A stretch of 63,991 nt of DNA, the filler included, from Dugesia japonica (lineage: Eukaryota), in assembly GCA_001938525.1 (NCBI GenBank). It is 6 parts of 6 records of this genome, joined end to end, with 100 filler letters (N's around TTAATTAATTAA, not from the genome) between each part and the next. Parts side by side here need not be neighbours in the genome. Positions count along the whole stretch, not along the records: positions 9,845 to 19,445 come from MQRL01596384.1; 5 more parts are not named here. The stretch is one strand, 5' to 3'. Every line of letters starts with the position of its first letter. The first letter of the stretch is position 1. This document shows, piece by piece, positions 1 to 63,991 of the stretch. Position numbers and translations under genes: made by a program. The notes below the pieces were generated by a model. It saw nothing but the letters and a program-made list of their open reading frames with translations. It was not told the origin of the DNA and made no database searches.

Positions 1-539
1 TATCGGATAAATCAAAGAGAAATGACAAGTATTTAAAAGGTTGTCTGTTGAATTTTAGAAAAAGTTGAAATTCCTTTAAAATGGTCGATAGTTTGCTATC
101 AATTAAAAATTATAATCAAAATGCAATTAATTAAAAAAATTAAAATAAAAAAAATTTTAAAAAATTAAACTTTGTATTGAAAAATATTTTAAAAAATTTT
201 GAGCAATGTAATTATTAAAGTTGTTGTTTCGAAACATTATTTTATGCAATTGCTTAGTATGAATTTTATAGCATAGTTGATAGATGATGTTTTATGGAGA
301 ATTAATATATAATTACATTTAAATAAGTTAATTGAATCTAATTAAATTTATTATTTACTAGAAAAACTTTCAATTTTTAAATAGAATTCTCAATGTGGAA
401 ACGGGATCCGGAAAATGTTATCGTAAATTTTTATCCCAAATTCTCGGGATCCCTGGATTACTGATCATGAAAGTGACATTGATAATGATGATGCAATATT
501 TCAAATAAGTTCTTCAAAGAATGATTTTGATCACCTCAA

Positions 540-660
540 TTTACATATAATAATTCTTACTCTCATTTCAAAAATAAGAAAATCAATAGAAAATTTCCGA
601 CAAATCCATTAAAGAACGGTGTTCTTCAATATTTATGGTCAAAGAATATAAAAGAAACGG
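540..660 (+). pseudogene. Short hAT-like transposase remnant
   Basis: Frameshifted translation LISKIRKSIENFR..PLKNGVLQ resembles the hAT segment I.KVRK.V..FR.SP.KN..LQ. Confidence 0.3.
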
Positions 661-926
661 TTCCATGAAAAAATATTTTAAGACTGTTAGGTAAATCTTC
701 AATTGATAATTCATTTTACAAATCACAACTAATATTTTTAGACATCATTTATTTCATTACTAAAACAGATATTTGATAATATAATTATAAGTAATTAGAA
801 TTAATTAAATATTAATATTCAATTTAATCACTTTCTATTAGCCAAAATTATTAAATAATAATTATTTTCTTATAAATACAATAAATTTTATTATTTTTAA
901 TAAAATTTCAGAAACTATCCATTAAA

Positions 927-1080
927 ATGCAAAATAATCGTAAGAAATTTGTACTAACTATAAAACAAAAACTTACATTAAATGAAAAATTTAAACAGAG
1001 TGGATGTACATCCAAACTTACACAAGAATATAAAATTGCTATGCAAACTGTTTTGAAAAATTTTGAAGATGTCATCATTG
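927..1080 (+). pseudogene. Tigger/pogo (CENP-B N-terminal, HTH_psq-like) transposase fragment
   Basis: RKKFVLTIKQKLTLNEKFKQSGCTSKLTQEYKIAMQTV matches the pattern RK..LTI.QKL.II..LE.G.S...LA.EY.I...TV; no DDE domain follows. Confidence 0.6.
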
Positions 1081-1556
1081 GAATATTTGTACAATGTGTA
1101 CAAATAAAGCCAAATCATTTCATGAAGCATTAGGGTTAAGTAGAAATTTTGTTGTCATAATATATTTTATTAAATATAACGGAAAATTTCGTCATAATAT
1201 ATTTTGTCTGAGTATATTTTGTCCTACCATCAAAGAAACATCATTAATATTAAGCATAAGTTAAGAATATTGAAAATATGTCCTTCATAGCAATGCTAAT
1301 ATGTTGAATAAAGTAAATTTCAATATTAATGGTTATAAATTTAATAATTTCAATTTCTATATAAATGTGAGGGTTATATGTGATACTGGTTGATGATACT
1401 CAACGATGACTAAAAAACGAGGATATAATATATATTACCCAATGATTGTGTCATTATCAGTTCCAGTGGCTCTTGGCATTTAATTCAAATTTAATGAACT
1501 CAATATTTGCGTACTCTTTTGGTTTCCTGGTTGAATTTTCCAAGATTTTTATAAAC

Positions 1557-4280
1557 TAGGGATTCCATTAGTCAATTTTGACCGAAATAGACACGTTTTT
1601 AAAAATACAGAATGTCTTGGGACATATGAGTGTCAATTTTTCCATAAAATATTAATACATGCATGTCCAATGGTCTAATCATTATATAACAGACTCTAAT
1701 GTACACATTAAAAAAGAATATACACATATGTATGTATTATATTCGCTTTACACAGCATACACACATTGAACCGCTATCAAAGCAACTTATAAGTTAATAA
1801 GTAAGAGTAAAAAGTATTTTCAAATTTCAGTTTGGTTTTCTATTTTGCACATTAATCATCATGTATGTTATTCATGTAATGTTAATGGATAAATTTATTT
1901 TTCAATAAATATTTTGTAGTCATGCAAAAAAGTGGGTATGTTTTTGATGATACTTTGACAAAAGAATTCTCTTTTATAAAAAATGTCACAAANNNNNNNN
2001 NNNNNNNNNNNNNNNNNNNNNNNNNNNNNNNNNNNNNNNNNNNNNNNNNNNNNNNNNNNNNNNNNNNNNNNNNNNNNNNNNNNNNNNNNNNNNNNNNNNN
2101 NNNNNNNNNNNNNNNNNNNNNNNNNNNNNNNNNNNNNNNNNNNNNNNNNNNNNNNNNNNNNNNNNNNNNNNNNNNNNNNNNNNNNNNNNNNNNNCTCTTC
2201 ATTCGATGAAGCATAATCACAATATTAAGTCAATGGATTGCACATCAAATATCATCAAAAAACTTTATGATAAAAATTTACTTGCTCTCAAACAAAAGCA
2301 AAAACTATTATTGTGAATAAAATCTCTTCGTGGCCAGTATAACAAATTGTAAAAGACTTGAAGGAAGTCAAATGTAATACTGTTACTTTTGATAGTTCTA
2401 ATCATTTTAATTTAAAAATGTTATCTATTTTAACTAGGTGTTATGGTCCAAAAAAGGAGTACACTAAAGGTATTTGACATGAAAAATTTCCTTGTCGAAA
2501 AATACTATAATCATTGATCATATTTTACATGTTATTGATAAATTTCCTCTAGTAGAAAAAATTGTGGCTTTTCAGCAAACAATACCAACATAAATTTTGG
2601 TGGTAAAAAAAACTAAAAAAAAATGAACAAAATTGTGTTTTCAAAATTGCTGAATTCACTTAACAGAAATATAATTGGAATAGGTTTTGCTGCACACATA
2701 GTACACAATGTATTAAAATCTGCCGAAAATTGTTTGCTAATAGATTTTCAAATTGTAATCGACAAAATTTATCAGCATTTTCCCATTTTTACAGTAAGGG
2801 TAGAAGAATTGAAATAGTTTTGTGATTTTGTTGATGAAGAATAAAAAATTATACTCGGACATTCAAAACTTAAATGGCTGTCATTACTGCATGCTTTACA
2901 GAGATTAAAAACTGTTTAAAAATACTCAAATTGTTGGGGATGATGCAAACCAAAATTAATTACACACACATGCACNCATTCACAACATACATAAAAAACA
3001 TAAAACATACATAATAATCAATAACATCCAATGTTCGAGTCAATCAACCAACTCAAAAAATCCAACCCGAATCAATCCAATTCAGCCAGACTTAACCAGA
3101 GAATTGCAAGAACATTATCCTTATTATATGATTTTGATAACAGACATTTTTCTGATCTTGAACTCTTAGTTTTATTTTTATTATTTGATTTTCAAATTTA
3201 TTCTTAGTTTTAATATTTTAGTTTTAATATTTTATTTAATTACGTTGGATTAAAAGAAAATCAATTATAATAGTAACATAATTCTATAAAGAAATACAAA
3301 GAAATCAATAATATATCAGAAGAAAAATGTGGATTTATTTACATGTCTCTATGAATTGTTACTATTTTTGAGAAAAGATTTGAAAATGTTTCTATATTGT
3401 GTAAATTTTTGTGAATTTCAAATTGTTTTTTTNNNNNNNNNNNNNNNNNNNNNNNNNNNNNNNACATGTTTGAAAATAGTATAAATACTGTAAGAATTTA
3501 GAGTAATTTCACCCCTTATTAAATCCATTCAACAGTTTGTTTCCTTGATAGAAACACAACTGAGGAAAAAATAATAAGTCGACTGTAAAATGATTTAATG
3601 CAATATATTTTTTTAAAAGTAATAATTTGTTTAGTTTGATATAGGACCTACCAAAAAAGTTTTTTTATAAACGTATCATTTTATCTATAATAAACCTTTT
3701 AAGTTATAGAAACACCCAATATATTACGATAATATATTTAGATTGTTGAACAATTAAAACCACTATCAAATTCACGATTTGTTGATTTACTTTTGTAACA
3801 ATCCCTAAAGTATCTCAACAAAATCATATTTTTCTTCTATTAACAAATGTCCTATGGTTATTGAAAATCTTGAAAATCGGCTTTCACTAACATGTTTGTA
3901 CTTTCTCCATTATCAATCAAAGCTTATTTCTGAAGCAATTACAATAGTTAAAAGACAAAACATGATGGTACTCGAAGTCCAGTTTCAAATGACTACATTA
4001 ATTGAACAAATTAAGATACGCCAAACAGAAGAATATATTCCAGGAACTGTAAAAAATCGTTAGACGAATTGATTGACAACGGACTTTTAACACAAAAAAT
4101 TTAAACGTAATGCTGATTATTCTATGATACAATGATAGAATATATGAATTGATGGGAATGCCCCTACAAAGAATTTAATACAATGTCCTGGCAACTCTTA
4201 ATAAAACTGTTGAATGGAGTACAGTCATGAACATATATACACAGATTAAAGATATTCATTCATCCACTGAATGAATCAAG
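1557..4280 (+). mobile_element. Decayed hAT DNA transposon (transposase ~1922-4280), split by a solo LTR and truncated by a Gypsy relic
   Basis: Colinear broken motifs: YVFDDTLTKEFSFIK, FTCSQTK, FDSSNH, NTNINFGG, GIGFAAHIVHN (CxxH-like), TVRVEELK*FCDF, GHSKLKWLSL. Removing 2932-3820 and one AAAT gives LKSYFSSINKCP. A TAGGG-type terminus lies at ~1557. Confidence 0.75.
2932..3820 (+). mobile_element. Solo LTR (889 bp), Ty3/Gypsy-type
   Basis: TGTTGGGGAT...ATCTCAACA termini, AAAT duplicated at 2928-2931 and 3821-3824, TATA-like AGTATAAATACTG at ~3478; excision restores the hAT reading frame. Confidence 0.8.
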
Positions 4281-6850
4281 GGAGATTGCGATTAACTTTG
4301 GAGATCAAGAGAGATGTAATAAAAGATTTGCTGAATCTTGTAAACTATCAACGTGGCAGTTCTTTAAAAAAGTGGAATATTTTATCGATAAATGTTTTGA
4401 CGAAAAAACAAATATTGTAAAAATGTTAATAATTTGCGCAGATATAAAAAAGAGAGCAGTAAAAATAATTAGGAGGAAATTGAAGAAAGCAGAAGATATA
4501 AAAGAAACCCTATCTCTAGAAGAAAAAATAGAAATTAGTAAAAATCCACGCGGGAGTAGCAAGCGAAAAGGTACCAAAGACTGGAGAAGAAACAAGAGAA
4601 AAGTAATTAAGTAAATAACGAAAAAGTAAGAGCAGAACCAGAGTGTTGGACATGCCAGAGTTATAAGCACACAAAAAGGCAATGTCACAAAAATTCACAA
4701 ATGAAATGCTGGACAAGTGGAAAAGGTATTTAAGTAGAAATTGTCCAGACAAGAAACTACCAAAATGTCTTGAGTGTGGTAAGATTGGTCACATCAGAAA
4801 GATGTGCACAGAAATTGTATGTGGTATATGTAAAAATCCGTGTCACAGAGCGGAAGAATGTTATTCGAACATGAACAAGCCAAGACTAGATGAGAGAAGA
4901 CACGATTTTAGAAGCGGATAACAAACTAAAGATTGCAGTTGGACCAAAACACTTCATGCCACTGGAGAAGATGATTTTGAGGTCTGCATACAGGTCTGCA
5001 TACAAATTATAATACTACACATAACAGTCAGCATTCGATCAATTCGAGTCAATCCAACAATCGATAATTTATTCGAGAAATCAATGAGATTTATTTGATT
5101 TTGATAATTTGTTCAAGAACAATGATATTTACTTTTCGAAGGTCGTTTTGTTGATGATCATCGTTTTGGGACCTTGTTAATTTCGTTCTTATTTTAGTTT
5201 ACTTGACTTTATTTTAAAGTTTATTTTATTTATCTTAGTTATAATTAATAATTCAGTTATCTGTTAATCTTGTAAAGCTTATTTTATTTATCTTATTAAT
5301 AATTCAGTTATTTGTACAGTGGAATAAATATAATAGCCGNNNNNNNNNNNNNNNNNNNNNNNNNNNNNNNNNNNGTAATAATTTCAGTAATTGATTTGAA
5401 AAATCTGATTAATTTTAATAATTGTAAATATTTGTTTGCGAATAAAATTGAATATGCGTGTATGTAAATTGAATGTGCATCCTGGAAAATCAGTATAAAT
5501 ACTGATGAGTTTGATGGTAAAGCTAGACTTTTAAATTGAGAAAACCTCTCTCTTTGAGTGGCTTTTCTCCTTTTAATACATTCTAGAGCCTGAGTATACT
5601 ATTATACAGTTACAAAATAAATATTTATAAGGTGTTTATTTATTTTATTCATATAAAAACTAATACAATATATAACTTATCTATACTTTGTTAATATATA
5701 TTTATTTAATATCGTATTTACATACAAACACTAAAAAANNNNNNNNNNNNNNNNNNNNNNNNNNNNNNNNNNNNNNNNNNNNNNNNNNNNNNNNNNNNNN
5801 NNNNNNNNNNATGAGAGTTAAGAAATATTTTCTAGGAACATAATAGAAGATGTAGATCCGAGAAGAGAATACCCACAAGGTAGGGATCCATCAGTAGAGG
5901 CGTTGGTTGTAGCTATTTATTAAACGCGTTACCGTTTGATTATCCTCAGGGGGTAAAAAATAAAATGACATGAGTAAAATGGGAGAAAATGTATACAGAT
6001 TCCTAAAAAAGAAAAGTGTCATTGAGACGGAAGTTGACAAAGCAGAAGTGGTACGAACAATTAAGGATGAACAGAACGTAGAAATTTAGTATGATAAGAT
6101 GGAAGGAGAACTAACATTTCAGTAATGATCAAAGGTGAACAGTTTGATTGTTCTTTAGATACGGAAGCACTAATAAATTTAATGAGCATGGAAGGATTTA
6201 GTAGACTAGGAGAAACAATATTAGAAAAAAGTGGAGAAACATTGATTGCGCGAATAAAAGCTCATTCGAGACAATTGGGAAAATACGTGTGAAAGTTGTA
6301 GTTTCAGGGGTGTGCAAGAAAATAACATTTACCAATTAGATAAATTAATATCAGATCTAATTGGTAGAATGGAATATCAGAATATTTTTGGGTAATACCT
6401 GCAAAGAAAGTGCATAGTAGAAAGCAAAAATCAACAAAAGAAATTTGTTTGAAACATCAAGACAAAATTTGGAAGACAAATACGGACAGGCGAACGATTA
6501 AGACATGCGATGAAGGTTCTAAAAATTACCAAGGATCATAGATTGATTGCGATTATTCAGAATAATGAAGATTTATTTATGAAGGATAAATGGCATATTG
6601 AATGCACACACTTAACAATGAATTGGATAATCACTAAAGGAGGTCCAATCAACATAAAACCTTTTCGTTAAACAATGAATCTAGAAGAGAAGATTGAAGG
6701 GGCCATCAAGAATCTTTATGACATAATGTATGTCGCATTAATGTATGTAATGACATTATGTATGTATAATTCTCAATGAAATACATCTTTAATTTGAGTT
6801 TGAAGAAAACAGAAAAAGGATATACAATTATGCTTAGACTTTAGAAAGCT
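4280..6850 (+). mobile_element. Ty3/Gypsy gag-protease-RT(5') relic
   Basis: Gag RLRLTLEIKRDVIKDLLNLVNYQRG; CCHC knuckles CLECGKIGHIRKMC and CGICKNPCHRAEEC (4682-4921); protease CSLDTEALINLMS (~6150); pre-RT ITKGGPINIKPFR*TMNLEEKIEGAI; LCLDFRKL (~6830). Homologous to 40140-42690. Confidence 0.8.
4990..5738 (+). mobile_element. LTR-like insertion interrupting the Gypsy relic
   Basis: Non-coding block between gag and protease sharing TTCGAGTCAATC and AGTATAAATACTG with the 2932-3820 solo LTR; ends obscured by a gap. Confidence 0.4.
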
Positions 6851-7820
6851 TAGAAGATCAAAAAAATTCTTAGAAGTGGTATGTGAGAAGGTTTCGAAAA
6901 GCGGATTGAAATTTTGTGCTTTGGTTGGAAATCTTCTTCTTAAAATCTTTTTGAAAATTAAAAGTTTGAATTTGGTAAGAAATTTTTTTATTAAAAATGT
7001 GAATAAGGAATATTTAATTTTTAGACAAAAATTAAGAATTAGTTAAAGATTATTTTAAATATTTTTATACAGAATTTATTGTAGACTTTTTTTAAAATGA
7101 CTATTTATTGTAAAATGTCAAAAATATTTTAGCTGAAAATTCAATAAGAAAATCAATATTTTATTCAAAATTTAATAAATTAAAAAGATTTCCAACTAGG
7201 CAGAGTTTTAATTTCTTTGAATAAACAAATAACGATGGTTATAATTTTGCTTTATGAATAAAGTTTTAATGGAATCAAGTTGTCAAATTAATTAATCAAT
7301 GTGTACTTCAAACTCATCTAATACCTGCTATTTTATAAGTGACATTTTTTTCATACATTTCTACCATCACAAATGCATTTGGTACCACAAAAGTTTAGTT
7401 TCTGTTATTGAATGCCCNAAGATGCTTGTGTTTGGAATCTAATTATTAGATGGTGTTTGAATTTAGATTTCTTTTTTAGATATTTTGCATGATCTGGCTA
7501 CATTTTCCATAATAAAATGTAATTTAATTAGTGTGTTTGTTTTTGGTTTGATTTTATTATATTCTGTATTTGAATACAATTTTTCAAATTGTATATGTAA
7601 AATAATTTTCCAAGACAACGAATAATATTATTTTGAAATTTAATTTTCATTAAGTATTGAAAGAATTTTTGTAAATCTAAATGTTCGTTTAAATTTGTGA
7701 TAAATTAAATGTTTACATTTAATATTTTAAATTATTTTCGGTATTGATTAATTTTTCAATGAAATAAGTTACTGAAATTTGTCTTTTGAAGAATTATTTC
7801 AAATAAAAGTATTTGATTAA

Positions 7821-7910
7821 CCCTTGTGTGAGCGTCATGGTACAAATTTAATAATAGCGTTTTAAAATTATTGAAACATTTGTATAATTTGCTTCCCGCT
7901 CACGCAATGA
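7821..7910. mobile_element. piggyBac-type MITE (90 bp)
   Basis: TTAA|CCCTTGTGTGAGCG ... CGCTCACGCAATGA|TTAA: imperfect TIRs, TTAA target duplication, CCC start. Confidence 0.6.
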
Positions 7911-9609
7911 TTAAATCATTATTTAGCTGACAGAAACTTTCAAACGGGTAATTTAGAAGTTAAAACGTTCAGAAAACGTTTTGAAGATAGTGAATAAAAA
8001 NNNNNNNNNNNNNNNNNNNNNNNNNATTCAAAAACACTTTATTATTCAAAATTATTTAATATTAATATATAATTAAATTAATAATTAAAATATATTTAGT
8101 AGAAATAAATGCGAATAAAATTAATTCATATACAATTTAAAATTTGAATTTAAAATATATATTGTCATATTATAAAAAATAATCTAAGTAAAATTTAAAT
8201 TATTTCATATTTAAAAAATTTTAAAAATCACTAATTTTTTGAATTGTCATTCGACAGACGTTTATTTGAAATGTTTCCTATGAATGTAATCCGTTTAAAA
8301 TTTACGTTTACCTTAAGCTATATATGATAGTAATTAATTTTTACTATTTCATTAATTAAATACAGATAGGATTAAAATTATACGATTCTTATTTTGGTAA
8401 AATACTACGAAAATTAGTTTAGACCTTTATAAATGGAGTAATTCTTACTTTTATCTACTTTTATCTCACTATAAAATGTTGAAAAAAATAATTCCATTAG
8501 TTTTACTTTTATAATTATACTTAAAATATTTATGAATGTTAGAAATGGACTTTTTAATGAGCTGATTAATAAATTTTTTATTAATTAATATTAATAATTA
8601 GGGATTTAGTATTACTTTAGATTTAATATTACTTTCACATGAAATGAGCGAGAAAATAACGGATATTATTCGAAAAATAATCAAAAAACATGTATTGCTT
8701 GTATTTATTTTGATTATTTTGAATTATTATCATATATATTAATATTACACTAGAAAAACTTTTATTAATATAATTAATTATATGTTTTAAATCATTATAA
8801 AGTTATGGTAATTTTTTTCAAAAACAAGTTAAAAATAAATTATTCAAAAATTTTTATTTAAGAACGGAAGCGTCGCGAGGAATTACCATCGCGGGTCTTT
8901 TGAGGTCGCACCGTTTGCATCGGCCTCCGTCCAGCTTTGATAGCACACCAAATATTTTAAGGGCAAGAAAACAGAAATGGAAGAGAATATAATATGGTTT
9001 GCGCCTGTGTATTAATACATCATTGAAAAGTAGTGAAATTTTAGTAGTTATTACACTTAGGAGAGAAATAGATGAACATTTTATCACAGAACAATTGAAA
9101 ACTTCACAACTTTCCATAAGTTTTATTTATTATCACAAGTGTTTGAGTANNNNNNNNNNNNNNNNNNNNNNNNNNNNNNNNNNNNNNNNNNNNNNNNNNN
9201 NNNNNNNNNNNNNNNNNNNNNNNNNNNNNNNNNNNNNNNNNNNNNNNNNNNNNNNNNNNNNNNNNNNNNNNNNNNNNNNNNNNNNNNNNNNNNNNNNNNN
9301 NNNNNNNNNNNNNNNNNNNNNNNNNNNNNNNNNNNNNNNNNNNNNNNNNNNNNNNNNNNNNNNNNNNNNNNNNNNNNNNTTAAAAAATGTTTTCTTATTT
9401 TAAAAATCTGTAATGTACTTTTTTTTACTATAATATTTGAAATAATATTTAAATATTTCGAAAATAAATTTTAATATAATATAATATAATATATACCAAA
9501 TTAAATAATGTCCCAGATATATTTAATCTATGAATCACTCTTACACCCCCCTCTTTAAAATTTTTTCCACATTTCTTTCGATTATCTTTCCTTCTGAACT
9601 CTTCAGCAG

Positions 9610-9690
9610 CAGAGGCGTAGCTACGGGGTGGCAGGGGGAGACAAGTGTCCCGTGGCGCCAGACAAGGGGTCACCAAAATGGGGTTTGAAA
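9610..9690 (+). mobile_element. hAT-like terminal fragment
   Basis: CAGAGGCGTAGCTACGGGGTGGCAGGGGG resembles CAG(G/T)GGCGTAG hAT termini; no partner end seen. Confidence 0.35.
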
Positions 9691-9744
9691 TATTTGTATT
9701 GTGTATTTTTTGCATCGTTTTAATATGATATCTATCAAGATTGA

Positions 9745-9844
9745 NNNNNNNNNNNNNNNNNNNNNNNNNNNNNNNNNNNNNNNNNNNNTTAATTAATTAA
9801 NNNNNNNNNNNNNNNNNNNNNNNNNNNNNNNNNNNNNNNNNNNN
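9745..9844. other. Artificial scaffold linker
   Basis: 44 N + TTAATTAATTAA (stops in all six frames, 9789-9800) + 44 N. Confidence 0.95.
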
Positions 9845-9930
9845 GAAAACCTTCCATTCGAGTAATTGGAGGGCTATTTTGACAACATTTGCTTTGTGTG
9901 ACCATGCGTTGTCGTGAAACAAGATTAATT
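9845..9930 (-). pseudogene. mariner transposase fragment (catalytic region)
   Basis: LILFHDNAWSHKANVVKIALQLLEWKVF matches mariner ILLHDNARPH.A......L..L.WEVL. Confidence 0.75.
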
Positions 9931-10414
9931 GGCTAAGCCGATAGTGTCTGAGTTCTGTACAAAAATTATTTCTTGTGGCCGCATTCCGCTCGAACGTGAT
10001 GTATCCATGCAATTTGGAGGTTTTCTTAGTGTTGTTCACTAGGATTGTAGGGCACCAAAGCTCAAAATATTCACTCAAAACCCATCTAATCAATGCAGTT
10101 CGTCGTCTCGGCAAATTCTCTTAGAAAATAAGAACAAAAAGAAAAGAAATGGAAAATGCACCAAGGGAAGACGGAGATAAATAAACATGAAACAAAACCA
10201 CAATGAGAGAAACAAGAAAGAAAACAAATATAATTAAAAATATGAAAGCTGTTACGCGAGTTGTAGCACAAAAGGAAAAAGATAAGCAACAATGACATGC
10301 AGCATTTCTCACTTTTTATTGCAAACTTTATTACACAACTCCACAGGTTAGTCCGACATGTGTTGTCTTGTTACATCGACAAACAACATTCCGTTATATA
10401 GACAAGGACCATAT

Positions 10415-10680
10415 AGCGAGGACTGGTGAATATTGGTATAATAATTTCAATAATGGTAATTCTGAGCTCGACAACAAGACCTGCTCCGGTCGACCAATCA
10501 GAATTTGATGCAAAATATCTTCGGGTGCTTTTAAAGGAGGATAGCCACTAAGCATGTCACTATGCAGGTCTTGTTGTCGAGCTCAAAATTGCGATTTTTG
10601 AAATTATTAAACCAATCTTCAGCAGTCCTCGCAGCTATCTGATCCGAATGTAGAGCGTGTATATCAAGTAAAAAGACAAC
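10415..10680. pseudogene. Two head-to-head mariner N-terminal HTH fragments
   Basis: + strand ARTGEYWYNNFNNGNSELDNKTCSGRP; - strand ARTAEDWFNNFKNRNFELDNKTC; both match mariner RT...WF..F..G.F.L.D..RSGRP. Confidence 0.65.
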
Positions 10681-13600
10681 ACATTGTGTTACTGAGCATT
10701 TTTTAACGGAAAGAGAAGAAATGCAGGAATCCATTTAACGAATATTGTGCGTGTAGATGAATCCCATTTAATATCAACCCGGTAACAATCCAACCTGTTA
10801 AATGTCGGAGAATTTCGTTGTGCTCCCACGCCGCACATGTAAAAACTCAGTCATTGAATGAGTGAGAAACCGAAAGGCAAAAAAGAAATTAGAAACGTAA
10901 GGATTTCTTACAAAAAAGAAAATGGAAATAAAAATGCGTTCTGAAGGTGGCAAATATTTTGGTTCAATCAACCATTCGTACAAGATGAGCCGGTCGATGG
11001 TGTGTTCGATTAAAAATCCAAGTGGAAAAGAGCGTAGATCACAAGTATAAAGACATATCGTGTTACAGAGCAGTTTACAACGAAAAAGAAAGAAATGAAG
11101 GATGTGTATACATAAGAGCAAGTATGTAGTGTCGTCAGCCACTCAGATTACCAAGGGTCAAAGGAATACTCATATAAAAGTGCTACCACAAAACTTGAAG
11201 TTGCTTGTTTTTACAAACAAGTTTTGGCGTCCTGGGAGGTTGACCCTCCCCCTTGAACTATGGATAACAGATGGTAATTCTCGNNNNNNNNNNNNNNNNN
11301 NNNNNNNNNNNNNNNNNNNNNNNNNNNNNNNNNNNNNNNNNNNNNNNNNNNNNNNNNNNNNNNNGGGGAACTCTTTAAGTAACAATAAACCGGGACAGTC
11401 CCGAATACTCAGTTTATTGGTAACAACTCGATCATTACATCAATATGAAATATTAGAAGATATTCTCATTAATTAAATAAATTATATAATAAAATCGTGA
11501 CAAAATTTACTTTATTAAAAATCAAATCAAATAGAAACAATCAATAAATTATGTTTTATTGTAATAGTAATTTTCTATTGTTGAAAAAGAAAAAGTTTAT
11601 TGTGAATATTAAATAAAATCATTTCAAATAATAAATAAATTAAAATTTAATGAAAATTTTATAAAACTAAATTAATTACAAATAACAATTTTATAATAAT
11701 GTACTTACTGATTTACTTAAAAAGGCACTTCTACTTAAGATAGATGTCATAGAAGATTTAGGATAAGATTCTGAAATATTATGTTCATTAAATGAGGCCT
11801 GGAATCTCGAAGGACGTAAATTATTGGTATTTAACAATAAATTTTCAATATTTTTAACATTTTCATTATGATCTTTTTGACTATTTACTAGGATAGATAA
11901 TATAATTTAATATAATTTTAAGTTAAAAAGAAATCACTTTTGAAATTAAAATTTCTTCGATGACTTAATTGTTCAAGTAGTTTTCTGGACTGTGAAGTTA
12001 AAGAATTTTCCATAATTAAAGATTCAAATGTAAATAATTTTCAGTATCTATAAACTATTTTTATTAAACAACTTAAACATAAAATTAAACAGTAATTAAT
12101 TTATATTAATATTATGGATTTAATGGAAAATATTGGAAATATTTGAGTGAATGAAATTGTTTCAAAGATTATAATAATTTTAATATCTTAAATTAAAGTT
12201 TAAAGATGGTCTGAACTAAATGTAAAATTACAGAAACAATAATCAAGAATTAATTAAATAATAAAACTNTAATTAAATTATATCTTTCAAAATTATCAAA
12301 TGTTAAATTAATATGACATTTATCAAAAATTTTAATTTTAAATTTGATTTTCTAAACGAAATGTATTTTACCGAAATCGAGCATGAATAAATTTAAACCA
12401 TGTAAGCAATTGGGTAAATAAAAAGAAATTCGCACTGTTACTTTCTATTTTCCCCAAAAATTTCTAACTACTTTAATACCTAAAATGTTGAATCATCTAA
12501 CCACTTAACAAAATTAATATTTATTACTGGTAAAAAATAACTTACACTGAATGATAAATATGTTGGGGCGAAACACCCAGTTAATGAAACAAAACCACAT
12601 AAGCTCCAATCCGTAAAGAAGAATAGTAACGGCATCACAAGGGCCCATTAGGGAAGAAAACAGTCACGATCATAAACCAGACGCTACGTATAAACCTTTA
12701 AAAGAATGAAAAATTCAGAAGGTGGCCACAGAAAAATTGGGTGAATAAAGATGATGTACATCAATCTCATGAATTAGGAAAATTACCAAAATCCATAATA
12801 AAACCAAGAAAATCATTAATCAAAATAACTATTTTAAAAAGAAAAAATATTAATTAATTCAGAAATAAATTAAACCAAAATTAGCAAAAAATTCGTTTTA
12901 TACGAATAACTTTACAACCAAAAGACACAGGAGCTGGGCAGAAGAACATTTGGAAAGGATTTGGATCAGGTCATCTGAATTTTGGCACGAGAAACTGGTA
13001 CCACCATCTAGAGGACCTCCACGAAGATTCTAAGATCGGTCCAATAGCAATCTGAAATTAAAAAAATAAAACAAAGTACTAAGCCTCACCTGATGATTTA
13101 AAAATAACCGCCAATTGGAATTCTAAAACTCTGAAAAAATTTTAGAAAATTGGCAGTAGAACCAATAGAAAGCAGTAAACTCAAATTAAAAATAACCAGC
13201 GAATATGAAAAAATTGGGGTGCGAAGAAAAATCGTATAAAAGGAATCATGGAATTTGCAGAAGGAACTACAAAAAAACTACAAAAAACAACTAAAAATTC
13301 AACTCAAATCAAAAAACCGCGAATTTGACAATTATCTGAGAAAAGTTATCAACAAAATTCTACTACGATAATAATAGTTGGAAAAAACGTGATTAGTTAT
13401 CGTGCATCGATCAATTTACCGCCAAACCACAAAGTAACTCTATTATTTGGATCGTGAATTAATTTCAATTTTTCAAGACAGCAGAAGTTACGACACCCAT
13501 TATCTATATTCCGAAGATCATTTATTCACAATTGACTTGTAGCAACTGTTGCAGAAATCCTTTTGAAATTGTTAAATAGTAAGTAATCTGTTATGTTGTA

Positions 13601-14598
13601 TTACAAATAATATAATTTTTAGGATAACTTGATGCAATTTTTTAATTTTATTTCTATTTCGATATTAATATTATTAACAATAAAAATATTTTTTGTTTTC
13701 TGTCGATAAAGTTCACTTATTAATCATACTTCCTACCCGCATGATCCGCAAAATTGAGTAAATCTGTTAAATCTAATTTCATCTGAATATTGGTATGTAT
13801 AATTACTCATTTTTTTCGTATATTCAATGTCCGACTGACCTTGTTAGTGATTTAAGTTGACATAATGGGTAGATTAATTGAAGAAAATTACTACCATAGT
13901 GTTAGTGATAAATTATCTTGATCACCGATATAAAATGAAATTGGTCTGTTATCCTGCACACTCACAGTTATTTTTCTATTCACCAGTGTGTGTCGTAATT
14001 TTTACCATCAACCCATGTATGACCTTCAAGGTGCTAAGTAACAAGTAGCGCCCGAATTTAATTAAAATTAAAATCCAACTATATGTTCAAATATTTGTAT
14101 TTGTTGTCAATAACTAATATAATAAGAAAAAGAATAAATATAAATAATTATGAGCATATATACATCTAACAACATATAACAACATTAAAATAACGTTATA
14201 ATAATGATATATAATAATATTATAAACATTAATAGAAAAATTAAAATAATAATAGATTGATATGCTATCAGTGTATTAGTTTATGGTTGATATATTTACT
14301 AGTAGTAATATTAGAACTAATATTACTCCTTTCACTGACATTACCACTGTTACCATTGACACGTATTATTGACTGGATCCTGTAGAAGCGAACCTTACTA
14401 AAATTATGGGGAAAAGAAAATAGTGCTATTGCGACCATCCCTGCTACTCACCTTAACTATTATATCCAGGTTCTTGAGAACTCCATAGAGTGAATTCATT
14501 CTTGTCATTTTTGATCTCTACCAACAAATAAAAAAAATTTGTGGGAATATTTATTTCTTGCGGATGGTATAGTAATATGAATCGGTTTTAGATATCCC

Positions 14599-14784
14599 AT
14601 GTCGGATATACTCCTAACAACTCTTCAATTAATTCAACGAGAACTTGAGCGATCACGCAAAAGGCAATTAATCGGACATCTCATAGCTCCCAGCCTGATT
14701 ATGCATCCTGACGAAACGGATTTGATTTGCTTCGCCGAGATGTTTCCGTTGCNAGCGAAATTAGATAAAGATGAGGAAGAATAG
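14599..14784 (+). CDS. LTR-borne small protein a (unknown; HPDETD motif, acidic C-terminus)
   Basis: ELERSRKRQLIGHL..HPDETD.ICFAEMF aligns with copy B ERQRVRRKQLLAHL..HPDETD..FVEMF; TTTTAG acceptor at ~14591; AATAAA at ~14815. Confidence 0.6.
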   Translation: MSDILLTTLQLIQRELERSRKRQLIGHLIAPSLIMHPDETDLICFAEMFPLXAKLDKDEEE

Positions 14785-14926
14785 TCTTTGCGATAGTACA
14801 ATTAATTTAATTGAAATAAAAAATTCAGGCTTGATTAAATGTCTAATTTAAATTTTATTTCTTATTTTCTCCGTTTACTGATGAATATACTAACATGTTA
14901 CGATAAATCAAATTTTATGTCCCAGA

Positions 14927-15268
14927 ATGGAATCAATATGGGAAATGGACCGCAGAACTCGTCGAATAATTTTTCGACGACATAGGAACCCGCATAATCG
15001 GGACGCAAGCATTCTATCTGACCAGTCCAACCTACCCCCAGTAGAAGCAATAGTCGCCAGAATCCAAGACTTTGGTGAGAGACAAAGTTATCAGAGCTGG
15101 ACAGGGCCTGACCGAACCCTTGCCACGTCATTCCAGTATCAACCTTCAGCCCCACCCCCAGCGGTGCAGGCCTTTATTAACAATTTATTATGGGGTGTAA
15201 GAGAACCCTCGGGTAGCGAATATTTAGAGAATACCGCACCCGTGGCTGATTCGGCACCTACTCTTTAG
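14927..15268 (+). CDS. LTR-borne small protein b (113 aa, Arg-rich N-terminus, Pro-rich centre, unknown)
   Basis: Intact ORF after CCCAG; aligns nearly end-to-end with copy B (DRRTRR.IFRRHRN, DQSNL.PVEA.VARIQ.FGER, SFQYQP.AP.PAVQAFI.NLLW) with many third-position differences. Confidence 0.7.
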   Translation: MESIWEMDRRTRRIIFRRHRNPHNRDASILSDQSNLPPVEAIVARIQDFGERQSYQSWTGPDRTLATSFQYQPSAPPPAVQAFINNLLWGVREPSGSEYLENTAPVADSAPTL

Positions 15269-15466
15269 AGGTATTTTTTTGTGTGTTACTATAAAATACC
15301 TTATTTTTCCGGACTTATAACAAAATCTTTTTATCCAGTAAAGTTTTCTTTTATTAAAAATAACATTAACGATGGATAATTGTCCACCGAGTAACAATAG
15401 GTGTAAGTGGTTGGTGTTATTCACCAAATCTTTATATTATGTTTGATCAATTTCGTTTTCTTCTAG

Positions 15467-15801
15467 TGCACTCCTCACTGAATCGCGTTAGAACCCCGAC
15501 CAAGAAAGTGAGAGCTTCTAGTGACGAAACCGAGATCACTTTGGACCTCTATAAGTTGGCCAAGCGGCGCTGGGAGGCTGATGTAGCAAACGCAGCTGCC
15601 AAAGTTCAGCGTTAAAAAAAGAAGTGCCTAGCCTTCAAAGCGGAAGCCGAGATGTCCNNNNNNNNNNNNNNNNNNNNNNNNNNNNNNNNNNNNNNNNNNN
15701 NNNNNNNNNNNNNNNNNNTTGGTGATATTATGAATTTGAGAAAAATCATGCCCCTAACACCGCTGATGGTGGATAAAGGGGTCCAGACCTCTTGTCCGTA
15801 A
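15467..15801 (+). pseudogene. LTR-borne small protein c exon (coiled-coil-like, unknown)
   Basis: After TTCTAG acceptor: (V)HSSLNR..PTKK...LYKLAKRRWEADVANA ... PLMVDKGVQTS; same motifs in copy B; one stop and a gap. Confidence 0.6.
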
Positions 15802-15924
15802 ACCTTATTTTACTGCAATCTAATATATTTTTCTATTGTGTTTAATTTCGTCCGAATTATTTCCGTCTTTACATTTAGTTTTATCATAAACAAAATATGA
15901 ATATCATTAATAATTTTCTTTCAG

Positions 15925-16312
15925 TGCCTCAAATTATCTTTCCGAATAGTATTCGACGTTGCCACAGAATAATGCACCGTCTCTTAGTAGAAAGGCACCT
16001 TAAACGGAAAACAGACAGAGCACTAATAAAACATCTTACTCAACAAGATAAACTTATAAAGAAACTTGATCTGATAGTTAAAAAACAAAGTGAGCTAGCT
16101 ATCCAAACAAAAGCCCTCTAGGAGGAGAATGAACAATCCTTGCAAAGGAAAATTGACTTCTTATTTATTTATTTTTTATTTCTGACCTCTTCCGCCAACT
16201 TGGCAACCTTACTTGGGTGCAATGGGACGACAATGATGACATAGCTTCGTTCAATTTTTTGTAAACTGACCCAGCCCAGTGGCTCGACCCTGGCGTTTTC
16301 GATGAATTATAA
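15925..16312 (+). pseudogene. LTR-borne small protein d exon (coiled coil plus Trp/acidic tail, unknown)
   Basis: After CTTTCAG acceptor: (V)PQIIFP...LLVERHLKRKTDRALIKHL...KKLDLIVKKQ...KIDFL...ASFNF..DPAQWLDPG; conserved in copy B. Confidence 0.6.
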
Positions 16313-17040
16313 TGTTTTAATAATAGATGTTTTAAAACAATGTTTTGTTTGAGTTATTTAAGGGAAAATCATGAACGCAAATTAAAGGTGTACGAGAGTG
16401 CACCTCCCATGAAGTAGGAGGTCAACCACTCTACACTGAATACCTAAACTAGGGGCTTTATGTTAAATTCTTGAAAGGTTCCCCTGAGGGCTGTTTTTCC
16501 ACAGCCAACAACTTTTTGATACGTAACTCAGGTGGAACCCCAACAAATATGACATCAATTTATATTGAATTAGGTAATTAAATTTAGTTTTAAGGTATAT
16601 AATTAATGTAAGTAGAAATTATGACGGGGCGATGTTTTTTAGAGTGCGTTGAGGTTAGTAGGTGACATTTCAATTTTCTTAACTGAAAAATTACTATGAT
16701 AGATTCATGGAAATAATAATTGTAATTAATGACTATATACTAAACTATTTGATTAGCATTAAATTGAAAAATTGATTTCAAAGTAAATTATTAAACTGAA
16801 CAATAAAAATAGTAATGAGTATATAATAGATTTTATTAAAAAAAGCTTCGATCAATTTTTTTGTTTTTAATAATATTTAGAATTTTATTTTTATAATAGA
16901 AATATATTTTTGAATTAATTTATTTTATTGAATTCTAAATTGGTAGTTTTAATTATTTAATTATTATAAATTACATTGATTTAAGATTATCTTCTTTAAT
17001 TAGTAATTCTTCATGTTTTGTACCAGTATTAGATTATAAA

Positions 17041-18170
17041 TTCAAAACATGGATCGAAACACCCAATGAGGGAAAAGTCAAAATATTTGAAACTAGAAAT
17101 GAATTTACAATAAATTATGGTGACAAACCAATATTTAATTTTTACCTACGAGCATTTCAATCAACCACATCAAGAAACGAAAGTACAACTCAAATCATAT
17201 TGTCGATTTTTCTAATGTTGGGATTAATAAAACAAACAGGTCTGATAGCGAATGATTGTAAAAATCCCATTCCATCTGGTTTATATTCATTAATAGACGC
17301 TATAGAGTATAATGACGCATATCCAGGCAAACTGGATGCTTTCTGAACAAGGAAATTAAAAATCGATAGTGTGATCTTATTAACAGCAGAAGTTGGCAGA
17401 AGAAGTCGTTAGAAGTTGTCATATCCATGAGAATGGAAACTAGGCCAGACTTACGAAAACAAGACGAAAAAACTTGGTAAATTGAGTTATGGATTTGGGA
17501 GATTATAATATAAATTCGAAAGAACATTTAAAATAAAAACGGGAAAAATTGTGGTGAATGCAATTCAAAGTTCTCTACTTGCCGAAAAGGATTTGCTACA
17601 CTCTTAAATGATAAAAGAGAGTTATAATTCATGCAACTAAATGGAACTAAATTTAAACGGAGGAAATGGAGTCAAGGATAACGAGTAACCAAGAAGCAAG
17701 TACGGGATATATTTAAAATGAGTGGATACATATGACATTTGTTAGTTGGCTTATTTCTGTTTTGAGCAAGGTTTTTTATGATTAAGCGTCATGACGATGA
17801 GATAAAGACGTTAAAAATAAAAAGTGAAACCGTCAAGCATACAATGGAACGATTAAAACCTGAGTATAATAAGGTAATAGAAATACCATTAGTAATAGTT
17901 CCGCAGATGATATAGGATAATGAAAGGAGTTCAAGAAAGCAGATCGGTCAGAAATTTAGACATCGTTAACGCTCACAATCATCTGGAAACAAAAGAGATG
18001 AGAAAAAATCTTTACAAGGATTATTCACCAATAAATATGAAAATTTCACCAACTGCACCACCAAGTTATCAAACAAGGGAACTGGACGAATTACGGATAC
18101 ATATCAACGATATGGAAATACGTATAAACAAGACCAAGTTCGATGAATCTAGTAATAATTTTCTTTGAAA
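17041..18170 (+). pseudogene. Degraded env-like membrane glycoprotein of an LTR retroelement
   Basis: Open frame from 17041 gives signal-like IILSIFLMLGLIKQTG then LIANDCKNPIPSGLYSLIDAIEY (like LIAYDC...YSL.D..C); hydrophobic stretch ~17730-17780; tail contains PTAPPSY; TGTTGGG at ~18317 may start a 3' LTR. Confidence 0.45.
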
Positions 18171-18328
18171 GGCAAACAGGTTTACAGTTACCAGAACATT
18201 TTGATAATAATGATGTACAACAACAGTTACATGAATGGGATACAAAGAACATACAATCGAGAAGCGAGCAGATGATAATTAATTTAGACAAAATCTAGAC
18301 TCTCAAAGAAAAAATATGTTGGGTATAA

Positions 18329-18420
18329 AGTAGATAGATACTAGCAAACTGGATCAGTACCACTCCTACTCACCGCTGACTAAGTGATTCAGTAATTTTA
18401 GTGATCTAGAAATGTAAGAT
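18329..18420 (+). mobile_element. Polinton/Maverick-like terminus
   Basis: AGTAGATAGATACTAGCA..CTGGATCA matches the termini at 37628, 55760, 60432 and 63772. Confidence 0.5.
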
Positions 18421-18622
18421 TTTGATTATGTAAAAAAATTCGAATTAAGGTTAGAATGGTCAAATTTTGCTCGGGCAATTCGAAAATTCGAATTTCTTTG
18501 TTCAAACTTTTGGTCAATTTTTATCGTACAGTTTCGAACTCGATAATGTTGAATTAAGAATTAACATCTAATATTTTTACATAGGTTTTGTTTTATAAAA
18601 AATTTAATTTCCAAGATAAAGA

Positions 18623-19186
18623 CACTAGCGCACTTGATCACTTGGTCTGATCTATGAATTTATCGTTCAGTACTTGTCGTATTGCTTCGTGGATAGTACC
18701 ATTTGATTCAAAATAAAATTGTGAACATTTCTTATATAGTATTTGCTGTATAAATATGCTTGTTTCGAAAGATAGAATTTTGCCGGGTACCATGTCCCAC
18801 CTTGGATAAAAAATTATTTTTATCAGGAAATCAAACAAATTTAGTATCATTGAACTCGGAATTAAAAACTGGACATTTTTTATAGGGTTTGTTGTATATG
18901 TAAATAGTTTGTAAAAGTAAATCAAAGTTTATTTTTACAAAAATCATTAAAATTTGAAATTTATTGGAAAAATCATGAATTTAAAAAAAAAATGTAAAAT
19001 TTTGGAAATTTAATGAAAATGAATTAAAATTAACACATCAAATTAAATTATTAGAAGGAAGCATTTTTATACAACAAACCGTATACAAAAAATCTTCATT
19101 TTTTAGTAATATCAATTTTGAGTTCATACGATTAATATATACTTAGAAATTTAGGAAACAAGTCAAAGTGTTCCAGTGCGGTAGTA
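18623..19186. mobile_element. Non-autonomous TIR DNA element
   Basis: CACTAGCGCACTTGATCACTT pairs imperfectly with AAGTGTTCCAGTGCGGTAGT at the right end. Confidence 0.4.
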
Positions 19187-19445
19187 TATTTTTCCAAGAG
19201 AACCAAGAATTTTCGTATAACAAACCCTACATAGCAAATAAAGAACTTTTAATTATAAGAATTTTTTTATTAATAAATTACCAAAAAATTTAAAATTGAA
19301 AATTAGTAAAAATCTTAGGAATAAATTGAAAAATGAATATAATAGAGTTATATCATAAAACTTCATTAAAGATACATTTAATTTAGTTATTTAAAGCATT
19401 TAGAAGGTAGCAAAATTAAAACTAATAAAAAGAAATATGAATAAA

Positions 19446-19545
19446 NNNNNNNNNNNNNNNNNNNNNNNNNNNNNNNNNNNNNNNNNNNNTTAATTAATTA
19501 ANNNNNNNNNNNNNNNNNNNNNNNNNNNNNNNNNNNNNNNNNNNN
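19446..19545. other. Artificial scaffold linker
   Basis: N44-TTAATTAATTAA (19490-19501)-N44. Confidence 0.95.
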
Positions 19546-19869
19546 TAAAAAGATTCCATGAATTGAAACACTATCTAAGAAAAGATAAAATTGTTTTGCA
19601 TAGTCTTTCATTGAGGTTTACAGTATATTACAGTATCAATAATGGAAATTAATAAAGAAAATTTGATATTAGGTTAAGTTTTAAACAATNTAAACAGAAT
19701 CTCTAGAATTTTTTACTTTATTATTTATATTTGTATTTACTTATATTTATATTTATTTATTTATATTTATTTTATTTGCATTAAATTTATATTCTATTTA
19801 TATTTATATTTATATTTTGAATATTCAAAAATTAAATATTTTAAAATTAAACATTTTTTTAATATTTAT

Positions 19870-20060
19870 TTAAAATAAAAGCTTCGATCAAAATTTGTTT
19901 TTCTGGTTTTTGATAATAATTCTATATTTAGACTTTGTCTTCATCAGGAATTGACTTTTCAAACAAATTTTGATCGAAGCTTATTTTTTAAATGAATTCT
20001 CAAAAACGATCAATGGTTACGTCCAACAATTATTCTTGCAATAATTGTAATTGTGAAATT
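19870..20060 (-). repeat. Penelope-like terminal repeat with degenerate minimal hammerhead (19919-19951)
   Basis: - strand ATTC-CTGATGA-A-GACAAAGTC-TAAA-TATA-GAAT inside an AAGCTTCGATCAAAATTTG palindrome. Confidence 0.55.
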
Positions 20061-20444
20061 TTTTTAATATATAAAATATTATCTTAAATTAAATTTGTTA
20101 GAAAATTCATTTTTCTTCTTATTTTCCACTAAAATTTACTATAATAAAAATAATCATTAAACTACAACAACAATGAAAGACAATTAAAAGGATTTATTTA
20201 CTAATAAAAGGGTTTGAATTACAAAATTTTAGAAAATTATCTTAATATTTAATTATTAAAATCACAATTAAAATAAAAAAAATAGCACCAAAAGTTATAT
20301 AAAACTATTTAGCAATAATTTGAATCAAATTAAAACAGACCTTTACGATTCTCTGAAAAACGTACACAATAAAATTTATATTCAAAAATTTCCACTATTC
20401 AAAAGATTTCTAGGAAGCTGCTACAAATTTATTTTTAAAACAAC

Positions 20445-20612
20445 ATTCAATTACAATTATTGCGAGAATAATTGATGGATGTAATCATTGATCGTTTTTC
20501 AGAATTCATTAAAAGATAAACTTCGATCAAAATTTGTTTTTTTGTTTTTGATAATAATTAAAATTTTCGACTTTGTCTTCGTCAGAAATTGATATTTTTT
20601 GATCAAAACTTT
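20445..20612 (-). repeat. Penelope-like terminal repeat with minimal hammerhead core (20558-20589)
   Basis: - strand CTGACGA-A-GACAAAGTC-GAAA; same family as 19870, 49600 and 52525. Confidence 0.6.
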
Positions 20613-20909
20613 TGCACCTAAAATTAAAAAAGCAAAAATAACTAAATTTTTTATAAAAAGCCGCCATCACATTATTCATCACAAAATTATTTTCGAATTT
20701 TTAAAGAAAAATCAATTAAATCCATTTACATGTATTATGTATTTTTTATATTTTATTTTATAGTTTATTCTCCTCATACAGTGCATAGAAAGTAAAATGA
20801 ATTTTTTCTAATTTTTTTTTACTTTATTATGAGGATGTACTTAAAAATAGAATATTTTAAAAATTCAATTAAAAATAAATTAACATTAACTTTTATTATT
20901 AATAAAATA

Positions 20910-21165
20910 ACGATCCAAAGTAGTTTGGATGGAGGTATTTTCAATTATTTCATCAATATTATTTGATAGTTGTAGAAGATTTATTTTTACTGTTAAATTC
21001 TTCCTTTTCATATTCTAATTTCTTTTCTATTGTTGAACTGTTTCCTTTGAGACAATAACATAAGAGTCAGCTGTTCTAATTGAGAATCCTTCTTTAATTT
21101 TCTTGATAATCTCTACTTTATTATTAATATTGATGGTTTTCTCTGTTTTAAAATTTTCTTATCTA
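20910..21165 (-). pseudogene. Tigger-like HTH_psq fragment
   Basis: KTININNKVEIIKKIKEGFSIRTADSYVIVSKETVQ. Confidence 0.45.
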
Positions 21166-22660
21166 TTTAGGAGTAAAAAGCAAAAATAAGGACTTCATTA
21201 TGTTATGAAAGTTAATTATTTTTAATTGTTTGACTATAAATTCATTAAAAATTCCCAACATAAAAATTATTATTTTAAATCATTCTCTCAATTTCAATGA
21301 CAAAAAGCATAATTTTTCATTGTTTAAATTTGCAATTAAGATTTTAAGTACACATAAAAGTAATTTTAAATTATAATTTGGTATCATATAAATTATTAAA
21401 TTTTAAAATATTTAGCATCCAATAATGTTAACACAGTAAAAAATAAAAAATAAAAAATTGACGTACTTAATAAGGGTGCACTTTATGTGTAACTGAGTTA
21501 TCACTAAAATGAATTTTTAACCTCAATTCTGTATGGTAAATATTATTTCTACTGGTAGTCTTTATATGATTATGAAACTAGAATTTTCATTTTAGTATTT
21601 TAATTTAATATATATAATTTAATATAATCAAATCAAAAGATTAAAATATGTTTTAAAAACATATTTTAAAATATATTATAAAAAATATTTTTAAAATATT
21701 AATATATTTCAATATAAAACTCAAATAAAATTCAACAAAATTATCAAATGAAAATTACTTGAAAATTTTAAGCCTTTATTAATTTTGGCAATAATATTTA
21801 TAAATAAAACACGAATTTCTTTTTATAAAAAAATTAAATTCTTTAAAATAAATTAAAATTTTCATTTCAAAAATTTACAAATTATGATATTGACTACAAT
21901 GTTTTTTTACTCATTTTTACTGATGTCATTATTCTTATAACAAAATAATACTAATTACAAATGGTTAATGCCAAATAACATTATTTATTGATTTAAGTCA
22001 AAATAATTTTCTTCAACTACTTGATTTTTTTTTCAAAGAAATTATCAAAATTTTCAAGATGCAATTAAATATTTTTAATAATTATACTTACCAATCTCAA
22101 CCAAACATTGCTTTTCATTATTTGTGATTTTTCTTCCTATAGAATAAAAAATATGTTTCATTCTGAAATAAATCGTTTTTAAAAAAAATTCAAACAATAT
22201 TTTCACATTAAAAGAATAAAATATCATTATTAAATTAATGACTGAAAATATAAGAAAAATCAAATAATTAATATATAATGAATTCATGGTATTTTTTTTA
22301 TCGATTTTTAATAATTTGATACTTAATTTAATTTAATCTGACTCCAAGTTTGTGTTCGATAATAAATGAGACCCATATATATGTTGCGTTTTTAGGATTT
22401 GATGTTTTAAAATGTTAGCTTCAAATTTACTGATCTCGCTTTTAATAATTACTATGGCATTTATATGTTAGGAGCATACCTAAAAACCACAAGTATTTAT
22501 GTCACTTCTGTTACATGCCCCTTTCTTTCCGGATACCAATAATCTAGCATGCTCAGTAAGACTTCACCAGAACAATTTTACCTAAATAAACAAAATCTCA
22601 AGAAAATCATAAGGCTATATCCACATTCATTAATATTTATTGAAGTACATGTACGATCCG

Positions 22661-22984
22661 TTAATCGGCATCCAAGTTGACTGTATGCTCCGTGATTGAA
22701 CTCGTCTCTTCTGGAGATCGGTAGTTGAGCCATAGAGTTTGCAGGGAAACGGACATTGAGCCTTCTCGGTCCGCATACGTCTTGATGATGTCGGCCATTA
22801 ATCGGTTCGCGTGCTGAAGGGATAGTTCCTTCTCTTTGATCTGATTGTATTTGGCCGCTGACTTCTGCACTTGTCCCTTCAACTGCAGTATTTCGTTTTT
22901 CAATTCTCTCCGTTCCTCTTTCCATCTTTGCTGGGCTGATGTGACATCTTTCTTCACCATGCGCTCATCATTAGACTTATTCAC
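22661..22984 (-). CDS. Small coiled-coil protein exon, distantly like LTR protein c
   Basis: Begins after TTTGTTAG|TG; AQQRWKEE and SMSVSLQT echo AKRRWEAE and MVDKGVQT. Confidence 0.45.
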   Translation of the reverse strand: MNKSNDERMVKKDVTSAQQRWKEERRELKNEILQLKGQVQKSAAKYNQIKEKELSLQHANRLMADIIKTYADREGSMSVSLQTLWLNYRSPEETSSITEHTVNLDAD

Positions 22985-23261
22985 TAACAAATAATAAAAA
23001 TTAATATCGTTAGTCGTAATGTGATTATACTAAGTTTAACTACGATAAAATTATAATCAAATAAAAGAATCTAAAAATGGTTATCATTAACAGAAATTCC
23101 TTCGAGTTCAAAATATTTAATCCGCGATCATCTTTCCCACCAGAAAAAATTTACAAATGCCGATATTAAAAATTAAAAATCATAAAGTGACATACATATC
23201 ACCAGAACTTAATTTTTTCATTAACAAAATAACTAAACACAATTTCACTATACACAAGCAT

Positions 23262-23609
23262 TTATTCATTATTTCCCATCAACCACTCCACTTTTACAAT
23301 ACTTGGATCTGGACAACATTCCGAGCCGACAGCATCCTCGGGTGTCAGCAATAGGACCTGATCCTCGAGTTGGCCCAATAGTAAATTATGCTGCATCTGT
23401 TGGCATAACTTCAGCTTCGACTGAGTATTCATTAACTGTTTCGCTACCAATTGGCCGCCTTTGTAGAGTAGCTCTGTTTTTTCTTTTTCGTATATAGATT
23501 TTTGGTCGTCCAACAATTCATCTGTATTATTCCAGGGAATCCAGAACGTCCCCTCCTCTCCGTAATTGGTAAGCACAAGCGGGATGTGCGGTTTAAAATA
23601 GGCTGTCAT
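23262..23609 (-). CDS. Hypothetical 115-aa protein inside the second LTR-like element
   Basis: Intact ATG-stop ORF with protein-like composition in AT-rich DNA; AATAAA overlaps its stop codon. Confidence 0.5.
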   Translation of the reverse strand: MTAYFKPHIPLVLTNYGEEGTFWIPWNNTDELLDDQKSIYEKEKTELLYKGGQLVAKQLMNTQSKLKLCQQMQHNLLLGQLEDQVLLLTPEDAVGSECCPDPSIVKVEWLMGNNE

Positions 23610-23730
23610 GATTTATTAAAAAAGAAAGTTTAAATTTAGTTATTTTTCCGACATGAAGGTAAAAATAATTTTAAGCAAAAGCGAAAAATAAGACAAATAA
23701 ACAGCTATCGTTTCTTCGGCCTGCGGCCTA

Positions 23731-23865
23731 TTAGTTCTGATTCCCCGCTTCTAACATGCAAACCAGAGAAGATGACGATTTAAAACCATCATCCTTTCTC
23801 GTTCTCATGTTTATGGAGCTCTCGAAAGATGTACTATCAATAGAAAATTTTCCTGCGGCGACCCT
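23731..23865 (-). CDS. Short exon in the second LTR-like element
   Basis: TTCTACAG acceptor followed by VAAGKFSIDSTSF...EAGNQN*. Confidence 0.3.
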   Translation of the reverse strand, partial: RVAAGKFSIDSTSFESSINMRTRKDDGFKSSSSLVCMLEAGNQN

Positions 23866-25125
23866 GTAGAAAAATTGAATTATTATCTTCACAAAACTGG
23901 ATACTGCTATAACTATAAAATTGATTACTTTCAAGACAATTATCAATTGAAATCATATTGTTAATTTATGCTTTATGTATTACTTAAATAAGTTTAATAA
24001 ACTCTTATTATTAACTGATAATGAAAAAATAAAAAAAACAAAAAAATCACACAAGTGAAGAACTATAATATTTCGAGCCAATTTTGCTCAACATCAATGA
24101 CACAATTCCGTCTAATACATATGATTATTTAAAGAACAGCCAAGATGGCAATCGAGCTCAAATAAATAATTTTTCATCAATTTTTATTTTGGCTTCTCAA
24201 TCCAATTTCATGATCACCGTTCTGGTTTAACATAATTTTTGACATTAATTTCTGGCGACTGTTTCTATTCTGTAGAATTTCGCAATTTGATCTGTCGTCC
24301 ACTATTTCGATTTCAGGTAATTTTATATTATTAATTTACTGTCACTATTCCGTATTACATAATTTCTCCATCTATTCCTCATGTATATATATATGTGTGT
24401 GTGTTTATGTGTGTGTGATTCTGATATTCACAAATTACAGCACAAGCTTTTAATAATAAATCCTATGATAAAAAATACCCATAGCAATAATAAGATAATC
24501 AATTAGTCTTATATGAGCTAACGAGATTGATTCGATGGATAATGATCTAAGTAAAACTCTAGCTTTTACTATTCCAATAATTCCAATTCGATTGCTTTAA
24601 TTTCCTTTTTAATTCGCTTCTTTAATTTTCAAAATATTCTTTATTATTTTCACAATACTTTTAATTCTTTTTAACCCTTTAAATTGTTTCAATAACTTTT
24701 GATTCCTTTGATAACTTTTAAATTCTTTTTAAATTTCTTTATTATTCTTTAAAACTCCTTTAAAATTCTCCTTTAAATTTGTATAATTCTATAAATTTCT
24801 TTTTTAACTTTATTCAACTTTAACTTCTATTTTAGTTCTCCAAACTTCTAAACTATGCTTTCGTATGTTTGTTTATGTAGTTCCATTCTGGCGCCATGAT
24901 TCTGACTTCGCTTTACTAGTAAAAGTTTTGACAACTTTCAATTATCTTCTTTTAGCCTCTTCTGTAACATAATTCTGATGTTCATTCCGAACTCCTACAT
25001 TTTTCTCTTATTCTAATTTCACCTGTCACTTTCTAAATGTCATTTCAGAAATCAAAATTTTAAAATTTTCATTTCAAAATTTATTTTCTAAAAATTAAAA
25101 TTTTTTCCATTGATCTGTAAATTAA

Positions 25126-25253
25126 ACAAATAATTTTGAAAAACAATTTCCAATAAGTAAAATTTATTATCAATTCCGAAGATCAAAACGTTGTGATCTT
25201 CTCAATTGAAAATAAATTTTGCTTATTGGAATTTGTTTTTCAAAATTATTTGT
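25126..25253. repeat. ~128-bp palindrome (foldback/MITE or PLE-type inverted end)
   Basis: ACAAATAATTTTGAAAAACAATTTCCAATAAG pairs with CTTATTGGAATTTGTTTTTCAAAATTATTTGT; centre GAAGATCAAAACGTTGTGATCTTC. Confidence 0.7.
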
Positions 25254-26481
25254 CACTTTCTAATTAAATTCTTGAATTTTTGTTATCTCTCTTTTTATTA
25301 TGCTTTTTTATTTCATTTTCACGCTTAAAAATAATATAATGCTTTAATTAATTAATAAATATATTTTTTATTTAAGTTTGCTCAATTTTAACGTTCTAGA
25401 TAGTGCACAAACATACACATGCATACACATACTTGTAATTGCATTTATATTAATTTATTCTAAATTATTTATATTTTTAAAATTATTAATTAGTTTCGTT
25501 TTTTATTTTTGAATGTAATTTTACTTAATTTAACACAACCCTGACATTTTCAAAGAAATTGTGTAAAACTCTTAATTAATTAAATTATTTGAATTGATTT
25601 CAAATAATTTAATTAATTAAGAGTTTTCATAAGTCTCATCTAGACGAAATAATTCTTTTAAATTCAAAAAATATGCTCCGTTTTGAATTAACAACATTGA
25701 AATATTGTATTATTTCTTCCTGAAATAAATTCTTAAAATGTTCGTATAATAATTGGTTTTTTTAGAAAATTGAAAATATTAATTTTCATATTACATAAAA
25801 TTACTTTCAATACTAAAACATTTAAATAATATTGTTTTTTTTAAAAAATATTGGCTGAATAAATGAATTTGTTATCATCAATAGAAAGAAATATGTTTCT
25901 AAAGTTTTGTATGAGATGCCGATATTATATTTAATATAATATATTAGTTAAAGTAATTAGAGAATTCTTTGTAATTGCTAGTAAGTCAAAGACAAAATGA
26001 ATTTTATATTCAATGACATCTGAGATGAAATAGAAATTATTATATTCTACACTTGACATAATATATTAACATTGTTAATAAATTTCTTATTTTTTTATAT
26101 AAAAAAGTTATCTATAAAAATAATTATTCAATTACCAAGTTTTCTTTTCTACGGGATGTTTATATTTAGTATTTCAGTTTAATTACTGAAAGCTAATACT
26201 GGTATTATCAACAATGTTGGGTGATACCAAATAACAACATTTCATTAAGAAATTAATAAAGTATTTATTTTTTATTCGCATTATTAACAAATTATTATTC
26301 GGTTTTATATTCCAATTATTATTATTATTANNNNNNNNNNNNNNNNNNNNNNNNNNNNNNNNNNNNNNNNNNNNNNNNNNNNNNNNNNNNNNNNNNNNNN
26401 NNNNNNNNNNNNNNNNNNNNNTAATATTAAGCACTGATCAAATAGTTCAGCATATTAATATCTATCTAGTTCTAGTTTCGG

Positions 26482-28008
26482 TCAGTGTGACATTTGACAT
26501 TTTATATCAAGACAAAAATCCGAAATATTTACTTTGCTATTTAATGTTGCCACTCGTAATTCGTTTGCGAAATTATCATCAGTCACCCTATATCTGTTAT
26601 TGCTTTTTGTTTGTTTCATTTTAGAAAAAAACTTTTCATAGATATAGGTGCTAGGAAATAGTGATACCATTTTAGACCATGAAATTAGATTGTTGAAACT
26701 GCTTCCGGAGAAATGTAAGGTTTGTAGAATTGAATCAATGAGATGTCATGGTACTTTCTTTCCAGATCGCCACTACGCCTCAGTTCAATGAGCTCCACTT
26801 GCATTGATACTGATGCTGTTTTGAAATTAATACTGGATGGTTCAGAAATTAATTTCAAATTGTTTTCGTGTTCTGCATAATCTGCAAACATTGAAGAAAA
26901 CTGCGTTTTTATTTCAATTATGTTTTCATTAAATTTCTTAATGTTTGCAATCAATAAGATTTGGAAAATGCACTGTAATGGACTTTAAAAATTGACTTAT
27001 CCACTTTTTTGGCTTTGTTTTGAATTTTCTGATATGTTCGTAAAGATTTTCCATCAATTGATCTTGGTATTGTAAGTTTGTATTCAAATCATTTAGATGA
27101 ACTGATATGTCAACCAAAACTCAGAATTTAATAGCCAGTTTGCATCGAATAATTCTGGAAGTGGATTTTCTTTTATTTACAAAAAAGTTTAATTTATTCA
27201 CGAAGACGATAAAAGCAATGCATGACATTTTCTTTGCTCAGTTAACGTCAATCACTTTAGTAGACTACATAAGAGTATTTTGTTTCAATGTCACTGAGAA
27301 AAGTTTAAACTGTCGATGATTCAATCCCCGTGCTCTTATAAAACTCACGGTTTTCACAACCACTGTCATCAGATAATCCATCTTCAGTTCTTTTGCATAA
27401 AATTATCTAGGTTGACAGTGCAGTATGATGCAATTAATTGCTCATTTTCTTTCAATTTTTGATTTGGTTTATCAATAAAATATCAATTCAATAATTAAAT
27501 ATTGATATAAATAAATTATTCGTTCAAAGAGCCAACAAGGCAGTTCAAATTTATATAACAAAACTGTTGACAAAAGTAGAGAATTCATACGGCTTGTATT
27601 ATTTTATGCCCTCAGCCTCACCTATCTAAGAAGTATGAAAACCAAAGCGTACTATCAATGATTTAATCGAAGCCGATATCACAGAAAATGCTTCGAACCA
27701 CCTTAAAATTTTGTACCCTGCATAATTATCATCTGGGCTTGAAAGTTTTCTCAACCAGGTGAGACTATAAATGAGGGCGGGGGAGACTGGTGGTTCAGTG
27801 TTGTACAAAGAAGCTGATATTGAGATCAAATATGGACTATGGGCGAATGTGTAAACTTGACTATATTAATAACTCAGATACATATTTCTGTATTACTTGA
27901 AGCTTGTCGCGGGTCAAGTTATCTGTTGTTTATAAGAGCATACTGTGTTCCTACCAAAAGACATCCGAGGGCCGGATTCAATTGGCGAGCCGTATGCTGC
28001 TCATGCTT
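26482..28008 (-). mobile_element. hAT (Buster/SPIN, GTF2IRD2-like) transposon relic
   Basis: MTVVVKTVSFIRARGLNHRQFK; SLFPSTYIYEKFFSKMK...TDDNFANELRVAT...CQMSH dimerisation-domain C-terminus; terminal AGCATGAGCAGCATACGGCTCG..AATCCGGCCC. Confidence 0.85.
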
Positions 28009-29384
28009 AATTTAAATTAATAAGAACAATAGTTTATAAGGAAAAGTGTTAGATATAGGTGCGACGTCAAAAAAGATAATTCTTTAGTTAATAAAAATTA
28101 ATCATTACAATAAAATTATTTTCTTATCAAACCGATCTATTGAAATTGAAATAAAAGTTTATTTCTAAAAAATTTTCATAACTAAAAATACAATATAAAT
28201 AAAAATAAATAATAATCAAAATTTAAAATTTCGTAACTTTTTAAAAACTCCTTCAATTTACTTTCAATATTAAAACAACATAATTTACAAATTATTAAAC
28301 CATATAAAACCAAACCTATTCAAATAAAATACAAATTAATACAATTCAAGTATAAATACGATTCCAGATCTAATTACGTAAAATTAAAATCTACTTACTA
28401 TAAATCATCACATAAATTATGTCGAAATATTGAAAAAATCTAGTAAAATCAAAAAATATATATTTGATAAATAGTTTTGAAAACTATTAACTAAAAATTA
28501 CATAAAAATTAAACATTAGTTTCTGGAATTATTTAATTAAATTTAAAACAAATAATATCACCATTCGTAAATTGAAAAAAAAATTTTAATAACAAAAATG
28601 TTAAAACTTTAATTTTTAATCTCATAAATTGTGTAATATTATCACAAGTTGATTTAAATTAAAGATTTCTCTAGAGACATAAAATCAATTGATGTGTGAT
28701 TCTAATTATAAAATGATGAACAGGTTCTCTGAAAAAATCTTCATACAATGTCTCCCAATTCNNNNNNNNNNNNNNNNNNNNNNNNNNNNNNNNNNNNNNN
28801 NNAATTTAATTTTTTAATTTGATTATCTAAATGGAATCAAATTATTTTGACTTTGATTTATTAAAAAAATGAAATATTCGTTTTCTTTTTTATTTTTAAA
28901 ATAATTTTTCAATTAAATAATTTTAAAATTCTAATAAAAAAATTCAATTGAAATCAGATTATCTCTATAATTTAATTTAATAGAAAAGTAGAATTTGAAC
29001 TAATTAATTAATTTTTTAACCATACACAACTTTCCAATTTTCTCAGTAAAACATGGATTTTATTTGCACGGTATTTAAATGCGATGTTGTTCTTACCATT
29101 CATAGAAACAAGTAATGAAGTCAATAGTCAGTTGCGTACAGTATGGGTGCTGAGGGATAGAAACCTTCGCATGCTGAATCGTAGGAGCGCCGAAATAGGT
29201 GTCGAATGATTTTGTAAAAACACTATCACATTTAGAAAGATATTTTGAGCACAAAGTTATTATGAACTGATAAAATTAAATTATATCTTTTTGCAGTTCT
29301 ATATGTCAATAATAATAAATTCCCATTGTTTTAATATGTTGAAAGTGTAATTATAAAGACGAATTTTTATAGTTTAATTTATTT

Positions 29385-29484
29385 NNNNNNNNNNNNNNNN
29401 NNNNNNNNNNNNNNNNNNNNNNNNNNNNTTAATTAATTAANNNNNNNNNNNNNNNNNNNNNNNNNNNNNNNNNNNNNNNNNNNN
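29385..29484. other. Artificial scaffold linker
   Basis: N44-TTAATTAATTAA (29429-29440)-N44. Confidence 0.95.
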
Positions 29485-29554
29485 TTAATGAAATCTCAAA
29501 TCCGATCAATGGTTAAGTCCAACAATTATTCTCACAATAGTTGTAATTATAAAA

Positions 29555-31490
29555 TTCTATATTGTATGTATTATGTGAATATATAGAGTATATTATGTTT
29601 TAATTATATAATTTTTTAAGGTTTATTGTGTATATTATATGACATTATTGGGGTATTGTATGTATTATATGATATTATTTCGTGCATTTCATGTAATATA
29701 TGAATATAGGGTATATTGTATGTATTTAAGTGACTTTACTGGGTTTATTGTGTGTATTATATATCTTTATTAGATTTATTGTATGTATTATATGAATACA
29801 TAGGGTATATTGTATGTATTTATGGGACTTTAATGGATTAATTATATGTATTATAGAGCATTATTAGGTGTAATTTATGACATTAAGTCATGTATTGTTT
29901 GTATAATAGGGTTTATTGAGTGTATTATATCATTATTTTTTGTTAATTCTGTGTATTAGATGACTTTGTATATCTTAATGTGTGTATTTAAAGAACATAT
30001 TGGGTTTAATGTATGAATCCAGTGACTTTATATAGTTTATTGCGTATATAATATCCGTTGGTTTATTGTGTATAAGACTCACTTAGTTTACTGTGTATGA
30101 AGCTCTATTGAGTTTTTTGTTAGGCTCTATTGATCTATGTTATTTTTGTAAAAGTTTCCATTACATCTTTGTTATGTTTAAAAATATTACATAGACATCT
30201 ATGCTATGTTTGAGAATATATGTAAATTTATGTAAATTTATGTGAATTTATGTAAACTTTTATTGACTTCTTTACAATATTTGCGTTATTTTCCCTATGT
30301 TATACATAGGTTTTTGTCAACGTCTGGTGACATATATGTTATTTTTGAAAATATTACATATACATATATGCTAAGTTTGAAAATATTACATATACATATA
30401 TGTTAAGTTTGAAAATATTACATAGATATACATAAAATTTTTTGAAACATTACATAGACATCTATACAATTTTGAAACATTTTATCACTTAGTTCATATA
30501 AATCAATCAAATCACTATAATAACTCAGTAAAAACAATATAAAACCATATAATAATCATGTAAATCCCTAAAGAAATCATACAATAACCATACATTTAAA
30601 TTATAAAACCACATAATAACTCTAGAATTACCTTATAAATGATATAATAATAATACAGTTACCCTATAAAACCATATAAAAATCTTATAAATTTTTATAC
30701 AAACCATATAAGAACATATAAAACAATATGACCATCTTATAAANNNNNNNNNNNNNNNNNNNNNNNNNNNNNNNNNNNNNNNNNNNNNNNNNNNNNNNNN
30801 NNNNNNNNNNNNNNNNNNNNNNNNNNNNNNNNNNNNNNNNNNNNNNNNNNNNNNNNNNNNNNNNNNNNNNNNNACTATAAATCAATATAATTACTTTTTA
30901 AAAGTCTATGATTATCTTATGAAACATATATAATTACCGTATATAACCATAAACTTAACTTATACAAACATTATTAAATCATACAAAAACCATATTAAAA
31001 CATATCAACCATATAAAACTCTATTAAATTCATATAATTACCATATTAAACCCTCTTGTTACTTTGTAAACCCAATAAAACTATATAAAACCTTTAAAAA
31101 ATATATAAAAACCCTTATATTTACTTAGTAAACCACCTTTTGTATACTTACATTCCAATTTCCAAACATATAATGTCTTTGTTAACTTGAACAAGTATGA
31201 TTCATGCTCTTTGTTCTAGTTGCACTTGTGTTGCAATCTCTATGTTTGACTTGCATTTGTGTTGTACAGGTATGACTCATGTTTTTGAGTATGTGTGTAT
31301 GTATTGGTGCATTCTATGTGTATTAATTTATTATGTGATAAAAAAACCTAATAATAGTTCGATAATATTTTATAAGACTATAAAACTCTATAAAATACTC
31401 ATACAACTATATAAAAAAGATTCATATAAAACCTATATAATTAATATTTAACCCTTTAATAACCATATAAAACTATATAAAAACCCTATA
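29555..31490. repeat. Degenerate minisatellite-like array that switches strand
   Basis: GGGTTTATTGTATGTATTATATGA-like units (29555-30130), TTTGAAAATATTACATA(T/G)ACAT units (30160-30480), complementary AAAACCATATAAAA-like units (30500-31490). Confidence 0.6.
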
Positions 31491-32102
31491 ATAATATCAC
31501 AGCAAATTGAATATAACAAAATCAGATTTCAAAATCCGTTTACAACAACCTGCGGTCAACATTNTCTATTGTGGCTTAACAATCAACATTTTAACTGACA
31601 ATTGACATTATGTGAAGTATAATCAATATTGTAGTTAAAAATGTATATGTTCTATATAAATAAATGTATTATATGAAAATATTTTATTGTAATTATAAAA
31701 TAGTTAATTAATCTTTGTTAAAATCATAAAAATATAAAACAGTTAATTGACCTTTGTTAAAATCAAAAACATGTCTTTGTTATTTTCATGACTAATGTAA
31801 ATGACTTTGTAAATTTAACAATATACTACGTTGCAGTAATTTAAAATTATTTTATCAAAAAGTTGTTTCTTGTCACAACTTAATATACTACGTTGTGGTA
31901 TTTTAAAATATATTAATAATAAAAACATATTGAGAACATTGCTGAACGAAGAAACGGTAAACTTTTGATTTTCATTATTATTAATTAATTGTTTATAGGT
32001 TATGAACAATATAAACGGTAATAAAAATATGAATTAGTCAAGTTTACTGATGTATAATTTAAATATTATTTTATTATTTAATGATTATTAATTTTATTTG
32101 AG

Positions 32103-35100
32103 AATTATAATAATTTAAATCAAGGTGGAAGAGGTATCAAGACAAAGAGTTTAATTAAAGTAAATTTATTATCAACACTTTATATTTGTTAAAATTATTT
32201 ATTTAGAATTATGATGCTTCTGTTGTTGCTGCTCCTGCTCCTGTTGCTGGTACTATCTATGATAAAAGTTCGTTTTTATTTTATAATTTATTTTATGTTA
32301 ATTTTTAATATTTTTGTAAAATATAATACAACTTATTTTTCCCAGAATGTTGTACAATGTACAAACATTATTGTGCAAATCGGACTCATAAAGGTGACTG
32401 TCATAGTATTATGGAGAGATACTATGCACATTGTTTTTATGAGAAAAAGTATTACATATGTCCATCATGTAGGTCTTTAGGAATAGGTGAATATTTAGAC
32501 TTTAATAGCTTGCATGCAGAACACTTAGGGCAGTTTACAATAAATAAGAAACAATTATTAAGGATGATATAAGATAATGAGATAGATAAGCCACCAACAA
32601 AAAAACGAAAAGAAGATGTTATCTCAGATGAAGAAATGAAGATGGAATCTCAGATAATTGATGATGATTGGACCGATTTTTAAATCATAGATGAAATGGA
32701 TGAAGAAGATATTGCCACGCAAAGCTTTATGGATGAAGAAGAAGCACAAGTTGGTGGGTCCCTCAATGAAGATGTGATAATAGAAAGTGACTTATATAAA
32801 TGTCACCAGATAATAAAAATGAATGTTTCAAAGTAAAATATGAGAGAAATCGTTTTACCAAACTCATTGATTGAGCAGTTATTCAAAATTATTGAAAAAT
32901 TAAAAAATGTCAAGATCCAATTCGGGATAAATGTTGAATTCAAGAAAGAAGACGATACAAAAACTTGTAGATTGTTGAATCGAACTGTTCCATTGAGTGA
33001 TTCTTGTTTCGAAGATTGGATAAAACAGTTAAATGAGAAGATAGCTATACGAAGTGAGCTCGGATCTAGCTGGATACTGAGCCGCATACTGGAAATAAAT
33101 TTTAAGATCACCAAGATAACAGATATTAGAAGGCTATCTGGCCATTGCTACATTCTAACACCAAAATACCTCGGGACAAAANGGCTGTTGTTAACGTTAA
33201 AAACAAGGACAACAAGTGTTTCATATATAGTATCCTAGCAATTATCAAACAGAAACAAGTTAGAGAAATAACAAATACATGTCTGAATTAGTCTTTGATG
33301 AACCATGCCTATGAAACTGTCAGATATTCCAATGTTCGAAAAGAGAAACCAGGGCTTATCAATTAATGTTTTCAAATGGAATTCACAATCAATGGAGGAC
33401 GATGATGACGTTATCATGACGCATCCGAATTTATACATTATACATCGGTCTAAATGCGATGGAGAAAAGATCAATTTATTGTTGTTAGAAGATGACAACA
33501 AATTTCATCACACTGAAGTAATGAATTTGAATAGATTGATGAACCGAGATATTAAAAAGGATGGTTATTGAATTCGATCAATGTGGTCTGAAAATTGTCT
33601 TAACGGATTCTGGGATATAACGGCTTACAATACTCATGAGTCAATTTGTGAGAAAATTGAGACGGGCACCACATTATACAAGATGCCCACAGAAAAGAAT
33701 CTAGAGTTTCAAGATTACTCAAAAACTAAAAATCCACCCTTTGTTATATATGCTGATTTTGAATCAGTATTACCAAGCAACGAAAAATATGTCCAGAAAC
33801 ATTTACCTGTTTCAGCTAGACTGTTGTTGATAAATAATTTTACCAATGCAGTAAAATACAGCCAGTTTATTAAAAATAAATGCGTATATGAATTCCTAAA
33901 GGCAGTGGAGAAAATTGGTAATAATATAGTATATCATATTATATTAAAGAAGGAAAAATGAAACGAATTATGAACTCGGATCAAGAAATAAAATTTAAAC
34001 ATAGTACAATATGTCATTTGTATAAAAATCCTTTATGTAATCCAGTTCGGGATCATAACCATTTTACAGGTAAGTATATAGGAGCCGCCTGTAATAAGTG
34101 CAATTTAAGCAGAAGAATCAACTATCAATTACCTGTAGTCTTCCATAATTTGAGAGGATTTGATCTTCACCATATATTAAAGTATGAATTAAATAAATTT
34201 CCGCATGAACCATATCATGTATACCAGCAAAATCAGAAATATTCCTATGCGTCATTGGAGATCTGAAAGAAATTACAAGGAAATTTATTGACTAGTACCA
34301 ATTTATAAACTCTTCATTGGATGCAGCAGTCAAATCCTTAAAAGAGACACCTTTGACAACAAATGAATTTAAAAACAGCAGAATAACAATGTCAAAAGTG
34401 ATATTTCCTTATAATTATGCCACCAGTTTGGAGATTTTGGTTAAAACAACAACAATACCACCAAGATGGGAGGAAGTTAGTGAACAAGATTATCAAAAAG
34501 CGGTGGAAATGTGGACTATAACAGGATGCAACAATTTATTGGATTATATGCTAGTATATTTGAAACTAGATGTGTTTTTGTTAGCCGATTTCTTTCAACA
34601 GTTTAGAAATAAATCATTGGCGCACAATAATCTGGAGCCATTAACATTCTTTGGCATCCCAGGTATGAGTTGGGCATCTGTATTGATGTCATTAAATTGA
34701 ACTGTTGACTGATAATGATATGTATACCTTTTTTGAAAGGGGTATACGAGGTGGGCTAACATTTGTAAATAAACATCATGTTATTAGTAACGAAAACACA
34801 GGTTTATTATACATCGACATCAACAATCTATATGGATTGGCATTAAGTCAGAAATTGCCCTATGCCAATTATATATATATATACTGGATTGGATTCAGTA
34901 TTGGAAGAATGTAGAATAGAAGATCTCGATTCGTTACCATATTGATACACAATAGAAGTGGATATGGTTATATCAGCAGAAATACAAGATGAACTGAATG
35001 ATTTACCTGTTGCAACAGAACATCAAAGTGCTCCAGGTAGTAAAGTGATAAAATTAATGCTGACTCATTGCTCGAAAGAAAATTATGTCATACACTGGAG

Positions 35101-35996
35101 ATTGCTGCAAATTGATCTGCAATTGGGTGTACAAATAACAAAGGTACACAGAAGTACAAAGTTAAGCCAGGCATCTATTTTCATACCATATATAGATGTT
35201 AACACTAAATTAAGATCAGAGTGTAAATAAGAGTTGGAGAAGAATTATTATAAGCTTTTAAAAAATAGCCTGTATGGTAAAACAGTTGAGAATTTAAAGA
35301 AGAGTATGAATTTAAGATTATGCAATTCAGCTCAAAAATTGATGACATATATATCAAAAGCTGGATTCAGAAAAACAACTAAAATTTATGATGATCTAAT
35401 AGCTGTTTGGTTGAGCAAAGACATAATTTGTTTGGACCGACCGAGTTAAATAGGACAGACTGTACTGGAATTAAGCAATTTAAGAATGTACCGGTTACAG
35501 TACATTGAGTTGAAAAAGTACATAAAAAGAAGAAAATTGTGAGATAAATATAGTAGCCGGTGATACGGATAGATTTTTCTTGGAGATTAAGAACATAAAA
35601 TTGGAAAAACTAACTACATTAATGGTGAAAGACCAACTATTAGATACGTCCAATTACAGCACAAACGATCCCCTTTACAGAAAAAATTTTAATTTAGTAA
35701 TTGGAAAGTTCAAGGATGAGAGTAAAGGGAAGAAGTATCAAGAATGGATATCTTTGAGACCAATGTGTTATAACCTACTTAGAGAGAAAGAATCAATGAA
35801 AGCTAAGGGCGTAGCATTTAAAGGTACTGACATTCGTAATCAGTTATACCTTGACTGTTATATTAATAATGAAACGGTCTCAGTAGATCAATTTCGAAGT
35901 ATTAAGAATAAAAAAATAGTTCTGTCTAATAAGGATGATAAGCAAGTATGGACAGAGAAAAATTGAAGCTTACCATACGGGAATTATTTATTGTAA
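32103..35996 (+). pseudogene. polB: Polinton/Maverick (adintovirus-like) protein-primed family B DNA polymerase, many stops and frameshifts
   Basis: YADFES (ExoI), VRDHNHFTGKYIGAACNKCNL (endonuclease VII-like insert), FHNLRGFD (ExoII), YLKLDV (ExoIII), GIRGG, YIDINNLYG, KLLKNSLYGK, GDTD, GKFKDE, KAKGV; predicted GT-AG introns 32160-32206 and 32268-32345. Confidence 0.9.
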
Positions 35997-36443
35997 TACT
36001 TTACCTCAATAAAGATCAATCCAACTCAATCATGCTCAATCCATTCTATCTCAAAGGATGAAATTATTTTATTATAGATAGTATTTAAAATTTTTATATT
36101 CAGGAAAAAGAAGAATATTGTATATATGTGAACTTGTAACGGTCATCTTTTGGACCACAAATATTGATTGAGAGTACATCAGTTCTCTGTAGGAATCAAA
36201 ATTATAAGTTCAATAAAGAAATTTAAACAAAGAAAAAGCAATGCAGATGCAAGTCAAGAAAAAACTATGAGTCATAATTGTACAACTAAAATGCAAGTTA
36301 AACAAAGACAATGCAACTCAAATGCAAGTATACAAAGAGCATGAGTGATGCAGGTGCGCAATAAGAATGCAAGTCAAACAAAGAAAATGAAGTTGAAATA
36401 ATGGTCAATATAAACCAAATCAACATTTTTCATTTTATCAACA

Positions 36444-36762
36444 ATGAATTTAGATAAAGTTACAGATGATATGGTTGAATTTATTGATTTAAATTGTTCC
36501 CATGAAATTAAACAAAATGTTGTAGAATTGAATGAAGAAGAATGGACTTCATTGTGAGAAGAGGAGAAGAAAACATTTGTTGAAGCTATAGGTAAGATAT
36601 TTTTATTAATTTATTATTAAAATAATGAATGACTTAGAAAATATTCAAGAGGATGTTAAAATGATAGTTGATCTACGAACAGTTGAAGATGTACCAATGA
36701 TAAAAGAAGAAATACTGATAATTAAAAGTTCAGGCCTTTAAGAAAAACCAAAAGATATTTGA
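36444..36762 (+). pseudogene. Small acidic two-exon gene downstream of polB
   Basis: ATG at 36444; 46-nt GTAAGA...TTAG intron (36592-36637) keeps frame (VEAI-E-NIQEDVK); internal stops; AATAAA downstream. Confidence 0.45.
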
Positions 36763-36889
36763 TTATATTGATTGTTAATTATGTTATTAAATAAATATTC
36801 TCTTAAAAAAAGTTTTTATTTTCATATATTTCAACCAAAAAAATTTTAAATAAAAATTTAAAAAACAAACAAATTAAAAAAAATTATAA

Positions 36890-37181
36890 GAAAAACAATG
36901 AGTCATGATCTTTAAAAACGATGAGTCATCATTAAAACTTTGAAAAATTTCAACCAATCAGAATTGAGGATACGGGATCACCGACTAATTAGAATCGAGA
37001 ATACTAAATAACTGAATTCGAAAAATTTTTAAGAAAAGCGATGTATCATGATCTATAAAAACGATGATTCATTGCCTTTGTTCAAGTCATTGATGAGTCA
37101 TACCTATGACTCATAGTATTTGTTCTAAAAGTTGTTTGACTAGTGGGAGGAGGGTATTCAGTGCGCTACTATTTACCTAAT
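36890..37181 (-). mobile_element. Polinton terminal inverted repeat (right end)
   Basis: - strand TAGGTAAATAGTAGCGCACTGAATACCCTCC...TGAGTCAT repeats aligns with 63772-63991. Confidence 0.65.
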
Positions 37182-37339
37182 TAACCTTTATTTATTTTTT
37201 ATTTAGTTATTTTACGAACCAGGTTCATGAGACAACCCTATCTTAATTTTTAATTTTCTGTCTAATGGTTTAAACAAAAAAAATTTAAGGAAAAAATTGA
37301 AACATTAAAACAAAAAAAGATTATATGTATTAATATTAA

Positions 37340-37628
37340 TTTTGCGCGGGAAATTTAAATTTACTATATCACTTTGACCTTGAAACCATTCAATCAATCA
37401 GAACACATGATACTATATCACTTTGACCTTGAACCACTTCGACTAATCAGATCGTAGGATACTATATCACTTTGACATTGAAAATATTTCGACCAATCAG
37501 AATAGAGNATACTGTATCAGTTTGACCTTGAAAAATCGACCTATAAATTTTCCACCAATCAGAATCAAGTATACTGTATCAGTGACCTTGAGGGGGCGGG
37601 TGATACAGTGGGCTAGGATCTATCTACT
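37340..37628 (-). repeat. Second Polinton-like terminus with ~50-bp tandem units
   Basis: About five units TACT(A/G)TATCA(C/G)TTTGACCTTGAA...CCAATCAGAA, ending GATCTATCTACT (AGTAGATAGATC on - strand). Confidence 0.6.
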
Positions 37629-38346
37629 AATTTAACTACAAAAAGCTGTAAATTAACAGCAATATTTGGACATTTTACTCCTTTATTTCCGTATAAATAG
37701 AAAAATTTTTTTTAAAAAATTTCAATGGACTATTTTGTTTCTTGAAAAATAAGTAGTTCTTGTTTCTTTAATATTTACACACTTCGGCACTTTGTTATAA
37801 CTAATTTAAATGTTGATTTAGACTTTATAAAAATGTTGTGAATTAATATTTTTAAAATTTTATCTTCGTTATTTGAACTATACCAATCGAATAGTTCTTC
37901 AAATTAAAGATTTTATTCTTGAGTGGTTAATTTAATAATAAAAAAATAATAATGGTTAATTTTAAAGAAAANNNNNNNNNNNNNNNNNNNNNNNNNNNNN
38001 AATAATTATCAAAATCAAATTTTAAATTCTATAAAGTTTTAAATTTAAAATTTTGTTAATTCGATATTTATTTCATATTTAATTAAATTTCTCAAGTTTT
38101 CTTGTTTAAATGTATCTTAATTACTATATATAATCTGACCTCTGGACAAAGATTTTTCAAAGTATTCTTTTAAAATATTAGTATCACTGTAAAATATAGA
38201 TATTTAATTCTTTGTTGTTGAATCATTTATTTAGACAATGAATAAAATAAATTAAACATCATATGAAGGATATATTTACTATGTTTTGTATTTTTATTTT
38301 CAAATATAATCGATTTTTTGGTTTAATAGTATTCTTTAAATTTTAG

Positions 38347-38698
38347 ATGAATAGAAACATTAAAAGAATTATTAAATTTCTTTTAAGTTTTTCGATTCTA
38401 GCATGTTGCGTTTTTATTGTGAAAAATATCTTAAGTCCATTATCAAAATCAAATAACTCGCGAGTATTACATCATAAACAAGTTAATCCATTTGCCGTTG
38501 ACGGTGTTGAACCAAATAAAAATCTTTGGTGGAAAAATGCAAAATTAGATCCATTTGAAGAATTTATTCAAGTTAGTCAGGAAATCAAACGTATTTTACC
38601 TAATCAATCAGAAGAAAAAGGAAAGGTTATTGATGAGAATAATTTTAATGTTCCGAAACCTTTAATTGTCAAAGAAAAAATCGACGGAAACGGTCCTG
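38347..38698 (+). CDS. First coding exon of a type II Golgi membrane protein, probably polypeptide N-acetylgalactosaminyltransferase (GALNT family)
   Basis: TTTTAG|ATG, short basic tail, TM FLLSFSILACCVFIV, stem region ending GNGP-G|GTAAT where GALNTs have GPGE; the rest of the gene lies beyond the scaffold end. Confidence 0.65.
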
Positions 38699-38806
38699 GT
38701 AATTTATTATTATTTTTTTTAAAAGTTAAATAATTTAATTAAAAATAATTTTATAATTAATGTAAAATTCATCAATAACTAATAATTAATAACTAATAAT
38801 TAATAA

Positions 38807-38906
38807 NNNNNNNNNNNNNNNNNNNNNNNNNNNNNNNNNNNNNNNNNNNNTTAATTAATTAANNNNNNNNNNNNNNNNNNNNNNNNNNNNNNNNNNNNNN
38901 NNNNNN
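38807..38906. other. Artificial scaffold linker
   Basis: N44-TTAATTAATTAA (38851-38862)-N44. Confidence 0.95.
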
Positions 38907-39663
38907 TGACAATTGTTTTTAGAAATAAATGTTATCAACAGAAGAAAGTGTTTTTAATGTAGGGTATGTAAGCCCAACCCATAATATAAACAATTTTCAA
39001 ATTAAAAACATTTAAGATCATTTATATTACCAAATTATTTACTAAAAATAAACAGTTTTCATAATTATTATTTAGATGAAAAATATAATTAAATAAAAAT
39101 AAATTACAAAAAAATTAAATTATTTTTGATAAATACAATTGTACAAAACACTGCTATTAATTTTAAATATTTCATTTCAAACTTAAGATTATAAGACTTT
39201 TCCAAATATTTTCTAGTATTTTCTTAGAATCTTTGGGAAACAATTTTCTCGTCATTATTGATACCAATTACAATTCATTCGTTCTAGTTGGTCTTAGTCA
39301 AATATCAGAAAATCAGTTTTAATGATCAAAAATACTTTTTCAAGGTGTTTAATTTTCGTGAATATTGAGATTAACAGTAAAAGTTCTTATTTATCGATGT
39401 TCAAAATTCGTTGAATTCGCGGACAATTGATAAAATTTTGCTTGGTAAAAAAATTGATTTCGATAAAAACATGAAAGCTGTGTTGAATGTCGCTAAGCTT
39501 TTCTGGTGGCTTTTACATTGAGAAAATAATTGTAGGGACAAAAACAAGTCACCTTCTTTAACGTTTTCTAAGCCTAGAAAAATAAAACAAATAATAAATT
39601 TAAATACTTCACAAAAATTATTAAGAAATTCAATTCAATTTATAAAAAATGCATTTATTTAAA

Positions 39664-39740
39664 ATGCATGTCTAAGTACACAATTTTATAAAAACTGAAA
39701 ACCTGGATGGCTCATTATAACAGCCATGATTTAAGAGATA
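39664..39740 (+). pseudogene. Dispersed fragment of the 18S rRNA 5' region
   Basis: ATGCATGTCTAAGTACAC...CTGAAA..GGATGGCTCATTATAACAGCCATGATTTAAGAG follows the conserved eukaryotic 18S 5' sequence; only ~75 bp. Confidence 0.75.
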
Positions 39741-40139
39741 TATTCAGCGAATTTAATCTCTCATCTTAAGGAGTGGAGAGCTATGGAAAACACCTTACCA
39801 TTCGAAGAATTTCAGTTTAGACGCGATTTTACCCACGTGAGCTCATTATTATCTTAGGCAAAATTGTACGGCATATACGTATATGACTTTGCCTTAAACC
39901 ATGATAGCGATAAATATTAAAACTTTTTTTGAATTTATAATATAATATTACAAATAACAGCCTAAATTACCGAGTAAAATTTATAGCCTATTATACAGGA
40001 ATTCACCTAAACTCTAACAGATGAAATGATATTAAAGGATACTTAATATATAAAAAAGTTTTTATGAACATATAGATAATTAATGGCAATTTATTAAAAT
40101 TACATCCATTTCAATATATAACTGTTGCACATAAATCCG

Positions 40140-42690
40140 CTAAAAAAATTTTGTCGACAATATTGTTGTCTTTTCGTGTTTTTTTTGGCAATGGTATAAG
40201 AACCAGATATTTATTGTACTAGTCAATTATTCCAAGATTGTATTTTTTCAGTTCACTTGTTTCCCGCATTGGCTCAAATATATCTGTGAAAATGACTTCA
40301 AACAAATTTGTCGCTTTTAATCTATTTGTCTTCTCTTTAGTTGATGTCGTCACTACTTTGGTCTTCTGCAAATTTCACAACTGCGAACTATCTTCTGCAT
40401 TTGGCTCCACAGGTTTTAGCAATGTATTTGTTGCTTATATATTCGTATACCTCAACTTCTGCTTGACATAATGATTTATGCATTTTTACAATTGTTTCAT
40501 GTATTTTGTCATTCGAAATTTTTTTCTTGATTAAATCTTTTTCCTCAGAAATGTTTAATTGCTCTTCTTTTTCCTTTTCAATTATGTTCAGAATTCTCGT
40601 TTTAATCTTCCCTTTCTTGGCGTCTTCGTGTGACATTTGACATTGTAAACATACCTCACATCTTGGTCTAGATAACATATCTGCGTTAGCATGTTGAATT
40701 CCTTTTCTATATTCCGAAATCAGATCTAAACTGCCCAGATAATTAATGGAATTGCGACTTAATTGGTTTCTTTATCGTCATCATGAAAGTTAGAGGTTTA
40801 TGATCTGTTCTAAGAGTAAATCTTCTACCGCACAAGTAATGTTTGAAATGTATACAGAAATAATACACAGCCAATAACTCTTTTCGTGTATTGCAGTATC
40901 CCTTTTCATGACTCGTTATATAGTGTGATCCATAAGCAACAACTCTTTTTCTTCCTTCTTTATCTCGATGTGACCATACTGCTATAATTGATTCGAAACT
41001 GGCATCTGTATCTTAAATAAATTCTTTGTTTATGTCTAGAAAACACAATATTAGTGCAGTCATTAGAGATTATTTCAGATTTTCAAAAGTATCGTTTATT
41101 TCATCAGTCCATTCTAATTTCTTGTTGCTTGATCCACTACACAACTGTTCTAAAATCTTTGACTTTCTTGCGTAGTTTTCTTTAAACTTCCTGTAAGAAT
41201 TACTGATTCCCAAGTAACTTTGTAACTTCTTCACACAATGAGATTTGTCAAGTGTTGCTATTGCTTTTAAATTTAGACGGATCAGTTCTAACACCATCTC
41301 TGCTATTATATGTCCCAGAAAAACCTTGATTTCGCTTGGAAGAAACTGACCCTTTTCTGGATTAATTCTTAGACCAGCCTTCATAATTTCAATCAATATT
41401 ATGTCAATTACTTCATAGTGCTGATCTTTGTTATTCGTAAATATCAGAATGTCATCAAGATAAACCATGGCTCCATTGATTCCGCCAACCACTTTTGTCA
41501 TCATCTCTTGAAATGTCCCTGGTGCTGCTGCGATGCCAAATGGCATTTTAGTAAAACAATATTTTCCGTGTTTTGTTGAAAGCGCTGTTTTTTCTTGAAA
41601 TTCATCTTGCCAGCTACACCTGATAGTACGCATTTCCCAAATCTTTTGAACTGAAATATTTGGCTTCATCTAACTTGTCCAGTATTTTATCGACATTAGG
41701 CATCGGAAAGGCTTGTCTTATCGTTACTGCATTCAATTGTTTGAAATCCAAACGTATTCTTAGTTCTTTCTTATCTTTTTTCCAAAGACAGATAAGTGGG
41801 GCATTCTATGGAAAGTTGCATTTCTGGATAATAATAATCTCGAAAATGTTTTGGATAGCTTCTTCAATTTTAGATTCTAAGTTCATTGGTTGTATATACG
41901 GTTTTACATCGATTTGTTCACCACTTGGGATTATTTTGTGTCTTGATAGATGTGTGCGCCTTACATCCCATTTATCTGCGATAAAAGCATCTTCTTTACT
42001 TTCAATTATTTTCAATAACCGTTGATCCTCTTTAATCTCCAAAGTATTTTGGGCTCTTGTCAATCGCTCTCTTTTTTTTTAATTTGTCTTCCGAATTTAG
42101 CTTCAATATTGCAAATGTAATTTTCGACTTATTCATCGGTTTTGCTTTCAACCTTTTGCATAAGTTGGTATCCAAAAATCCTCTGTAAGTCTATTCCTCT
42201 TATCAGATTTGGTGTCACTCTTTCAGCACCTAACTTCTAATTGAATCCACTCGATCTCTTTTTTTCTCTACTCGATCTACTAACGTCATTGTTTCTTCAA
42301 TTTCTTCTATATTCTCTCGTTTCCGCAAAGTCACTTCTTCTTCAACTTTTTTGTTATCTGAACAATATATTAGCATCTTTGAATGTCTTCATTTCCACGC
42401 CTGTAGTTAATCAAATTTTGAAAGTCTTTGATAACATCTTTCTCTTTATCAAATACCATACGTAAACGAGCCTGAAAACTTTCAACTTTTTTCAACGTCT
42501 TTACATATTCTTCCAAAAAATCTTCATCTAACAAATAAGAGATTAATCTCTCTTGTGGTTTCACATGGATGATGGTTTTGGCTTCAAAATACAATTCACA
42601 CCGCTTGATGAATTTCTTAATGCCATCTTCTCTGCAGAAAACCTTTAGCATTAACCTCTCAGTAATGGAATCGGTATTTACCGCTACCAC
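40140..42690 (-). mobile_element. Ty3/Gypsy gag-pol relic (gag, RT, RNase H, integrase 5' part)
   Basis: KTALSTKHGKYCFTKMPFGIAAAPGTFQ, VYLDDIL, RNase H TDAS..RKELLAV..FKHYLCGRRFTLRTDHKPL, integrase zinc-binding region followed by FEVIFTDI; order RT-RH-INT. Confidence 0.9.
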
Positions 42691-42699
42691 CGTGTTAGG
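42678..42699 (-). promoter_or_regulatory. LTR 3' end and primer-binding site of the Gypsy relic
   Basis: - strand CCTAACA-CGG-TGGTAGCGGT at the 5' edge of gag. Confidence 0.6.
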
Positions 42700-45600
42700 T
42701 AAATCTTCAATTGGTAATTACTTTTGCAAATTACAACTAATATTTTTAGACATAATTTATTTCACTACTACAACACATGCTTAGTAAGATAATAATAATT
42801 GAAATATAACTGATTACATTTTAAAATGGAATTTGATCACTTTCTATTGGCTAAAATTATCAAATAATAATTATTTCCTTATATTAACAATAATAATGAT
42901 AATAATAGGAATAATAATAATAAGAATCATGATAAATGATATTAGTAGTGATGATGTTGATCATAGTAATAATTATAGTCCTCTTAATTATGACAAGCCT
43001 GATTATAATATTCATTCTTATACTGATAGTCTTAACAAATATATCATAATAATAATGTTGATAACAATATTTTAATATTTATCATCGTGATGGTAGTAAT
43101 GTGCCAATGGTAGACATAATAATACTAATTGCCATAGCGCCCAAATTACTAGTAATAAAAGGAATAATAATAATGTTATTGTTAATGATAATAGCAACGA
43201 CCTTAATAAATAAATATCTTAAAAATAATATTGATGTAACATATGCATATACAACGACAGATCAAGGGAATCTAATATAACGGTTGACGGTCAGAATAGT
43301 TACATCTGGACGTTGACTCATTACCAGATATCTTATGCAATTCACCAGTTGTACAAAGATTTGGTAACAAGTTGAAACAAAATTTGCTGATAACTCACTT
43401 GCTGAGTCAGATTAAATTTTACCCAGTGCATTGCTTCATGTCGCACACGTCAAGTTTGATTTGTAGTTGAAATAAAATATATTTCACTGTCAGATATTTT
43501 ATATCAGCTTTCGTTCACTTGCTAGTTTCACATTGATTGTGTTTGTTCACGAGTTACAAAAATTGGGCGATATTCTGACAAAGATAAGTTATCTATTCGA
43601 CACATTAACAATGCTTAGAATGATAGGAGATAGTTACAAGTAATTACTCAGTGATGTTGATCCAGTAGACGCACATTGCAGATAATAAGTCAACCCACAT
43701 AATTTAACTACTCGGAAATTGATCCAAGTTTAATATACACTTGTCGGTATTTATTAAGAGTTATTGCAGTAATTATTGAAGTTGGATTATGAGTCTAATG
43801 GGAGAGAAAAATAAGTCTGATTTTTACCAGAGTAGGTTGGCTTTCTATCGATAATATACTAACTCGTTAAGATTCGTTGATTTTCATCTTTACAATGCGT
43901 GAGTGTAATTAATTTATTTGTCATTACGGCCGTAAGGCGAAAATTTGGCTCACGCAAGAAAACGTATATCAGTGGAGATTGAATATCGTGAACGAGGTGG
44001 TGTTAAATTTTTTATCCATCAACAGATGTTACTTCAGAAGATCTACGTAGCGATAATAATAGGCGGATATTTAGCGATTGAAATTTTAAGCAATTTAATT
44101 TTTACTAGCATATAATGATCACATAGTACATGAATAATAAACAACAATGAATTACTTGAAAAATTTGTCGAATGATCTTCAAGGTCCAAATTTGGTAACA
44201 ATTGTTAAAATTTTCACTCACAAAATTTTATTAATTCGTTATAGAGCTATTACAGCTAATAGGATTAATTGAAAGATGTTTTCATCTAAAATTCGGGGGG
44301 TTTAATACTTTTCTATTTGCACCCAAATTCTTCTCTGGTTGACCGATTATTTTTAAGTTTCTTTTCTGCTTTTCGATTGGTTCCTTTCTTCAAAATTTGA
44401 ATTTCTTTAACACTTTCTTTATCTTTTATTGGTGGTTATTTATGGTAGCCATCTGATTCTTATTTCTTTGTTCTTCGTATTTTTTTGATCCCTCATTGAC
44501 CAAATCTTCATGACCCTTTCTTAGCTTTCATGAAGGTGCTATGTTTTTATCTTTTGGACAATTGACTTTCTTCTGTTGGAAGCTGTTGTAATAGGGTTAT
44601 CTGAAGCAAAGTTATTAACCTTTTCTCTGTTCCTGTTAATTGACCTTATTTTTCTTGTACTTGTTAATTAAAATTTTTTAATTTTTCTTAATTTATTTTT
44701 ATTAGTTTTGAATAATTTTAACCAATTTTCTAATATTTACTTGATTATGGATGAATGTATATCTTCTTACTGGCTCTAATTATTTTTTACATTATTTTTA
44801 TTATCTCTTCTAATTTCCTTGTAATTATGTTGGGGTAAAACACCCAGTCTGTAAAGAAGAATCAAGCCAAGGGCACAAGAAGGAAAAAATGATGAAAGAA
44901 AGGGGCCGAAGAACAACATAGTTACGATGGAAAAGTCATAATAAGTACATCAAAGCCACAAGAAAAGTCAGTAGGGCTAAATAATCAGTAGGGCTAAATT
45001 AATAAAAGATAAAAAAATATATATAAAGGAGATGGAGATGAAGATCTTGGGTCAACAAATCCGACCATATCAAGTACAATAATTAAAAGAAATTATGAAA
45101 TTAAAAATAAAAGGCAAGAAAAGCATTACTGGAAAATAATTAATTATCAGAAAACATTAATTAATTTTAAATAAAAATAAGTCAAAATTAGTCAAAAATC
45201 CGTTTTTTTACGAATATCTTGGCTCAGAAAACTCATAGAAGCTCGGTACAAGAAAATTTGAGAAGACAATGGATTAGAGCATTGGGATTTTGTATCCAGA
45301 AAATTTTAGCACCATCGAGAGGATTTTTACGAAGGGTCAAAGATTGCGCCAATGAGGGCGCCAGAAATAAAAATAAAACAAAGGAATGACAATCACATGC
45401 CACAATCACGTGCAACAAAAAATGGTAAATAAACCCTCACAATTTTAGAAGAAAAGTCTTAAAAACGAAATTTTCTAATTTTATTTACGTCATTTGGATT
45501 GTTGTAATTTCACTGAAAAATTCATTGCTGTTTGGAAAGTTATTAGAAGTAACCACGAATCGTGAATTAATTTGTTAATTATCGTTGAAATTTTAAGGAA

Positions 45601-46871
45601 TAAAAGTTATCAGTAAATTCAGGACACGACGAGAAATAATATAAAGGTAGACAACCCGTTGCACGATCAACAATTATTAAAAAAACTGATTTGAAAGTAA
45701 TATTTAATTCTGTATATATATGCATTAGTTATGCTGTAATGAAATTGATAATAAGATTTATTTATAAAATTGTTAAAATAATTATCTGATTAAATAAGAA
45801 AACAGGAAACTTTTGATTATCATAAAATACATTTAATTACAATTAGGATTCTCTATCCAACGCGTAGTTGCTAAAAATAGATTTCCAGTAATAGAAATCA
45901 CCACCACTCGTACTGATAACAATTTTGGTAATTCCTTTATAATAATTTCATCATGTAGTTTGACTGAGTCAATGATGATAGCACAAGAAATAGAATGCTT
46001 GTGTTTATCTTGTTGAATAACTATTTTCAATGCAGACAATAAATGTTCTTTTATAAACAGACTTCAGTGTGTCTCAAGTATTGCTGTCGACCTGTCGTAA
46101 TTAGGGTGTATGTTCACCTCTACTCCCTAATTGTTGTGTCATAAAAAGAAATTTACTGACATGAATCATGCTTTCTTATCCAAACAGATATTTAAATCTC
46201 TCAACGTGCAATCCAATTGTCAGTTTCTGTAAATAACACTTGTCCCAATTATGGATTTAAAGAGTGGATTACCGGCAATGCAAGTACGAATGTCTTATAT
46301 CAAACACCCAGGATTACCTCTTCGCGTACCGGAATTACTATCTCTCAATGCAGCACGAATATTTTATAGCAAGTTATCATTTGATCATGTCTGTAATAAA
46401 AGAATTTGTTTAGTGTTCATTTAGCTTTTAATAAATAAATTATTTCACCATAAAAATTGTTTATGCAATACGAATCTCTGGGATAACCCTGTAAATGAAG
46501 ATCAATTAATAAGGAACGATTATTTTTGTAGTGATCTAATAAGGATGTTAAATCAGCGTAAAACTAATCTGAACATAATGAGGTCAATTTTGTTACCCAC
46601 CAGGATTTTTACCTTTATCAACAAGTGTTTCAGGATATAATTTTATGTTGATGATTACACTCATTTTTCCCACCGACAATTATCGGGGGTTCAAAAACCT
46701 AGCCTTCAAAGGCGAATGGCACTTTTTAATCAAGTATTTTTTTATTATGGCCAGATAATGTTAGTTTGACGTTGGGGGTTGTCCCATATGGGTTCAATGG
46801 AACCATGAATAGGATCTGTATCACAACTAGTATATAGAATTTAGTTTTCATCTTATTATTATATGTATTAG

Positions 46872-47065
46872 GTAACAAAAGATATAAGTAAAATTTTGTT
46901 GAAGATATTGAGATCCATTCTTAAGGAGCGGCAACGAGTGCGTAGAAAACAACTTTTAGCACATCTGCTTACGGCTGGAGTAGTGGAGCATCCCGATGAG
47001 ACAGATCGTGTTGTTTCGTCGAGATGTTCCTGTTAAAGCCAGGGGTCAACATAGACGAGGAATAA
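46872..47065 (+). pseudogene. LTR protein a, copy B
   Basis: ATTAG| VTKDISKILLKILRSILKERQRVRRKQLLAHLLTAGVVEHPDETD..FVEMFLLKPGVNIDEE*, one frameshift. Confidence 0.6.
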
Positions 47066-47237
47066 CCTTCTTCATTTTATTTTTGGTTTGTGTATTTAAT
47101 CATAGAAAATATAAAATCAATTGTTATGATTCAATCTTATTATAATCATTATCTATAATTTACTCATTATAATTCTGTTACATCTTACAGCAACATTATT
47201 AAATGGCTAAACTAATTGTAGATCTTCACCATTAGAA

Positions 47238-47580
47238 ATGGAATTCATATGGGAAAGCGTCGTTGATCGACGAACGCGCCGTGTAATTTTTCGACGGCAT
47301 AGAAACCTGTATAATCGTGACGCGGGCATTCTGCTGATCAATCAAATTTAACCCCCGTGGAGGCTATGGTGGCCCGGATCCAAAATTTTGGAGAACGGAA
47401 AATTATCAGCAGTGGAACGGACCAATACGTAATCACACCACTTCCTTTCAATATCAACCTCCAGCCCCACTCCCAGCCGTGCAAGCCTTCATCACGAATT
47501 TGCTCTGGGTGTAAGAGAACCCACAGGTGCTGAGGACTCTGAGAATACCGCTCCCATAATCATATTGCTTGTGATTTTGA
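47238..47580 (+). pseudogene. LTR protein b, copy B
   Basis: MEFIWESVVDRRTRRVIFRRHRNLYNRDAGIL..DQSNLTPVEAMVARIQNFGERKNYQQWNGP...ENTAP, with frameshifts. Confidence 0.65.
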
Positions 47581-47761
47581 TATAATAAAATATATAGTTG
47601 TTTCCAAGGCTTTTAATAAAATCTCTTTCTTGTTGTTAGCTTATTTTTCGTTAAAAGGATAGAGAATGCCCAATGAGTTATTTCGGGTGCGAGTAGTTGG
47701 TGCATTTCATTAATTCTTTATTTAGTGTTGTATTAATTTCATTTAATGGTCTATATTCTAG

Positions 47762-48068
47762 TGCATTCTTCTTTGAATCGCACAGCCGTTCCCACTAAGA
47801 AAATCAGAGAGTTCAGTGAAGATTTGGATATGACTTGGGACGTGTATAGGCTTGCTAAGCGTCGCTGGGAAGCTGAAATTGCAAACGCCAATAAGCATCC
47901 CATGATCAGGAGAGGGTATGGAAGGCTCAAATAGAGACTTTTACAGAGATTATCCGGTCCTACCAAGATCGTGAGAATAAACTAGTTCAGGACATTCTGC
48001 GCTTAAATACTGCAATACATCCTGAACCTTTAATGGTCGACAAGGGTATTCAGACATCACGTCCTTAA
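47762..48068 (+). pseudogene. LTR protein c exon, copy B
   Basis: TTCTAG|(V)HSSLNRTAVPTKKIREFSEDLDMTWDVYRLAKRRWEAEIANA...PLMVDKGIQTSRP*. Confidence 0.6.
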
Positions 48069-48193
48069 TGTTTATAGTTTTTGTAAATAAATGATTCCAT
48101 TGGATAAGTCAAATTCTTTTGTCTGAATTATTCACTCGGTTAATCTTCGCATATGTTACGAGAATAAATTATTTAATAATATTTCTTGTTTAG

Positions 48194-48541
48194 TGCCACG
48201 AATTAGATACCCGACGAGTCTACACCGATTTCACCGATTAATCACCAAGTTGCTACTCGAACGTCACCTCAAAAGACAAACTGAACGGGCCCTCATTAAA
48301 CATCTAGCACATAAAAAGGCTGGATCTCATAGTTAAGAAGCAGGGAGATCTAGCTGAGCCGACGAAGCAACTTCTGCAGAATAAAATAGATTTCTTAAAG
48401 AGATATATCGCTGATTTATCCCGTCAGTTGGGTAATGTGTCCTGGGTAACATGGAATGACCAGGACGATGAGGCATCATTTAATTTCTTAGATGACGATC
48501 CCACCCAGTGGTTAGACCCGGGTGCTATGGATCTCATGTAG
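48194..48541 (+). pseudogene. LTR protein d exon, copy B
   Basis: GTTTAG|(V)PRIRYPTSLHRFHRLITKLLLERHLKRQTERALIKHL...LDLIVKKQ...KIDFL...ASFNFLDDDPTQWLDPGAMDLM*. Confidence 0.6.
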
Positions 48542-49089
48542 TCTGTATTAAAATATAATTTAGTTAACGATCTGTTAATTGATATTGAATACAGTATAAC
48601 AGGGAAAATAAAGAACCCGAATTAAAGGTGTACAAGTGTGAACCTCACATGAAGTTGGAGGTTAACCGCTCTGCACTGAAGATCTAACCTAGGGGCGTTA
48701 GATTAAATTCTTGAAGAGGATGCCCTGAGGGCCGTTTTTCCCCGGCCAGTTTTTCCGTTTTATCATCAACTCAGGTGGAACCCCAACAATTATTTGAATT
48801 TAGATATTTTGTCATTATTTTTTTCTTGATTAATTCGAATTTATTCTTAAATGTCTGGATGTTTAGGGTCCCCTTTGCATTATTTCTTTTTTCTTGTCTC
48901 CTAATTAATCCGTCCTTCGTTGGTTTTGGGACCCTACCTATTTTATTTCTTTACTCGGTGTTCCACCCAAAAACTAAAAACAAAGCACACCTTAGAAAAT
49001 TTTTTTTCGCGTATTTATAAGACTAACAAACAAAAAATCTTTATCTACCAAAACATTAATCAATAATACACCAAAATTTCACAAAACCT

Positions 49090-49280
49090 AGACCGCTATA
49101 TGCGCCAACACTTCCACTTTCCAAATCGAACAAATGTCCACAACATGTCCATAACGATTTTAAGTCAAGTGCGCGATAACTCATTGCCTTGTGTCAGTGT
49201 GCTCACAACTGTGTCGACTCTAAGCGTATTTTAGCCCATAGTTACATTTGACAATGTATAGATTATATTCACCGTCCACC
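49090..49280 (-). pseudogene. Possible non-LTR RT fragment
   Basis: TLTQGNELSRT*LKIVMDML resembles G.RQGD.LSP.LFNIVMD.L. Confidence 0.35.
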
Positions 49281-49594
49281 TCAAATCCATCATTGAAAAC
49301 TTTAAAAGTACTCAAACACAAATAATTTTAGTCCAATCTCGAAATTTTACAATATCTTAACACACATAAAAACTATAGAATAACATACACACAGAATTTG
49401 TTAAAATTGGGCTTAAAACATAAATACAAAATGAAATGAATGTTAAATCGTGTATAATCAATAAAAGAAATTTTTGAATTTCGAAAAGCCCTAATTTTAA
49501 AGGTATATGGTTGTCTCTCGAATTTTCTCTCCTCGTTATTAATTTCTATCCTCATCAACAATCAATTTAAGTCTTTTCTTTAACATATCATTAA

Positions 49595-49800
49595 ATAAAA
49601 AGCTTAGATTAAAATTTAGAATTTTCGACTCTGTCTTCGTCATGAATCTAAAATTCAATACTTGACGAAGACAAAGTCGAAATACTATTAAGAACTAAGA
49701 AAAGAAATTTTGATCGAACTTTATATTCAAATGAAATATCAAATACGATCGATGATTAAGTCCAACAATTATTCTCGCAATAATTGTAATTGTAAAATTT
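49595..49800. repeat. Penelope-like inverted terminal repeats with two back-to-back degenerate hammerhead cores
   Basis: - strand ATGACGAAGACAGAGTCGAAA (~49623-49643) and + strand TTGACGAAGACAAAGTCGAAA (~49662-49682). Confidence 0.55.
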
Positions 49801-50312
49801 GGTTTATGATTTATTAAATAAAATATCATTGATTAATTGTAGAGTTATTCACTGCTGTTGAAATGCTTTTGGGATTAATCACAAAAACAAATAAAAAGTT
49901 GCGTGAGTTTATTAAGATTTTAGAGTATATATAAGTTATATGAAGAATCTTGCAGAACCTTAATATGACTGATAAAAACATTGATATTGAAATATCAAAA
50001 GAGTATACAGTAAGCTATTGATTAAATGTCAAGTTTACTTCAATCATTTTTATTAGAATAATAAAAGTATTGTAGTACAAAATGAGTGTCATTAGGATAC
50101 AATTTTTAATAAAATAAACTTTGATCCCAAAAGACTAAATCTATATGAATTGTTTGAATAAAAGGTAAAATTTTACAATTACGTTAACACGAAATTTCTT
50201 AAAACTTTGTCGGCGAAGTGGAGGAACTGTTTACATCCGCCATTATTTACCTACTTACAAATNNNNNNNNNNNNNNNNNNNNNNNNNNNNNNNNNNNNNN
50301 NNNNNNNNNNNN

Positions 50313-50770
50313 CTAATTAATCCGTCCTTCGTTGGTTTTGGGACCCTACCTATTTTATTTCTTTACTCGGTGTTCCACCCAAAAACTAAAAACAAAGCAC
50401 ACCTTAGAAAATTTTTTTTCGCGTATTTATAAGACTAACAAACAAAAAATCTTTATCTACCAAAACATTAATCAATAATACACCAAAATTTCACAAAACC
50501 TAGACCGCTATATGCGCCAACACTTCCACTTTCCAAATCGAACAAATGTCCACAACATGTCCATAACGATTTTAAGTCAAGTGCGCGATAACTCATTGCC
50601 TTGTGTCAGTGTGCTCACAACTGTGTCGACTCTAAGCGTATTTTAGCCCATAGTTACATTTGACAATGTATAGATTCTATTCACCGTCCACCTCAAACGA
50701 AATTTCTTAAAACTTTGTCGGCGAAGTGGAGGAACTGTTTACATCCGCCATTATTTACCTACTTACAAAT
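50313..50770 (+). repeat. Near-identical re-assembly of 48901-49285 plus 50190-50262 (alternate haplotype or assembly duplication)
   Basis: Identical by eye except one A/C difference, directly after a gap, and lacking 49286-50189. Confidence 0.85.
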
Positions 50771-52568
50771 GATAAATGTTTCAATTTTTTTAAATTAGCA
50801 CCGTTATATAGTTTTTAAAAGCGAATTTATTTAAATCAGACTTGTTAAATATTTAAATAAAATCAATAAAATAGTTTGTAAAATAAATTTTAAATATTTA
50901 TGTAACAGTTTAAAGCAAACGAATTTTCAAATTTATCATTCGTATTTAATCACAAATTTGTAATTTACAACGTATATTACAATTTTATCATTTTTATAAT
51001 TTTAGTTGGTATTTTATATAATTATTAAATTCCTGATTTTCAACCAAATATATTTTTATTGTATTTTTAAATTTTGCGTTATTTATTAAAAATTAAAATA
51101 AACTGAATTAATGAAATGATTTTAAAAAAGCTGATATTTTTTTATTTTCGTTTCGAATATGGAAAGTGTTGATTTTTTTATTGCATCGACGTGTACTCCA
51201 AACTCATCTAACAAGTATATTGCTAACATTGATTTATGTTTAAATTTTACAGTTTTAATGACATATTTTAATTATGATAACATAAAAATTCGAATAAATC
51301 CCAGATAATCAAATTATTGAATAATAATGTGTAATATAAATCCAATATTTAGCAATTTGAAGTTAAGTGAAGTAGACAATTCCGCTGAAATAATTAAATT
51401 CATTAATTTATGCAAATTAAATAGTTCGTTAACTTCACCTGTTTTTCGTTTTTGAATTTATCAGTATTTTGTTTGTTTTCATAATTTTCAGATACTAGAA
51501 AAAAAATAGAATATTAACATTCATAAATATAGCACGTTTCTGGTTCTACATGGAACCCGGTCACGTTTCTACAATACTATATAAACTTTGTAAACAATAA
51601 TTACAATAAAAACTGTACTTGTTATTATAAATTAATAAATATTTCATCCAAATTTATAAAATCAATACAAAACAATTTAATTAATCAATTATAATTAATA
51701 TTTTTAATGGATTTATTATTCAAACAAAATTATTATTAATGTGATTTTCTAATTGAAATTAATTAAATCAATAGAAATTATACTCGATTTTTCCATGACA
51801 TCTGTACTAACAACAAATCCATAGTTCCTTTTTAGAGAGCAGCACCAACAGACTAATAGTAAAATTAGTTATCGAAATTATTAAATTAATATTAAAAAAT
51901 ATATATCTATATCCACCAATCACCAGACTCATACCGACATTGATTACTTGATCATCGAGATCTTTCGTCTCTAATTCGATAACATCTGATAAAAGGTTAG
52001 AAAATATTCTCTAATTTCTTAACTTTATCAAATTATTAGTAAATTTTACAGTTGTATTTGATCAAGTAAATTTTCCTAATCAAAATAATAAATATTATTC
52101 AAATTATAATATCTAATTTCTTTCATTTAAAAATTACTCGCAGAGAAATATTTTTATTATTTTTACAAAAGCTTTAAAGAATTTGAATATTTTTGATTTG
52201 AAAAAATGGCGCTAGTTTCATTTTCATGATTTCTCTTTTACTTAATAATAAAGTTTTAGTTAAAATAAAACGTTTTGAAATTTACGAATTAAAATTTAAA
52301 TTGTACTAGAGGTCCATGGACCAAAGGTTAAGAAATCCTGCTCAAAAGGAATACTATTATCAAAAAACACTTTCATTTCATAGTTCATACCCTCCTCTCC
52401 CCCATGACAATAAACTGATATATGGAGTCTCATTGGCTGAAATTTTTTGTATTCGGGAAATATTTAGTTTGTTTTAAGTCTTTCACTGGCAAATATTTAT
52501 TTGTTTTAATTAGAACTCATTTAAAATAAAAGCGTCGATGAAAATTGTTTTTTTGTTTTTAGAGATTG

Positions 52569-52601
52569 ATTCGATATTTCGACTTTGTCTTCGTCAGGAA
52601 T
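52569..52601 (-). ncRNA. Minimal type I hammerhead ribozyme of a Penelope-like repeat
   Basis: AUUC-CUGACGA-A-GAC(AAA)GUC-GAAA-UA-UC/GAAU: intact core, helix I AUUC/GAAU, helix II GAC/GUC, palindromic AUAU helix III, AUC cleavage triplet. Confidence 0.7.
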
Positions 52602-53627
52602 TGACTTTTTTCATCGAAACTTTTAATTAATATTATATTATACACAAAATGCTATGACTCACAAATCAATAGTCAGATTGCTGTCAAATTTGTACACGTA
52701 CAGTTTGAAGGTTAGTACTAACTAAAAATCATATGGAAAAAACTCTAGTAACGCCATCTATGTGTCATCCCACGGACTTATTGAATGACCTAGTACAATT
52801 TAAAGGAAGCAAGTTATGTCATGGCATGGAACATCACGCGAGGCAAACGTCCCGATATAAAAGGAGAATTTTTTAAGAAAAATTTTGAAGATATAGTTAA
52901 AATTATAGATCCTGAGAATTCAAAATTACATTAAAAAAATATCAAAAATTCCAGCATCTCGATCAACTGTAGAAAGACGTATTACAGATATATGTCTAGA
53001 TACATTTGAAAAACTTACAATTGATATTGTGAGCAGTGTTGAAAAGCAAGTTGAAATTTTTGTGTGATTGGTGATTTTATTTTTAAAATATTTTGTTTNN
53101 NNNNNNNNNNNNNNNNNNNNNNNNNNNNNNNNNNNNNNNNNNNNNNNNNNNNNNNNNNNNNNNNNNNNNNNNNNNNNNNNNNNNNNNNNNNNNNNNNNNN
53201 NNNNNNNNNNNNNNNNNNNNNNNNNNNNNNNNNNNNNNNNNNNNNNNNNNNNNNNNNNNNNNNNNNNNNNNNNNNNNNNNNNNNNNNNNNNNNNNNNNNN
53301 NNNNNNNNNNNNNNNNNNAAATTTTGTTATAAAATTTTAAAGGAAAATTAAGAAAATAAATAAAATATTTTAAAATGGATCAAATTAATTTTAATAAATT
53401 AAATTTTGCATTTTTAATTTTAGAAAAAAGATCACCAATTAAAAAACACTGAATTTTATTTTGTTTGTTTAACGAATAATGTTGGTTATAGTTTTGATTT
53501 TAATAAAGTATTTCTTATGAATTCGGATTTTGATATTGATAATACGGCGAGTGTTCCAAATCCAACTAACAGATATTATCGGTATTCCACAGTTAGCGGG
53601 TTTTATACGTTTTTTTTAATATTTTAN

Positions 53628-53860
53628 CTGATATAACTATAAAAGAAGAATTGTTGGATTTAGTTCTTCTAACAGAATTAACTCGCGGTATCGACATTAA
53701 AAATTCATTGACAAAATGTTAATTGATTTTAATATTCCTGTTAACAAATTGGTAAGCATTGCAACTGATGGTGCTCCTGCTATATTAGGAAGTATAAATG
53801 GCTATACAAGATCACAATATATCCAAATATCTTTCAGTACACTCCATACTGCATCGAGAC
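53628..53860 (+). pseudogene. hAT (GTF2IRD2-like) transposase fragment
   Basis: IKEELLDLVLLTELTRGIDI ... FNIPVNKLVSIATDGAPAILG. Confidence 0.8.
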
Positions 53861-54029
53861 CAGCTCATTGCCATTATTATTATTATAATGGGATTTTTAA
53901 CCAATCAAATTCGAAAATTGTTCTATTGAAATGTATCGACCAATCAAATTGTAGAATTATCATTATCGCTATACGGACAAGTGAAAGAGGTGATAATACA
54001 CAGAGTGACAATTTCATCGATCTAATACT

Positions 54030-54490
54030 ATATTTAATCAATATTTTACTCGATTTTCCGATGTCGTCTCTTTCTTCAAAAGCAATTGAATATTCCCCGG
54101 GTTTAGCAACATGAGCAGCTCGATATTTTCCACTTAAATATTTATATAGAATAACCATAATAATGACAACACTTGATAATATTATTATTGTTATTGTTAT
54201 TATTTTCCAATTTGAATTATCTCCTGTATCAGATCAAATATTAACCAATTGTTGATTACATTTTACCAACTTCTCTCCAAGCTTTCTTTGCAATCTCCTA
54301 TCAAATCAAATCAAATTTAATAAGAAATCAAGTCACAATATTTATCACCAGCAATCACCAATCTTATATCGACCATGGAAACTTGATCATCGAGACCATT
54401 CGAGTCTAATTTGATAACAAATGATGAAAAATTAGAAAACTCTCTCTCTAATTTTTCTATTTCTCCTCCACAAGTGCTGGATAACTTGAA
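54030..54490 (-). pseudogene. Exon-like remnants of an unknown gene, paralogous to 51780-52030
   Basis: FSNFSSFVIKLDSNGLDDQVSMVDIRLVIAG vs FSNLLSDVIELETKDLDDQVINVGMSLVIGG; both have a later exon ending AAAATCGA|GTA. Confidence 0.35.
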
Positions 54491-55460
54491 AATAATTATT
54501 AAATCGATACATTCGTTACAATTCCCTAACTGGATTTCTTTGTTTACTTTTCAACACTTTTATCTCATTTTTACAACAAATCGATTAGTAAACCAAAATT
54601 CTAATAGTTGGATTTTATGTGCCTCTATTAAATCATAAATTGCAAATCAAAACTTTAGATAATTAAAAAATTGTAATTTTAATTTTATTTCTAAATGACC
54701 TCAAAAATTTTCTTACATGTCATCTTAGATTAATTATTGATTTAATAAGCCTGCTTACTAACTAAACCGTTATTTTTTAAAGTAATTCGCAAAATTAATA
54801 TTAAAATACTTTGCCGCTTGACCTACAATTTATAATTTAATTTATATCAGAAAATGGGAACTTTATTAAATTTATTTAACCAATTATAAGGGTTTAACGA
54901 GTATTTTCCATTNNNNNNNNNNNNNNNNNNNNNNNNNNNNNNNNNNNNNNNNNNNNNNNNNNNNNNNNNNNNNNNNNNNNNNNNNNNNNNNNNNNNNTTT
55001 ATTATTTTCTTCAGATTTTACCTTTATCCAATTATTACAAAATTTTACAGTTGCGCTTGATGAATTAAATTTTAATATACAATGAAGATTTATGTTTCCG
55101 ATTTTGTAAAAATTTATGTTAAATTCACAATTGGTGATGATATTGGCTCCATTAATACAATTATTACTATTAATCTCTACAAGTGAATTTATAAATGTTT
55201 TCACAGAACAGAAATACCTTCAAACAAATACANNNNNNNNNNNNNAAAAAAAATTGTTAATAATTTTAACATTATAAATCATTAGATTAGTTATTTAATA
55301 CAGACGAACAATTATAGTTGTGATTTTTTTATTACAAAGAATTTCCATAATTACTAAAATAAAAATATTTTTGAAAAACAATAAAATTGTAAAAAACACT
55401 CCTGCAAATTTTAATTATATTTAATTCCGAATTTTAAAAATATCGTCTCGTATTTTTTCA

Positions 55461-55560
55461 NNNNNNNNNNNNNNNNNNNNNNNNNNNNNNNNNNNNNNNN
55501 NNNNTTAATTAATTAANNNNNNNNNNNNNNNNNNNNNNNNNNNNNNNNNNNNNNNNNNNN
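55461..55560. other. Artificial scaffold linker
   Basis: N44-TTAATTAATTAA (55505-55516)-N44. Confidence 0.95.
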
Positions 55561-55760
55561 GCCACAAAAAATTTATGCCACAAAAATTTTTGCCAGCGGG
55601 GGGGGGGTCTTCATTAAAAATTCAATAGTGGCAAATCGCCACTAACAAAAAAAAAATTTTTGCCACAAAAATTTATGCCACAAATTTTTGCCAGCGGGGG
55701 GGGGAGGGGGGGTCTTTAATGGAAAAATCAATAGTGGCAATGCGCCACTATCTACCTACT
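55561..55760 (-). mobile_element. Polinton-like terminus with ~100-bp tandem units
   Basis: Ends CGCCACTATCTACCTACT (AGTAGGTAGATAGTGGCG on - strand, identical to the start at 63772); GCCACAAAAA and poly-G units repeated. Confidence 0.6.
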
Positions 55761-55789
55761 CATTGCGTATATATTTTGACTGTTCAACA

Positions 55790-56340
55790 AATTACAAAAT
55801 AAATGCAAATTGCAAAAATCATTATTCACGATAATTTTAAAATATGTGGATTCATCAATATATACAATATATATTGGGTTCCTAATATTCTGACAGAAAA
55901 GAATCAAATTGCTTGGATTATGGCTTTGAATATCTACTTACAAATGAAAATGCTTCTTAAGCCGGATTATGAAAGGTTCTAGTAGAACAATATAACAAGA
56001 AAGATCTTGTGGTAATGCAGGTTTAACTCAATTAACGTTGCAAAAGCTGACCTTCATCTTCAAAAAATGTTACGGTCTGCATGGTACCATTTTAAAGTAA
56101 TAGTCAACTATGAATTCCTGTCGCACAATCAGACAATGAATTTTAAAAAATATTCCTATCAGTAAACTAAATGGATGGCTAAATAGATGGACATTGTCTT
56201 ATATCATGATAATACCAAACAGCAAGTTTTATTGTTGTATTGCATGTAATCTAGGAGTACGGCAAGGAGCTTATGTTTTTTTCGCAAAACTCATCTGATA
56301 TTACCTCTTCCGACTACTATTTATTTCGGTTTACATTCAT
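55790..56340 (+). pseudogene. mariner transposase relic
   Basis: WVPNILTEKN, AKADLH.QK, VIVNYEFL..NQTMN, HDNTK, SSDITSSDYYLFR (YSPDLAPSDY-like). Confidence 0.8.
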
Positions 56341-56976
56341 GAAGAACGCGAGAATCTGAGCTCTGGTAATTTTCATGTCTTTAAAATACTGCATGAGTCA
56401 AATGTAACAAGCTCCTTGATGGCCATAAAAGTCCTAAAGCTATATCATATTTAGCGGAATCCACATGTTTGCTGAGAGTTTGAATATGATAGAATGGAAA
56501 ATCTTCAAACACATTGTTGGATACAGGTAGTAGCGTGTCTTTAATAAAGAATAGGGTTTGAAAGCATGCAAAGTTTAACGGCATGTGTGTTACACGTTAG
56601 GAGTCTGTAAACGGGAGTGCACTGAATATACTGGGAAATATGAGGTTACATCTATGGTGATAGATGATGTTGAGTTTAATTTGTTATATAAATGATCGTT
56701 TTGCATAGATGCCATACTTTCGAATGACATTCCTCTCAGTAACGAGATTACCATTAAAATTACCAATAAATTATCATGGTAAATTACAAGTAGCTCTTGG
56801 AAACAATTATTCAAGAGTCTGTATGATAAATATCATGAAATTGAAGAAAACCCTTTAGATACACGCACTATGATACTTCGTGGTGTCTGATGATTTGCAG
56901 TCAAATAACAGAAAAAACTAAAATGTACACAATTCCAGAAGAAAAGGAATTGCGATTCAAGAATCATGGCTAAACA
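56283..56976 (+). repeat. Left arm of ~690-bp inverted duplication (mariner tail plus Gypsy-type aspartic protease)
   Basis: Reverse-complement match to 58992-59682; contains LLDTGSSVSLI at ~56514. Confidence 0.9.
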
Positions 56977-58991
56977 TGATAAAATAATGATAATTAAATT
57001 CTTAATTAAATAATTAAATTGACTTTAGAATTAGTTGGTTAAAACAGAGTTAAAAATTTGGAAAACAAATGAATTTAATAAGTTTATTCGCAGAGAATAA
57101 ATAATTCTCATTTATAGAATACAACACGTCTGGGTTATTAATTAAGATGTAATTTGTTCACTTTAATAAAGTAAGATAAAATCTATGGTTTTAATTAAAG
57201 TAGCAATAACAAGTTAACTTTTCTTTCTATTATGACAATATAATTTATAAAATTTGTTTTAACTTTTTCACAAATAACATAAATCCATACCAAAGTAATC
57301 TAGCAAAATACTCGTTAAAATACGCGAAATAAGTAAACGTAAATATCTCAAACATATAACAATCACAAATTAATAAATAGAGAAATGTAATAAATAAATC
57401 ACAATAATGACATCTGTAAGAAATNAGACTAGACGTTCAATATTTTGAAATATAAATAAAGTAGGAATAACCATAAAAGCAAAGGAAAATAAATTTCGTT
57501 ACTAGTGGATTATTGATGGATTACTTATGATGGATTACTTATGGTTATAGTTTGATTATTACTAACTAATGATTGCTATAAATAATTATTAATAATCATA
57601 GTAAAAGATTAGCTTATAGGAATTGATCCTTTTTAAAAAGAAACCTCTGGAGTTAGTCTTTATAAATAAATTTGATTAATCATTATACAAAATGTGTCTC
57701 AAGTGTAGTGAAACTGATTCATTAAAACATCAAATAAACAAGGAAAAGAATACAAGTACATGTATTTTAATCAGATAATCGGTCTCCTTCAAAGTATTTA
57801 CACTCTGATAATGTAAATCTTTACATATTTTGACCGATGATTGAAAACTGCCATAATATTGAATCTGAGTGACCGATTTTAGTATTCTGAAGCATGTACT
57901 TGATTCACTTTTAGAGATGATAATCGAGTCCTTTTCATCTTGTTTTATGATTCTTAACAAAATGAAGTCACGTTGTGATCAGTCTAAAGAATATAGAGAA
58001 TGAAACATAACTTTAATGCATTTGTCAGTAAGATGTTTACAGACAGACTACGCAATATAGCGTTGTGTATTGCAGTGTAATAATCTGAAATCTCGAGTAA
58101 TACAGTGATTATTATTTTTAGTAGGTAGTTATTAAAGAACTGACACAGTGCATATGCAGTACCCTCCTCACCGGATTAGTGATGTAATGAAACTTAACCC
58201 TAAGGCATTTAGTTTGTAATTTTAAAATATGACATCATATTAAAACTGTTTAGTGGTCTCAATATTTTCTGTATGCATTTATTTGGGAAAAAGCTTTGGT
58301 CACAAATTATGTCATAATATTAATTTCATCGTTGAAATTTATGTGCAATTCATTCATTTTTAATCGCGTTTTGAAATATTTATTTTTAAATTTATGCTTT
58401 GTACTTTTATGAAAAATTTTTTGTCGAAATTTTTACATCGCTCCATACAGAATTCGATGGAGATTATTTTTCACAAATAAATATTTTTCAAGAAAATTAT
58501 TTCTCATTTTTTTCTAGACTTATATATGTGTGTTAGATAGAAAACTTTTCGCTGATTCCAAATAAATAAAACTAACATCGCAAAAATTTATCCGGAATGA
58601 AATAAAATAGGATTTCAAATTTTGAATTTTAGTATTCAATTCTTTTTGCGTATTGTTTCAAATTTAGTATTATTTTACTCAGCATGAAAAAATGACTGTA
58701 AAACGTTAAAATATCAGCTTGATAAAAATGCTTCCTGACGAAGATGAATAGTTGTTCTCTCGAATTTGGTAACTTTTTTCAAACATTAAAAATGTATCTC
58801 AAATTTGGTCAATGAAGTATCTATTATTTCATCATGTTTATCATTTATTTCATAAAATTAAAAGCTTCGATAAAATTTGTTTTTGATTATATTGATCACT
58901 TTTAAATTTTGTGATGAACATATCTGTATTCATATTTTTCTTGTATCATGAATGCTTCTATATTTATGTAAATCACAAATGTTAGTGTAAT

Positions 58992-59682
58992 TGTTTAGCC
59001 ACGATTCTTGAATCGCAATTCCTCTTCTTCTGGAATTGTGTACATTTTAGTTTTTTCTGTTATTTGACTGCAAATAATCAGACACCACGAAGTATCATAG
59101 TGCGTGTATCTAAAGGCTTTTCTTCAATTTCTATGGTATTTATCATACAGACTCTTGAATAATTGTTTCCAAGAGCTACNNNNNNNNNNNNNNNNNNATT
59201 TATTGGTAATTTTAATGGTAATCTCGTTACTGAGAGGAATGTCATTCGAAAGTATGGCATCTATGCAAAACGATCATTTATATAACAAATTAAACTCAAC
59301 ATCATCTATCACCATAGATGTAACCTCACATTTCCCAGTATATTCAGTGCACTCCCGCATACAGACTCCAAACGTGTACCACACATGCTGTTAAACTTTG
59401 CATGCTTTCAAACACTACTCTTTATTAAAGACACGCTACTACCTGTATCCAACAATATGTTTAAAGATTTTCCATTCTATCATATTCAAACTCTCAGCAA
59501 ACATGTGGATTCTGCTAAAGATATAGCTTTAGGACTTTATGGCCATCAAGCAGCTTGGTTCCTTTAACTCTTGCAGTATTTTAAAGACATGAAAAATACC
59601 AGAGCTCCGATTCTCGCGTTCTTCATGAATGTAAACTGAAATAAATAGTAGTCGGAAGAGGCGATATCAGATGAATTTGGCG
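58992..59682 (-). repeat. Right arm of the inverted duplication
   Basis: ORF track shows near-identical translations on opposite strands (56590-56814 vs 59104-59394; 56381-56584 vs 59385-59567). Confidence 0.9.
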
Positions 59683-60431
59683 CAATTATTGTCGCAATAA
59701 TTGTAATTCTAGAATTTCTTGGATTAAAACGAAAAGTTTTATTCAAGTCCTAACTAAACGAATGTTTACATTTATTTTTTCTATGACAAGAAATGTTTAA
59801 ATGATATAATTTATCATTATTGCTTTTGTTGCCAATACATGTATGTAATAAAATACATAGAAAACTTATGAAGCATGAATGACAGTTTAGAATTCATTTA
59901 GACATGATTTATGTATTTTCAACTGACTGTTTTCAATTTTATCATATCAAATAATACTTGGTTTGCATGTTCAATTTATTTAATGTGGTTAAATGAATTT
60001 CAATTGTATTATTTTGGTGTTTGATATTTAATCATAAATTTGTAATATTATCATTATTTTTGAAAATTTTAAAATACAATTATAAATAAATTTTAAATTA
60101 ATTAAAATAATATGTAATGATAAAAATTGGACAGATATTTCATTATCAATCCTGGCCAACTTAAACAATATTTTAGGTTACTTTGGAAATGCATAATAAT
60201 CCAGCGTCTGCATGTATCTATAACAATTGTTGATGAACATTATCCTATTGTATTATTATGGTTATTTATTTCATATATATATATATATTTATTTATTTAT
60301 TTATTTTTTTATTTATTTATTTATTACTGATGTGAACTGCAAATGAACAAACCAAATTATTAATTAATTACAATAATATACGCTTATGTGAATGCTAAAC
60401 TGTGAAATTATATTATATTATAATATATGTT

Positions 60432-61050
60432 AGTAGATAGATAGTAGCAGTAAAGAACAGCATACATTTGGTAAGCCCATCCCCCGAAACGTAACGAAAT
60501 TTAATCCTAATGTATTTAGTTGGGATTTTAAAAATTGTATCATTAGGTAACATTTACGTTACTGTTTTCGTATTTTTCTGTTTATTTAGTTAGGAAAATT
60601 TTTGCACACAAATTATATCATGAGAATACTTTTATCGGTGAAATTTTACGTAATAGGATTAACTGTTTTCATTGGAAATTTATTCGGTGAGGTCGAATGA
60701 GGTCAATTTATGATTGGTTTTTGTGAGGTCGAGGAAGATAAGGTCGATTTTTGATATGTTTGGATGAATTTGGTCTAATTTTTCCTCGGGATTGGTCAGT
60801 TTGGAAATTTTTTGGAATATTCGGTCAATTATTTACTCAGTATAGGAAATATTGGTCAATTATTACCTCGGGATTGCTCGGTTTGGGTAATTCTTTGGTG
60901 AATTTGACAGAATATTTCCTCGGGAATGAAAAATTTGGGTAATTTTTGAACGATTCGGTCAATTATTTCTTCTAATTGGTCAATTTCGTTTGAAAGTTTA
61001 CGGAAATTTGTGGAAAAAGTCGAATTTGTTGAAATTTTCAAGTTTTTAAA
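60432..61050 (+). mobile_element. Polinton-like terminus and subterminal repeats
   Basis: Starts AGTAGATAGATAGTAGCAG; internal GAGGTC(G/A)A and CCTCGGGATTG repeats; right boundary uncertain. Confidence 0.45.
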
Positions 61051-62704
61051 AATTATTTAAAACTCAAATTTAGAATTTTGGTGCTGAATTTTCTCTTCGT
61101 ACATAACTCGTATGATTTTGAATTTAGTATTATTTTACTCAAGAGGAAATAGTTACAGTGTAAATTTAAAATATCGTCACGGTAAAAATGCTTCCTAACG
61201 AAAATATTTTGCTGTCCTCTCGGATTTGGTAACTTTTTCGAAAATTGAAATTCGCCAAAAGGGTATCTATTCGATAGAGAATCTTTCACTGATTTTAAAT
61301 ATGTAAAACTTGCATCAATAAACGTTATAGATAAAAGGTTATTTATAAAACAAAAAAACTTAGTTAAAAAATAAAGAGTCACTCATAAGAATCGAACCAC
61401 TACTGATGAACTGTAAATGAACTCCTATTACTGCTGGACCATAAAGTAAATCAATTATTTTCAAATATCATTATTAATAAGGATTAAAATGATCAAACTT
61501 TATTATTGATGAAATAAATTAAAAACAAGTAATTATTATGCGTTGATCTCATGGATACTTATAGTTTCTAATGATAAACAATCAAATTTTGAAAAAAANN
61601 NNNNNNNNNNNNNNNNNNNNNNNNNNNNNNNNNNNNNNNNNNNNNNNNNNNNNNNNNNNNNNNNNNNNNNNNNTTCTTTAATTTTTGAATAGACTTAATT
61701 TAAATGTTTAGAAAAATGAAATATTTAACCAAATGTTATGAGAAAGATTGAAATCAATTGAATTATGAAAATTAAATCCGGTTAGTTTTATTAAATTTAA
61801 AATTTAAATTGATTTTGTAATGTTTTACTTATGATTTTAATTAGGATTTAGCATCAAATATTACGAGTGATGCATGTATTTTAATGTAAACTTTAAAATT
61901 AATAGTTAATTATCTTAACCTTTTTAATAAATCTTGTTTGAATTCATTCTTTGCAATAAATGTGCACTTTTCAAATTTAAAAGTTGAATTTGACTTGGTT
62001 TAAAATTATAAATACAAAATATAGACTAACTTTTAAATATTTTTTAAAATATAGAATTTTAATAAATTTATATAAAAGTTTAATAAGTATACTAATTTCC
62101 ATAACCTTTCTTGGATTTCATTAGATTTTCACCAACCATCCAACTGAACCAATAAATAACATGAATTGTGATCCAGATTTTAAGAATTATACGAAAAATA
62201 TAATAAAATGAGGTGGGATATGATGATTATTAATTAATGATGAATTAAAGTTTTATGATTAGTTTAAAAGATACAATTAATTTATTACAAATTTAATGTT
62301 ATCAATTTTAATTTCATACTTATAAATTTTCCCAGGGACCAACTAAATAAAGTACTTGCTTTTTCAATTTATTTAATCAAGGACAAAGATTTTTAATTTT
62401 TAACCAGGTTTTTTTACTCAGCATAAAATTCTTTATCGAATAGATACTTTGGTGATCAAATTTGAGTTACTTTTATTTTTTACATTCTATGGTTAAATAA
62501 TATGATTACAATAATATGAGATTACAATTATCCATGAAAACATCCCATAATATGTACTTTTTAATTTTATTCCGGTAATGATAATGTAAATGTCTTTTAT
62601 CCGTAATAATACTGATATTTGAAAATATTTTATTAATTTTATAGTCTATTGGTTATAGCATTGTCTTGCGATTCAATAGTACTGGATTCGATTCCTATTT
62701 TATT

Positions 62705-63771
62705 TGGGCTCCTGGTCTAAATATCATCACGTACCAGGATCTAAAATACGCAGACCCAAAATGCGCTCTTATACACCAAATCTTTCTAAATACCCTATCT
62801 TCTGGTGTTACTACGGACAATTGGAAAACTTACTCTACGCTGATGATTCTGAAACCAGGCAAAGCTGGATCATACCACAAAGTCTCATCATGGTTACCAA
62901 TAACTTTGCTGGATTGTTTGTACAAGCTTCTCATGGCTTGTCTCACATCTCAGTTATTGAGTTGGGTCATGAGATCCAAACTGTTTCACAACCTCCAGAA
63001 AGGTGCTGGCAAGTCAGAGGGCTGTTCCTAACACAATTTGTTTCTTCGATGTCTGCTAGATGAGCAGAGCTAATATACTAAATTGAACTTACATATCAGC
63101 TTCCTAGATATCGCAGATGTTTTCGCCAGCATAATCATAGAGCACATCTTTGGCCTGCTCACAAGAATGTGTGTCTATGAAAACTCCATCAATCTAACAA
63201 GAGGCCTGTAATCCGATTGCTCCAGCTACTATACTTGCAATGGAACCTCCACTAAACCCATTGCAAACAAAAGAGGCGTCAGACAGGGTTGTCCTTTATC
63301 TATTTAACTGTTCAACATTATGATTAACCCAATCATAAGCGAGATAACAAAGACTCCCAGGGCTGGTGTTTTTTGTGCAGGCTACTCAATTTCTTGCTTG
63401 GCTTATGTGGACAATTTCGCTCTTGTAGCCTATGGTTGATATAGCGGCGCAATTTGCAGACTAATTCTCTCTTGATTTCCGACCGAGCAAGAGCGCATAT
63501 TAACAGTGTCCTGTGAATAGTGATCTTGTTCAAATTACAATCAAGCTAGAACCTGTCTCTATAATCCAGCACCAGGATTCCTATAGATACCTTGGTGTTG
63601 ACTTTGGCCGCGACAATTTTCAAATTCCCACGGCAATGTTTAAAAAATCTGCCAGGGACCTTGAAAAAATAGCCAATTCGGTCCTTTATCTCTTGTAGAA
63701 AATCCAGGCATACCAAACCTTTATCCACTCAAGGTTTACGTTTGCGTTTAGGAATTTCAACATTCTGTTAA
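62705..63771 (+). pseudogene. Non-LTR retrotransposon RT (R2/NeSL-like), truncated by a Polinton-like end
   Basis: APGLNIITY..WKT...MILKPG..SWLPITL..LYKL..LQKG...EGC.*HN, FLDIADVF, RGVRQGCPLS..LFN, LAYVDN (YADD), YRYLGV. Confidence 0.85.
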
Positions 63772-63991
63772 AGTAGGTAGATAGTGGCGTACTGGATCAC
63801 CCCCCCTAGAAAAAGAACTTTTGTATCAAAGAGCTTGAGTCATAATTATGAGTCATCGATGACTAGAACAAAGACCATGACTCATCGATGACTCATCGTT
63901 TATCTATATCAGAGTGACTAATCATTTTTCTAGATCAAGATGAATCATACTTTTTTCAAAAATTTTTCTATGTCCAAAATAACAAAGCCAA
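63772..63991 (+). mobile_element. Polinton TIR (left end; element runs off the window)
   Basis: AGTAGGTAGATAGTGGCGTACTGGATCACCCC then TGAGTCAT/TGACTCAT repeats colinear with the TIR next to polB. Confidence 0.7.

Follow-up and report, generated by a model that had tools for sequence, protein, structure and literature searches.

Here we analysed two 4-kb elements, copies A and B, in a stretch of 63,991 nucleotides from the planarian Dugesia japonica (six joined parts of six records of assembly GCA_001938525.1, filler included; hereafter the window). We consider it probable, at roughly 60%, that both are solo long terminal repeats (LTRs) of a giant Ty3/Gypsy-type element, with accessory genes in the U3 that rely on splicing for their expression. 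The four ORFs concerned, a to d, are genuine coding sequence, and they lie in the same order in both copies with the short motifs quoted for them in the preliminary description of this DNA.

Copy A (positions 12561..16545, plus strand, 3985 nt) and copy B (44828..48788, plus strand, 3961 nt) both run from TGTTGGGG to CCCCAACA. Their TG..CA termini form a perfect 8-bp inverted repeat (about 20 bp if imperfect pairing is counted), and each single repeat is flanked by a 4-bp target duplication, AATA for A (12557-12560 and 16546-16549) and ATTA for B (44824-44827 and 48789-48792). Re-measurement thus returned every feature first reported for the two insertions, namely coordinates, near-equal length, target duplications and termini. 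The 20-nt 3' terminus common to A and B occurs twice in the window and was found in none of 100 shuffles. Likeness between the copies is confined to a 5' block (68%), the cassette of ORFs (53-74%) and the 3'-terminal 185 nt (82%), and their 1.4-kb middles gave no alignment above 46% identity. The 5' block (12789..13076 in A, 45098-45383 in B, no strand assigned; 68-70% identity) is non-coding, with differences at codon positions of 15/18/18 that are unbiased in the one frame tested. The conserved non-coding 3' end (16361..16545 on the plus strand in A, 48601-48788 in B; 82% identical) is a candidate R-U5 in which ATTAAA is followed by stem-loops, with one pair changed on both sides between the copies and folding z scores of -3.6 in A and -1.4 in B. 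RNA reads were mapped to copy B for 4 of 24 runs; oligo-dT reads touching it numbered 42 of 13.6 million (run X4) and 3 of 11.6 million (run X7), mostly in the last 170 nt, with no start or end peak called and no loose read ends at the element termini among the matches listed.

Neither copy carries gag or pol. The Pfam scan of 19 pieces and frames from A and B returned no family at the curated cut-off and recovered, as a positive control, RVT_1 in an unrelated Gypsy remnant (41073-41669), bearing out the earlier statement that gag, pol and transposase are missing. No primer-binding site, polypurine tract or gag-pol adjoins either copy in the flanks inspected for both. A third relative, C (44301..48973, minus strand), consists of the 5' part only and is interrupted by copy B, leaving pieces at about 48793-48973 and at 44301-44827. 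It resembles A clearly (69.7 bits against a local-shuffle maximum of 42.5) and B marginally (51.1 bits against 49.7), and the four-gene cassette was not detected in it. In the middles of A and of C, candidate remnants of coding sequence were discarded, as 5% and 15% of shuffles, respectively, were equally good. The Gypsy remnant near B (40223-42717) showed no tie to C or B.

That A and B are LTRs is plausible, since termini and target duplications agree with this reading and long inverted repeats of the Ginger type are absent. The 4-kb unit could instead be complete in itself: a non-autonomous element mobilised as DNA through a Gypsy-like integrase or a Ginger-type transposase acting in trans, its small genes each served by a promoter and a poly(A) site close by, as in a miniature DNA virus; we regard this as unlikely but deserving of serious weight. 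In the window none of the three copies is paired, each being solo or truncated, and the near-equal lengths despite unrelated middles suggest a size constraint, although such a constraint is compatible with an LTR too. TATA-like words precede the predicted mini-exon of c in A, and the TATA-like and poly(A)-like words between the ORFs would also fit separate transcription units. Ginger1 and Ginger2 share with A and B the TG..CA ends, the 4-bp duplication and a length of 3-7 kb, but they have long inverted repeats (40-270 bp in Ginger1, 50-180 bp in Ginger2) and an integrase-like transposase (in the sections cited of PMC2836005), both missing here, although non-autonomous copies may lack the transposase. 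Ginger2 is described with 4-bp duplications at AT-rich targets and TGTNR ends (PMC2836005), and A and B have the AT-rich duplication and TGTNR ends of Ginger2/TDD and lack its inverted repeats of about 50-180 bp. They show neither the CCGG/CCGT target and 40-270 bp repeats of Ginger1 nor the 6-bp duplication and AG-type termini of Polinton/Maverick elements. Against movement as DNA stand the shortness of the inverted repeats, far below Ginger lengths, the asymmetry of the ends, with ATTAAA and, on the 3' side, a folded block in which RNA reads cluster, and the lack of a transposase remnant in any scanned frame of A and B.

The coding nature of the cassette is evident from the differences between A and B, which fall at codon positions 1, 2 and 3 as 89/65/201 in ORFs a-d (P = 5e-20, frame-blind DNA alignment), as the preliminary description had it for third positions. 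Four non-coding controls were all flat in the same test. Synonymous sites are saturated between the copies, and the cassette has pN = 0.22 and pS = 0.82, compared with 1.28, 2.23 and 1.06 in shifted-frame and antisense controls. These values support strong purifying selection on the cassette, as had been proposed. Divergence of the spacers, claimed at the same time, holds for some of them but not for the block before c, which is 73% identical and yet without a codon pattern. ORFs a, c and d each terminate at a stop codon that A and B share in position. Six of the eight ORF copies are broken by stops or frameshifts, and both elements are decaying, broken relics, with no open ORF other than a and b in A.

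All ORFs lie on the plus strand. ORF a (14599..14784, 61 aa, codon positions 25/19/40) lacks a start codon and is frameshifted in B (46884-47065); ORF b (14927..15268, 113 aa, 17/12/52) is frameshifted in B (47238-47585), and its ATG sits 1-2 nt past an AG in A and B alike. The main exon of ORF c (15467..15801; 47762-48068 in B), with a basic helical part, and ORF d (15925..16312; 48194-48541 in B) are broken in both copies. A decayed ORF e (45847..46805), with 7 stops in about 320 codons, is present in B only, A being different there; it begins directly after a TTAG acceptor-like site and matched no family in libraries including Pfam, PHROGs, NCBIfam and PDB sequences. The fifth ORF, the third relative and the splice-site layout were absent from the preliminary description.

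Each ORF has an acceptor-like AG at its 5' edge. ORFs c and d have no start codon at their conserved edge in either copy, and all four of their starts read YAG/TG (the slash marking the putative splice boundary), YAGTG having a rate in the window of 0.0011 per base. Codon bias in c begins at this AG/TG (8/7/8 upstream, 9/8/24 downstream), and an in-frame upstream extension of c was ruled out, that region being without codon bias; the AG at the start of c could partly be a conserved Leu-Val codon pair. A predicted ATG-bearing mini-exon of c (15372..15402, plus strand, 31 nt, phase 1) would be joined across a predicted 64-nt GTAAGT..YAG intron (15403..15466, plus strand; 73% identical between A and B, no codon bias). 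Its counterpart in B would be a 16-nt exon with an in-frame ATG at 47673, phase 1, and a 73-nt intron (47689-47761) whose donor reads GC instead of GT (GC..AG). A hairpin in the predicted intron was not significant (z about -1.1). The entry phase is 1 for c, d and e alike, which would allow one upstream donor to serve the three; immediately before d, neither a donor nor a start was detected in A or B. No splice joint was found in two RNA runs mapped to B, their reads being all partial and mostly less than 90% alike. Start-less ORFs completed by a spliced upstream exon, as we propose for c and d, are found in the env of Drosophila gypsy and related insect retroviruses, where spliced leader exons supply the start; that env is a single large gene of the internal region, located upstream of the LTR, whereas A and B have several small ORFs inside the terminal repeat (sections cited of PMC2585583 and bioRxiv 2023.08.03.551782).

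The same acceptor-like AG before every ORF would also be expected if the elements were LTRs but a-d belonged as exons to one or two larger spliced genes, or formed an operon resolved by spliced-leader trans-splicing, which flatworms use (PMC4558846, in the part cited). A GTAAGA donor-like word inside b, kept in both copies, points the same way, but the codon pattern continues downstream of it, the stops of a, c and d are co-located, and a relative of b from another lineage begins at b's Met and ends near b's end, all of which makes this arrangement quite improbable. That the ORFs are captured host gene fragments, passive and without function for the element, is largely refuted and very improbable: the middles do differ between copies as different cargo would, but order, spacing, stops and protein sequence were kept despite saturated synonymous divergence, a third lineage retains b, and b has no cellular homologue among 1.84 billion representatives.

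This relative of b, P0002 (44% identity, on a single contig of 512 nt), was the only one found. It does not preserve the Arg-rich stretch of b, and a Rev-like role for b is weakened because of this. A second candidate, P0003 (E = 4e-9, 1141 aa, six repeat-like stretches), was rejected as a match driven by repeats. By sequence, a-d fit no Pfam, PDB, PHROG or NCBIfam family, in keeping with the initial remark that the proteins were not recognised. Searches of PHROGs, NCBIfam, PDB sequences and Rfam gave no match, and no tRNA genes were found. Word-index protein searches were empty (b at near lengths, a piece of c at longer lengths, the d alignment), and pattern scans confirmed none of 6, 66 and 86 viral candidates or of 44 prokaryote candidates. 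EMG1 in Pfam scored 18 bits with a piece of d, under the cut-off of 28.2; RHS-repeat matches to b in the ESM Atlas (0.82-0.83) were inside the shuffle range, and d had no match there. The structural search suggested earlier gave two low-confidence AlphaFold models (pLDDT 58 and 61) and no Foldseek match among viral structures at E = 0.001. The terminal 19-20-mers did not occur in viral contigs, and all six metagenome matches were chance, having nothing but the motif in common.

The tail of c is an LC8-type motif (at 15772 in A and 48039 in B) with D at -4, K at -3 and a V/I-Q-T anchor, agreeing with LC8 client preferences and without proline within the motif; a search of 114,723 six-frame residues found the pattern, which was written after the sequence was seen, in the two c copies and nowhere else. 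We lean slightly towards c being a dimerising helical protein that would bind the hub protein LC8. ORF d has a basic helix, a long helix and an acidic tail, and that it acts as a basic/helical/acidic transactivator is doubtful.

Under the solo-LTR reading, a Gypsy-type integrase would have made the element ends and the 4-bp duplication. Transcripts of the full-length parent that extend into the 3' LTR would be spliced to one of several tandem acceptors, each choice yielding one small protein, and a single upstream donor, in the c mini-exon or in a leader exon from the parent, could serve c, d and e. The products of these U3 accessory genes may regulate the element's own cycle or the host cell. 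LTR-LTR recombination would then leave solo copies, with decay to follow. Solo LTRs are leftovers of recombination and do not transpose. We therefore do not retain the proposal that the module is spread through solo-LTR formation, since both copies are broken relics and this process does not spread a working module.

To our knowledge LTRs are regarded as non-coding, and small spliced ORFs within them are seldom sought in repeat libraries. A cassette of spliced small genes in an LTR would, by analogy, be a layout known mainly from complex retroviruses. MMTV and HIV encode spliced accessory genes in U3: sag and rem exon 2 lie in U3 of the MMTV 3' LTR and nef overlaps it in HIV, so that, as proposed for A and B, U3 protein genes come from spliced RNA or internal promoters. 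MMTV, a vertebrate retrovirus, has one ORF and one exon there (PMC12789967, sections cited), whereas A and B, repeats of 4 kb from an AT-rich genome, contain four or five small, unrelated ORFs. No sequence similarity was detected between ORFs of A and B and MMTV or HIV genes. Giant Gypsy elements of planarians, Burro and GYPSM1, offer multi-kb LTRs (implied by Burro's internal regions of up to 25 kb and more than 30 kb with LTRs), accessory ORFs and thousands of copies; compared by description and not by sequence, they differ in that accessory domains are in the polyprotein and internal ORFs, with none described inside the LTR in the sections cited (PMC6431247).

The family of A and B may already be catalogued as a repeat, with GLT2 as the candidate. 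In the Schmidtea mediterranea GLT2 probe (rows of Table S1, covering the initial 400 nt of each GLT and GLT2 probe), the reverse strand resembles, by eye, d of copy B, its AT-rich tract ending in TTGTTTAG followed directly by TG, after which come about 79 open codons in phase 1 and three short motifs in d's order (PMC8532177, in the parts cited). These motifs, picked after looking, occur within the window only in d, and one GLT2 and one GLT primer had no window match at 3 mismatches. A Mariner-2 primer had no match in the window. GLT2 is treated in the cited parts of PMC8532177 as a PIWI-silenced transcript, without ORFs described.

Taking these results together, we tentatively propose, as something short of an even chance, that an invertebrate Gypsy-type LTR of 4 kb is a modular accessory genome with four spliced regulatory genes in a fixed array and an exchangeable cargo slot, one product hijacking LC8, making it a retrotransposon counterpart of a complex retrovirus, and that the PIWI-silenced planarian GLT repeats belong here and encode such proteins. 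If true, an invertebrate retrotransposon would join MMTV in having this type of layout, here as a strongly selected cassette of four to five genes that would provide several new protein families. Should the GLT2 likeness hold, planarian transcripts already in use as markers of PIWI loss would encode candidate regulators, and what de-silenced transposon proteins do to cell differentiation would be directly testable.

Two elements of near-equal length with 4-bp target-site duplications and 8-bp inverted termini had been recognised in the preliminary description, and their coordinates and ends were borne out: copy A occupies 12561-16545 (3985 nt, with AATA on either side) and copy B 44828-48788 (3961 nt, with ATTA on either side). 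Each copy runs from TGTTGGGG to CCCCAACA, with an inverted terminal repeat that is perfect over 8 bp and imperfect over about 20 bp. Identity between the copies is 68% in the 5' block and 82% in the last 185 nt, ranges between 53 and 74% in the ORFs of the cassette (four small ORFs, a-d, in the same order) and between 48 and 57% in its spacers, and reaches 46% at most in the 1.4-kb middles. Nineteen pieces and frames of A and B yielded zero Pfam families above the cut-off; outside them, reverse transcriptase was detected in a separate, small and decayed Gypsy remnant at 40223-42717 on the minus strand (RVT_1 at 41073-41669, E 2e-18), for which no link to B or to C, a third relative, was shown. 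One copy of a 200-nt repeat (685-884 and 42693-42893, 83% identity) overlaps the start of a Gypsy gag-like frame.

ORFs a-d are real coding sequence. Across 317 protein-aligned codons the comparison of A with B gave pN = 0.22 and pS = 0.82; because this pS exceeds the correction limit, dN/dS has no point value, and its bootstrap upper bound was 0.09, with shifted-frame and antisense controls at 1.28, 2.23 and 1.06. Since protein alignment is biased toward a purifying result, the codon-position count was redone on a frame-blind DNA alignment, where differences at positions 1, 2 and 3 numbered 89, 65 and 201 (P = 5e-20), codon-position bias was found in all six ORF segments (P < 0.02) and all four non-coding controls were flat. 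The 5' block had no codon bias in the one frame tested. These counts uphold the earlier claims that the proteins are similar with diverged third positions and that the ORFs evolved under purifying selection. Intact frames are kept by a and b of copy A only, stops or frameshifts interrupting the other six of the eight ORF copies, and selection therefore acted on active lineages and not on insertions A and B themselves. The stop codons of a, c and d stand at identical places in both copies, which argues for separate products.

From the sequence we infer a splice layout for the cassette. At their conserved 5' edge c and d lack an ATG in both copies; a pyrimidine-rich tract leads up to YAG|TG, where they open in phase 1. 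The codon bias of c begins exactly at this junction (8/7/8 differences by position in the 23 codons upstream, 9/8/24 in the 42 codons downstream), and further upstream stands a donor-like word (GTAAGT in A, GCGAGT in B) preceded in both copies by an in-frame ATG; c would thus have a predicted mini-exon and a predicted intron of 64 or 73 nt. For ORF d neither donor nor start was found nearby upstream in A or B. In both copies an AG stands 1-2 nt upstream of the ATG of b, and in A another stands 7 nt upstream of that of a. A decayed fifth ORF in the middle of B, e, opens directly 3' of TTAG in phase 1. It holds 7 stops in about 320 codons, a count equalled by none of 300 local shuffles of a range picked post hoc; when 728 windows were scanned without such a choice, it ranked alongside only the reverse transcriptase and the polymerase-like remnants at 32-34 kb. 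Broken long ORF pieces at 32200-35970 (+), with stop densities among the lowest of the window and no Pfam match in the one piece scanned, are, judging by their motifs, taken to be a Polinton-type family B DNA polymerase. Motifs also liken the frame at 9800-10370 (-) to a mariner-type transposase and that at 62645-63063 (+) to a non-LTR reverse transcriptase, the latter with no Pfam match. Inverted arms of about 700 nt (56280-56976 and 58992-59685, 92% identity) enclose a 2-kb core and may belong to a DNA transposon whose inverted termini are long.

A HMMER search with ORF b returned two matches among 1.84 billion representatives. The protein P0002 (94 aa, 44% to b, E 2e-11), from one 512-nt ENA contig, has the same first Met as b; the second match was repeat-driven and was rejected. 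The remaining sequence, family and fold searches for cassette proteins gave no accepted relative. Within the window, C occupies minus-strand sequence on both sides of B, which interrupts it; its 5' part scored 69.7 bits against A (shuffle maximum 42.5), and its match to B was marginal. The C 5' end is covered by a 385-nt duplication (48901-49285 and 50313-50697, 99.7% identical) that adjoins an N gap and is likely an assembly artefact. Four sequencing runs were compared with B: 35 of 144,130 contigs of X1 and 4024 of 10.2 million contigs of X2 matched B. X2 covers B without a break and is on that ground taken to be DNA; its summed depth, which does not equal copy number, lay at about 70-200 in the middle and mostly at 670-1350 across b-d (a single bin reached 9007), against 1900-6900 in the 5' block and 5000-13,000 close to the 3' end. 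We take this to reflect no more than a large, diverged family in which the middle is less widely shared than the ends and the cassette. At 47830-47870, X1 and X2 contigs match the core of ORF c only and then diverge on both sides, pointing to putative, more distant subfamilies keeping the c motif. From about a quarter of each of two oligo-dT runs, the reads matching B numbered 42 (of 13.6 million) and 3 (of 11.6 million), all partial, mostly less than 90% alike and mostly within the last 170 nt, with no splice joint on B among them. Planarian LTR elements are under-reported in oligo-dT libraries, according to PMC6884822, and these reads therefore neither show nor exclude expression.

The long inverted repeats of Ginger elements have no counterpart in A and B (PMC2836005), and Polinton ends and target duplications differ from theirs (PMC6839031). 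We favour, with a probability of roughly 0.6, the reading that A and B are solo LTR copies of a giant Gypsy-type element, the U3 of which would hold an accessory cassette that splicing would express. Their 3' 185 nt, non-coding, conserved and folded (z -3.6 in A and -1.4 in B; 1 pair of 32 changed on both sides), with ATTAAA, are a candidate R-U5. In the literature, the internal regions of Burro elements reach up to 25 kb and their total length is above 30 kb (PMC6431247), the MMTV U3 carries sag and a rem exon (PMC12789967), and the start of insect Gypsy env is supplied by a spliced leader (PMC2585583; bioRxiv 2023.08.03.551782).

Within the window the tail motif D-K-G-V/I-Q-T was found only in c. 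It fits the anchor and the -3/-4 preferences of the hub protein LC8 as described in PMC12017986 and PMC6607443, and the tail would engage LC8 as a predicted ligand. In rabies phosphoprotein such a motif adjoins a dimerisation domain. The basic-helical-acidic layout of d, taken from composition and a weak model, suggests that d would act as a transactivator.

None of the literature searched was found to describe a Gypsy LTR with a multi-gene cassette, be it from a planarian or from another invertebrate, and some supplements outside this search may bear on the point; the readable supplementary files of PMC11410931 held no match and those of PMC10954484 held primers only. Table S1 of PMC8532177 gives probes for planarian transposons, and the first 400 nt of each were compared by eye, without computed alignment. 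The reverse strand of the probe for GLT, a Schmidtea mediterranea family, has an AT-rich spacer and then a small GC-richer open frame, with no likeness to a-d noticed by eye over those 400 nt; one GLT primer and one primer for a second family, GLT2, had no match in the window. The GLT2 probe has, on its reverse strand, an AT-rich tract ending in the TTGTTTAG|TG that is also found at d in B. A phase-1 stretch of about 79 open codons follows and holds three short motifs in the order of d and at similar spacing; these motifs, picked after the comparison, occur only in d across the window's six frames. On this likeness we lean toward GLT2 being distant kin of the family described here, and if this kinship is true the host would probably be a planarian, and the family would already be catalogued as a repeat.
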